The translations under genes and the position numbers were made by a program. From positions 14,758,001 through 14,822,000 of the forward strand of contig CM097885.1 of the NCBI GenBank assembly GCA_044892525.1: a DNA stretch of 64,000 bases. Reading direction: 5' to 3'. Of the stretch, positions 1 through 64,000 are shown piece by piece. Under the pieces are notes generated by a model that ran no database searches, was not told the origin of the DNA, and saw nothing but the letters and a program-made list of their open reading frames with translations. How positions within the stretch are numbered: the first letter of the stretch is position 1; each line of letters begins with the position of its first letter. Source of the DNA: Schmidtea polychroa (Eukaryota).

Positions 1-39
1 AGTAAATCAAATAAATCAATAAATAAAAAACTAAATGAA

Positions 40-215
40 TTATTTATTTACAAATATCAAGATCGTTAATAAATATAATAAATCCATAACAAAAAATAAA
101 TACAAACATTTATTTATTTACAAATATCAAAATCAATAATAAAAATTTAATAAATCAATAATAACAAGAGATAAATACAAACATTTATTTATTTACAAAT
201 ATCATTATCAATAAA
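40..215. repeat. Degenerate ~70-bp tandem repeat, about 3 units
   Basis: TTATTTATTTACAAATATCA recurs near 41, 110 and 185. Confidence 0.6.
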
Positions 216-297
216 TTAATGTCAAATATAAATAATAGTAATAATAAATAACCAAATCATTAAATTATGAAGTAACAAGTAGAATAGCGGCTGAATT

Positions 298-318
298 TTA
301 ATTTCCCTCAGAATTATT
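298..318 (-). CDS. ncor: NCoR/SMRT putative terminal exon (NNSEGN-stop)
   Basis: 57-nt intron GTAATT...poly-T...TTGCAG, followed by 6 codons and TAA. Confidence 0.4.
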   Translation of the reverse strand, partial: NNSEGN

Positions 319-375
319 CTGCAAATGAAAAAAAAAATTAAGAATGGAGAAAAATAAAAACTGCAATTAAATTAC

Positions 376-656
376 ACCGAGATCAATTAATAATTTCCCT
401 GGTGAATTGAATCTTGGGGATTCAGAATCGTAATTTTCATCGGTATCGATTTCTAACTTCTCTTTAAAAACAATATTATTATTTTTCTCGAAATAAAATT
501 TTGAAAGGCCTTCAGATGAATCATTTACACTGCGCGGTTTTTTTACATTGTTAGACATAATCGGGGACTTATTGAACATTTCCCTCTTATTGCGATCGTC
601 CGATAATGTTGGTTTGTCTCGTTTTTTCAGAGGTACGCTGTAATTCCTTTTCGAGT
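376..656 (-). CDS. ncor: NCoR/SMRT putative exon 16 (SKRNYSVPLKKR...IDLG)
   Basis: CACAG|AC acceptor, 93 open codons including ORF 367..579. It may instead read through to the stop at 367. Confidence 0.62.
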
Positions 657-711
657 CTGTGACATTATTATTGATAACGAAAAATTAAAAAAACAAAAAT
701 AGAAAATTAAC

Positions 712-763
712 ATTCATTCTTGTTGTCTATTATGAAATTGATTGTACTTTTTTCTGATGAATT
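712..763 (-). CDS. ncor: NCoR/SMRT putative exon 15 (NSSEKSTINFIIDNKNE)
   Basis: TTCTAG|AAT acceptor, phase-1 donor T|GTTAAT; a 55-nt intron joins the next exon in frame. Linkage across the 12.7-kb intron is inferred. Confidence 0.55.
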
Positions 764-1033
764 CTAGAAATAAATTTCCGTAAATACAAAAATTAGGAGC
801 TCACATAATAGAAAATTCAATATTTAAAAAAGTATCAAATATCTAAAGTTTTATTAATTTTAAAAATCAATTTTCTAAAATTAATAATCACTATACATAT
901 ATATGTATAAAATTAATATAAATATCAATTATCTAAAACTTTATTAATTTAAAAAATCGATTTAAAAATAAAATTAATAATATCAATAATAATTAATAAA
1001 ATTAATAATAAATAAATAAATAATAATAAATAA

Positions 1034-1038
<5 letters not shown>

Positions 1039-1115
<77 letters not shown>
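1039..1115. repeat. (TA)n microsatellite
   Basis: Directly visible. Confidence 0.98.
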
Positions 1116-1118
<3 letters not shown>

Positions 1119-3744
1119 TATATAGGAAGAACAATAAACAGGCGAATAAAATTAAAATAAATATAAATTATCTAAAATTTTATTATTTAAAAAAATAGAA
1201 TTTCTTAAATTTAATTATTCCGTAATTAATCTGGAAATAATAATAACATATTATTTAAAAGTAGCATTAACAACAAAACTAATTATAATACAATTAAAAA
1301 TTATTTTAAAAAAATATCAATTATCTAAAATTTTATTAATTTCAAAAAATCGATTTTTTAAAATTTAATTAATTTAAAAAATAAATTTCTAAAATATCTA
1401 TTAAAAATAATTATATATTATTAATTTGAAAAATCTAAAGAGAAAATTTATCATTCAATACAAGAAATTTGCAAGACAAACCATTCTAATAGATATATAA
1501 GATGAGACTATTGAGACAGAAACATTTTAAAAGGCGGAACAATAAACAGAGGCGTATAAAATTAATATAAAAACCTTTTTCTGACAAATATTAAAATCAA
1601 TCATTAATTTTGATAGAATTTGTTAAATTTTTTATTTTAATCATTCTATTTTTCAGATAAATTTTTAATTGACCTTGGGATATTTCAAACTATTGAATTT
1701 CTAGATACTTAATCGTTTTCACACTTTAACCAGAATTCCACCACTTTTTTATTTACTATATTTCCTAAAAATATTTATTACTAGGTTCATATATTACAGA
1801 GAAAATTATTCTTTCATATTTTACTTAAAATGAAAGGTAACTAATGGTATGTTGAAGGATATTGACTTCCGATTAATTATGTGGTAGCCATTTAACAATT
1901 CTTCTATTTCCCCCAAAACTGACAATCATTTAGCAATATTTGATCAGCGATATCTCATATCGACTTTCGAAACCTTTCATAAAAAACGCTAGTAGCCATT
2001 TATATCAAAATAAGAAAAAGGAAATGTAATAAATCATTTTTGACGTGCTGGAATAGTTCAAGCATTACTCAATTAATAATTCCACGACTCTTAAAGTCTT
2101 CTTTAAGTTTAGTCAAAATTAATACAACATCACAAGTTGAATATGACACTTTTTACTTGGACTTAAATATCTTGACAAAATTACAATTACTCATGACAAT
2201 TTTAATTATTAATCAACCTTTTAGATGTTTTGCTTTAATTTGATTATTTTGCTGTGGCTTACATTATAATTAACATACCAAATGCGCTGTCTCCAAGATG
2301 ATGAAAAAACGGTAAAGAGTAAAACGTTGTTTAAAAACGAACATATTTATGCACCAACACAATTAAAGGAAATCGAAAATTCAATATAAAAATAGAAAAG
2401 GAGAAATAAATGGATAATATTGAGAAAACAAACCTAGCTGACAAATAAATGAATGATGAAATCTAACTGATGTAACCTATCAATTTAACTAAAAGTGCAA
2501 AATATTGATAAAGTTGTACGGTTATGTAAATAATTGACACACGCAATTTGTAAGATATAGAAGTGAAGTACAACATCTAATAGTACAATGTGACTGATAT
2601 AATTATTTTATGACATTTTCCATCAACGACAGTAGATAACTAAAAAAATATAACTTTAAAAAATCGAGAATTTATTTCCGTAATCAAAATATTTTTATTA
2701 ACTCTATTATTTCAATGATCCATATCAATTTCACTACAATTATAAACCATATTTTAAACAAAAAAATATTAAAATCATTTGAAAAAAATATCCTAAAGTA
2801 TAATTAGGGGTTGAAATCAAATATTGTAAAGGAAACTCTGTTGTAATATAGTTTTTTCATTTAACAATGTGACCTTGACATTTAATAGTGGTTTATTTTA
2901 ATTTGATTTTGACATCTCTTAATTATTATTATTAATAATTTGATCTGAACATAAATCATAAACATTTAATTGACATATAATCAAGCTTTAATTAAAATCA
3001 ATATTAAATATTTAATAATAAATTTTAATAATAATTAAATTATTATATAATCAAATTAAAATTAAACACTTGATTTTCAAGGTCACGCCATCAGATAAAA
3101 AAACCTTATAACTTTACAAATGTGGTATAAAAGCAGATTATTATAACCACATCTCACAATAGGATGTCAATCCGGAATTAAAAGAAGATATTTTATCAAA
3201 AACAATAATTAGAATTACCCCAAAATCATGTTTCAACTGTCAGATTTTGGACTTAGTTTTAAAAAAGTTACCCACAGAGGAAATTATTGAACAATTGAAG
3301 AAAATGTATAGCAATGAAAGAAAAACGACTTTAAACAAGATAATCAGTCGCATTAATAAAATAAATTCAGGAAACCATCAGAAATTGATAAATATAGTGA
3401 AATTTGACAAACGGATTACAACAAGAATGCTCTCAACCTGAATAAATGGAATATGAGCTTTCTAATGAAAATCGACCAGGCAGTGAAAGGAATATAAAAT
3501 TCAAACAGTTTGACAGTAAGAATAGCAATTTTTAAAGACCTATTTCTACAATTTTTAATTCCATTTGTAATTTTGTTGAAATTTATTATCTAACTCATCA
3601 TTCCACGGCAATAAAATATCAAATAAATGAAAACAATCGTCAAAAATAATCCTGACTATAAAGTAATGAAACAATTAATTTAAATATTTTTTAAAATAGA
3701 GCATGCAACACAAAAAATAACATATTGGCTATCAATTACAGATG

Positions 3745-3787
3745 TATTATAATTATAATTATTATAATTATAATAATAATAATAATA

Positions 3788-3832
<45 letters not shown>
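3745..3832. repeat. (AAT)n/(ATT)n microsatellite
   Basis: Directly visible. Confidence 0.9.
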
Positions 3833-4767
3833 TTCAATATGAAATTTAATTGGATATTTAAAAATATTTTTCAATTATTTTATTCATGTCGCATAACAAA
3901 ATAACCTAGAAATATTTTCTCGTGAGAAGAACGGTTCAATAACCATGACAACAAACGGCACAGGAATAAATACGCGAATCTGAAATTTATTTGAAGATGT
4001 AAAATATAAAATTATCCAATGTACATTTAGGATTTATTTATTTACAATCTCACACCAAAACAATAAGAAAGCTTTTCTTAACCGTAATCAAGCTGTTGTT
4101 GCGAAAAATTTGAGATAGCAAATATTGAAAATATTTACAATGTTCTATTTGCTCTTGTTCAATGAACCGGATCGACATCAACATACAATTATTATTAACG
4201 TGAGTCAGTATGAACAGCATGAACAGTAAACAATAAAATATATGAATCGAAACATTGTCCGATCATATACATCTTGACACCAGAGGAAATAAATTTAAAA
4301 CCAAATATGTTATCTACTAAGATAAATTACAACACCAAAATCTTATTCCCATTAATAAGAGCAAAGTAAAAACATATTTTCCTGAATTATTGAGAATTTT
4401 ACAAAAACAACTGATTTATAAATGACTGGTCAATGAGTGGACTGTTAATAGGATTTTCAGATCATGAGGTTTAGAGAGATCTTTGAAAAGAGTTTATATT
4501 GTACATGGGATTCTCACAGGAATCAATTTCAATTTATTTAATTCCACAACATCAACTAATCACGAAGTAAAGAAACTGCTTAATATGGTACGAATAGACA
4601 ATGATAGAAACACTTAATTTCAACGAAATCCAATCTTGACTTTTTATACCCTTTCATTCCAAAGCCACCAATTAACACTACAATTAAATATTACATACAT
4701 TTATGCTTTATATTCTGTTGATTTAATTTTATCATTTGGTATTTTATAATTTAGAACAATAACTGCA

Positions 4768-5324
4768 TGTAGGGCAAACTCGGCTAACTTCGTGATACTA
4801 AGGAATATTCTTAATGTTTTAAAAGAAAGCATAGCTATCCAATAATTATAGATATAAGAAAACTATGCAATGTCCCGGTACATGATTCGCCTACTAATCT
4901 ATCATTTCAAATTTTGAAATTTGTTTGAGAGTTCAAACTTATATACGTTCAAACCAACCATGTTCTTTTTGTGTAACTTCGTGATGCTATGGCTAATTTC
5001 GTGATAACATTTTAAAAATATTTTTAATAAATTAGATGTCAATATTTACAAAGAATACTAGCATATATATTAGAATACTTTAAAAAAATACATTATATTA
5101 ACAAAAAAAGTTGTATAAACAAGCAAAATTGTAAAGATGCTAAACAAATTAATATCTATTATATACAAATGGCACCAGCTAGTTCCTTTGGCTGCGGAAT
5201 AGTTTAATCTAATAGTTTCACGGACAAACATTTACATAAAACCGCATGTGAAACTCAATGGTGCATTTTTATTTTGTTATCATGAATTTAGCCATGTCAC
5301 GAAGTTAGCCGAGTTTGCCCTACA
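4768..5324. mobile_element. Non-autonomous TIR element (MITE, probably pogo/mariner class)
   Basis: Perfect 28-bp inverted ends TGTAGGGCAAACTCGGCTAACTTCGTGA...TCACGAAGTTAGCCGAGTTTGCCCTACA; internal copies of AACTTCGTGAT. Confidence 0.85.
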
Positions 5325-6372
5325 CACTGAAAGTGTTTTTTGATTAACCTTTAGTTGTCCATCGGTAATTATGAGTATCATAAAGATCTTATCTATGTCC
5401 ATGAAGTGCCTATATGTTTTTATTCAAATTATCAAATCTAATATTTTTCATTGTTAATTAAGGGCACAATTATATAGGTACTGGAAAGTACATTTTGTTA
5501 GATATTAGTATTTTTACATTTCTTTCGTCAACTAAGAGTTTAACTTTTTCTACATGGACTTGTACCTAAATGCTGAATTGGTTGGGAATTCACAAAACCA
5601 TCGAATACCTGCTTCCAGGCCGTCATCTATAAATCCATTTTTATCATCAAGAGAAAAATCCAATAAATGTGTCACAAACACTCTCAATAAACGTTTTAAA
5701 CAGCAGTCACAAGAAAAAGTTGCTTATTCTAGCTTTTTTTATTCTCTTTAATTTTATTATCTGAAAATATTAAAGTAAATTTATAAAGTTGATTACTTAA
5801 CCAAAATCAAATCATTAGTAGCCAAAATGTTAAAAATTATGAATAAAAATTAAATCAATTACACAAATTCAAACAACAAAAAACAACAAAATCTTCACTA
5901 ACATAATGTAAGGGAGCAGAAGCACTTTTATTACTGTCATAGTCCTCCACTATGAGCTAAATCAAGTTCAAATGATATCAAATAGTCACTCATTGACAAT
6001 AAATGAAAATCCACAGACCAACGATAAATTATTAAATAATTGACTAACTGTAAAATGTTATCTGAGAATTAAAATAAAGTCCAGCTATATAAAATTGATA
6101 AAAAAGTTCTAGATAAATATAACTCTATAAAACATTTGGTGCTAAAACAGTCATTCATTTTACACAGTCACCTTTCAATGCTAAAAGTTCTAATTCAAGA
6201 TCGAAAAAAGTGATAAAAGCTGGGCCAAAAATTTGTAATTACACTAAAGAATTATATTTTTTATAATACCCAAAAATAAAAACCGATAAAAATGCAAAAG
6301 GAAAATAACTAAGGAATTCTAAAATAATAAAAACTTACTATTAAAAATGTAGTATTTTGTTATGGTATGTGA

Positions 6373-6409
<37 letters not shown>

Positions 6410-7771
6410 TCAAATATAATTTTATAGTCCAACAATTCATTTTACCCAGCAAAAAGATATTATTATTATGTCTGTGATAAAAGTTACTAAAAATAAAAAG
6501 TTACCTAAATAACAGCAGTGTTGGGCGCGTACAATTAAAGCAATATTGAAATCTGATTGACATGGATTTCAGGGATTTCATAAGAGAATTGCATATATTG
6601 CCATTTGACATGCCATAGACGACTCCCCATCAAATGAACAAGCAATAGATCGGAATTCATACTTTTTTGTTGAAACTTAAATTTGTAATTTGATAATTTC
6701 GAAAATTGCTATTGGACAACGGACAAAATGGTATAGTGACAATATATGATTTGTAATGGGATATTAGTTAATGCTAAACAGTCCGAATGTGGTTGTCGAT
6801 CTTGTGAGAAATGTTCTATTAAGGACTTAAAGGGTCGGATAGAGGTTTTTAATTAACGGAATACTGATTTTGAACTTTATTTGATAAGTTGATAATATAA
6901 ATTTTTTTTCTCTATAAGAATTACCCAACATTAACACTAATTGTAAATTCCCAATACAATTGCTAATATTATGCCGATTAGATTGTGGGTTATTTAGCAA
7001 GTTTATTATAATATTGTTTATTGTTTATTTTATGCTGTACAGCATTCTATTCTCATAATATGTTTTGCGCCACTTTGTCATAGAATGAAACAAAATGTTT
7101 GTGTATTCTATCCAACCTAATCGAGACATATCGGACTGAGAAGATTTTGGTCCAATCTGACACAGACATTGTCTAATAAACAAAACCTTTGCTGTAAAAT
7201 ATAGTAGAGGTAGTCAAAGCTCAAATTGTCGACAGTCGATTCCACTTAATTGGAACACATGGAACTTAGAACTTTTTGGTGAAATAATCCGGAACCAACT
7301 GCATTTTGTATGACAATTACAATATTACATTTAGGATATCTCTTTCAACATTTGGATTGGCAAAAATAATTATAAAATTGTCCCTTGCATTGCCTTCATT
7401 TCAAAGTGATATTATGTAAACAATGAAATATAAACACGTTATTGTGGAATTTGTCCATAAGAAATGTTTCAACTAAATAATCTTTAATCTATATTCAAGT
7501 GTAAAGAAGTTTAGTATTTTCTTTTACAAAACCTTTCTTAGGTCATTAAAAGTATTTGCCTAATGGATAAATCGCTACTTTTTCTTCAATGAAATTATTG
7601 TCAAATTTGGTTCATATAGATCATTCAAAATCTGCTTACAATAAAGTTCTATTATACAACCAAAGTATTTGACTTTTATACATTATATCTAGAAATAAGA
7701 ATTAGTCAAATAATGTCATTTTAAAACTCCTTGATAAAATATAATTTTCATAAATCTAGTAAATGAAACTA

Positions 7772-8603
7772 CAGTAAAACCCCCTTATAAATTACACCTT
7801 TCTTAAAGGTACAAAAAATGAAAATGACCCACAGTTGTATTTTTAAAGGATATTGACAAGGTACATCGCTTTAAAGTACACAATTTTACTTCACTTGACC
7901 TATTCTACAAACAAAGGCCCTCAAAATATCGGATGCTCTCGGGATTGATCGATTTTGTAATAATATCAAACAATATGCAATATCCGGAGAATCGGGAACT
8001 ATAGACCAAATATCAGTTGATGAATGGAAAATGACTCTAAAACAATTCTAGTAGGATACGAGCCCCGTAATATTCCTAATGATAATGAAATTCTTGATGC
8101 GATATTAGATGATTATCTAACTAATCAAGATGATGAAGCAAATTAGAATAAGAGTGATAAATTAGAAAAAGAGAGACAAGAGAAAGATGAAAAAGTTCAA
8201 ATCATAACTGATTGTAAAGCAATGCAAATGATTTCAGAACTTGTTACTTATGCTAAAACCAAGTGATTAATTGAAAAAGAGATTCACTTATTGCAGTTTA
8301 ATGAGAAAGTAAGAAAAGTGCAAGAGAAAAACAAAAGGAAAACAAAACTTGACGAATTCTAAATTAAAAAATAATTGTTGTATCCTTTATATTTAATTTT
8401 TATCTATCTTTTCATGACTGAAACAATTTATTTGCTAGAATTCTAAACTTCACGACATTTACTATATATATAAATTTCTACAATTTTTATTGAATATTGT
8501 GTATCAAACTTTTTTATTTTTCAATATTTCTCTTATAAGTACACCTACCTTTAAGAAGTACACCCGAAGAAGAATTTTTTTCAAATAAGGTGTACTTTAT
8601 ACG
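7772..8603 (+). mobile_element. Tigger/pogo deletion derivative, copy A (right TIR truncated)
   Basis: TA|CAGTAAAACCCCCTTATAA left end; near-identical to 41128-42022. Confidence 0.88.
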
Positions 8604-9581
8604 CACATAGGAAATTCTTTAATATAACTAAAAACGGAAAAGTTTAGGATGAATGATATTAAAGTCTACGAGAATTAGCAAGTTATACAAAATTTTTACA
8701 GACGTTTCTGAAATCTTACCATCTGTACAATTTGTAAAAATTTAATTGGTAAACAAATTACTAATAAATAATAAATAAATTTACAAGTCCAGGAGAAAAT
8801 TCGAGTGAAATAAGAGTGATAATTAAATTGTTCAGTTAACAGTTAAGAGGTTAATATCATTTTGCTAAAGAAAATATTAAGTCGATTCAAGCATCATTTT
8901 CTATAATCCAATTTCAACAAATACCAAAAAAGGAAAAACTATCACCAAGAATGTGTATAACCTACTCATGAACCAATAGACAAATTGATAACCATCATTA
9001 AACGATGCATAACAAGTTAAAGATCTGTAAAATAAGTGAAAATTGAAACAATAAAACGAAGTGAAAATGTTCTCATGATATAATTAAAAAAATGCTAGAT
9101 TTGAATTCTTCCAATATCCACATGGGATATAACAGTCAATTTGAGACTATAATTATTTATGGCACTTATTGACAAACACTTTGTAAATAAAAGATTTATT
9201 AAATTCACAAAATGATTGAATTATTTTATGCCAAGGGCTACGCACAATTTGTTATTAACCACTTAGGCTTCCAAGGTTATATTTCATCATTCAATGCAAC
9301 AATTATTTTTGGCTTTGTCTTAATAAAGTGCCATTAATATATTAACCAATAATTTGATTAATAGTGATTTTTTATTTTTGTTTTATATTATAATTCATTT
9401 CGATGGGATAATTTAGTTTAATAAAAAAGAAAGTAAGGTAAAAAGAAAAGAGGAATTCTGATTCTTATGTGAGCTGAATGTTGATGAGCGGGTTGGTTTT
9501 TGGTTACGCAGTTTCGAAAGGAAGTGCTTGTAAAGTGCTTTTAAACCCGTTTTTGTAAAATTTGGCATTTTGGTTCTTGGT

Positions 9582-9626
9582 GGTGTCATTGATGGTGTCA
9601 TTGATGGTGTCATTGATGGTGTCATC
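9582..9626. repeat. 12-bp tandem repeat GGTGTCATTGAT, ~3.7 units
   Basis: Directly visible. Confidence 0.9.
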
Positions 9627-9649
9627 TTATGTACGTTTCCCAATTTTAG

Positions 9650-10390
9650 TGGTAATCACTAGTTTTGTTTTTAATCTCTTCATTAAATCGAATGCAGAAA
9701 GTCCTGTGTTTACAAATTAATTTATAAACAATGTTTTTTGAAAATTTGATATTGAAGATTTACGAAGTTGTGATTTTAAGAGAGTAGAAATGACGAAAGT
9801 TGGGCTGACGTGAACATTCAAGCCTGTGTTGTGGAGAAGGGATGTTTTTTATTAACAGTAGTGTTATTTAGAAAAAGGAAACGACGATATAGTATGGGGT
9901 TGTATCTTTGTTTCTTACTGTTGTGTTTGCTAGACCAATATTAGTTTCGAAAGTATTATGATACAAGCTTTTCGAGATATCTGTTCTGGGGAAAGCGTAC
10001 TTTGAAGTTTTTACATGTGTCAGTATTATTTTATGACTCACGTTCTTTTTCTTTTAAGAATACAGATTGTGATGATAGTAAGTATATGGGAACTGTCAAT
10101 GAAACTCACTATGGTATCAAGGAATGTGATTTTGCATTTAGAGTTGGGTAGTTCAAGAGTAAATTGTATATTGATGTTATGATTCCTTTTGATTATTAAA
10201 CCGTCCAATTAGATTTCAAACTGACATTTCCAACGGTTCTTTAATTCTCACAAAGACTTTTTCTGTAGCCTACTTAGAAGTACTTTGTAATAAAGTTCAA
10301 AAACAAAGTAATATTATTATCCTTCTTTGTATGATCTACTTCGACTTGTATTCCTAGTTTGGGCTTATTAACAGAATATATACTTTCAAA
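9650..10390 (-). mobile_element. Penelope-like retroelement relic (RT C-terminal part)
   Basis: The minus strand near 10100-10190 reads NINIQFTLELPNSKCKITFLDTIV, matching the IQFTxE...xFLD motif of Penelope RTs. Otherwise decayed; boundaries approximate. Confidence 0.55.
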
Positions 10391-12207
10391 ATATAATTAA
10401 ACAATAAATAATAATACAAAGAGAACACTACTTCTTACAAGTACTCCAAGGCATTGTAATAGTTTCTGATCCTTATAAAACACGCATTACCAAGTAACTA
10501 ATAGCCTATCAGTAATCACAATAGATAAATCATCATGATAATTTTAAAGAGATTTAAAATACCCAGAAAATCTAAAAAGCATTTAAAGAATCACCAAATA
10601 TCATATTCAAAACACATTTACCACGAATGGGAATCTAAAAAATAAGATAGCAACGCAAAATTAGATTAAATTAACTGTGAAATAAAGAAAGGTGGAAATT
10701 TTTAGAAAAATCAAGAATTTGGTATACTGAAGAGAATGAAACTAATAGAGAATATTAATTGCCTACAGAATTAACACAAGGCATTTAGACAACACAATCA
10801 TTAGGAAAAATGAATTATTTGACTATTTTGACCAATATCGTAATTCAAGCCTCAAATTTGCATAAAATCAACTGAATTAGCCATGATTAATATAAATCTT
10901 ATTAACTAATTGTATCCTTTAAAGAGGAAAAATTCACCCTAAAGACAATTACCATATTTAAACAATAAATCAAAAGTACGAATTTAATAACGGGTAACCA
11001 AGCAATAATTATTTATGAGATTAGAAACATTGGTGATGTCATGATGAAACGGATGTTTGCAAATAATGCAAAACTTCGATCAGTAACAAAATTTCATTGA
11101 CAACAATTTAAGAAAAAATTCAGTAGTAATATATATAACAAGAACAGTTAACACAATTCCATGCAGAATTTAATTAAAATTTACTATGTTATTTTTAATT
11201 CATTTTACTCGAAAACTCTCTTCTCCTGACATTGGGATTGGAAGCTAGTTAAATGAACTGGAAAAATTTTCCAAATTAAATCAATTCATATTTTTATCCT
11301 AAATCGGTTAATTTCATTGAATATATATATATATTCTTTATTTTGTCTGCTAAACACCCACAAATCCTCGATCCAGCCGGATCAAGTTGTGTCCTTTTCC
11401 TCACAGAATTAATGGAGAAAAACATCGATCTTTATAAGTATTCTAATTTTCCCATATTATAAATATTTGCTGAAAACAAAAAAACTTTCTTCTTCATCAA
11501 CTTTTATTTAATTTCACTTGTTAGTTAATTTGTTAGTAAGGGTCAAATTTTGTAATAAAATAAAAAAAACAATAAACAAACATAATTATAAGAATTTACC
11601 TAATCATATCCTTAAAGCACAATTATTAAATTTATGGTAATATAGATTAGACAATTTCAAATGACTGAAAAGGATAACAAAATGCATAAATGAAGAAATT
11701 GGTTAAAACAAATTTTCATTGGAATGTATTTAAAGGAAAAGAAAGTGTTTAGTTTAGAATCAACGAGTTATGGTAGGATTTAGTGAAGAAGAAACCCAAA
11801 TATCTTAATATTTGTTTACCTGACAACAAATTAATGTTTCCATCCGCTATAAGCAGGCATTAAGTATTATCTTATTCTTAAACCCCAAGTCCCCAAATGT
11901 ACCAATTCTGCATTACAAACATTCTTGCAATCGTATTATTTATTGACGCTGTTTAATCATGATTCATGAACGCGCACCAAGTTTTAATTAACGTTCTATG
12001 ATACAGTATTTTCTGTTCTGCGATCTTTTGTCTTAAAAAATGGCAACAGTTTTATAATAATTTACATAAATTAATTTAATAAAATAAGGTATGATGGATA
12101 CAAAAAAAACAAGAGTATGGAATTGAGAAAAGTAAAAGAAAGAAGAGGCTTTAAAAACACGAAGGAGTCCTTGTTCAAATTTATGACCACAGATACAATT
12201 GCATTAA

Positions 12208-12773
12208 CCTCCCTCTACCTAAAACCTCTCATGATACACGGAGTACTAAAATGGGGTCATATTTGACCCCAATCGTTTCTTGTTTTTAAACATGTTATTA
12301 AGGTTCCTAAATCGAAAGAAATGATTAAAAATTATACTCAGGGACTTTAAAGCTTCATTTTCAAATATTCAAATATTTATATTTATGATAGGAAAAACAA
12401 AATGTAATAGAAAGAAATTAATGGAAACAAATAATTAAACATTACAGTTCGAACAAGTTGTTACATTGGATTCTGTATGTTCAGGGCAAATTTATGCAGA
12501 GCAAAACGGACATTTGGTGTCTTTCGACCTTGGGCAAAATGAACAGTGATTTCTTTTCCCCTTTCCCGAATTAGCTGGTATTGGTGGTGATACCATAAAT
12601 GACCCCAAACACTTAAAAACGCCATAAGTAGTAAAATAAAACAGGAATCCCATTGGAACTTCTTGTAAATGTTTTACACATCATTTCTGCATAAATTTAA
12701 CCTGTAGTTTAGGAATTATTGCAAAATTTAATATTCTGGGGTCATTTCTGACCCAATTTCAGGCCCAGGAAGG
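12208..12773 (-). mobile_element. piggyBac deletion derivative
   Basis: TTAA|CCT...AGG|TTAA ends, subterminal GGGGTCA...TGACCC palindromes, and a minus-strand Cys-rich C-terminal relic (HCSFCPRSKDTKCPFC...CPEH...CSNC). Confidence 0.85.
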
Positions 12774-13509
12774 TTAATAGAACTTCACTTAATTCTTCTG
12801 ACTTTCGTAGGCCTAAGACAATTTTCTTACAAGACAATTTCATACAGCTATACCGATAATAGAACATCCGAGATAAATTAATAATAATGCAAACTTTCAA
12901 TTTCACTGAAAAAATTACAAGAAAGTTGAATATGAGGTAAATATTCTGTTGTGGAGAAAATGACCATTTGTTGTTTCAATGCAAACTGGAGGATAAGCCA
13001 AATCATTTGTTTGCTATTTGTTAAATTTTAGCATCACTGTGAAATTTCTTTTAAAGTAAACATTTAAATATAATGTAAACTGGAATGATGAGAAGTTGAT
13101 GACGTTTCAAAGTAAAAAGAAGATTAGGGTCATTTGGTGTCAAATCAACCGGGAAAATAACGTAAATCTCGTATAGGTTACACTCCAAAATGACTTGTTC
13201 GGTATAGAGTTAATGTGTAACGATTTGATGTGTTGCATTACCGGGTCTTTTTCGGTTGTAGGAATGTTAAAGAACATCACAATAACAATCTTTAAGGTAT
13301 TTGTTGAATATAATGAACTCTGCGATATTGTACAAAATTCATTATTATTCCAGACTCAAAGAATTAAATATTAAGTTAAAATTACATTTCCTCATTGAGA
13401 ATAAAATAATATCAAATAAAAAATTATTAATCATATATATTGCATAAATAAATAAAAATAAATAAATTATAAAATGCCAGTCTCAGTCAGTTCAATCGAT
13501 TTATCATAC

Positions 13510-13590
13510 TGTCGTTGAAATTGAATGTGAAATATATTGATTTTGCACTGAATTTGCACATTCAATTATTAAATCAATAGTTTTTAATTT
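13510..13590 (-). CDS. ncor: NCoR/SMRT putative exon 14 (KLKTIDLIIECAN...STT)
   Basis: GATAG|AAA acceptor after an 80-nt intron, 27 open codons, donor ACA|GTATGA. Supported by splice signals and phase only. Confidence 0.5.
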
Positions 13591-13670
13591 CTATCATATT
13601 TGAAAAGCAAATTAGTAGATTTTTAAAGATTTTTCAAGAGGTTAAAAATAATTTCATATATAATAATTAC

Positions 13671-13835
13671 CTGCTTAATGTGACCATCTAACGATAAATG
13701 AGAGGTTTTCATGTAATTATTTATCTGGTTTGGAGTTTCATTTGACTGCTGCGGTTCACTGGATTTATATATATTCGTATTATCACATGTTTTATTGATT
13801 TGTGCAATTAATTTCACATCATTATTACAATGAGC
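13671..13835 (-). CDS. ncor: NCoR/SMRT exon 13 (CoRNR-like LSLDGHIKQ)
   Basis: TTTCAG|GCT acceptor; the motif resembles NCoR1 ID2 ITLADHICQII; donor CAG|GTAATT. Confidence 0.78.
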
Positions 13836-13880
13836 CTGAAAAAGTCATCTAAAATCAGAAAATCAGCTCTGTAGAATTAC

Positions 13881-14150
13881 ATTTTTGTCTGTAATTGAAT
13901 TGAGGATATTTGCTGCGGTAACCACTTTACGCTTTTCTGTTGTCTTCTCGGTGTCATCCTCACTTGAATCGTCGATAATTATTTTATTTTTCCCATGATC
14001 AGATTCGGCTATATCACAGTCTTTGGAAATTACTGTTTTTAAAAATTGATTTTTTTTGGAACAAAAACTATTTTTTTGAGATCGGAAAACCTTTTGATCT
14101 GTCACTTCGGGAGGTGGCATTTTTAATCTTGAATCAGTCATAAAGTTTTT
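13881..14150 (-). CDS. ncor: NCoR/SMRT exon 12 (CoRNR-like VVTAANILNSIT)
   Basis: TTTTAG|AAA acceptor; the motif resembles NCoR1 ID3 ITAANFIDVII; donor AAT|GTAATT, then a 45-nt intron. Confidence 0.8.
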
Positions 14151-14197
14151 CTAAAAACCAATCAATGTAAATTTGGAATTTCAATTAAATATTCCAC

Positions 14198-14419
14198 ATT
14201 TCCATTGTAAGATGATTTTGAAGCTAAACCAGCTTTGGAGCGATTTTCACTTTTCAAATTTCTATCCTTAATATAAGCATACATTTGAGAAGCTTCACTA
14301 CTTGTTCGAGTTCTTTGTGAATCGGATCGATTTCGGAACTCATCGGTATATGGTTCGACTTCCTCTTCATAAAGTTTACTGACACGGTCAATGAAAAAAT
14401 CTGATGTTTTGGTCATTAC
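14198..14419 (-). CDS. ncor: NCoR/SMRT exon 11
   Basis: ATTAG|GTA acceptor, coincides with ORF 14162..14416; donor AAT|GTGGAA, then a 47-nt intron. Confidence 0.75.
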
Positions 14420-14659
14420 CTAATTATTGTTTCGTTAGACGACGAATTTCAAAAAGTTAACTCACATTAGTATTTTTCAAATTCTCACTGATATATGGAT
14501 CGATGAAAGTGGATGTCGATGGATTTTCTATAAATTATTCATTAGATCAAATCGGAAAGGTTGAGAATTTGAAAAACGTTTAAAGGATATTTTGAATCAA
14601 TGCAATTTTTAACTATTTCTATTTACATTTTACTTCAAAAACAATTTTTAACACGTAAC

Positions 14660-14810
14660 GACAATGAGAATTTTTTCATTTCTGCTTTGTGAGACAAACG
14701 CTAATAAAAGAAGAGGGTGCTCGGGGTGTTACAAGAAGTTAAGCAATGAACATGGACGTACTACTGGCACTACGGATTGCAATACTGATATACCTGCATT
14801 GACGATATTG
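14660..14810 (+). mobile_element. piggyBac-like transposase C-terminal relic
   Basis: KRRGCSGCYKKLSNEHGR...TTDC resembles PGBD-type Cys-rich tails; no ends identified. Confidence 0.4.
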
Positions 14811-17800
14811 AAAATTTTTTTTATTCAAATACTTTGTATAATTTCCTAAAAATATTTCGAATGTATTTTGCTAAAAAAAATTTCATTAAATTTCGAATTT
14901 TTCATAAAAATAATTGGTAGTAGGCATTGCTATATCATAACTATATCATAACAAGCATTTAGGAATATTTCATTTTTGCGTACTGTTGAATAACTATATA
15001 TTTTTTTATATTATTCCAAGTTCCATATTTGTTAACATCAGTGTTTTTAGTGTTTTTCATTTAAACGAACACGCGAAACACAATTTTGAGTAATCGGCTT
15101 AAAGAAGAACATGATATTAGAATAAAAGAATATTTCATTTTAGCCTATTTCTTTGATCAGAATTCGTGAAAAAAATGCCACAATACCGGCGTTTTTGCAA
15201 ACCCTAACTGCCACAAGCCGAACAAGACAGGTCAACATTCGTTGTTCCAAATACTTAAACCAATACTGTATCACCTGCTTCAAAAGGCTTCATAAAATAT
15301 GTGGTTAATTTTTCAATTATATTTGTTGTTTATGATCCTAATTTTTTTTGTCAAATGTGAATAAACATTGTCCCACGTGGTCTATAAAGTGTGAGTCACA
15401 TGATGATCTTAGTGTTAAGAGGATAAAACTCAAAGTTTAATTATCCCATAAAAAATTTCTATTTCAAAGTTTAGGTAAAATATTTTCATCTTTGAAAATC
15501 ATTGGGAAAAGATCATTTGAAAAGACTGGGATATTCCTAACAACTAGAAAATTAAGTTAAGTACTATGCTATCGTTTTCAATAAAAGAACTAAAAAGTCA
15601 GCCCAATATTTATTAGTGAAAGAAGAAATTGGCGAAGCGAATTTCGTGGAAATAGTTCTCGGAGTTATTAATCATATAAATTCTAAAGACGACATCTCTG
15701 ATAAAAACTGTAAAGTCACTAATTTTACTGTAAAAGTTACAGGAAAGACCTACCTCAGCGAAAAATCTTGTGCTATCCTTGTGCTAACAGAGAGCTGGAA
15801 AATTGTCTGTCTCCAGACTGAAATAATATATTTTAGCAAAGAGGACAGAAAATGCGAAAATTCCTAAGTAAGAAACGGGTTCAGGAAATGATGATATTGT
15901 TCGACCAAAAAAAGCTCTCGCTTCACTGAAAAATGAGTTTGAATTAAATTAGCACAGAAATTGTTTGTTTTAAAAAGTTTTCGGAACGCATCTCTTCATT
16001 TTATATTGGCTCTTAGTCTTCTATAACACAGATACACACAACACGTAATCTACCATATTATCTTTTATTTTTTGTCACCTTTAATCAGTTTTCTATTTTT
16101 GATATTTCAATCATTTTCAATATGGCAAAAGATCAAAAATTAATTTTCTCTGCAACACAACTTCACTTTTGATTTTTTCCCTCATGAAAATCAATAAAAT
16201 ATCAACAAAAATTTTATTAGAATTAAAAATTTTTTAAAATGAATATAATATAATATCAAAATGATGAAAATTTAAAAAAATTACTTTGAAAAGGAATATT
16301 GTTTGATTTCGAACTAATAATACTATTGATGGGGCCATGATTGATCATCTGAGCAGTGCAAAAATCTTTCATTAAGATTTTTCTATTAAATGTTGAATTG
16401 AGCTTTATTGACTTATCAACATTTTTCATCTGCGATAATTAGAATGATCTTAATTTAATTTTTTACATTTTTAACAAATATGAGACACTCCATAAAGCAA
16501 TTCCAAGAAACATAATGATATCTAGTGCATAGACTGACTAAAATGCTCCCGATAAGAGCCAAATAAGCCCAGAACAAGTCTGTCATTAGAAATTGCATCA
16601 CTTTAAAACTTTATCTTGTTCTATAAGTCACCTGAAACCAAAAACCATTTGAATTTAATAGGCTACATTAAAAATTGCGCTTGTTTTGGAAATTTGCTAC
16701 ATTACTCGATACCATGGATATTAAAACCATTGTTTACGCTTTTTATTTGTTATCATCGGCCACACGGGCGGTCCCTTGTCATGTTCTAGATAACTAATAT
16801 CGATCAAGAATGAATCTATATTATTTTTCTACGATACGTTACGTAGACATACTGTTTGCTACACGGTAGTGTAGGCCAGACTTGTATACATCGGAACGTG
16901 ACGCTTTATTTAACCCTTTGCAAACATTTTTTTGGAACATTTGGCATGCAAAGTAACGACTAGAATCTTGATACGGGTGACGCCTGCTTCTGTCTGCGAG
17001 AAAAACTGGTTAACATTTGACTTTGCCTACACGAAAAAGCGAAAACGTATGCAGTGAAAGAGAGGGGTATGAGATGATGTGTGTTGTGCATGCAAATCTT
17101 CGCCTAAAGGAAAAGCTAGAGAATATAAATTATATGGAGGAAAGTATAGGGTTGTCAGATCAATCAGATTGTGATAGTAATTTTTAGTGATATGTAGCGT
17201 TTTAAAGTTACTATTAAATGTTCTTAGTTAGCTTGATCTGCTTAGTTTAATAACTTAATTACACCAACACTGTTCGACACTATTAAAAGATATATTTCAA
17301 ATTAACGAGGCCTGGCCGCTCACTTAATGCTAACAAGGGGCTTCCTTATTAATTCTGGCATCTTTAAACATTATAAATTAATAAAACCAAACTTTTGATT
17401 TGTTCCAAAGAATTATTAGTTGTGACCTGAAAGGATATGATTTTAAATAATAGTGCTTCGACGCTCTTAAAACAATGACAAAATACAAAACCAATGTGAT
17501 AATCTATAAATAATTCTAAATAAACAACATTGCATGAAATGAAAGTAAATATAATTAATAAAAGATAACTTGAAAAAGTCTATTATTATTTGTTGTTATA
17601 GCAATAACGCTTTCAATAACAATACCAACATCTCTCTTATTTGCAAATTTATACTGATAATATTCAGATTTGAAATTCATAATATTTTACAAAGAGAAAG
17701 AATGATTATTCACGTTATTCTAATGAAACGCGTTAAATCAATTTAGATGCTAAATTTGAAATTATTTAAATTAAAATCAATGATTTCACTGAGGGACATC

Positions 17801-19354
17801 AATCAGAATTACTTCAAATATAGATTTATATGAAATGGAATAAGGTACGTAGGTCACCTAGAATGGAAAAGAAAATATATGTATCCAGTTACTCATTATT
17901 GCTTTTATTTGCTCAAATTTACTAAGAATATAAATCTTTTTTAAATAAGTAAAGAAACGAAATATCAGAAAAATTAAATAATTTTCATTTTCATAATTTT
18001 TCAAAATCAATAATGAAGAATTTTCAATTATATGACAAGCAATCAATAAAATGATTAAGGATAACCACAAATTTGCCATACAGCCTTTATCAAGTCTTAC
18101 TCGACCAATCTTTATTACACGCAGAAAGGAGAATTGTTTAGATCAATTTCATTTTAGTTTAAAAATCGATAAAAGTCACAAAGTTGAATTTTTGACGGAA
18201 GTCTTGAAGACTAGATTTTGTAAAGAATTTTTATATACTACTAATTTTAATGAGACTTAAGAAAATAGAAAAATAAAGCTGATTATAATTTTTCAGAATT
18301 GTAACTAAAATTTTACTATCTGACAAAAATTTCCCAATGTCCTTATTTTATAATCAAATAAATATTTTAAGATTTATTTTTCTAATTTCAACATTATTAT
18401 GAAAATTATTAACATTAAAAAATATTTTAAAACTTTATAATTAATGAAAAATATAACTTTTAAATAACCAACTGCTTATAATGTGTGTTCTTGGTGCACA
18501 TAATTATTGAGAGCGGGTGTAACACGTAACAACTATATAAAATACACAAAAAGGGCAAAAATCGTGCAAATTTTAAATTATTAAAAAAATTCAATTTATG
18601 GATATTTCAAGTGCTTTATCACATTTAGATTTTCCACGAATAAGAGAGTAACAAAGAGGAGCAATGTAAATTATAATTGAAATATTAAAGTTAAAGTTAA
18701 ATATTTTTAGGTTTAAAATTGACAAAATAAAGATTGATCGAGAAGTCACGGAACGGAGAGAAATTTACTACAATCACACAAGAATAATGTTGTAAATAAA
18801 AGTTCAATAAAACTTACCTTTTTGAAAATAATGCATAAATGCGATGAAATTCATAATAAACTCGACAATTTTACTTTTTATTAAAAATATTATTTAACAT
18901 CAAAAATTTTAAAAACTGCAAATGAATATGTACCCCATATAATACAAATAGCATTGAAGACGCATTGCTTGTTAATTAGAATAAACAAAAATTAAAAGGA
19001 TTTCCACTGTTATCGGCAAATAGATATTTTCAATATAAATAATTTGCGTATAATCGATCACTAAAAGATCAATCGAGAAATAATTGGGACTGTGTACCTA
19101 TCAACTGGGTTCGATTTAGACCTCAAACTTATCTCTTTGTTTACTTTTAATCTCCCTTCCTTTCAATTTTCACTTATCCAAACTTAGATCTATATTTTAG
19201 CACTTCATTTTCAAGTTTTATAACATGTGAAATATGGATTGTCGATAATTGTCTATGCTTTTAGTAATTGATTTTGTTCGTAACGATTTATTATTTATTA
19301 CACAAGGTTAATATTCCAATTTTAATAAATAATCAATTAGAAAAAAATTCATAC

Positions 19355-19458
19355 ACTCGAATCCTTTTTCACTTCTTGGAAAGCTGAATTTTCTCTATTG
19401 ACTGGCGGAGGATAGATATTTTTGAAATCTTCACTAATACTGTCGAGCAAAGTTGTAA
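19355..19458 (-). CDS. ncor: NCoR/SMRT exon 10 (LTTLLDSISEDF...KKDSS)
   Basis: CTTCAG|TT phase-1 acceptor matching the previous exon; donor AGT|GTATGA. Confidence 0.75.
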
Positions 19459-19511
19459 CTGAAGCAGATTATTTTTCTAATAACTAGTTATTAATTAGCA
19501 CCAACTATTAC

Positions 19512-19755
19512 GTTTTATATTTGATTCATCAAAATTGATTTTTTGAAAAATGGAATGATTATCGAAAATTTTCAAATTTTGTTTATCGGCAAACTGTTCG
19601 CTAAGAAAATTAATCTGATCGTTTCGCTGAGGTTTATTAACTTCTCTTTTATTCTCTAAACATTGTGCTAAGCTTTGCTCAATCGAATATTCAATTGCAT
19701 CTTTTATGTGAATATATTCAGTTTTACATGGTACACTCGAACTGGGTTTTGGATC
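19512..19755 (-). CDS. ncor: NCoR/SMRT exon 9 (contains IKDAIEYSIEQSL helix)
   Basis: TTTTTAG|GAT acceptor, 81 open codons, donor C|GTAATA, then a 53-nt intron. Confidence 0.78.
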
Positions 19756-21135
19756 CTAAAAATATGCAACTCTTAAATAAGAGAAACAAAAAAAATCCAT
19801 TTGGTTTGGTAATATTAAATAAAGATTAACTTATTGATAACTTATTGATAAAATTTTGGATTTGCAAATGTAAGTAAGTGGAGAGATAATAAAGTTTTAG
19901 AATAATCACAATTTTAAAATAAAAGTCTACCGATTAATGCATAAAATAATTTTATAGAAAAATTTGCAATTATATTTTCCCGAGATATTCCACATGAATA
20001 ATATTCTTGCTTCTTAAGATATGACCAAGGTTAGTTCAGATCGAGGAAATGTCAAATTGCGTCCATCCAAACTATAGCATCAACTGATAAAATGTTACTT
20101 GTAACTGGCATATATTACATAGTAATAATCATCATATGTTCATTTAGTTAAAAAATGAATTAAATAATAACAACATTATTATTATTTATTTATTATTAAA
20201 CTAAATAGAAATTTATTGTAAAATATAAAAATTATGTCAGATACGACAATTATTTAATAACCTTGTATATCATCATAAATATTTCAAAATATATTCGAGA
20301 ATTAATAAATAGACAAATTTAAAATAAAATGTTACTCAAAAGAAAACAACTGTGAAATTAAAACAAGAGGTCAAATTAAGCAAATAGGACACTTGACAAG
20401 TAAGAAGCATGTAAAAACCCTGAAATTTAGACTAAGAAATGGCACGATTAAGACACATAAAATCGTGTTATTAACATAAATTTAATTGAGCAAAATTTAG
20501 TCCTATATTCAGTAATATTTACTGCAGGAATATCAGATGACAAAATTTACAATGGATGATTTTAGAGCATTTCCATAGGACAAGTTTCACAAAAATGAAT
20601 AAACAGCAAATGATTACTCCTCCTGCCGATGGTCGACCGTGTTATGGTTTGAAAAGTTATCGAGTGGGATATTAGATCAGAATTATTTATCTTGCCAGAA
20701 AAAGTTAATGTTAAAGAATTGCATAAAATGTTAAATAACTATTGCTATCCATACTATAAAATTGTGATTTTGTAAACACAAATCTCGACTCTTAACTACT
20801 CAAGTTTGAGTTCACACATGAGCATATTTGAGTAACAATCTATCGAATTTATGCAGATGGAAAAGAATATTTCAATAAAAATTACCTAAGAATAATTCTG
20901 TGGTCAAGGAAATCATTAAAAATAAGATATACAAAATACTTTTGTTGTCGTTCAAAAAAAGAATTTTAGAAATTTAAAAGAAGTCTAATTGACAACGAAA
21001 TGCAAAGAATTCTAATATTTAACATGGATTTACAAATTTATTTATTTATTAAATACAAATTGAAAGCGTGGCTATTATTATTTTAAATTGATTTTTGAGA
21101 AAAATTCATTAAGTTTAATAATTTCGTAATATAAC

Positions 21136-21355
21136 CAGGGGGGGCTGGAGCCAGCTCGCGTAAGCCGGTTGTTAAAACCTCTGAAAATCAGCAAGCCGCT
21201 TGTTAAATTACGTGTTAAATTTGAATTTATAAGTTTTTTGTGCAAAAGATGTTTTGTTTAGTTATTTTGTGCAATAAATATTTTGCTTTGTTATACATAT
21301 TACACTGTAGAAAAATAAATGAAGACAATGTTCAAATTTTGGCAGCCCACCCCTG
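21136..21355. mobile_element. hAT-type MITE (220 bp)
   Basis: TIRs CAGGGGGGGCTG / CAGCCCACCCCTG and a perfect 8-bp TSD AATATAAC. Confidence 0.9.
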
Positions 21356-22781
21356 AATATAACCATTTAAAAAAATTAATATTTTGATATGAAGTTCTTC
21401 AGTTAACAAATTTCTGTATTTTTAATATCTTTGTCTAGATTGTTGTTTAAATTATTTTACCGCATTGAAAATATTTCATATTTATTAATGATTCCAAAAA
21501 TAGTTTTTGCTTATGATTTTATTAATGTTCAACGAAACCTCTTAAGTGGTAACTTATTTTAAAATGCCTTCCCTCCCAAGTTATATTCTATCAAATTAAC
21601 TTAATACTTAGCATACGGAAATGGATAATTGAAATTAGAATTTTATCAACATTTACTGAATTTACTAATTTCTTGCACATAATGCTTTAATAATACGGTA
21701 AAAATTCATACAACACATGGTCAGTTGTATGTTGCATGTTCAAGAATTGGAATTGGGGAGAATTTGTACGTTTTTCCCCTGACGGTAAAACCCGAAAATT
21801 GTATATCAAACTACATTGTGGTGAAAAAATAAATTTATTTCAACTGTATATTTTATTAAAAGTAACTAATAATACGGACAATATCATTAACTAGACAATG
21901 ATTCCAGGTACGTTGTTGTAATATTCTTGACTAATATCGGGAACCTCGGCTAGTTGATGTATAAATATGCTTCGTAAACTTCGTAAAGTTACCTTCATTT
22001 ATCAATTGAAAAAATTAGCTACCTTTATTTTAAAAATTTCTAATCATTTAATCAGAATCCATAATATTCATACAAATGTTATGAAAATTAGTGAAAATTA
22101 AAGCCAAAACTACTAATCGTTGCTCAAGACCTGTCATAACTTGCAAATGTCAACATAACCACGCTGCTATTTATTCAAGTGCAATAACACACCTGAAGCT
22201 ATGTTACTAAGTTCAAAAGTTTAAGTAGGACTTAATCGTTTAATTATTATTATTAATTTATAGTTTTAGAATATCGAAATGCAAAAAAAACAGAAACTTA
22301 ACGATAGGATTGAAATTAAATTTTCTAATTAATTCATAATAATAAAATAAGCCTAACTTCATTTTGTACCAATAATTTTATAATTCAACCAGTACTTTTC
22401 GTTAACCGAAATTGTTCATTTTTATGGTTTTATTCCAATGAGGTTAATTTTCAATGGAAATAATTCTCAAGCTAATAGCACAAAATGTTTATTTATCATT
22501 CAATTTCCGATTGGTTTGCAAATCGGAAATAGATTGACATATCGTTTATATATAAACATTTAGAGGCGCCAATCTCAATAGCCATTTAAATTGGTTTTTT
22601 AAAAGGCTTTAGATATTGAAAAAACGAATACCGTGTTATGTTCCAGAAATTACGCGAAAATATTATAAATGATAATACAAGATTTTACTAATCATTTTAT
22701 GATTGTAGGAAAAATTGTTAAAATCGAAAGCTAATTTCTAAGTAAATCGTGTAAAAGAATGAAAATTTACTCTCACGACTA

Positions 22782-23677
22782 CCGTCTTTTTCCGAAAATA
22801 ATCCCTAGATAAAAAATGCAAAAAAAGAATTCGTTAAAAAATGCTGTTGATTTATTAAGTATAAATAATAATATGTTTAGCTTCCCCAATACTCGTATTT
22901 CAGAGAAATGTTTCAAATAAAATATTCCGAGAAAATAATTGTTTACGTGTTTCATGAATTTATGTCATTGAAAGTGATAAAGCCTGGTGCACCCAAGCAG
23001 TTATAAGAAACTGGGTTGATTATATGCTGCCTCCACTGTTGAGGGGTCAGAATAGAGGTTTATTAATTTGGGATTCGGCCAGTTCTCACCGCTCTAAAGA
23101 CATGAAAAACTTTCTTGCTGAGAGGTAGATTGATCAAATAATGATTCCGGCAGGAATGACTGGTTACTTCCAGACACTTGATATTGCAATAAACAAGCCA
23201 TTCATGGATTAATTGCGGATGGAAATCAATGAATATATTGAAAACAGAATGGTGAGAAATCATTGAGGTAAATTTGTAAAACAAGGCTTACAAGAAGTTG
23301 TGAATTGGGTAAAAAAAATCATGGGACAAAATAACTGATAGTGATGTTTCCAATGCACTACGAACAGGCTACTTAGACAAGAAGTATTCATTTAACGATA
23401 GCTATATCGCAAGACATGAGAGATTCGGACCAATGATTCAACAGGAAATGGATGTAATAGAAAATGAGAATATAATTCAGAATTTTATTTATGACGATGT
23501 TCCAGAAGAAGATGACATGACTGTAATTGAATAAATTTAAATTTCTGCATTCTGTGTAAAATAAATATTAAATAAAAAAATATACTTTTATTTTGGCCCT
23601 CCACCGAAATTAAGCCCTATCGCGTATTTTGGACCAAAAAAAATAGTAAGACTGTCTTATTTTCGGAAAAAGACCGG
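22782..23677 (+). mobile_element. pogo-family deletion derivative
   Basis: TA-flanked TIRs CCGTCTTTTTCCGAAAATAA / TTATTTTCGGAAAAAGACCGG; DDE relic LIWDSASSHR...IPAGMTGYFQTLDIAINKPF containing stops. Confidence 0.9.
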
Positions 23678-26600
23678 TATTAGAAGAATTCCTTAATTTT
23701 GATTTTCTACATTATTCCACCAATTCTAATGCGAATAAAATTCATATTATCTTTAAAATTTTACATTATTTTAAACCAGGCTGGACAAAGTATGGCCTAC
23801 AAAAATAATTTTTTGAACTCTATCTTTTACGCATTTATTAGGTATGTCCAGCGACCATTATTCAAAATCAAAAATTGGCCTTCTAGGTCACAAAGTTTTC
23901 CCACTCCTGGATTAGACTTTTAATATTATAAAATTGAGATTTTAATTTGAACAACAATGTGTCTTAAAAATATTAAACGAATTCCTACAGTTTTCCACGA
24001 TTGTAATTATTCGTACATTAAACCAAAAGCTAGAGGAATGTTGTATTAATTTCATGTTCAAGTTTTCAATTTTATATAAGCAGTCATTCATACTCAAAAT
24101 TGCCAAAAATGAAATAAAAATAATAGTACATTTGCTTAAAAAACGAGAAAAATGAATAATTTCAACATTAATACATGTGTTGCCAATTTTGTTAATATAA
24201 TCGAGATTTCGTTGTATTCGAATTAGGAAAAATTCTTACACGGAAAAATTTTCTTGAGATTTAAATAGGTTAAATTGAACGAATTAAATGGCGGTGTAAT
24301 TTATGTTACCACCAGAATGGAGTATGTTTAGCATGTGGTTTAAATTCATATTATTAGCAAAATAAGGAGCCATTGGATTTTCTATAAATTACATGTAAAT
24401 AAACAAACTTAATAATTTTCAATAATAATAATAAATTTGTATCAACCTGGTAATATTAAGGTAATAAAAATTACTTCTTACAGCTATAAAAATTAATCAA
24501 CTTTAATTATTTGGAACATAAGCTCATTAAAAAAAAATAAAACCACGAGTAATTATTTGTTTACTTATATATTTTTAAATATTTGTCTCTCAAAGTATTG
24601 CAATGTCACACGTAAGCAGAGCGCAAGTCAAAAACTTCTGAATTCTATAAATTTACATAATCATAACTGGGTGAGTTTATCTTTTTGAAAAACTTTTATT
24701 AGAAGTGTGGTTACCAATAATCAGTAAATACCAATAATTAAGATACATTAAAGTTCAAAATGTATTTATATGACAATGATGAAAATAGTTATGTAATAAG
24801 ATTAATTAAAAATTAAGTTTGTATTTATAACAACAGATAACATTGAATATTGCAGTTCTGACGCTATAATGTTCAATGTAGCCTGGTTGTAAGTGGTCAT
24901 GTTATAGGGTCTGATATAAAGTGAACAGATATGAACCAAATACGCTCGAAAATCGTCTGATTGCTTGTAAAAAGCTTTAATGAGCTTTTAATATCCATTG
25001 TCACACTTAATTTCATCGTATATTTCAATGGCCTTTACAAACAAGAGACTAACAAAACTATCTTACAATCGTTCATCAATATTAATATGCCTAAGAAACA
25101 TTTAACTTCAACAATAACATGGTCATCATTTTATAATTATTTTTGACGATATTTTTAGTAATGACGCTTTCATTAATTTTATTTATGAAAAATATTTTAC
25201 AATTTATATCAATTAATTTCGTTCAATTCAATTTTAATGAAAAATGATTTTAAATGTTTAACATATTTGAATAAACACTTGAAAAAGACAGTGGCGTAAA
25301 TTTGTGTTACATAGGAAAATAATTTTTGATCTACAGTCGCAATGAAGTTAAATACAATGTTAAAAGAAAAAAAACAGGTCAAAGGTGAACAAAATAAAAT
25401 TAAGACTTTACTAATATAATATAATTAATTTTATTCTCTTTTACAATTTTAAATTTACCGATATGTTTAAAATTATTTTTATTATATTACATCAGAATTC
25501 TATGATGAAATAAAATTTAAACTTTCGTTGACTAACAGATAATAATCTTATTTAACATGCTAAAAATAGGCAATATTCCGAATAATATATTTTTAATAAA
25601 AAAAAATTTTTTTAAGTGAAAATGATTAATTTAAACAAAATATTTTTTTAAAAATATTTAATAAAACCAAAGGTGAAATATTTCATTTTTAGTCTAACTG
25701 AATTAGTGGGTAGTGCAAAATAATAAAATTTGTTCCTGTTCACTATGAACACAAAGTAGCAAGTAGTTATATAAGTGGAAGTTTGAATACTTAGTTATTT
25801 TATTATTAATTAATTGATTATTACATGTGAAATATGTGCAATTTGACAGATCAATAAATGTATTTTCCCCAAAAGTGACCAAACGCATAAATTATGTTTT
25901 TATGGTGCACAAGTTTCTAACATTTTTAAAAACAATTATTTGGTCTCATATAACTATAACATACATTTTAATATTTAATACAATATCGTTTTCAGGAAGC
26001 TTATTTCTCTATTAGGAAATATATCTGAGTAAATAATTGAATTAGTGGAAAACAGGAAGCTAAAATTTTTAGGTTGAATTATTTATTTTATTTGGAATAC
26101 AATAATGATTAAAGTCTTTGATGAGTTTTAAAAATAAATAAAAAAATGTTATTAAGTCTGTAACAATATTTTATATGTGAATTATATTCGTTAATTGTTT
26201 TTAACAATAACCAAAAGTACAAGGTATGTTTAAAAATATTACGGAATTATTTAAACTTTTTGAAATGATCACAAGTCCTTAACCATTATATTTCTAAGAA
26301 TAACTGTTTTAGTTTCTAACTATGTCCTATTCTGAAAGGTATATAAAACAACGGCAGGACGAAGGGGATTACTCTACCGTTTGACATGGAAACTGCACAT
26401 TGTAACAAAGAGACAAGATGATTTTGATTTCCAAAATTAACTTTAATTAAAAGTTACCTAGAAAAAAGCTATTTTAAATTAAGCGTTCATTATACTTTAA
26501 ACAAATGCATTTTAGTTATCCTGATAATTACTATGCGACTGTCAGTTATTAATTATAGTTAACATAATTAATTAGGATATCTGTAAGGATTGAAATACAG

Positions 26601-27904
26601 CCATGATATGTTGCACAAATTTTCATCATAAAACTATTATAATAGCAACAATTTTGTTTATTTTGGAAATAATTTGTGAAATTTGAATCAGAGCTGGTTG
26701 ATAATATTGAACTTAATATCTCGAAAATTTTGTTTTAATACATTAAATTAATGAATATAGAAATTTGTTTATTGAAATAGAACAGCATGTATAAAATATG
26801 TTCGACTTATTTGATAATTCAACAATTTTATGAAGTTTAAATACAATATACTAACAGGTTAATGAAAAAAACCAATCCCGTGCAACTTAGAAATACAATA
26901 TTGCACAATTAGATTTAAATCAGAATTCAAATTCAATTAATTTCAACCAATAAAATCACTTTAAAATATAAAATTTATATAACTATTGAAATACACACTT
27001 GATAAAGTTTCTGTGTCGAAATATGATAGTTTAGTATATGATATAACCAAGAAGCTCCTTATATGAGTGGAATACGCTCCCAACTAGACCAATTTCAATC
27101 AGTGACACTATTTAACAATATTCACATTTCGAAACGAACCAGTATTTTTTAATGAATTTTTTACATCAGTTTATAGCTATTACATTCTAACATTTATTAT
27201 TGATGAAATTCAATTATCTTCAAAATCTAATTGGAATGCTAATAATGGAAAAATTGACAAATTTAATTTAACAAATCCAGAAATTTCGTACTAAAACAAA
27301 TTCTCCAATTTTACATTATACAGGGTGATTAATGAGTCTCCGTGTTTGTCACTGGTAATGTTCTGCTTCAATAAATGTTAATCGTGACGTAAGAAAATAA
27401 ACAAATCAATAAATTCACCCTGAACCGGAAATTTCAATGCAAGTAAAGGTATTTATGACTAGCACAGCTAGAGCAATTCGGGAGTATGAAGAAAGATACG
27501 AGCGGGAAGCACCTGGTTAAAAGAGAGCTTACAGATAAGACATAAGTCAGGAAGGCCATCAGATGAGAATCTCAAGAATGAAGTGATTCACTATGTCTTA
27601 GAACACAACGAAACCACAAATCAGAGACGAACGGCTACGGATATTGGAATATCCCAATCAACCGTTCACAGAATCCCGAGAAAAGAAAATATCCGTCCGT
27701 GGAGATATCAACTAATCCATGAAATCACCGACAAAGATTGCAATTCGTGAATTTATGAAGTGTGCTTACGAGAAGGACGCAATATTGAAAGTAGTATGTT
27801 ATGGGCCATCTAGACCATGGGCCCTCTGGACCACATACCCCTCCCCCCCGGGAAAATTTTTTTTTTTAAAAATAAAAGGTCAAGGTCAATTATTTTTTTT
27901 TTTA

Positions 27905-28460
27905 ATTAATTGGTCCAGCGGGCTCACACTTTTTTTCATCCCAAAAATTAATGTTCCCACCAACGGATTTTATTGGACGATACCTCATCTTAAAGCTCAG
28001 TCCAAGACCTTTCGAATGAGCTATAGGTATCTGATATATCTTTAATAGTTTTAATGTTATTAACATTTGATGACCACCATCTTTTCAAAGTTAAATTATT
28101 ATTATTTTTCAAAATATTATTAATTGGTCCAGCGGGCTCACACTTTTTTTCATCCCAAAAATTAATGTTCCCACCAACGGATTTTATTGGACGATATCTC
28201 AACTTAAAGCTCAGTCCAAGACCTTTCGAATGAGCTATAGGTATCTGATATATCTTTAATAGTTTTAATGTTATTAACAATAGATGACCACCATCTTTTG
28301 AAAGTTAAATTATTATTATTTTCCAAAATATTATTAAGTGATCTGGCGGGCTCCTACTTTTTTCCATCCCAAAAATTAATGTTCCCACCAACAGATTTTA
28401 TTGGACGATACCTCATCTTAAAGCTTAGTGCAAGACCTTTCGAATGAGCTATTAAAGGTA
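27905..28460 (+). repeat. 214-bp tandem repeat (~2.6 units), left Polinton arm
   Basis: Equivalent motifs at 27912, 28126 and 28340. Confidence 0.95.
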
Positions 28461-28511
28461 TCATCATCATTAATATTAACAAAGAGAATGACTCCCCCCA
28501 ATGACTCACCC

Positions 28512-28902
28512 AACGATGCCTAATATTTTTAGAACGATGCCTAATATTTTTAGAACGATGCCTATTATTTTTAGAACGATGCCTAATATTTTTAGAACGA
28601 TGCCTAATATTTTTAGAATGATGCCTAATATTTTTAGAATGATTACGTCATAATTTTAGAATGATGCCTAATATTTTTAGAACGATGCCTAATATTTTTA
28701 GAATGATTACGGCATAATTTTAGAACGATGCCTAATATTTTTAGAATGATTACGTCATAATTTTAGAACGATGCCTAATATTTTTAGAACGGTGCCTAAT
28801 ATTTTTAGAACGATGCCTAATATTTTTAGAATGATGCCTAATATTTTTAGAATGGTGCCTAATATTTTTAGAACGATGCCTAATATTTTTAGAACGATGC
28901 CT
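28512..28902 (+). repeat. 20/21-bp minisatellite (GATGCCTAATATTTTTAGAAC)n, left Polinton arm
   Basis: Directly visible, with GATTACGTCATAATTTTAGAA variants. Confidence 0.97.
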
Positions 28903-30750
28903 CGTTAAGATGGTAATATATGATTTTTAAGGGGGTTTTTAAAATGCTAGAAATATTTGGTGAGGGATCGGTTAATGTTTTGAATATTTATATATTCTTA
29001 TTGGTAAAATATCAAATTTTGAAGGGAAATAGTCAGCTGTGAATAGTTCCTGTGAAATTATATCGTTTTAGAGGTTGCACAGTAATTTATGTTTCAGAAC
29101 CAGTTTTAATTAATTATCCACGGTTTTATTAATGGTTAATGATCAATTTACTTGTTTTTGACAATGAGAAATTTGAAATCTTTAGAATTAATTGATATCA
29201 ATGGTTATTGCTTTAAATTATTTTTATTTAAGAAGTTATTTTATTCATTTTGGGGATATCGTTGACAAAGCTTGAGAAATATTAACTTAAAAGAATTGGA
29301 AAACAACTAAAGAAAAATGATCTTTGAAGGAAATTTATGATTTTAATTAGAAATTAAATCGGTTGAATATCTATTGAAGGAATATTGTTATCGGATGGAT
29401 AAATGATATTTTCCTAAATTACCTTATTATATTATTATTTTAATGACTAAATTAACCAATATTCATAAATTTATCGTACAAAATATCCATGTTTTGGTTA
29501 CTCAAACATCTTAAATTTCTCGCAAAGATATATTACGTCTAATGATCATCTAATTAAATTAGAAAATAATTGTTACTTTTTAATATATATTTCTAACTAA
29601 TAAGCCCCTTAATTGGATAAATGATAACCATATTTCTATTATGACTCCTTTAATTATTTTTGCCTCAAACAAATTTACTCCAAATGATAAAGAATTTAAA
29701 ATTATCAATGAATAATGACCATGTTTTCTCATATTATTAACTATTGTAACGAACATTAGATGAATAAATTAATTTTTGCTTTAAATGACTACAAAGTTAA
29801 CCAATAAATTAGTCGCTCGACATAAGTGTAAAGTTACATTTAAAATATTCACGAATTTCTGATCATCTCACTAAATTACCTAAGAATTTCTAAATGATTA
29901 ATATACCTTTGCGACATGTTGAATGTGACCAGTACCCTTGCTAGCAATACCCATAGGGGGACAGAATATTTTGTCGGATAAACTAGGAGTATATGGTCTT
30001 TATTGATATATCAAAATACTGTTATTTATAAATCAACTAAAAAATACTCAAAAATACTATATTATTTTACTGAATGATACCTTAAATGTTTTTAATATAC
30101 ATATTTCTAAAATAAATCAACAGTTCAAACCAACAACATGTATGCAAGACCACCCATTGTTAATTTATTTCCAGTGTCACATCTTTCAAGAATGCCGTGA
30201 GTGTTTAAAGAAAGCTGAGCTAAAAGAAACTTTCCAGATAACAACTCTCCTGAATGTTTTGAACAAAAATGAGCGAAATTGAGAACAAACGATTAGATGG
30301 CGATTAACTTCTGGCCACAACCCTAACAACATGAAAATTAAGATTTTAATTATTGAATTCGTTGTTTTCTGCATGGAAATACTAACAGAATATTTTTTAA
30401 TTCAAAAAATCTTCATTATAAATTTTTGAATTTAAAAAATTAAATGAAGGATATATAAGTGTACATAATATTATAATATTATATAAAATTATACTGTATT
30501 TATTAATAAATTTAGAATACATAAAATTATAATATTATAATATTTTATAAATACTATATAATAATGTTTAAATATGCTTAAATAACTAAATTGTTTAAAT
30601 ATGTTTAAATACTAAATTTAAATTATTTAAATTTAAATTAATTAAATATAATTATGATATAACTTTATTTCTTTCGTTTTAGTATCCATAAAGTAAGTAA
30701 ATAAAGAATTTACTACAATATTTTAATTATTTTACTTAGTAATGAAGAAA

Positions 30751-31003
30751 ATGAATTATATGATTATGAAGAAGATGAGTCAGACAAAATGGTGAAACAC
30801 TAAAAGACTTATGTTCTGGATTTAGAGATTTCTTATTAAAACATGAATTATATGATTATGAAGAAGATGAACCAGACAAAATGGTGAAACACTAAAGGAG
30901 TTATAGTTTTTAGATTTAGAGATTTCTTATTAAAACATGAATTATTGGATTATGAGGAAGATGAACTAAATGGTGAAACACTAAAGGAGTTATGTTCTGG
31001 ATT
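30751..31003 (+). repeat. ~92-bp tandem repeat, about 3 units, Polinton interior
   Basis: ATGAATTA..GATTATGA.GAAGATGA...AATGGTGAAACACTAAA starts at 30751, 30843 and 30937. Confidence 0.9.
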
Positions 31004-31639
31004 TTTTAAATGAATTAGCTGATTGTAGGTGTCCTTCAACATGAATGTTTACTTATCAGACTTAAATTATGTAAACTTTCTTTCAACGAATGTCAAGAAA
31101 AATGGGAAAACCGATGTTTTAACAATTAGATATTGTAAAATATTCGTTACACCTGAAGAATATTATTAATAATGTAAGACATGAATTAATTCTTTAAAAT
31201 AAATATATTATATTTAGGTATCTGTGTTTTATGGTGGGAAATGTCATTGAAAAAGTATACCACAAATAACAGTTGCCTAATAGTCAGGTAGAATTTAATT
31301 TCTGACGATAAAATGATAAATAACATCTGTAAGTTAATGGCTTTTAAATTTTAGCAATGATAGTTGACACCGCATCAGAAAACACGTCCAATTTGCAAGA
31401 TGTATTCCAAATGGCCTGATGGAGATGATAATTTTGAGATAGATTACCAGCAGAAGAGCGAGAAAAATTTGTAAATTAAATATAATAGGGTTGGGTGGGT
31501 CCTCTTTATCCCTTAATTAATATATATTTACAAGCTGATCGTCGTGGTGGGCGGTTGTAATCTAACTAGTGGGAGGCCTCTGTAAATATATATTTGTGTT
31601 AGTGAAAACATTAATTAATTTGGTTATAGTGCCAATGAC

Positions 31640-31853
31640 GCATGTATTTTGAAATTATACGTTTCGAATGTGCTGGTAGTTGACTACCCATGCTAGGCGT
31701 AATGTTCCGTACGGAAAGCTATAATGCCCAGGTTCTTCTGACCCCACTTGGGGGAGGCACAGACGACCCTTGTGGACGCGAACAAATATCCACCGTGTCT
31801 TTCAGGCACAGATATTTGGTCACTGCTCATTAGGCCTGGCAATACTAAATGCA
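31640..31853. ncRNA. Candidate structured non-coding RNA inside the Polinton
   Basis: Local GC island with many nested stems (see findings). No family recognised; expression unknown. Confidence 0.35.
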
Positions 31854-32201
31854 TAAACTTTGCCTTGTCCTCTCTTGTCTTGATTTTTATCGTTTAAATA
31901 TTAAAGTGTGTGTGATAAGTTTTATTTACTAACCTTAATAAACCATAATATGCTTTAAACTCGAAAACCCTTGTTGAGTGTGACTAGTACCCATATGAGC
32001 AATACCCATAGGGGGACAGAATATTTTGTCGGATAGACTAGGAGTATATACACCCATGTTAAACAAGGTATGTGTATATAGAATGCGTGTGTAAAATTAT
32101 TGTCAACTTCCCGTGAAGGCAAACACAGAATATTGCAAACATATAATAATTCTCTACCCCATAACTTAGTGTGTAAAAATTATTTTAGGTTTTTGACTAA
32201 T

Positions 32202-32237
<36 letters not shown>

Positions 32238-32351
32238 GTTTAATGGGTTGTATAAAAAATATTTAGGTTTTCACTAATATTGATAATAATAATTGTTAAT
32301 GGGTTGTGTGTGTATGTGTAAAAATATTTTATGTTTTTGACTAATATTTGC

Positions 32352-32391
<40 letters not shown>

Positions 32392-32984
32392 TGAAATTGT
32401 ATTTGAAAATAATTTGCGACATGTTCATTGTGAGTAGTACCCTTGTGACCAATACCCATAGGGGGACAGAATATCTTGTCGGATAAACTCGGAGTATATA
32501 TAATAATAATATTAATAATAATAATATTGATTAAAACTTTGAAAATAATTCTTTGAAAATAATACTTTGAACAATATTTGATGAAAAAGTTCCTGAAATA
32601 ATCATGAAAATGTTGAAAATCGTGAAAATATTGAAAATGTAGAAAATTATGAAAAAATTGATAATTATTAAAAAATGCAAATGATGAAAATGTTGAAAAT
32701 CCTGAAATTGACGTAGAAATTAAGTTTTATGAATAATTGCAAATAATAATAATAATAATAATAATTTTGAAAATAACATCTTCCACACGGGCGTTAATAT
32801 TTTAAAAGAAAATATTGAAAATTAAAAAATAATAATATGTAATCAACGATTTAAACAAATTATATTATTACGTATTCGATAATTAAAACAAAAAATTATA
32901 TAATCAATGATTTAAACAAATTATATAATCAACGATTTAAACAAAATTAAATTATTATGTAATCGATAATTAAAACAAAATTAT

Positions 32985-33745
32985 TAGTTCTAAAAATATT
33001 AGGCTTCGATTACGTAATAGTTCTAAAATATGTGGCATCGTTCTAAAAATATTAGTTCTAAAAATATGATGAGTCATCGTATGAGTCATCGTTCTAAAAA
33101 TGTGATGAGTCATTGTATGAGTCATCGTTCTAAAAATATTAGGCATGGTTCTAAAAGTATGACGTAATCATTCTAAAAATAAGAGGCATCATTCTAAAAA
33201 TATTAGGTATCGTTCTAAAAATAATAGGCATCGTTCTAAAAATATGACGTAATCATTCTAAAAATAAGAGGCACCATTCTAAAAATATTATGCATCATTC
33301 TAAAAATATTAGGCATCGTTCTAAAATTATGACGTAATCATTCTAAAAATATTAGGCATCATTCTAAAAATATTAGGCATCATTCTAAAAATATTAGGCA
33401 TCGTTCTAAAAGTATTAGGCATCGTTCTAAAAGTATGACGTAATCGTTCTAAAAATATTAGGCATCGTTCTAAAAATAATATGCATCGTTCTAAAAATAT
33501 GACGTAATCATTCTAAAAATAAGAGGCACCATTCTAAAAATATTATGCATCATTCTAAAAATATTAGGCATCGTTCTAAAATTATGACGTAATCATTCTA
33601 AAAATATTAGGCATCATTCTAAAAATATTAGGCATCGTTCTAAAAATACGAGGCATCGTTCTAAAAATATTAGGCATCGTTCTAAAAATATTAGGCACCA
33701 TTCTAAAAATATTAGGCATCATTCTAAAAATATTAGGCATCGTTG
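32985..33745 (-). repeat. 20/21-bp minisatellite, right Polinton arm
   Basis: Inverted counterpart of 28512-28902, roughly twice as long. Confidence 0.97.
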
Positions 33746-33789
33746 GGTGAGTCATTCTCTTTGTTAATATTAATGATGATGATACCTTC

Positions 33790-34340
33790 AATAGCTCATT
33801 CGAAAGGTCTTGCACTAAGCTTTAAGATGAGGTATCGTCCAATAAAATCCGTTGGTGGGAACATTAATTTTTGGGATGAAAAAAAGTGTGAGCATGCTGG
33901 ACCAATTAATAATATTTTGAATAATAATAATAATTTAACGTTGAAAAGATGGTGGTCATCAATTATTAATAACATTAAAACTATTAAAGATATATCAGAT
34001 ACCTATAGCTCATTCGAAAGGTCTTGGACTGAGCTTTAAGATGAGGTATCGTCCAATAAAATCCGTTGGTGGGAACATTAATTTTTGGGAAGAAAAAAAG
34101 TAGGTCCCCGCTGGATCACTTAATAATATTTTGAATAATAATAATAATTTAACGTTGAAAAGATGGTGGTCATCAATTGTTAATAACATTAAAACTATTA
34201 AAGATATATAAAATACCTATAGCTCATTCGAAAGGTCTTGGACTGAGCTTTAAGATGAGGTATCGTCCAATAAAATCCGTTGGTGGGAACATTAATTTTT
34301 GGGAAGAAAAAAAGTAGGTCCCCGCTGGATCACTTAATTA
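33790..34340 (-). repeat. 214-bp tandem repeat, right Polinton arm
   Basis: Equivalent CTGG motifs at 33897, 34111 and 34325. Confidence 0.95.
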
Positions 34341-34767
34341 AAACAAAAAATTTAATTTAAAAAATAAATGACCTTGACCTTTTATTTAAAAAAAAATTTT
34401 CCCGGGGGAGGGGGGGGGAGGGGGGGGGGGTATATGTGATCTGGCGGGGACATGATCTGGCGGGGACACATCATACTACTATTGAATATCTTGTGTAATG
34501 TTACTTTCTATGGTATATATACTTCTTTTCTTCAATTCAAAGTGTTTCATTACTTTACAAAGAGAGACAGAAACTTATGGATCACCCTGTATATAGTATC
34601 AATTTCACTCTGCAATATCCAATATTTCAATCTATAAATAACACCATAAATGCACTGTCGAAAAATGTTAATTTCTTCAGAGAATTTTTAATAACATAAA
34701 ATGAAATGAAATAATTCCAGTTGAATAATTCATAATAATATTATTTTCAAAAAGATTTTTGACTTAC

Positions 34768-34868
34768 AAATTTGAAATTTGTTTGAGATGATTGTTTTGT
34801 GGTATTAGTAAAATAAGAATCTGAGCATTTGTCAGATTGCTTTTCTCTCTCAGATTTATAATCGGATT
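34768..34868 (-). CDS. ncor: NCoR/SMRT exon 8 (ESDYKSEREKQ...NFKF)
   Basis: CTTCAG|AA phase-1 acceptor, open frame, donor TTT|GTAAGT. Confidence 0.78.
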
Positions 34869-35969
34869 CTGAAGGAAGACGAATTTAATCCAATAGAAAA
34901 ATAGTTTTTCATGTTAAAATATGAATAAAAAAAATAAAATTGAATGTTATCTCAAACGTATTGAAAAATTAATTATTTTCATTTACAATTCAGGAATTCG
35001 AACATTTAAATATTTTATAGTTTTTGTTTTTTCTATAGGAAAATTTCCACAAATTCCCAGCAATCAAGATGACAATTGTGGTAAATAATTTCAAATTACT
35101 ATGACAACCACAAATAATATATAAATTCACTAAATTCGTCATTAATAGAAAATCCATGTTTTTTGTTGTTTTTATATACGAATAAAGAATCCTTAAGAAT
35201 TTCATTCATCTCTTGTCATTTAACAACAACGATGAAATAAAAAACATTAAAAATAGAAAAAAAATCTCTTGCTCAATCAAACATATTTAACTTAAATTTT
35301 AGAGAAAAATTTACCATTAATCATTGAAAACGAAGAATCATTTTATACTCGTTACCCTTATTGTGAGATCAGAATGATTTTCTATCGACAATCAGCGGTC
35401 ATTTTAACTTTGGGAAATAATTACATTATAAGGATTTTTATTGGTTACTCTCGGGTGACATAATTGTATTTACTATTCATCCATCTTTCTCAAACTGCGG
35501 GTGCAAACTTAAAATATAGAAGATTTTATGAGAAAAGTAAACCTATATCAAATGTATAATTGTTAGAAATATATCCAATATCCGATTTTTTTTGACCGAT
35601 GAAAAGCGCTTTTTACATAAATATGACGTAACCAACGTATTTACTTCAACCGGAAACCCAAATGTTATATAACTCTTACAATAGATTTAATAGTTTGATG
35701 ACTGGTAAAGTGGAGAAAGCAAATTATTATTTGTTTTTACGTTTATCAGTTCACCAAGCTAAAAAGTTAACAATTTTCTTTATTCAATTGTTAATTTTTG
35801 TTAATTAATTTTTTTCTTAATATACGTAAGATTCGACAGCATTTCCATAAATTGGGATATATTCTTCCCTTAGTGAGTGACTTTATTATGAAACTGGTCT
35901 GAATTTTTATTGTACTTGTCTAATATATCAAGTACGTCAAGTACGTAATATATCAAGTACATTATTTTA

Positions 35970-36250
35970 AATAATAATAATAAATAATAATAAAAAATAA
36001 TAATAATAATAAATAATAATAACAATAAATAATAATAATAATAATAATAATAATAATTAATAATAATAACAATAAATAATAATAAATAATAAAATTAAAT
36101 AAAAATAATAATAATAATTAAAAAATAATAATAATAATAATTAATAATAATAATGAGAATAATTAATAAAATTAAACAATAATAATAATTAATAACAATA
36201 ATTAATAATTAATAATAATTTAAAATAAATTATAATAATAATAAAAAATA
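35970..36250. repeat. Degenerate (AAT)n low-complexity tract
   Basis: Directly visible. Confidence 0.9.
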
Positions 36251-36261
36251 AAAAATCTCAC

Positions 36262-36721
36262 CATTTATTGGGATTTTATTAAATTGTGAAGAATTTGATG
36301 TGGTAACTAGGCATTCTGTAGAGACAATATTTCGATGCATTTCGTCGTTTTCATCGCTATCAGAATCTCTTGAATGCCTGAGTACGGTATTTCTTTCTGA
36401 ACATCCAACATTAGTTTCTTTATTAGATTTGTTAGATTGATCCTGAATTGGGTTCTTTTTTTCTTGATCTGATTGTGAAGGAATTTTATTTTCAATGCAA
36501 TATTTTACAGACTGTGAGTTATTTATTTCTGCACTGTAAATATTTCTTTGATTTGATTCAGGATGATGAAGAGTTTCCTTTTCAATGTCTATGAAATTAT
36601 GAGGCAATACTTGCTCCATTTTGCTAGAATCAACAATGGGATTGTTAGAGCTATCCATATTCGTTTCTGATATAGATTGCTGAATAGCCCCATTGTTGTG
36701 ATGTTCAGTTTCACCACGATA
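36262..36721 (-). CDS. ncor: NCoR/SMRT exon 7 (low complexity)
   Basis: TTTAG|TAT acceptor, in frame with ORF 36230..36658; donor G|GTGAGA. Confidence 0.85.
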
Positions 36722-36775
36722 CTAAACATGAAATTACAGAATGAAATATTGCAAATGAATGTAATTATTTTTAAC

Positions 36776-37248
36776 TCTTTGCTGTCGCTCGGCTTGTACA
36801 CGTCGCCTACGAGCGTTCTTTTTAACGAGAGTTTTGTAGTTTGCTGTCTTTTTCGTTAGATAATAATACTGAATACAATCGGAAACAGATTTATTTTGAA
36901 GAAAAGACGCGATGCGACCGAAATTCTTGGGAGTATTCATGTATTGTTCTTTAAATGTATCCATTTCTTCTTTTGACCAATTATTTTTATAGCTTTGGAA
37001 ATTTATATGCTTAGGTTTCGGATCTTTAATAAGTCGTGCATATTCTAACAAGCCGAAATTTTTATTCCAACTTGGAAGGATTATTGGAGGATCGATGGCA
37101 TATTCTTTCATTTTTTCGTTTTCCTTGGCAGAATCATAAGGAGTATGAGATCGTTGTTGCTCCGATACATTTATCCCATTGCAATTATGACTAACACTGC
37201 GTGTATTGGTAAAACTATTTGTTCCGTTGCCATTATTTTCGTAATTAA
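36776..37248 (-). CDS. ncor: NCoR/SMRT exon 6 (deacetylase-activation domain / SANT1)
   Basis: TTTCAG|TT phase-1 acceptor; KMKEYAIDPP...WSKEEMDTFKEQYMNTPKNFGRIASFLQNKSVSDCIQYYYLTKKTANYK; followed by a 54-nt intron. Confidence 0.95.
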
Positions 37249-37305
37249 CTGAAACAAATTAAAACCAAATTCGAACAAAAAAAACAATTTAATAATTAAA
37301 AAATT

Positions 37306-37806
37306 CCCTTTCGATAAAAATATGGGGTAATTGTGTACTCCAGCGTCATTTTTTTTTGAAAATTTCCGTTAAATCTAGAACCTACCGCATTCGCCCTTTA
37401 GTTATTCCAAGTTGAATCATTTAATATAACTTTGCATCAATTTCATCACACAAAAAAAGAATCCTACTTGCATTTATCTGCTTGGGGGTACAAATTTACC
37501 CCAGTGGTAAATGTTCACTTTGTACTCGTAAAAAAGGTCGCAAATGTCGAAAAATATGTAATAAATATTTAACATTTGTGTGTAGAGAACATTCCATTAG
37601 CATTATAACATGTAAAACTTGTGATAAGTTACGTGTTACAATATGTAACAATATAAGTAATGCCCATTTTGTAAACACTTGTTTCTGTAATATATTTGTA
37701 TTTCATAGAATATATTTTATTTTTATACGTTAACGTTATTTAAAACCATTAAACTAGCAACAACATAATGAAAAAGTCTTGTGGACATGACCCGACCTTC
37801 GGAAGG
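37306..37806 (+). mobile_element. piggyBac deletion derivative
   Basis: Right end GGAAGG|TTAA, GGGGTA...TACCCC palindrome, and Cys-rich tail CSLCTRKKGRKCRKICNK...VCREH...CKTC. Left end is degenerate. Confidence 0.75.
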
Positions 37807-38305
37807 TTAACAAAAAATTTTCTAGTGTCTTACAAAAATTTCCTATCAACTCTGTTAGAAGATTTTGAATATCTCCGAAGGAAATAATTATATTGTATGT
37901 ATCTTGAGAAAATTTACACATGCGTCAATAATACAATATCGCACGTTTTTTCAGTCATACAAATTGGTATTATTTACAGTTATCCTACAAACTTAAATAA
38001 TGGCTTTTCCCGACAATTTACCAAAATGAAATGTAGATCTAGATCTAGATTTCAATAGTTGATTCAAAAAAGTTGGGCTTTTTAATTGAAATTTCAACTT
38101 CTTAAATATCATATCAAAATATTGTTGTATTATAAAAGTTATATATAATTTTAAAGTACAAAATCAGAAGTTTGCCATTTATATTAAAATAATACACAAA
38201 TCAAAATTTGGTTACAACTTCAAAGATCATTTAGATAAATCAACAGCATAACTTATAAAGAATGTACCAAATTCAATTGACAATATGATATTTTGTATTT
38301 TAATA

Positions 38306-38954
38306 CAGGTAACCCTCGATTAACACGGTACTTGAATAACACGATTTCGCTTTAACACGGTTAAAATATCGCGGCACACCCTTGTCTAACACGATATTTT
38401 TTAGCACGGTTTTGATTTTACACGGCTTCAAAATTGATGAAAACCCTTAATTAACACGGTTTCAAAATTCAAATTTTTACAATCTTAGTTGACTTGTTGA
38501 TGTTATATCAACATTTAATGCATACTACATCAGCCGAACGTTTAAAAAAATTTTAGATGAAATGGACTCAGATTCTAGCTTAACCGTCAGTCAAGTATGA
38601 AAGAACTTTACAATTTTGGACTGTGTAAAATTAGTTGCTTTGGCTGTAGAGGAATTACAACCTTCCACATTAAACGGTAGCTTGAAACCTATATGACCTG
38701 AAGTGGTTCTACTTAATAATAGAATTCAACCAGTGGTGGATAAATATCGTGCTATTGTCGATTTCGCTCATTCCTTAGGCGGAGAAGGAATTGAAGATTT
38801 GGCCATTCGGGATGTGGAAGAATTGCTAGGCGAACCAAAAATTTTTTGGAACCAACCCCATGAATTGTATTAATGGTTAGTCTCGATTAACACGATTTTG
38901 ATTAGCACGGAGTATTCTTGGAACCAAACTACCGTGTTAATCGAGGGTTACCTG
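38306..38954 (+). mobile_element. Tigger-type deletion derivative
   Basis: TA-flanked perfect TIRs CAGGTAACCCTCGATTAACACGGTA; C-terminal relic KNFTILDCVKLV...LGGEGIEDL...DVEELL. Confidence 0.92.
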
Positions 38955-41127
38955 TACTATCTAAAAGGCAACCTTAATATATCGGAAATGATGTTCAATT
39001 TAAAATATAATGCCAAATAGTTCTATTAAAACTGGAAAAATGTAATTTTTCCAAAATGTGTTTTAAAAATCTTTTTTTGCACAAATTGTATTGATAAGTA
39101 TTTAATTTTGCATTTTTTATTAATATTATTAGTCAATTTTAAATTTTACTTTTTTTAAATAAATGCTGAAATTTAATTTTTGGTGAATGCATCTTGTAAT
39201 ATTTGGCATTGTTTCCTTTTCTAATTTGTATATTTATGTTATATTCTGAAATTTTTGTTGGTATTTCATTACAAATCAGGTTTGTTTTTCTATAATTTTG
39301 TAATTCTTAATTTATTTTTTGCTTTTTTATAGTTCCTGGGAATTGTCACTATCACCTGGTATTACCTAAAGTTTCAAATTTTTCCCACGACTTTTTAATT
39401 TTTGAACATTTGGTTTTCAGATAACATTGAAATTTTAATCTACATATTCGATATTAAAAATGAATTCTCAAAGTTTTTATATTTATAAAAATGTCTTAAT
39501 GGTAAATATATAAAATAGAATTATTTAAGCTACTCTTTGTAAAACATTCTTAATTTTTTGTAATTTTAAGTTTCATTCTAACCAGTACAAATTTTAAATG
39601 AAAAAAAACATTTAAAAAATAGTTTATAAAATTTTAATATGTTACATAATTATTGTATGATTTTTTAACTTTCTCTTACATATATCAATTCTGAATTTGG
39701 TATGGCATTTAATAAACTATTTTTTTTGTGAAAATTAAGTCAATACAAATTGGAAAAGTAGATATCTAAATTTTCTTATTTAATACTACATCCAAGCCAG
39801 TTCAGTATTTATAAATTTTTTCCGCCAAAAATATGTCACCAGTGTGCACAACACTTACGTCTTAACACAGAAAATTGTATTAGATCTGAAATGTATTTCA
39901 AAAATAAACTTCTTCAATCCCTTCAAGATCTAAAGATAATCATTCAACATGTTTTTTAATTTTCTCTATATTATATCATTGTTATCTGACCCGTCAAAAC
40001 AAAAACTTCCCCCTCTGAAAATAACGGTATTAAAACTAACACCAATGTTTTCCCCAATTGTTCTCGATAATAATTTTATGGTTTTCCTTCATTTTTCGCT
40101 GCATTAACTTACATTTTGTAGACTTCATTATGTTGCTCTACTCGCGAATTTCCATTTTAGTAGTATTCGATTTTGTCGCTTTTTTAAATTTTCTGAAAGC
40201 CTATTTAATACATTCTTTAGATGACGGCATAAATTTTGTAGAAATATTTTATAAATTATCATTTGGTAAATATTAGTTTTATTAATTTTGAGATAGTAGT
40301 CTTTCCATTGTGTAATAAGGCGATATTACACTTAATGATTTTTCTTTTCTTTTTTTATGGAAAATACAATATTCCATTCTGATTCTGAAAACATGTAATA
40401 ATATAATCTAAAACTTTAACTCACTGGTTTCAGTGGAGCATATTCCAAAATGAGAGATGGCACTTATCATCGATAAAAATTTAAATGTGGCACATTCAAA
40501 CACACTGCAGTTAAAGTGGTGACATAAATCTTTAATAAATAAATAAATATAATTAAAACCCATTAGAAAAAATGAAGAAATTAACGTTTTCATTGGAATC
40601 ATTAATATCTTATGATGTCTAAGCTCCTATAATTTCAAGAATGGAAGTTTAAAGAAAATTCCTCGTGAACGATACTTTACAGTGAATTTTGTTTGAGATT
40701 TCTAATTTTTTAGCTGTTGAAATATCTAGATTACACGCTGGCTTAGACAGATGAAAACCTATAAGATTTTTTATATGACAGACAGAAGTGCCTAAAAAGA
40801 GAAAGACTAGCACGAAACAATTAATCTGATATTTATAATTTTATAGCAACAGGAATTTTTTGCCAACGATTCTTAAATATGTTAAACATTAATATATTAA
40901 TATTTGAATTAATTTATTTTTATTAAGGCCATTTATATATTTTAATTTAGCATATTTATCTTTTGGTTTCATTTTTGATCTTTATTTCAATTCAATAATT
41001 TTCATATCAATATTTGTAATATAATGTACCTTATTGTTTTGATCTATAGCCAGGCAATTCCACTTATGATGTCATTTCCCATTTTTAAGTTTGTAACTTA
41101 CATGATAGATAATAAAATGCATCAATA

Positions 41128-42022
41128 CAGTAAAACCCCCTTATAAAGAACACCTTTCTTAAAGGTACAAAAAATGAAAAAGGCCCACATTTGTATTTTT
41201 AAAGGATATTGACTCTTTATACAAGGTACATCGCTTTAAAGTACACAATTTTACTTCACTTGACCTATTCTACAAACAAAGGCCCTCAAGATATCGGATG
41301 CTCTCGTCATTGATCGATCAGACTTTAATGCCAGTGAAGGATGATTAGATAAGTTCAAAAGTCGTCATAATATCAAACAATATGCAATATCCGGAGAATC
41401 GGGAACTATAGACCAAATATCAGTTGATGAATGGAAAATGACTCTAAAACAATTCTAGTAGGATACGAGCCCCGTAATATTCCTAATGATAATGAAATTC
41501 TTGATGCCATATTAGATGATTATCTAACTAATCAAGATGATGAAGCAAATTAGAATAAGAGTGATAAATTAGAAAAAGAGAGACAAGAGAAAGATGAAAA
41601 AGTTCAAATCATAACTGATTGTAAAGCAATGCAAATGATTTCAGAACTTGTTACTTATGCTAAAACCAAGTGATTAATTGAAAAAGAGATTCACTTATTG
41701 CAGTTTAATGAGAAAGTAAGAAAAGTGCAAAAGAAAAACAAAAGGCAAACAAAACTTGACGAATTCTAAATTAAAAAATAATTGTTGTATCCTTTATATT
41801 TAATTTTTATCTATCTTTTCATGACTGAAACAATTTATTTGCTAGAATTCTAAACTTCACGACATTTACTATATATATAAATTTCTACAATTTTTATTGA
41901 ATATTGTGTATCTAACTTTTTTATTTTTCAATATTTCTCTTATAAATACATCTACCTTTAAAAAGTACACCCGAAGAAAAATTTTTTGCTAATAGGGCGT
42001 ACTTTATACGGAGGTTTTACTG
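41128..42022 (+). mobile_element. Tigger/pogo deletion derivative, copy B (both ends present)
   Basis: TA|CAGTAAAACC...GGTTTTACTG|TA; CENP-B-type HTH relic FNASEG*LDKFKSRHNIKQYAISGES. Confidence 0.92.
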
Positions 42023-42521
42023 TATGTTAAATAAAATATTATGTGATTAGTACTAACCTTTATAAAAGATGTAGCAAGGATAATAAATAAGTCTTTTAGG
42101 CATTTAGACATTTATTCTCTGCACCATATCTAGTACTTGTAACAATAACTAATCAAAAAAGACAATATTTACAAAGAAACAAAATTCAAATAATAAAAAT
42201 CTTTTACTACAGAAAGAAAATACGCAATAAAAATTATCATATTTCTATAAAATAAAATTAAATATAATCAATACTTTAAAAATTCAATCAAATTCAATTC
42301 AGATAAATTTATTTCATAATAAATCGCATTTAATGTTTAATTGTGAATTTTAAGTTTTAAATTAAATCAAAAATGGAACTTAATTCAAATAATTTGAATA
42401 TAAGTTCCTCTTGAAGCCTAGATAACCTATAAGAAAATCCTGACCTGATCAATATTCTTACAAATAGTAATATGAAAACTATTGAATTTTAATTTAAGTT
42501 ATTTTAGATAAATCAATTAAA

Positions 42522-42955
42522 TTAGATGTTAAACAAGTAAATGATAATGAATAGGACAATTAACACATTAAGCCTAATTTTTATTGCTTCTGATTCAGAA
42601 CTCACAGCAACAACTCGAATCAAACAATCTTTTGCAGCGTCTCGTGACCATTGTGATTTTGACTGAAGTTGAACAGAAAACACATTCAATAATTCTTCAC
42701 TTTCTGAACTCACATCCAAGTTGTTAATGGAGTTTAGAAAAAATTTCATTGCTGTAGAGCCATTCTTTGAATTGTGAGATAACATGAGAAGTTTAGAAAG
42801 ATTAGAAAATGCAAATTTCTAGTTAGTTAAAACGCCTTTGTCGTGATATTTTAATAAATCATTTAACTTCTTAAAAATATTCAATTGGGATTTTTCGTTC
42901 ATGTTTTTCAACAAAATTGGTCCGGTAAAATCATAAATTGTTGGATTTCTTCTGA
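42522..42955 (-). pseudogene. Probable GCN1-like gene fragment within an NCoR intron
   Basis: ORF segment LDVSSESEELLNVFSVQLQSKSQWSRDAAKDCLIRVVAVSSESEAI aligns without gaps, by eye, to the GCN1 N-terminal segment I recall as LDLSQYAMDIVKGLAGHLKSNSPRLMDEAVLALRNLARQCSDSSAM. There is an upstream in-frame stop. Not database-verified. Confidence 0.4.
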
Positions 42956-43568
42956 GGAACATATTTCAAAAGTGTTGAACATTTTCGATTTTAAAAAACA
43001 TTCCAAATCCATTCACACAAAGGTCTTTTTATTTTAAAAACCCAAATTTTTTAACTTCCTTGAAAACTACAATGATTCGATAAAACAAACCTCCAAAAAA
43101 TCTAAAAGCTAACAATCAATTAAACTACATTATAAAAATTACATTACAACCATTCCTCGCGCCTGTGTGCCTGACACAGAAACCACCACAACCAAAAAAT
43201 AGTCAGATGGAGAAGCTATTCCTCCATCTGACTGATCGAAACAGATAATATAAGATATTTTGCTGCAAAGTATGTATTGAATGAAATAAAATAACTTTCG
43301 ATTATGAAAATAATCTTTGTCGATATATTTTGCAAAAAAATCTTATCTTATGATTTATTTGTTTAGCATTTAATTAACGCTGTTACCGAGAAATCATTAT
43401 TTTATAATTAAATTATAATTAATAATAAATTTTATAAAATAAAATTAACCAATTTAAATTATAATTGATAAAATTCGTAATAATTAAGGCATAAAATAGT
43501 ATTATTGATACAAAAATGACACAATAGCATAAATAGGTGAAAATTTAAAATTTATAAAATAAGCTTAC

Positions 43569-43725
43569 ATATTATTCCTTCTGCTATATCCATTGTATCT
43601 TTTTCTCTTTCTTCACGATTTCGTTTAATTTCGGGAAATATTTTCTCAAAAAGCTCGCGATATTTAGACTCTTTTTGACGCCTTTTAATACTGTTTTCTG
43701 ACTTATCCAATCGTTTATACCAAGC
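43569..43725 (-). CDS. ncor: NCoR/SMRT exon 5
   Basis: AWYKRLDKSENSIKRRQKESKYRELFEKIFPEIKRNREERE; donor T|GTAAGC, phase 1. Confidence 0.92.
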
Positions 43726-43776
43726 CTAACCGATAACGGATATAAAAGAAAATTCATCGCGTAAGCTAAGTTTTAC

Positions 43777-44073
43777 TTTGACCAAAATCTCATAATTTTC
43801 TGCTAATTTCTTCAGTCTAGCTCGTTCTGCTAATTTTCTTTTGCGTATATACTTAATGAGGATAGGTTTGAATGTTTTATGAAAATGTGTTTTGACATTA
43901 ATTAATGATTCAATATCAGATGGCTGTTTGTACAATGGTAAGCCTAACGGATTCCATGACACATGATCTCCGCAGAACTTTTGAAATATTTGATGCTGAT
44001 CTGATGCTTTTCTTTGATTATTTGCAATAATTAATTGAATTGGATCTCGAGACAGAGGTATACAAGAATCTTC
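43777..44073 (-). CDS. ncor: NCoR/SMRT exon 4 (conserved N-terminal region)
   Basis: TTAG|GAA acceptor; encodes DPIQLIIANNQRKASDQHQIF...LPLYKQPSD; donor AAA|GTAAAA, then a 51-nt intron. Confidence 0.92.
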
Positions 44074-44498
44074 CTAATCGAAAATCCATCAACAAATTTT
44101 TTTATAACATATCCATATATACAGGATGTGTAAAATTTTTAAACAGCAAAAAATTAAAATTGAGACATTTTTGAGAAATTTTCAATTGTACTACATAAAA
44201 TTTTTTCATCAAATTGTGCTAATCGAGCTAATTACATCAGTACGTACGATTTCCTTCATATATTATTTTTATCTCTAAATATGTACTGTAATATTTCTTT
44301 TTAAAATGCACTAAAGTCAGTTTTAATTTAATGTAAGTCGAGGTACTACTATGACTATTAAGTATTAACAGTTTGTTTAATGATATGACTGTAAATTAAT
44401 TATTTTAATGTCTAATTTAATTATTTTATTTGTTTCATTCACCAAAGTTGAAAAGAAAGTGAGGTACCAAGATACCTACTATTTTTACCTCAATTTCT

Positions 44499-44501
<3 letters not shown>

Positions 44502-44560
<59 letters not shown>
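44502..44560. repeat. (TA)n microsatellite
   Basis: Directly visible. Confidence 0.98.
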
Positions 44561-44562
<2 letters not shown>

Positions 44563-45559
44563 GGAATTATGTGTGTATATGTGTGTGTATGAAAATGATT
44601 TGCTTTTATAAGAATATGTTCATAAATACCTATTCAAATTGCATTTGGATCGAATTCCACGAAATGATAATTTTGTTCGTGCTAGTGAGAACTGCTTCAC
44701 TGTAAAAAAAATTATTCGAATACCTTATGAAATGTTAATTCAATAAGTTTAAAAGTGTTGTTGGAAATTACTTTCAGTTTTAAAATTCCAAAAACAAGAT
44801 GTTCATTATCATATATTTATCCAATTTGAAGTCCTCAAAAGATAAATATTTAATAATAACATCAATAATTAAACTTTGGCTTTAAACATATTTTTTTAAA
44901 GTTTTCTATTAAATTAGTATAAATTCTTATAATAAAATGGAAAATGAGAATAATGGCGATGCAATAAAAGTGAAAATTGAAACGGTAGATGCGTTACTAA
45001 TTGTGATGATAGCAATAAAATCATTATAATTAAAGTGTAAATTATTGCATCCTAAATTGGACATTGAACATAAATTTGTATTGTTCAAAATTTATATTAG
45101 ATATGATCAATTGATCTATTTGAACCAAAAATTCCAATATACCATTTTATTTGATATTCTGTCTGCGTATCGTTTAAATATTTGAATTAGATATAATTGA
45201 ATAATTTTGAATAATTGAAGGAAAATTTTCAGACATTATAAGAGAAATGCGTTTAGATATGGTCCAATACAGTAAAATCATAGTGGATTAAATACGATCC
45301 GGATGTCCACCCAGAAATATCAATCAATTCTAATTCCATCAACAGATTATATTCACAACAATTTACGAATTCCCTAACATTTAGATTTGATTTGTTTTCT
45401 TTTAATCAATGAATAAAAATTCACACAATTTGTAAACAAAATTTCACCGAATAAAATTCAATTTCAATATCGGAGTCTAAGTGGTGATAAATATAGAAAT
45501 GTTTCAAAATACATTCATCTTCAAATAGTTTGGGGAAAAATTATTTCATTAAAAAAAAT

Positions 45560-45715
45560 TTATAATAATAAATAATGATAATAATAGCAATAATATATAA
45601 AATTAATAATAAAAATAATAAATAAATAAATAAAATAATAACAATAAATAATGATAATAATAGCAATAATAAATAAAATTAATGATAATAAAAATAATAA
45701 ATAATAATAATAAAC

Positions 45716-45802
<87 letters not shown>

Positions 45803-45830
45803 TAGCAATAATAATAATAATAATAAATAA
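45560..45830. repeat. (AAT)n microsatellite with degenerate flanks
   Basis: Pure array at about 45716-45797. Confidence 0.95.
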
Positions 45831-46328
45831 AAAACATGAATGAAATGAATAATATTAATAATAAAATTTTCGTAATTTATAAGAAATATAATTTCATTAA
45901 ATTCAACAATTTCAAATAGTGACAAAACGTTAAATAAATCGGATAGGAAAAAATTTGCATTATAAAAATAGAAATTGCATTCATTATATAATTGCATTTA
46001 CAGAAATCTCACGTCGAAATTCCAAAGGCAATTGCTAGAAAAATAAATTCCTTTCAATAAATAATGAAAAAAAAATTGCGTGACTGTATTTTCAAAAATT
46101 TTAGTTTCTCTTAATATCTATTAATAAAACAGATTGACTTGGCAATCGGTGCATGGCAATAACAATTTGACATCACGAGATGCTGGCCGGGCTCATGTGA
46201 TACCTAATGTTTACTAATCAACTGAATCTCTCCTGATGCTGGGATTAGAGAATAAAATATCGTGTTCAAATTTCAACGAAACCAATAAAAGGAAATATAT
46301 TTTTCATTTAATAAAATTATTCACCTAC

Positions 46329-46532
46329 CTCTTTGCTATAATTGTCTATGTTAGGCTGGTTGATTTTGTTATTGAGGAATTCAGTCTTTTCCCTCAATCG
46401 ATTAACATGTTCTTGTTGTTTTATGATCTCGTCTTCAATATCTCTCAATTTTTCCCCGATATTATCTTTTTCAGTCACACTGCTTAAATCACAATGGCGC
46501 ATATCATCGGGAACCGGAGATATGGCCTCAAC
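46329..46532 (-). CDS. ncor: NCoR/SMRT exon 3 (VEAISP...coiled coil)
   Basis: AAG|GTT acceptor, GAG|GTAGGT donor, 68 codons; VEAISP followed by LRDIEDEIIKQQEHVNRLREK, resembling the NCoR N-terminal coiled coil. Confidence 0.85.
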
Positions 46533-48122
46533 CTTCATCAAGAGACACAAGTTAAGCGGTTTTATAGAAATGTAAAAAGTAAACTTGAGGATAATAACTC
46601 GGTTCTTTGTTTTGCCATGATCCATTGGATGAAATATTCCCTGGAAATTTACAACCCGTAAAGAATAACATTGAAAAATGGCAAAAAAGAAATATAATCT
46701 AAGGATATACATGGTTTTTGGTTTGATCATAATTTCATAGGGTTGCGCGAAAAATTAAAAAATACATAAACGAATAATAGAAAATATGGGAAAATAATGA
46801 AAATATGTTTGAACGTCAATGATCACCAGTTTGTCATCTTAATCATTGTCAAATACAATACATTAAGACCCCCCCCCCGATTTCCGTCGTTAATTGGTTA
46901 CAGAAATTCATAACGCAAACCGAAAATTTATTTTTCTAACATTTCGATATAAATATTATTAATACAAAATTTTATAATATGGCACGTTTTTAGTAAGTGT
47001 ATCATCAAATAGAATAAATTATAATAGCATGCATCAGAATTAATAATAAAATTATAAAAATAATTTGATTAAATGGTATCACATCGACATATTGAAAAAT
47101 ATAGTATTTTTCTACACCAGTTTTTTCCAGTCTAGGAGGCTTTTAAGAAATTTTTAAGATTTATTTTTTGAGCACAAAAAACCTCTACTTTTTATTTAAG
47201 ATATTCCCTTAGAAAATACAGCAAATATAATATTATTCAATATTAACTTCATAAGGCACATAAGGCACATACAGCTGTGTTTCCTAACGTTGGGCGTATG
47301 CTTTAAAGGGGGGAAATCTATATTTTTGTAAAAAGGTTTGGTTGAATTGAATTATTCAAAGTTTATTCAAACAACTTCTCGCCTCTTTTACATTCCATGC
47401 TTCCAAGTGCAATAAAATAATCAGTTGTAATCACAACTTCGTTAACTATGCCCTACATACAGATAGTACTAGTCCGTTCCTTTACCGGCGAATAGGTTAA
47501 TAATTCATTTAGGTTTTAATTAAAAATGAATTATGAACCAAAATAGGAGAAAATCCCGTAAAATGTGGGACCAATGTTAGAGTCTAATTTATTAAATCAA
47601 TCCATTGGTTCAAATTGAAAATTAACATCAAATATAATTGTTATGCAATTAAAATAGATAGACAATAATATTTATTAATGTATTGGTTTCTATATCAAGT
47701 ATATTATCAAAAATATTAAAGTTCAGTAATTATCACATGGTAATCTAGTAAACAACATTTAACTCTTACATAATTTACATTAAGAAGAACACAATACAAT
47801 GAATTCAATTTTTATAAACGTAACCATTTTTAAACGAACTTAGGTGATTCGAAAGATGAAATAGCAAATCAGAAAAGTAAGGTTAAGTAAAAACGCAATA
47901 GCAACCAATTCTAGTTTCTAAAGGTGCCAATAAATATTTTCCATGATTTTAAAATTCTAGATTAATTTTAATGATAAATCCGTTTTCTACTTATATTTCA
48001 TGAGATAAGTTTTAATATTTCTTATGAAAGAATTGCTGTATATCATCAATCTGGAAACTTACAAAAATGCCAAAGATATGATGATTTGGTTGATGTTGAG
48101 CTTACCTTATATCTGTTACAAT

Positions 48123-49985
48123 TAAGGCATCCAATCCCGGAATTTATTTGGTACCGAAATCCCGGGATTAAGATTGTCAGAATACCGGGATTCGGTGCCA
48201 ATTTTTAATTCATTTTATTTGCATAATGCGTAGCCAATTCGGTTTCGTCCTCTGAGTTATTTTTAAATTATTCTTCTTTTGCTCAGTTGACGTATATTAC
48301 ATAACATGCGCACTAGAAAATCAACTACTACTATTCGGACCATGGTCATGAAGTATGGCCGAATGATTCAGCAAAAATAAAAGCTTGAATTACTTAGCTT
48401 GCAGTCTCGGAAGAAATTCACTATCAGCTTTGACGAATGGATTTCATTCAAGAACCGTCCACATTTGAATCTAAAATAAATTTTGGAATTTAGGACTGGT
48501 TCGATTGCGTGTATCTTTGCCGGTAGAAAGCTGTATCAAACTTATTGAAAAAAAGCTGGAGTTTTTCGGATTAAATTTACACGAAAATATTGTATGCACT
48601 GTGACGGATGGTGCCGCTGTAATTGCTTTCTTGCGAGCAATAACTATGTTTAGCACATGGCATACATCTGGCGGTTGTGGATTTCCACTACAAAAAACCT
48701 GTTTCTATCTCAATTGAAGAGGTTGATGATAACGATGACAGCGATTCAGACAACGAAGGTGAATATGACGGATTTCAAGTTGTTTGCAAAGAAGATGAGC
48801 CAGAACTTACGGATGAGCATTATGTATTCATCGGTAAAGTACGGTCTGTTTCCAAGCTATTTCATCGATCTCCGACAAAAAAACGACATTCTCCAGAAAT
48901 ACATCAAAGCAGAATTCGGAAAAGAAATTCAGTTGATGATTGATGTAAAGATACGATGGAACAGTCTTCTTTCTATGCTGGAAAGTTTCCATAAAGTTAA
49001 AAACTGCATTTTAAAATCGTTGATTGATCTTGGTTCAAGTATTTCAAATGAAGAACTGAACATTATTCAAAATTTGGTAACAACACTTGAACCAGTAAAG
49101 TTAGCTGTGGAAGCACTTTGTCGTCGTTATGAAACACTGTTGTCAGCTGACACAACGATTTCATTAATGATAAATAATTTAGGCAGCAGTGACTTAGCCG
49201 TTCGGCTGAAGGAAACACTTTCACTTCGATTAAATCAACGGCGAACGAAAGTTTCAAGTTTGCTTCAATATCTGCACAAGGGCAACCAAAATTATACAGA
49301 ATTGGAGTTGATCCTCTACTAAATTTTGAACGTCTAAACAAAACGAAGATTGTTTCTATGGTTACTGGTCTGACAAAGCCACTTGATCGCAATGAGTCAT
49401 TTGAATCCGAATCGGATAGTGAGGCAGCTGAAGGAGAAGTCGAATCGCAGTTGTCCATGCAAGAGAAGCTCGCCAGAGCCGTCGGTAAAGAAATGAATTC
49501 CAAAATAATTTCCAAATCACGAACAGCGAAAGATGTAACAAACATTGTGAAAAAAGAATTGGTCATTTTCGAAGTTGAAGGAGCTAACCTTGAGAGCTGT
49601 TACGAAAATTTGAACTCAATACAAACTCAATACAAGCGCAGAACCAGAACTAGTGTTTTAGGATACGGAAAAACGGTGAAAAAAATCAGATCATCTCTAA
49701 GTGATGAGAGCAGACATTTTGACCTTATTAAGAGGATATTTCAAGACGGAAGTTAAATAAATAAATAAACAAAAAAGACTGTCAATTTGAGTTCCTCTGT
49801 TTGTACCTAATTTCATTTATTATTGTTTTAAACTGTGTTCTATTAATGGATTAAAAAATGTATGGTTTTTTAAATTTTGGATAAAAATTTTGAAATTTCG
49901 ATCAGTCCCGGTGCTGGCACCGGGATCAAAAAATTCAATACCGAAATCCCGGTTCTGGAAAAATGGTCTGGTACTGGATGCCTTA
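48123..49985 (+). mobile_element. hAT transposon with frameshifted, partly deleted transposase
   Basis: TIRs TAAGGCATCCA...TGGATGCCTTA, perfect 8-bp TSD GTTACAAT, subterminal CCGG repeats; motifs SFDEW, VTDGAA, AHGIHLAV, IDVKIRWNSLLSML. Confidence 0.95.
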
Positions 49986-50165
49986 GTTACAATAGAAAGA
50001 TGAGTGCATAATTTCAACTCTACTCAATGTTTTCTCTCATAATAAGCTTTAATCTTAAAATTATGAACAACACAATCCTGGAATTGAAAATATTTTCGCA
50101 TGTAATGCACTTAAATAATATGAATAGAATGACATAAATTAAAAGAACTACTATACTGATATAAA

Positions 50166-50304
<139 letters not shown>

Positions 50305-50505
50305 GTTTTCATTATATTATTAGACAGATTTATATGCAAATTTAATGCTATAACAAATAATTAGCTAAGCTGAATAACTATATTAACTGTCATTTCAATT
50401 ACTATTATGATTATACAATTGAGCTATATATATATATAAAGAAAGTCAAAAAAACTAATTTATTTCAAATCGAAATCAAAAATAGTTCGTTTCTTGATCT
50501 TAGAT

Positions 50506-51526
50506 CAGTGGTTTCCAACCTGGGAGGCACGGCCTATGGCTAGGGGAGGCGCCAAAACTTTTGGGTAAAAAAATAATTTTCATACCATAATTATTATTTC
50601 ATCATTTTTAGCACTTCGAGTTTAAAATTACCAAATAAAAAATAACAAAATTTAAACTCCTTTACATAATAAATAACAAGAAATGTCAAATTCCAGGCAT
50701 TCTTTACCTTTAAACATCAAGATACTTATAACTATATATATAAAAAATCACTCTACATTTTGATCTTCCGAACAGCTTACACAAATTGACGCCGCGTGTC
50801 TAGGGCATATATTTTACCACATGAAACGCATACTGTCGAATATTTTCTGTCAAGATTTCGAGGTCAATGTATGCATCTTTTTATGGCTGGTCGAACTTCA
50901 TTTTCAGAGATTGTTCTTGTAAAATATTTTTACTATGAAGTGCATAATATGTCGACGTTGTGTTCGTGTGAGGGTTTGTATAGTACTTCTATATTTAAGG
51001 TAGTCATCAAAAAGAGAAAAATCTAATGTTTTGAGATATTTTTTCTAGGTTTTATAGATTTTTTCAACAAAATAAAATACGTAATCGGTCGCGTGGGGTC
51101 TTTACAAGCCCACGCGCGAACAAAAATCTGCTCTACTCAGGCGTCGTGTGAAAACTCAGACGCGCATATATTGCAAAGTGCGTACTTGTTATTTAGGCAG
51201 CTACTGAGACACACAAACCTGAAACTTAAATAATTAAAAAGTTATATCGGTTTTTCTTAACTCCGGGCCTTTAAAGACCCCACGCGACCGACGATATAAG
51301 AAAAATGGGCGCTACCGTCGTTGGGTTATTAATATATAGTAATTTAATATACAAATAAATATACATGTTTTTATTCTGTTAATTGTAGTTTTAATTTTTT
51401 TTGTAATAAAGCTATTATTGTTTAAAACGTGTTTATATTATTATATATATTAAAAAAATATGGGGAGGCGCCAAGAAAAAATTTTTTTAGGGGGAGGCGC
51501 GGTAGCATAAAGGTTGGAAACCGCTG
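50506..51526. mobile_element. hAT (Charlie-like) non-autonomous element
   Basis: TIRs CAGTGGTTTCCAACCT / AGGTTGGAAACCGCTG, perfect 8-bp TSD TCTTAGAT, repeated GGGGAGGCGC subterminal motifs. Confidence 0.93.
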
Positions 51527-54500
51527 TCTTAGATAAACATACTATTAAATCGTTTTCCAATTACTTTTGTATGTTTCACGAAACTCAACAAACATCAATA
51601 ACATGATGAAAGTTAAGCTTAAATATTAGCGAAAAAATTAATAATTATCACATTTAATTACTTGTGGATATTTCCTGAATAGGTTTTGTAAAAATAAATT
51701 AAAGATTTAAATTGCAACATTATTTAAACAAATTATTTATTACGCATTTTGAATGCACAGGCCCAAGACTCCGGGATTATGTAATAACAACTTTGGTTTT
51801 TTTCTCTTAGTTTTCCGATAGTAATCAGTCAAAAAAATTTGTGAAATTTGAATTTATTGATTTATTGACATCTTAAAACAAAATTAAATTGAAAAAATCG
51901 ATCAACGATTAACCACATTAAAGATTTGGATCATGTGCAAAAATCAATAACATTTCCTATTGTATGCACGTGCAATTTTAAAAATGACAATTTAATTTCA
52001 ATATTTTATTTAAAAATTTTTTCAAAAATACTTAAAACTCGTCATTACAATTTTCAAAAATTATCTTATAAATAAAATCTAAAAATGAAATAATCAATAT
52101 ATTTTTAGAAAATAGCTTTTTTATAATGAATTTTACGATATTCATGTAATTTCTAATGTAGCGTCCTATTTCTCTTTTTAAAGTTAAATATAAGGAATGC
52201 GAAGGCATGAAAATTAGTTTATTTAGAAAACAACTAGATTAAAGATATTTTTAATTACAATCTAATAACGAGACAAAACAACAATTTTATAGTTAATTCT
52301 TAGATGAGACTAAAATAGAATGATTTTCAAATTAAAAATAAATAAATATTAATTAATGCAGTTACTATATCAATGGAATAAGTCATTTATAAATTGAAAA
52401 ACCAACTGAAACTGTAAATCAGTCTATATAATGAAATAATAGGAGTATAATAATTGAATAGTTTCGTAAAATGTCACCCATTTCTGGAATGAAATAACAA
52501 TTCAACTAAACGTCAATCTTATTTAATGGGGCGGGCGTAATCTTTAAACAATTTTGAAGAAACTTGTAAATACGGAATATAATATAATATTAATTTGTAA
52601 AAATATAATACAAATAAATAAATAAGTTTGTCATTTCTCTCTCTCTAATTACATCTTCCTTTGCTTTTTATTTATTTTTTACTTGATATATTTTAGATCG
52701 AAATATTTCATTTAATAAACACTAAGAAAATGAGTGGCTTATCTATTTATTTTTATTTGTTAAAATAATTATATTATCGAGAAGTTATTTTATAATTTAT
52801 AATAATTTGCTTTGATATTTAAATAGCAAAACACTTTTAAAGATTAAAAATATGATAGAACCGTAAAAATGAAAGTTTTATGAATTCTGTTTATACTAAT
52901 ATTTTTTTCAAAATATAATAGTGATTTCAACAATTAGCAAAATAATACGCATGCAATAAAATTACATATAAATTTTACTAGTTATGATTCTCAATGATAG
53001 TGTTAAAACTTAACAATACATCTATTTTCTCTATTTGTCATTGTAAAATGTTTTCGTCAAAATAGTGAATGTCATGGTTATTATTGTTAGGGCGATGTTA
53101 AAAATAGTTAAATATTGTTTATTTTTATTGAAACATGTGTTCGACTTTCAGATTTTTTTAATTACAGCAATTGAAATTACTATTGATATATGATATTTAT
53201 TATTGATATATCTACATATTGATTTATAAATTTATAATTAATTTTTAATTGATTTATAATTGATTTATAAAAAATAATTTTAAAATATTTAAATTAGTTC
53301 ATATATCATTTTTAATAATTTGCTAGAATTACGTTTTCCATATTATCTCAATATTTTAATCGTACAGAAATTGTTATTTGTGTAAAAATATCTATACATT
53401 CTTTATAATTTAATTTTTTATAAGTGAAATTTAAAACCAAGCCAACTTTATTTATATTTACTGCCCAGTGGGGATTTCTTAATTATAAAAAATACACATG
53501 TTTGGTAATGCTTAATTATTAAAATATGTAGTGTAATCTAATTCGTTATGCAACAACTTAGCAGTTCATGTGCGACAATAATTTGCATATTTCTTCGGTA
53601 TGACTGGTTATCCGCGTCGAAGGTTGGCACAATAAGTTTAATCGTCTCACAAAAAACCCTATCTCAATATTTAGATTTTTATTAATTCAACAAGGAAGAG
53701 GGATCAGTCTAAATAGCGAGAAACCAAATTTATACTGGAAATATTTATAGGAGTCTAAGTATAAGCAAATAACTGCAAGAATATGTATCATCCAGGAGAG
53801 ATTTCGTAATGGAAGCATCAATATTGTCAATTTTATTACAAGTGTATGTCTGTTAATTTAGCTTTTAATACAAGTTAAACTTAATTTAATAATTTATTTA
53901 TTAGTTGGTTTTATATGTTTTCTAAATATTTATTTTATGTCAAATTACAATTTTAATGAACCTTTACCGTCGGTTATTCTATATTTCGCCTATTTGTCAT
54001 TAAATTATTTCAAATCTTTTTTTTCATTCAATTTCATAACCGATTGATCTCAACGAAAGGTTAATTGCAATGTAGAAAAGTTTATAATAATTCCCAAATA
54101 ACTTGTATCGACATAAATTTGAAATCGTGTTTTTCCTTTAAATTAACTTATTATTGATAAAATGCATTAGAAGCATATTTTGGTGTAGGAAAGGCGTAGA
54201 ATTGTAATTATGAGTCGCTCTCTTGCTTATCCATTCGAAACGGTTCTATATCGATAATTTTTTGATTTTTTTATTTAATTAAATACAATAAAATCAACTA
54301 TTTTTGGTTAAGAACAATATTTAATAAATATTATAAAAAAGATTCCTCATTGAGACAAATTTTGAAATTACATCCGTTTCCTATTATCTATGAATTTATT
54401 TTTAATTAAAGGAAACTGAAATATAGTTTAAAAATAAATAACAAATAGTATTTAGTATTTTACCAACAAATCTTTTTATTATATATTTTTTGTAAATATT

Positions 54501-54639
54501 AAAAAAGGGTAACCCACAAGAAGAAATCGAACTCAGTCGTTTTTTCGATATCAACCGATTTGGAAAATGTTGTTTCAAAATTTCAATTATTACTCTAGCT
54601 GTATGAGCAGCTCATTTGCTAATAAGTTTCAGGATGAAA

Positions 54640-54970
54640 GATTTTTCGCCAGTAACAGATGAATAAATAAATTGGTATATTTATTTATAAAGAAATTTAA
54701 AAAATTAAACATTTTTAGTCCAAATAGGATTGGTTTATCGAGGTACTTCGCGAAAAATAACATCCAATAACTCAATGAAGTGGAAAAGAAAAAAAGAAAG
54801 AATTACTGTCGCCTTAACCTGTAATTCAGGAAATTCCTATTGTCGGCAAATCAAGAATCTTCAATTTTTTAACAATTTCTGTTGCAGAGACCTTTGCAAT
54901 ATAATTTTAATGCCAATTCATGATTTTGTTTTTAAATTGGATAATGAAATGGTTATCGAGAAATAATTGA
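54640..54970 (+). mobile_element. Tigger/pogo transposase relic
   Basis: KKERITVALTCNSG motif. Heavily decayed; boundaries approximate. Confidence 0.55.
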
Positions 54971-54999
54971 TTGTTCAGGATTTTTTATTTACCATTTAA

Positions 55000-55213
55000 C
55001 CCTTCGGAGTCTATCGAGACATATGTGCCTTACTCATGTATTATATGCGCCTAATGGTAAGAATAGATACCTTTTCCATTATACACAAATATGCTAAAAT
55101 TTCAAATGGGACAGATGTCCCGGCTCTTAGTGTAAAAAGGGCGTACCCTACAAACATAAAATCTGACGTTAGATATAATACAAGTAAACGAAAAATAAAT
55201 CAGACTCCAAGGG
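55000..55213. mobile_element. piggyBac-type MITE
   Basis: TTAA|CCCTTCGGAGTCT...AGACTCCAAGGG; the right TSD is degenerate. Confidence 0.65.
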
Positions 55214-55289
55214 CCTAATAAAATCCATTATAGAAAATATCGAATGAGATCTGATGTTAATTTAATAAACAAAAGCATAAAAAATTGGG

Positions 55290-55904
55290 AATACAAGCTT
55301 GGAGAGTAAGTCAGGAAGAGGTCAATTATCGGATTTAGACAACCAGGTGTTTCTAGTTGCTATGGAAGGAAGTTTGACCATCAAGATACTAGACGAGGAC
55401 TTCAACTAGTCAATGATCGCCGTCACCTCAAAATACTCGGCAAGATGTTGAAATTATCCGGATGTGTCCCACATGAGCTAACCCAATGTGAATTTTCGCC
55501 AATTTGCTCTAGTGAAATGAATAAAATCCTTTCTTCAACGGCTACTGATACTGGTGGAATGACAATAGTGAGTGTCAAGAGTAATGAATGCCGTTTAACC
55601 TCCACAACTATGTTTAAATACCTCAGATTGATCGCCTCTATAACCCCATTCAAGTCAAAAGAATGTGCAAAAAATAGACTTATTTCTACCGAAACCCACA
55701 CTGAAAAATCGGCAAGTAAACAAAGTCTAAGAGGACTTGAATAAATTGCGGTTGAAATCAAAGCAAATGCACAGCACAAATTGAAATTAAATAGTGATTA
55801 AGTTTCAGAATGATCATTGTAATATGTTTTGAGTGTATTTTCGAATTTTATTTTTCAATAAAAATTGTCTTTAAAAAGACCGATAATTATTTACCATCCT
55901 AACA
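55290..55904 (+). mobile_element. mariner transposase relic
   Basis: RHLKILGKMLKLSGCVPHELT (WVPHEL motif) and a mariner-like right end ...ATTATTTACCATCCTAA. Confidence 0.7.
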
Positions 55905-55959
55905 CTACCAATTTATAAACAGATATATTTCTCGAAGCTTGTTCTAACACAGTAATATA

Positions 55960-56300
55960 GCTCTAAGAGATTGTCATTACACAACGCCCTTTTCCCTGCG
56001 TAATACTATTCTAACAGATGGCAAAATATTTTCAGATAAATGCTGATCAACACCATATCAATGGCACCCATCATTTCATTGTAATCTAACATCTTGTGGT
56101 GTTTTTTGTATCTTTCTCGATGTTGTACCTATGTAATCATTGTATTATGAATATATGGTTTTGTTTGCAATATCCATTAAATCGGCCGACTCGGAAGATG
56201 TATAAAAGCTATCATTAGTAATACATCAAACTTAATCTAAGTGTCGTTGGATGAATCCCATTATCCCTTATGATTATTACCTTGTTCAAATCAAGGCAGT
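55960..56300 (-). mobile_element. piggyBac transposase relic
   Basis: The minus strand reads MLDYNEMMGAIDM (YNxxMGGVD motif). Confidence 0.5.
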
Positions 56301-57128
56301 TTACGATTAGAACATTTTTAAGAATTACTCAACGAAATAGGATAAATTATGCATCATTCAATAGAGAATAGTCGATTTTCAGATAACTTTGGAATAAAAA
56401 TGGAATGTTATCGATTAAAATTGAAAGTTAATCAAAAATTTAAATTTTAAAATAACTTAATATAAAATATATTAAGAAAATTGAATTAATTTAATTTAAT
56501 AAATAAATCGATTGAAATAAAAATGTAATATTGTCTATTAAAATTTAAAATTATAGTTAAATTTTCCATATATATATACAATAAAATTATATGCTTACTT
56601 TAAAATGTGTAACTGGATGCTCATAGGATGACAATTTATATATTAGGGTGATTATAAATATAGATTTTGATCATTTCATTTATATTTAATATAAAACAAG
56701 TGAAATAGACATTTTTTAAATACTTTTAATATAACTAATTGCATGGAGTGACAGGAAATGGATAAAAAAGGGTCAAAATCACGGATGTCATATATGGAAA
56801 AGATATTTAGCTCGCCATTTAAAGTTTATTATATAAAATTATGCAATTTAGAATAAAAATAAATTGTATAATATAATTACCGCTTCAATATATACTCCCA
56901 TCTTGCCAATAAATAAAACAAATCAATAGCTCTTTAACGGAGGGGGGTAATGTATAAAAACTTTAGCAATCAAAAATCCAGCATCAAAAATGGAAAATTT
57001 AATATTGATTATCATAAAAATTGCATTCGACAAAAAATTTCATAATTAATTAATTAAATTTAAAATATTTATTAATTACATTTCAAAATGTTGTTAATGA
57101 CTGACAATATTCACTAACCTTTATAAAC

Positions 57129-57637
57129 CGACATGTTTTGAATATGTTTTTGTGGACTCGATGATAATTTTTTATTATCTGAGTGATTTAAATTAAATAA
57201 ATGAGAATTTTGTGAAATAGAATTTGGATTCTGATGGCTTATATTAGCGAAATCATGAGAGAGTCGAGGTCGTTTATTTGGTGGCTGTGAAAGCAATTGT
57301 AATCGTTTACTTGCTTGAAACATTCCTGGCTGGTTAATATGCTGAGCGTTGAGGGAATAATTACCGGTATTGACGCGATTAGATACATCTGAACTTAATT
57401 TACTGCACGATTGATGCATTTGACTATTTTGCAGAGACTCGTTTTTCGACACATTTAGAACATTAGCTTGTCTTGATTGCTGAAGAGGATTGTTTAATAA
57501 TAAATGTGGTTGATTATGGCTATAGTTTTGATGTTTAAATTGATTAGACAACATTGAATTTGGTGACATGGAAATGTTTCTGGCTTGAAAAGGATTACCT
57601 TCTGTCATATATCGGTAGTTTAACAATTCATCAGTAC
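57129..57637 (-). CDS. ncor: NCoR/SMRT coding exon 2 (N/Q/S-rich, basic motif PNKRPRL)
   Basis: Acceptor TTTTAG|GT. The 3' end is uncertain: the phase-0 donor TCG|GTTTAT (57129) joins exon 3 in frame, whereas the stronger-looking AAG|GTTAGT (57119) would not. Confidence 0.7.
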
Positions 57638-57691
57638 CTAAAATTGTTAATTCTATATTATACATGTAATACATGTAAATACACACAATAC

Positions 57692-57971
57692 CTTTTTCAC
57701 GATTACATTGACCTGGCAAATGACTTGTAAAATTTCCATGTGTGCCAGATAAATTTGGATTTATATTTCGTACAAAAGCACCATTTAATGTATTATTTAT
57801 GTCATTCTGTGTAGATCGATTTACAGATCCCATAGATGACGGGTGAAAAGCAGAAGTATATGCGCCATTATTAATTTGTTGATTTTCAGCAGAAAAGTTA
57901 ATTAAAGAATTTCCATTGTTTTGTCTTATATTAGAATTAGATTTATCATTAGTTGAATAAATTCCACCCAT
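57692..57971 (-). CDS. ncor: NCoR/SMRT coding exon 1 (MGGIYSTN...NREK)
   Basis: ATG at 57971 in a 285-aa ORF; donor AAG|GTATTG, then a 54-nt intron ending TTTTAG. Confidence 0.7.
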
Positions 57972-58589
57972 AATAAAAAATTAAAAATTCATGATATTTA
58001 CGTATCAGTAAAATTTATTAAAACAAAATCCAATATTATTAAAACCTAACTAATATTTAATTTTGTAAAAATAATTAAAATTAATTCAATTATTTCATAA
58101 ATTTAAGATAATTTATTTTGAAAGGTTTTTAATTTAAAATATAAATGAGTGAATGCTAATATATTGTTATTTTGATTTTTGAAATGTAACACGTAAGTAA
58201 AAAAACAAGAAATCGATTAGTACACATGGGATAATTAAATTAGTACTTCAAGCAAATGTATTTTTTTAAGAGTGCTAATATTTTGGATTCTTCATTTACG
58301 ATGCTGCTATGGTTGTAATGTTCAATGGAATTGATACACTAAATGATTTTGATTTAACCAGCATTGTATTTGTGACTGTTTAACTTTAACACCAAGTTGG
58401 TACTGTGTAACGTGATTGAGAACTAGTGAGTAAATGAACTTCTTTACAAAAATTAATCCTCTCTAATTCTCTTTTTCTGATTACTGACTTTTGAATTATG
58501 GATATATATCCGAGGTAATTTAAATTCTAATGTATTTTAGCTTAATTTAATTTTTTTTATTGATGGTTAAGCCAAAGGCTGCTTGAATA

Positions 58590-61056
58590 TATAAGTGGGC
58601 AGTACAGCGTGACGAAAGTTCGCTTAAAAATCAAGGAAAAATCCGGCAAAGGACAAGATGATTCAATGAAAGGGCTTTCTAATGTCTAAAGATCAGAGGT
58701 CTCAGATCATCGAAAATAGACACCGATCATGCCAGGACATGCTCCTACTGATCATCAGACGATATGATGGAAGAGGTTTAAAAGAAGTAGAAAAATGATC
58801 AGGGATATAGAAGAATGGCTGCTGACAAATGGACAGCGATTGACAAGCACTTTCGATATGTTATTGGTCGAAGAAGCAAAGACATTGTGGGGAAACGTTA
58901 GAGAAACAGAAATAACAGATGTAACCACACCTGATCAGTTAGTTCTTTAGTCAAGTTAAAGTTCGTTTACCATTGAAAATAATTTATATGATCTACAAAT
59001 AGATGGACTTATGCAATTTCGTCAATCGATTTAGGCCAGGTGTATTATCAAGTGGAGTTGACTCCAGAAATTCAATAAATGACTGCATTCAGTACAAGAG
59101 AAGGACAATATTGCTTCAATAGACTACTGCTTGACTTAGCAACAGGCTCTGTGACATTCCAGAGACTGATGCACACAGAGCTAGAAGGAATGCTATTCAA
59201 GGGAGTAGTAGTTTATCTAGATGATATCTTGATATATGGAAAAAGTCAAAAAGACCACGATGAACTATTAATGGAAGTATTCAGAAAAATTCAAGTGGCA
59301 GGACTGAAGATAAATCCAAAAAGATGCAAATTCAATAAAACAGAATTGTTTTTCCTTGGTCACACAGTTAATGAGAAGGGTATTCAGACAAACAGAAAGA
59401 AAGTGGAAGAGATCGAAAAAGCAGAAGTTTCAAAATGTTCAAAACAATTGATATCGTTTCTCGGACTAACAAACTACTTGAGAAGATTCATCAAAGACTA
59501 TGCCAAAATCGCCGAACTATTATACGCTGCAACATTAGCCGAAAATGCAAGAAACAATCCAACTCTGTTTACGATGTTGTGAGATCTGCGCTAAGAGAAA
59601 AATCGATCAGACAAGAACCAAGGAAACATTTATTCCTAGATATAGCTCTGAATTCCTAGAACAGATTGTTATAGATGTGGCTTACATGAAAATAAACGCC
59701 ATAAAAAATAAATGGTAGTAATGATGAACCGGTTTAGCAAACTGATTTCTTTAACTGCAATCACAAAGCAAGACTAAGGGAAAATTTTCAAAACGATACT
59801 TAATAGTTGGATCAATCGATTTGGAAAACCGAAGAGCATTTTAACAGATAGAGGCCGCAATTTCGAAGGGAATTTCATAAAACAGAAGCTACAGAAACTT
59901 GGAATCAAACAGGAATTCAGCCCACCTTACCAGCACCAATCAAATGGTTTAGCCGAACGAGCCATACGAACGATAATAGATCTTATTACAGCAACATTGG
60001 CAGGTGGATGTGAAGAGATTAACTGGCACGAACTTCTACCTAGAATAGAGTTTACTATAAATAGCAGTCGACAAAGTGCTACAGGTTTATTACCATTTGA
60101 GATAATTTATGGACTAGGACTCTAACCTGAAGCAAGCCGAGATATCAAGAAGCGAAAGAATGGAATACGCGACATTTAACTCGAGTAAAGCCGCAGACAC
60201 TATGAGAGATAAAGAGGGGCACTCGTGTTTTCGAGGTGGGGGAGGAGGTACTCGTACGTAAAGAGCCGCAGAACAGGCACAAGGATGGTATGCAATACGA
60301 TGGCCCATATAAAATCTTCAGATTTCTATCACCTCATTGAGTCGAACTACATTCACAAGAAGGAACGAAAGAAAGAAGAATCGAGTGGTTGAAGAAGTGG
60401 AAAAAGTCTTAAGCAGAGGAAAGTTAGATATCTGAAGTTGTTTTAATAATTGAGCTTCCGCGTTTTTGTGAAAAATTAAATACTTGTAATTTAATAATTT
60501 TATGTCAGATATAAAGATGGATTTAAAGTTGGATTTAACTATATAATCCTTTTTATATTTATATTACGCTAACATTTCAATTCAAGTAACTTATCCTACA
60601 ATTATTTTAAGTTATTCTTATATTTATTTTTAATTAAATTCGGGATTTTATAGCCACTATCATTCTTATATTTAGATTTTTTAAATTTAATTATTCTCGG
60701 TTGTTTTAATCAATCGATTCGTTAAACTACGTTTATATTTATATTTATGTTTTTATCCACGTAATGGATATGAAATATATTAATTAATTTGATTTTTTTT
60801 TGTTATGCACTTTAGATTCTTAAAGGAGATATTATTTTGCATTGCTGTACTAAACAGTCTTGTCAGCGAGGGCGAGTCACTGGTTTCTGACTTTAATGTT
60901 TGGTTTCCTAAGTCGCTTTCACTGGTCAAGGCTGATTGAAACGACACGATCATCATGCTTCCACACCTGATCAGTTAGTTCTTTAGTCAAGTTAAAGTTC
61001 GTTTACCATTGAAAATAATTTATATGATCTACAAATAGATGGACTTATGCAATTTC
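58590..61056 (+). mobile_element. Gypsy/Ty3 LTR retrotransposon, internally deleted and decayed
   Basis: gag-like start at 58796-58924; RT at 59020-59580 (SIDL, TAFST, YLDDILIYG, FLGH, FLGLTNY); integrase at 59660-60410 (TDRGRNF, HQSNGLAERAIRT, GPY); purine tract near 60412-60423 followed by LTR-like sequence. Outer boundaries approximate. Confidence 0.92.
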
Positions 61057-64000
61057 AAAATAAACTTAGTCGTAAAAGCTATAGAACAAGTGTGCTCAGC
61101 CAGTTGATCTTCATTCACTGGTTGATCGTAAGAGCGATTTGAGTCTATCCTCCCATTAAATATTTATAAAAATTACTAAAAAAACAATCAATTTAAATTA
61201 AAAAACAGTTTATACAAAAATTAAAATATATGCATCTTGTAAAATTTGAAAATGTCATTTTACTACATTAGACTTTCATGGGATGCAGAGACTGTATTAT
61301 AAACGTAATCTAAAAACATAAGGTCTATTGCTATTCGCTAAGAATTTAAAAAGTAGCTCCTAGTCTTATTTAAGTTGAACACACATGATATATAATGAAT
61401 AAAGTATCTCACCATTTTAATATCGCATACAGTGAATTTATTATGCGAAGCACCAGAGAAAAACGAAATATGTACCTTGTGGCGTATCTCAGTTGACATT
61501 TGTATCGGCGGTTGTATACTCAAAGTTTTAGAATCAAAATAGGAGGTGAAATTCTGACTAGTAATAAAATGCAGTGAAGACAAGGTTAATAATAAATACA
61601 ATAATAGTGATAGAATTATCACTCTAGTATGTATAGTGAGACCTTACATAGTGCACTAGATAATACTAATATGATAGCCAAAGATAACGAAATGATTAGA
61701 CTGGTAATGGTAACAATAATAATAAAAGTACTAAATATAATTAATTATGAGTACTAAATATAATTCGAGTTGAAATTCGGAACTTGTCAAGGGGTGGCTA
61801 TGTATACTGGGGTTGGGTTTGACTTTGTAATTTGTATCTTACGATGGCATTAGAAATTTTGGGCAGGGCCCCTCCATTAATTTTAGTTAAGTGAATTTGA
61901 TTATTTCAGACATTAACATTCTAAAATTACTCAATTGAATAATTATTATGATTTGTGTAATTTTAAGTCCATAAAGTTTATCTGTTTGTTTCCCTCAGCC
62001 CACCGAACGTTTGAGAAACGAACTCCTAGTGTCATATATATGGTTGTAGATTTGGTGTTAAGTTAAGTATGTAGTCTAAATGCATTATAGGTCAATAATT
62101 ATTCAAGTTGTTCATCGCACCGGCCCACTGGATACGGTACGGCGAACCCTTAGTGTTATATGGGGACCTTACAGCCACAACCGAACTAAAAGGTCGTTGT
62201 AGTCTCGTTCAATTTTACTTATATTTACATATTTACACCATACGTAGACAATGTACATAAGGTTCATTATCTACATCAGCCACCATAAAGTACCCGATAT
62301 GCAGACTGGTAAAACTACTTCGCATACACGGCGCAGTACAACCATCCCTACTGATTGATAATCATTTTAATTACTTGTTAGCTCTCTCTGTGCCCGAAAA
62401 GAAGAAATTTAGAGTTGGAAACAATTTCGCTTGTTCAAAAGAATTGAAAAACAAACGACGATTATGCACAACCTTATATTCTCATAATAAACTTGTGACC
62501 AAAAATCACTGGAAAATATACAATAATTCGGGTGTGTGAGTATGTGCACGTTGAGTAAAACAAATTTGAATTATTTTAATTCTTTTTAATTTTGAATTTC
62601 AATTTTTATCAATTTTGATGGCGATTTCTGGTAAATTATGATTAATTTAATTTTCTGAATTTTATATTTCATTTATTTTTATTGGGTTATTGAGTTGGTG
62701 ACAAAATTAAAATTCTTTATTTGGTTCCAAACGTGTCTTTGACTGATACACAAATAACACTTGACAAGGATACCATAATACTTCGAATTATATCAGAAGT
62801 CTCATAAATAATCCTTTAGTGAGCAATGATGAACAGACCAAAATTGATGAAAGTTTAGTTAGGAAAATGCTGAATAACTCCTATAAATTTCAGACCAAGA
62901 TTAAAAAAAAATTCAAAAACTAAGATTATTCAAAAATCAGAATAAAACAAGAAATTAAAGAGATTCAAAAAATTCAAATTATAAAAGTAAGAATTTTAAT
63001 GCAATTATATTCATCCTAAATTGAGGAGAAAAATATTAATAACTATAAAAACGAATTATAAGAACTTTTTTTTTAATTTCACCACTTAAAATGACAGTGC
63101 CGAAAATTCGTGAATATCAAAAACATCGATATATTTACTGATCCATAGTCAAGATTTTTAATAAAAACAAAGAAAATTTAAATGAAACTCAAGGAAAAGA
63201 TTGTTTTTTGAAAAAAAAATAATTTTTAGAAATATAAAAAAGATAATTCTACAAAATCGGATAAGATTTTTAAAAATAAGAAATCATTAAAAAATGTTAA
63301 TAATAAAAAAGATTTTATTGTTAAAAATACTTTTAAAAATGTAGAAGTAGAAATTGATAAAAACGAAACCAGAAATTTAAAATTTTAGAATACGATATAA
63401 AATTTATAATGATGAAGATATAAAAATATTTAAGATATTTAAAATATTTAAAAGGTAAAAACTTTAAAAATTCAGTTTTTATTAAAAAAATTGAAATTTT
63501 AATATTGATATTAAAAATATTTTTAATCAAAATATTGATTTAAATATTAAAAATGAAAGGAAATTTTTATTTTAAAATTCAGAGGAAGATCCGATCATTA
63601 TCAAAGAGAGAAATGAAAATAAGAAATTAAATATTGAAAAATTTAATAGTAATGAAATTAATTTAAAAAATTGAGATGAAATTTTAAATTTTAAACAGCA
63701 AAATAGATAAAATTGTTTAAATATTTTTAATATAAATCAGAAATACCAAACAAGAAAGATATTAGATTGACATTCAGGATATCAGCAGCCACAGAGTTTT
63801 GATAGGTGAGAACTCGGTAATCGGTAGAGAAGATTGTGTACAAAACGATATTAAAAAGCAAAAAAAAATTCAGAAATTCTCCGATTAATTATCAGAAAGT
63901 TCAATATATTTATTACTGTAATGTTATATTAGGAAGCTAGAAATTGATGCAAATGAAGCTATTCATGAAAGAAATGATCAAACTGTCCCAGATAAGAATA

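Follow-up and report, generated by a model that had tools for sequence, protein, structure and literature searches.

A gene-less Maverick/Polinton-type element nested in a Tc1/mariner copy of Schmidtea polychroa, with a short motif that differs between its two ends

A 6.7-kb insertion with long inverted arms in the genome of Schmidtea polychroa raises the question of what kind of element it is, how it reached its present site without genes, and which of its parts matter for movement. We analyzed it within a 64,000-nucleotide stretch of contig CM097885.1, here called the window. The features are collected in Table 1. The element is a real gene-less offshoot of the virus-like Maverick (Polinton) transposons, of a type that is already known, and its sole oddity is a short motif that is unlike between the left and right ends and uniform within each end.

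Table 1. Features of the element and its surroundings (positions in the window).
Feature	Position	Strand	Remarks
Candidate downstream NCoR exons	13626..19755	-	19352-19755 and 13626-14419; inferred from same-strand exon-like frames
Host Tc1/mariner, left part	27321..27789	+	TA and CAGGGTG end; HTH-coding region decayed, with 27490-27750 as longest frame
TSD ATTGAA, left copy	27784..27789	+	6 bp
Maverick/Polinton-type element, gene-less	27790..34480	.	6691 bp; ends, TSD, arms, Pfam-empty interior
Left tip	27790..27837	+	AGTAGTATG, then 2 x 16-bp units, left-type GC-rich motif
AGGTCAAGGTCA	left 27877..27888; right 34369-34380	left +; right -	single copy per arm; pattern count in window
Left arm, 214-bp tandem unit x2.6	27905..28452	+	heads bear GC-rich motif, inverted relative to tip
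Left arm, 21/22-bp minisatellite x18.5	28512..28902	+	TGACGTAA in some units
87-bp module 1	29908..29994	+	fold not significant
Interior stretch matching four short ENA contigs	29911..30456	+	spurious gene calls P0002, P0005, P0006, P0007; 3 of 4 differ from window
92-bp tandem unit x2.8	30751..31004	+	protein-like reading; possible decayed small ORF
GC-richer island	31480..31900	.	overall fold not significant; one 14-bp stem at ~31519-31596
87-bp module 2	31963..32049	+	
87-bp module 3	32413..32499	+	
Right arm, 21/22-bp minisatellite x29.5	32985..33744	-	repeat at 33116-33744; further in, degenerate units containing TGACTCA
Right arm, 214-bp tandem unit x2.6	33791..34338	-	
Right tip	34433..34480	-	AGTAGTATG, then 2 identical 16-bp units, right-type motif
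TSD ATTGAA, right copy	34481..34486	+	6 bp
Host Tc1/mariner, right part	34487..34589	+	CACCCTG end, then TA
NCoR exon, first SANT domain	36737..37258	-	upstream of element in gene direction

The boundaries of the element are clear. AGTAGTATG is read inward at both termini and occurs in the window once per orientation. Among 82 AGTAGT...ACTACT pairs in the window, only the one that bounds the element is flanked by a 6-bp duplication, which is perfect; a matching 6-mer is expected by chance at about 1e-3. The modular arms are 1.1-1.5 kb long, and blastn aligns them to each other in inverted orientation over 1085 columns at 89.5% identity. Intact Maverick-type ends, a perfect 6-bp TSD and arms longer than 1 kb had all been noted earlier and were all confirmed. 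The 5'-(AGT)2//(ACT)2-3' terminal repeat, the 6-bp TSD and the long TIRs (about 100-1500 bp; range from 10.1101/2023.08.22.554363) that are hallmarks of Mavericks are present. In PMC8097293 this end motif is the commonest one and goes with a 6-bp TSD, and the TIRs measure 46-1447 bp; the arms lie inside this range of autonomous elements or at its upper limit.

Together, the terminal motif, the 6-bp length of the TSD and the long arms suggest Maverick ancestry. That the element belongs instead to another DNA transposon superfamily, as a foldback type with modular arms and a coincidental AGTAGT end, is hardly credible. Foldback elements have arms of tandem repeats, which the present arms resemble, and no Maverick gene ties the element to the Maverick family; a Tc1/mariner element, however, would give a TA duplication. 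The end motif and 6-bp TSD are exactly those of Mavericks (PMC8097293). Ginger1 and Ginger2 share the possession of TIRs and have an integrase family related to that of Mavericks, but their TGT ends, 4-bp TSDs and TIRs of 40-270 bp (under 300 bp), as given in PMC2836005, are all unlike those found here.

The prediction that the Maverick is nested in a Tc1/mariner element was confirmed by a split host with TA flanks and CAGGGTG ends. Tc1/mariner insertion duplicates TA, and the host (27321-34589) has TA at both sides with 17 of 22 end bases alike. Without the insert it measures only ~570 bp and is a deleted copy. Its HTH frame matched SETMAR/HTH_48 clusters (Atlas 0.94) and DUF4817 clusters (Atlas 0.92) and gave a weak PDB match to SETMAR (E 0.023). 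The host shows the TA duplication, short TIRs and HTH-type N-terminus of Tc1/mariner elements and has no DDE/D catalytic domain in its ~570 bp. It had also been proposed that a transposase frame rejoined across the TSD fixes the order of insertion. The frame is open across the junction, yet broken upstream by stops and frameshifts; Pfam gave no match for either piece flanking the junction, and no candidate was found for the frame spanning the left junction. The order itself stands, since it is fixed by the TSD and the ends of the host element; the rejoined transposase is not its basis.

The proposed location in an NCoR intron is supported on the upstream side by the SANT exon, which matched NCoR2 with an E-value of 3e-20. 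On the downstream side, where such a location requires exons as well, there are candidates: exon-like frames on the same strand with a putative likeness to CoRNR boxes, which PDB searches did not confirm; Pfam likewise gave no support.

To describe the interior we searched it for coding content. Pfam returned no family in 12 of 12 frames when six frames of two stretches, covering almost the whole interior with stops read as X, were used, in agreement with the earlier statement that no Polinton genes are visible. Fifteen separate interior frames also gave nothing significant. The pPolB, integrase, ATPase, protease and capsid genes and the 13-25 kb size of an autonomous Maverick are absent from these 6691 bp. 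A lead to an RZ-type zinc finger (Atlas 0.88) was rejected for lying under the 0.9 mark, and three of four further protein matches to the interior were dropped as unrelated tandem-repeat proteins at 27-32% identity. The 92-bp repeat frame had five candidates, none of which scored, and an exact look-up of 13 element frames and seven host-exon frames (0 of 20) was uninformative. No TIR element was found nested inside the interior, which consists of ~4 kb of non-palindromic DNA with tandem and microsatellite expansions and the three dispersed modules.

The 87-bp modules lie in direct orientation and are 83-90% alike. The original prediction treated them and a structured island as possible cis elements; the folding results do not support structured cis elements. 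In nine of nine folds the modules were no better than shuffles (z -0.6 to +0.8), and the GC-richer island gave a z of -0.69; the scores of modules and island together span -1.1 to +0.8, the sole exception being a 14-bp stem, chosen by eye, with a z of -2.8. No Rfam family reached threshold; the one match, to Metazoa_SRP, was rejected because it scored 26.7 bits where 70 are required.

To estimate copy number we followed the share of interior words present in public sequencing runs. In six runs of one organism (organism A) this share climbs with run size without saturation; X11-X14, four runs whose shares stayed below 0.2, received zero weight. The best fit was a two-class model in which 22% of the interior words are saturated and the remainder occur once in every ~150 Mb of reads (squared error 0.0025), whereas a one-class saturated model was ~24 times worse (0.059). 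The dependence on run size fits about 22% high-copy words among otherwise low-copy sequence; it does not fit identical 6.7-kb units in hundreds of copies. About a fifth of the interior words is part of sequence common to a larger family, and as a whole unit the element is probably low-copy. Three contig collections were scanned for the patterns of the module, of the 214-bp unit and of the tips, and none of the eight scans (four viral, two metagenome, two prokaryote-genome) gave a match.

Four ENA contigs share ~550 bp with the interior, comprising module 1 and DNA downstream of it, and these variants could be alleles of the present locus. With the NCoR exon as a control, no near-identical record appeared among 12 candidates, in a search whose tool was unlike that used for the 550-bp stretch.

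These data speak strongly against a many-copy satellite, one that would travel as a single unit of 6.7 kb and would have kept the modules and GC island as required origin, packaging or RNA signals; we regard this reading as very unlikely. The likeness of the modules at three places, the ENA contigs and four small sediment runs from one sample with 0.25-0.30 of the interior words would fit such a satellite, but word shares without saturation, folds no better than those of shuffles and the empty Rfam result argue against it.

The reading we prefer, at a probability of roughly 0.55, is a non-autonomous Maverick derivative that lost its genes before insertion and was inserted by the integrase of a helper Maverick. 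A Maverick precursor would have lost its genes before arriving at the present site; the helper integrase would then have acted in trans, with the AGTAGT ends and the subterminal repeats as its substrate, and integration into the dead Tc1/mariner would have duplicated 6 bp. Both the early gene loss and the mobilization in trans are inferred. Since the arms are only 3% apart outside the GC-rich motif and the ends and TSD are intact, the insertion appears fairly recent, whereas the interior seems to have been non-coding for a long time. The important cis signals most likely lie in the arms and not in the interior modules. Counted in favor of this derivative were the variant copies of the 550-bp stretch beside an NCoR exon without a near-identical record; counted against it were that neither another complete copy nor a helper nor an empty site came to light, that the contig collections held nothing resembling the arms or interior, and that the low-copy majority of the interior also fits a single decayed copy.

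Such a copy could have arisen if an autonomous Maverick whose subterminal regions were long and non-coding inserted here and a single in-place deletion later removed all of its genes, the 6.7-kb form never having moved. We consider this rather unlikely. Most interior words are low-copy, the common 550-bp stretch could be subterminal DNA of full-length copies, and decayed copies are the rule, with 96% of vertebrate Maverick loci being decayed fossils according to PMC8097293. However, the interior holds no remnant of any known gene, while an in-place deletion would often leave a stump of the polymerase or integrase, and it has acquired expansions and three dispersed modules while the arms and TSD are little decayed.

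The arms differ from each other in a patterned way. In their outermost 710 bp, 705 bases align and 651 of these are identical. The tips are unlike at 14 of 48 sites, with none of these within the first nine. The GC-rich motif, found at the tips and again in each 214-bp unit head, is unlike between left and right at 23 of 87 sites, compared with 14 of 461 elsewhere in the arms, and the differences are mostly coherent inside one arm. In order, the heads read A-A-B on the left and B-B-A on the right. A single inversion exchanging the inner arm halves was rejected as a clean cause of this order, since on the left the third head is already a mosaic. We also rejected arm divergence as an age clock because the differences are patterned. 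Patterned end differences together with one common TSD indicate that the unequal-ended form was the form that inserted. AGGTCAAGGTCA, which we take to resemble a nuclear-receptor DR0 site, does not occur in the window's other 57 kb.

How does this compare with known systems? Autonomous Mavericks of 12.7-24.6 kb, as listed in PMC8097293, differ from the 6.7-kb element, which has no polymerase, integrase, ATPase, protease or capsid match and has unequal tips. Butterfly polintons without polB, described in 10.1101/2025.02.07.637071, are still mobile; like the element here, they are defective, have intact TIRs and were apparently mobilized without a polymerase of their own. They retain other polinton genes and TE cargo, whereas the present element has no detectable gene. 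Non-autonomous Polintons are already named in print (PMC9341505): zebrafish Polinton-1N1_DR would likewise be gene-poor, Polinton-ended and presumed to move in trans. The copy number of our element seems low. Left-right motif differences in Maverick arms were not reported in the literature searched, most subscription papers, Repbase reports and supplements lying outside its coverage, and nothing on non-identical adenovirus ends was found within the same limited coverage. In Repbase names 'N1' marks a non-autonomous family.

A non-autonomous Maverick derivative is in itself ordinary. If the element moved more than once, its retained parts would bound the cis requirements of Maverick integration, which have so far been inferred, not measured. 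The standard Polinton replication model relies on an end-to-end panhandle, and the unlike motifs at left and right test this model directly at the sequence level: ends that pair in replication should remain alike, and here the tips are unlike while the remaining arms are 97% alike. It is conceivable, though doubtful, that a small family carries such unequal ends as a stable, functional trait, with a separate version of the GC-rich motif at either end, with tip and first 214-bp unit head changed together, letting each end fold back or bind its own protein. If so, such an element would escape or not need the panhandle, and either gene-less Mavericks would move by integrase alone or Maverick ends would be left-right specialized.

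The element, a gene-less Maverick/Polinton-type insertion of 6691 bp, is genuine and not a product of chance. The TSD ATTGAA (6 bp) lies directly outside both of its ends, from which AGTAGTATG reads inward; this 9-mer occurs once per orientation within the window. Among 82 AGTAGT...ACTACT pairs in the window only one, the element itself, is accompanied by a 6-bp duplication, and the odds of a chance 6-bp match at its ends are about 1e-3. The termini and perfect TSD of the original observation were both found. The arms, as the inverted ends are called here, exceed 1 kb as proposed: blastn aligned them over 1085 columns at 89.5%, with 651 of 705 bases the same in the outer 710 bp. The 21/22-bp minisatellite amounts to 18.5 copies in the left arm and 29.5 in the right arm. 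The arms also contain TGACGTAA (8 occurrences, versus 1 in the remaining 57 kb) and TGACTCA (6 occurrences), both counts being inflated by the repeats, and AGGTCAAGGTCA once per arm; we take these words to resemble bZIP and nuclear-receptor sites. Passages of PMC8097293 and 10.1101/2023.08.22.554363 give hallmarks of Mavericks for ends, TSD and arm length, and the element has all of them. An origin in another superfamily is very improbable, since these hallmarks are present whereas those of Ginger, as far as described in passages of PMC2836005, are absent.

Features of the window and their positions
Feature	Position	Description
Element	27790-34480	
Arms of the element		outside in: tip with two 16-bp units, C-tract, 214-bp unit x2.6, 21/22-bp minisatellite
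Host Tc1/mariner, split by the element	27321-34589	TA at either side
Interior stretch covered by ENA contigs	29911-30456	
Interior frame	30118-30230	
Part of module 3 of the interior	32418-32445	
NCoR SANT exon	36.7-37.3 kb	minus strand
Exon-like frames	19.4-19.8 and 13.6-14.4 kb	
~880-bp element	7770-8603 and 41126-42010	two copies, 92% alike, start TACAGTAAAACCCCCTTATAA
LTR retrotransposon	58925-61056	reverse transcriptase and integrase fragments
Two long frames	48654-49756	
Frame with WVPHEL-like motif	55310-55797	
Cys-rich frames	37425-37733 and 12464-12680	

The host is a decayed Tc1/mariner whose two ends agree at 17 of 22 bases. Mariner/Tc1 HTH domains are what its longest frame is most similar to in kind (Atlas 0.94; weak PDB match to SETMAR, E 0.023). 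Only about 570 bp of the host remain without the insert, so its catalytic domain has been lost. Since the TSD sits between the two TA-flanked ends of the host, the proposed nesting is borne out and the Tc1 element came first and the Maverick second. The transposase frame, which had been expected to be rejoinable across the TSD, is indeed open across the junction, but it is broken upstream and neither piece beside the junction matches Pfam. The element is likely situated in an NCoR intron; the SANT exon matches NCoR2 with an E-value of 3e-20, and one of the further exon-like frames presumably has a CoRNR-box-like motif, a likeness that PDB searches did not confirm.

Other elements also occur in the window. 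The ~880-bp pair probably represents a non-autonomous transposon of Tc1/mariner- or pogo-like type. The LTR retrotransposon fragments are flanked by two identical 96-bp direct repeats with neither TG...CA ends nor an evident TSD. The two long frames, which gave no Pfam match, we read as a decayed hAT-type transposase, the WVPHEL-like motif as that of a further decayed mariner, and the Cys-rich frames as resembling piggyBac C-terminal domains.

The element differs from an autonomous Maverick with the same hallmarks by lacking its gene set. In agreement with the prediction, Pfam families were absent from all 12 interior frames (six frames of two stretches, nearly all of the 4.1 kb between the arms, translated with stops as X). 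Loss of the genes in place after insertion is a rival reading that we consider rather unlikely. The interior modules and GC-richer island, proposed to be retained cis elements, were not supported in that role: of nine module folds none surpassed its shuffles (z −0.6 to +0.8), the island did not either (z −0.69), and no feature of these parts identifies them as cis elements. One 14-bp stem, picked by eye, had a z of −2.8. Rfam returned a single interior match far under threshold, and no nested TIR element was found within the interior. The three 87-bp modules show 83-90% identity. AGTAGTA, the terminal word of the element, occurs in module 3, and variants of it stand at the corresponding position of modules 1 and 2. 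A GACA-8-TGTC dyad and a final TATA-like GGAGTATAT are common to the three modules, which may be orphan promoters. An RZ-type zinc finger, considered for one interior frame from its Cys/His spacing, was rejected (Atlas 0.88, below the tool's mark), and HMMER found no true homologue of this frame.

The evidence on copy number is indirect. In favour of other copies, HMMER did match an interior frame to a spurious gene call at 98% identity; the other three of its four matches were unrelated repeat proteins. The cluster of this call comprises four ENA records, whose contigs measure 609-1873 bp. P0007 agrees with the window at all non-stop positions, and P0005 departs from it in the first residues alone. 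Three substitutions plus a short gap set P0002 apart, and P0006 has three substitutions and then runs out of frame. For the NCoR exon no near-identical record was among 12 candidates, an imperfect control obtained with a different tool. Pattern scans of contig collections for element sequence were empty in 8 of 8 cases.

Interior words were also counted in sequencing runs, where a word enters a run index only if seen twice, as assumed in the fits. Low-complexity words make up 5% (strict count) or 16% (loose count) of the stretch, and the share was 0.25-0.30 in four small runs from a single sediment sample, which also speaks for other copies. In the organism A runs (6 of 20, two possibly one data set), to which the fits are confined, the share grew with run size, from 0.24 at 37 million letters to 0.56, 0.64, 0.75, 0.75 and 0.88 at 306-638 million. 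The other 14 rows comprised 8 metagenome runs, which served for description at most, 3 runs that had no label and 3 with small shares. A saturated one-class model fitted poorly (squared error 0.059), whereas a model of two classes, in which 22% of the words are saturated and the others are low-copy at one copy per about 150 Mb, fitted well (0.0025) without a genome size; run sizes taken as contig letters gave the same split (0.011). We read this as an interior partly common to a larger family, with the 6.7-kb arrangement single or few-copy. A many-copy satellite moving as a 6.7-kb unit with cis elements in its interior is accordingly improbable, given these unsaturated shares and the unremarkable folds.

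We favour, with a probability of about 0.55, a derivative without genes as the starting point, on whose ends the integrase of a helper Maverick would have acted to insert it. The element is of an already known sort: passages of 10.1101/2025.02.07.637071 describe polintons that are defective yet mobile, and the name Polinton-1N1_DR occurs in a passage of PMC9341505. PMC5499653, PMC11296320, PMC6431247, PMC8969392 and 10.1101/2024.01.15.575659 contribute no decisive point to this comparison.

The differences between the arms are patterned. The tips, the outermost 48 bp, share their first 9 bases and then differ at 14 of 39. Every 214-bp unit carries the GC-rich tip motif at its head in inverted orientation, and left and right differ at 23 of 87 head sites versus 14 of 461 in the rest of the units, counts that are non-independent because units 1 and 2 within an arm are near-copies (6 and 3 of 214 sites differ, against 11-16 between arms). 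Each tip motif is slightly closer to the first head of its own arm (left 14/18 versus 13/18, right 14/18 versus 11/18), with two positions changed on both sides. The tip is predicted to pair with the head at both ends, with z-scores of −4.2 and −3.6 on the right and only −1.4 and −1.0 on the left. Third heads are of opposite or mixed type.

The terminal AGT repeat is thought to serve Mavericks in jumping-back protein priming (a passage of PMC8097293), and in the standard model, as outlined in parts of PMC4196379 and PMC4046053, the TIRs of a single-stranded intermediate pair with each other. The element may have been copied by this route or only cut and pasted; the unlike tips would accord poorly with end pairing. 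Two sequences do not tell selection from descent, and the plain explanation of the unlike arms is that two subfamilies recombined. Both ends lie within a single TSD, so the element already had unlike ends when it was inserted, and this arm asymmetry is the element's one lead of note.

Follow-up and report, generated by a model that had tools for sequence, protein, structure and literature searches.

The question raised by this locus is whether a Polinton that lacks intact core genes carries a structured RNA of its own and, if so, where that RNA came from. In the window, the 64,000-base stretch of Schmidtea polychroa DNA analysed here (GCA_044892525.1, CM097885.1:14,758,001-14,822,000; coordinates are window-relative), a preliminary description had flagged an island of compatible stems and proposed that a coreless Polinton encodes a plus-strand structured RNA. 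That proposal is plausible, but it overlooked the only part of the putative RNA that can be identified, a copy of the Alu 5' domain of host 7SL RNA lying 100 bases upstream of the flagged stems.

The coreless Polinton and its module

The host genome is AT-rich and comprises 781 Mb. The flagged stems belong to a Polinton-type element of 6.7 kb (6,691 bases; 27790-34480, no strand assigned) that is delimited by AGTAGT...ACTACT ends and a 6-bp target duplication (ATTGAA), carries modular terminal inverted repeats (TIRs) made of 214-bp and 21-bp repeats, and contains no match to the core genes. Gene-bearing relatives possess the same ends and 6-bp duplications. The element combines the AG...CT ends, TIRs and 6-bp target duplication of a non-autonomous Polinton with the existence, in the same genome, of a gene-bearing partner sharing its ends, in agreement with the earlier assignment of the locus to a Polinton without intact core genes. 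Alignment of the segment to a protein-coding ORF of full-length copies had been named as grounds for giving up the RNA proposal; the module described below matches none of the ORFs of a pPolB-bearing relative, and its interpretation as decayed coding sequence was rejected for this reason.

The flagged stems constitute the rear half of a module of about 430 bases (31467-31900, plus strand), which is common to two Polinton lineages that cannot be aligned to each other in their flanks; the stems are real, but the structured unit had been drawn too narrowly. The genome contains about 1,700-1,900 copies of this module. Specifically, a 23-mer from the Alu head has 2,188 exact genome matches, a figure that includes the host genes and therefore corresponds to about 1,860 element-type heads, while 23-mers from the 3' domain and the flank have 1,691 and 1,395 exact matches, respectively. 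Forty position-ordered copies, chosen by 23-mer only among the matches listed, all have Polinton-arm flanks; the full 3' domain is present at 88-100% identity in 36 of them and truncated in the other four, and one sub-lineage bears a 17-base deletion and a loop mutation in the module. When copies were picked by flank, the Alu motif was found to be kept in 73 of 81.

A second, older lineage has the module with sharp edges. Among 29 loci retrieved by means of a diverged copy, 14 keep the module but have flanks that give no BLAST match to the element, and two of seven older-lineage loci that were extended show a different, AGTAGGTAG-type Polinton end about 2 kb downstream. An apparent third carrier family at L199 was discarded, the locus being a copy of the older lineage that is followed, about 230 bases downstream, by the insertion of another Polinton. 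Exact-pattern scans for the module gave 0 matches in viral contigs and 0 in metagenome contigs.

Eleven gene-bearing copies that share the ends of the element were compared (10 of 40 integrase matches plus the query locus). Of these, six have pPolB and no module while five have the module arm in the place of pPolB, and the module is missing from all six further pPolB loci of other families. This exclusivity may reflect shared descent, the copies being related; at one locus (L102) the module is not at the expected place. Elements of 14-17 kb without pPolB (L170-L171, L174-L175, L178-L179, L188-L189 and L040-L041) have integrase, ATPase, capsid-like, protease-like and TBP-like ORFs that hardly differ from their counterparts in complete copies. 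The TBP-like protein encoded by the Polintons of this genome has 159 residues (L041:5343-5819, plus strand; PF00352, E 1.4e-15), and homologues at 52-62% are present in six of six other pPolB loci (P1-P6, L110-L127).

Many module copies lie inside palindromes of 10-14 kb with true 6-bp duplications and the module in both arms. Near-perfect palindromic elements of this size, with arms up to 99.9% alike and genuine 6-bp duplications, were observed at L031-L034 and L042-L043, and the presence of such duplications led to the rejection of an assembly artefact for three of the palindromic copies (A, B and F); the mirror symmetry of copies D and H runs past the element ends because both sit inside larger palindromes. 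Inverted pPolB pairs 7-10 kb apart are present as well, a pattern which suggests that fold-back copying is general in this genome.

Other features of the window were also noted. The upstream arm of the element (30000-31474) contains exon-like and acidic-repeat stretches with splice-like signals and ends at TAA 31472; its exon-like stretches have frameshifts common to several copies and lack third-position bias, and the arm may be the remnant of a spliced gene. A repeat of 87 bases that includes a GACAGAATATTTTGTC hairpin (29908-29994, 31963-32049 and 32413-32499) recurs in the arms of complete and coreless copies alike and may be a recombination or protein-binding site. Elsewhere in the window, dispersed direct repeats occur at 7770-8256 and 41126-41663, and at 58925-59020 and 60961-61056.

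The 7SL-derived Alu head and its surroundings

The Alu head occupies 31534-31578 (plus strand). Rfam at its gathering threshold returned 0 matches across the window; an E-value scan placed RF00017 (the metazoan SRP Alu domain) at 31534 with 26.7 bits and E 2.5e-4, below the RF00017 gathering score of 70. Alignment to nt 1-45 of host 7SL RNA is gap-free, with 34 of 45 positions identical, a level matched by none of 1000 shuffles. Despite the 11 substitutions, every one of the 13 stem pairs is retained, in part by double changes (G5-C22 to A-U, A6-U21 to U-G and A10-U17 to C-G), and simulation puts the chance that 11 random substitutions would spare all 13 pairs at 5e-5 to 2.3e-4. The head contains helices 2-4, the G4-U23-G24 triad (U-turn) and the complementary loops UGGU/ACUA; G4, U23 and G24 are all intact, loop-loop complementarity is retained at U12-A35, G13-U34, G14-C33 and U15-A32, and host C36 is replaced by G. 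Judged by sequence and retained pairing, the head is homologous to nt 1-45 of host 7SL RNA, and the compensatory changes in it may have arisen before capture, should the donor 7SL have been ancestral or foreign. One study names G4, U23 and G24 as the SRP9/14-binding triad (PMC12265939), and another describes a 46-nt minimal domain, to which the piece retained in the module corresponds, that binds SRP9/14, suffices for Alu mobilisation and remains functional under a Pol II promoter (PMC11760393).

The host 7SL genes are repeated in tandem in 593-bp units and the U6 genes in 793-bp units, both in long arrays (C2:31.93-31.99 Mb and C2:142.94-142.98 Mb). The host-type 7SL head motif has about 310-324 matches in the genome, and all 100 host-type heads among the matches listed sit in the tandem array. 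A search of the genome for intermediate or more diverged Alu heads yielded three matches, all ordinary family copies, and a search of the host genome for SRP9 and SRP14 genes, itself flagged as uninformative, yielded no match.

The unconstrained minimum free energy (MFE) structure of 31465-31640 includes the entire Alu fold, closed by a 14-bp stem. The arms of this stem (a leader arm at 31519-31532 and a second arm at 31581-31594, both plus strand) form a perfect 14-bp inverted repeat around the head, one of two in the 64 kb, and are predicted to supply a surrogate helix 5. The probability of the junction-closing helix is 0.00 from G1 alone and 0.09-0.46 with the 22-base leader (four of four copies tested), compared with 0.53 in host 7SL, and the probability of Alu helix 4 is low in the element, at most 0.24 versus 0.87 in the host gene. 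The leader stem has no compensatory changes and is broken or lost in some sub-lineages.

A TATA-like box, TATAATAG (TATAAAAG in some copies), which may act as a promoter, lies 53 bases before the head (31481-31488, plus strand); its variants TATAATAGG and TATAAAAGG occur in 51 and 4 of 61 matches, respectively. A U6-type promoter was ruled out by the lack of likeness between the host U6 upstream region and the upstream block of the module. At the opposite end, a pyrimidine tract (31858-31888, plus strand) ending in T5 (31884-88) resembles the terminal T5 of host 7SL and is a putative terminator. Further Pol III signals are mixed: a consensus B box is absent, and a hairpin at 31640-31673 (plus strand), differing in length between lineages, contains a weak B-box-like GTTTCGAAT and an internal T4, which reaches at least T5 in the older lineage and in 5 of 37 matches, so that simple Pol III read-through is somewhat disfavoured.

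The folded 3' domain and the competing explanations

The 3' domain flagged earlier (31675-31841, plus strand) has a predicted multibranch fold with a closing stem between 31692-704 and 31828-40. The GC island is evident (47% GC over 31633-31853 versus 19-33% in the flanks), and the local hairpins that had been listed are present, namely GGTAG/CTACC (31675-88), TTCC/GGAA (31705-16), the CTTC/GAGG and CCCC/GGGG stems (31735-57), and CAAATATC/GATATTTG (31783-818) with GTGTCT/AGGCAC inside. A long-range TGCCCAGG/CCTGGCA helix from the same list is absent from the MFE structure because it is mutually exclusive with the pairing of GCTAGGC (31692-98) to GCCTGGC (31834-40) found there, and the outer closure that had been described does pair, but over only 4 bp.

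On the plus strand the flagged stretch folds at -70 kcal/mol (z -2.89; 1 of 200 shuffles as good) compared with z -1.02 on the minus strand, and the core (31692-31840) reaches z -3.27. Comparison with shuffles, the check that had been suggested, thus favours the fold at these chosen boundaries but gives z -0.9 to -1.0 over the island in fixed 150-nt tiles (28901-33100, 25 shuffles per tile), in which AT-rich tiles elsewhere descend to z -3.6 and -4.7; the fold of 31534-31890 has z -0.88. The folding signal of the flagged stretch depends on the boundaries chosen and is fragile. Support for the flagged stems is purely thermodynamic; that for the Alu fold, which comes from comparison with the host, is strong. 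Rfam scans by E-value, run on the 3' domain and on an older copy, returned chance matches, none better than E 0.97, and name no family for the flagged stretch. A tRNA-headed folded unit of 370 bases was observed in another Polinton family (L266:3377-3745, L199:2940-3290 (-)), and its homology to the 3' domain was considered and rejected (nhmmer best E 1.4).

As read from the copies, the evidence for selection on the module is mixed. Across 40 copies and the window copy, diversity is 0.015-0.033 in the module versus 0.066-0.092 in the flanks, with far fewer gaps, and some flank bins equal the module in conservation. In the young lineage the flanks have many shared indels and the module few, and the shared-to-singleton ratio of the 3' domain equals that of the flanks; in the older lineage no excess conservation of the module was found (0.073 versus 0.04-0.11 in well-aligned flanks). 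The copy alignment comprised 30 chosen copies of 89 distinct ones, four truncated copies being left out. Covariation of the flagged stems, which had been put forward as a check, gave no significant signal among the copies of this genome: three pairs have double changes, with 52 of 500 shuffles as high, and RNAalifold reports covariation at 0 of 76 pairs. Predicted pairs are broken by 9 of 14 shared variants and 45 of 70 singletons (p=1). A few compensatory cases occur in the module, such as A31702-U31830 to U-G in L199, and a whole-module Fisher test gave p 7e-5, a value that is inflated by misaligned truncated rows and is given no weight here.

These null results for covariation and for shared versus singleton variants are what would be expected if the module were an inert hitchhiker, a 7SL fragment captured once with GC-richer neighbouring DNA, recombined between two Polinton lineages and multiplied by the success of its carriers, with the fold a mere relic. 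The boundary-dependent z-score, the truncation of the 3' domain in 4 of 40 copies and the sub-lineage with its 17-base deletion and loop mutation fit the same account, as does the lack of the module in six of six pPolB-bearing family members and six of six other pPolB loci, an absence which means that it is dispensable for Polinton replication. Such an origin is the main rival explanation, if a rather unlikely one: the head has lost no pair in spite of 10-11 differences from the host in 45 bases, the retained 7SL piece ends exactly at a structural domain border, and the contrast in shared indels between young-lineage flanks and module is not readily explained by hitchhiking.

A second explanation extends the 7SL relationship to the whole module, which would then be a heavily remodelled 7SL gene acting at the level of DNA or chromatin, for instance by forming a boundary bound by Pol III/TFIIIC or a single-strand fold while the element is copied, with the RNA immaterial. 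The T5 end agrees with this proposal, and so does a weak colinear likeness between the S domain of the host and the 3' domain (equalled by 2-88 of 1000 shuffles over four copies and by 5 of 1000 in a separate pairwise comparison), although an unrelated tile scores higher and nhmmer gives no S-domain match. The missing clean B box and the internal T5 of older copies also count against it, and the many G-U pairs among those retained favour RNA over DNA, so that this explanation appears quite improbable. Least probable is the suggestion, raised in part by the preliminary description, that the 3' domain belongs to a new class of self-cleaving ribozyme or IRES, to which the Alu head would be an accessory. 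The multibranch fold and the core z of -3.3 can be cited in its favour. Against it stand simple motif scans of three copies that found no hammerhead or HDV-like core, the want of any Rfam match better than E 0.97, a sole internal ORF (47 codons) that is frameshifted in many copies, the lack of a conserved ORF downstream of the module, and the absence of an obvious need for self-cleavage in an element that replicates as DNA.

Proposed function and relation to known systems

The reading we prefer, to which we assign a probability of roughly 0.5, is that the module encodes a non-coding RNA of the element itself, with an Alu head that would recruit SRP9/14 and thereby ribosomes. It builds upon features observed directly, namely the extent, copy number and Polinton setting of the module, the 7SL origin of the head and the retention of its base pairs. 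Judging from the usual TATA-to-start spacing and that of the host U6 gene, transcription driven by the TATA-like box would start about 22-26 bases upstream of the Alu head (before G1); within the same reading, a start by RNA polymerase III at Alu G1 is a substantial possibility, though not the favoured one. The leader would pair with the bases just after the Alu head, producing a natural circular permutation of helix 5, and the RNA would continue to about T5 through the folded 3' domain, which would serve as a scaffold or stabiliser. The head would bind host SRP9/14 and, through them, ribosomes. By analogy with the inhibition of translation initiation by Alu RNPs (PMC4357698), the likely effect would be a damping of host translation initiation in cells where a helper Polinton copies elements, a part comparable to the one played by adenovirus VA RNA.

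A more elaborate version, which we regard as doubtful, holds that satellite Polintons without a polymerase turned a captured 7SL Alu head into a functional RNA gene, permuted by its leader and recruiting SRP9/14 and ribosomes, and that this RNA favours the satellite through translation damping or through docking on ribosomes that are making the helper polymerase. Alu RNA docks in this manner on ribosomes making LINE-1 ORF2p; were the satellite version true, a virus-like DNA parasite that itself exploits a parasite would have arrived independently at the Alu strategy.

7SL-derived Alu heads are known to power the SINEs of primates and rodents as well as BC200. A literature search, largely confined to open-access papers, returned no report of a 7SL derivative in any DNA transposon, Polintons included. 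Should the module RNA be made and bind SRP9/14, a virus-like DNA element would have captured the same 45-base module independently and would display a natural circular permutation of a fold permuted so far only by engineers; the locus would also bear on whether Polintons carry VA-like RNAs. Under the same conditions, the products of about 1,800 module copies could compete for SRP9/14 with those of about 310 host 7SL genes. Were the module inert, the capture would be a curiosity of minor importance.

The module is neither an SRP RNA, nor a SINE, nor a known ribozyme. It shares with metazoan SRP (7SL) RNA (RF00017) a homologous nt 1-45 in which helices, U-turn triad and loop complementarity are retained, and differs from it in lacking the S domain, which the Rfam model skips, the SRP54-binding helix 8 motif, present in the host gene but in none of three module copies, and the long 5'-3' helix 5, and in having its head enclosed by an upstream leader stem. 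As in Alu and B1 SINEs and BC200, an Alu head is followed by unrelated sequence. Unlike 7SL-derived SINEs, however, the module moves only within a DNA element, as judged from the Polinton-arm flanks of all 40 sampled copies, and it has neither an A-tail nor a duplication of its own, ending instead in the pyrimidine tract and T5. BC200 itself has reportedly been captured by a human poxvirus.

The comparison with adenovirus VA RNA drawn in the preliminary description stays an analogy. Both are folded non-coding units with a T-run end, and the carrier is a relative of the same viral lineage; nevertheless, against the 160 nt and possible tRNA derivation given for VA RNA in PMC7589676, the module RNA has a predicted length of about 355-380 nt and is derived from 7SL. 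In addition, the module has no clean box B and resides in copies that lack pPolB, not in complete ones. In the placement of the 3' strand of helix 5 ahead of G1, the module resembles the circularly permuted Alu RNA made for crystallography (PMC4238359), with the distinction that the construct is artificial whereas the arrangement in the module would be natural and is, as yet, predicted only. Finally, the carriers share with non-autonomous Polinton/Maverick derivatives their AG...CT ends, 6-bp target duplications and helper dependence, but differ from them in that many are near-perfect palindromes of 10-14 kb and that some keep integrase, ATPase and capsid-like genes, with the module arm standing where complete copies have pPolB.
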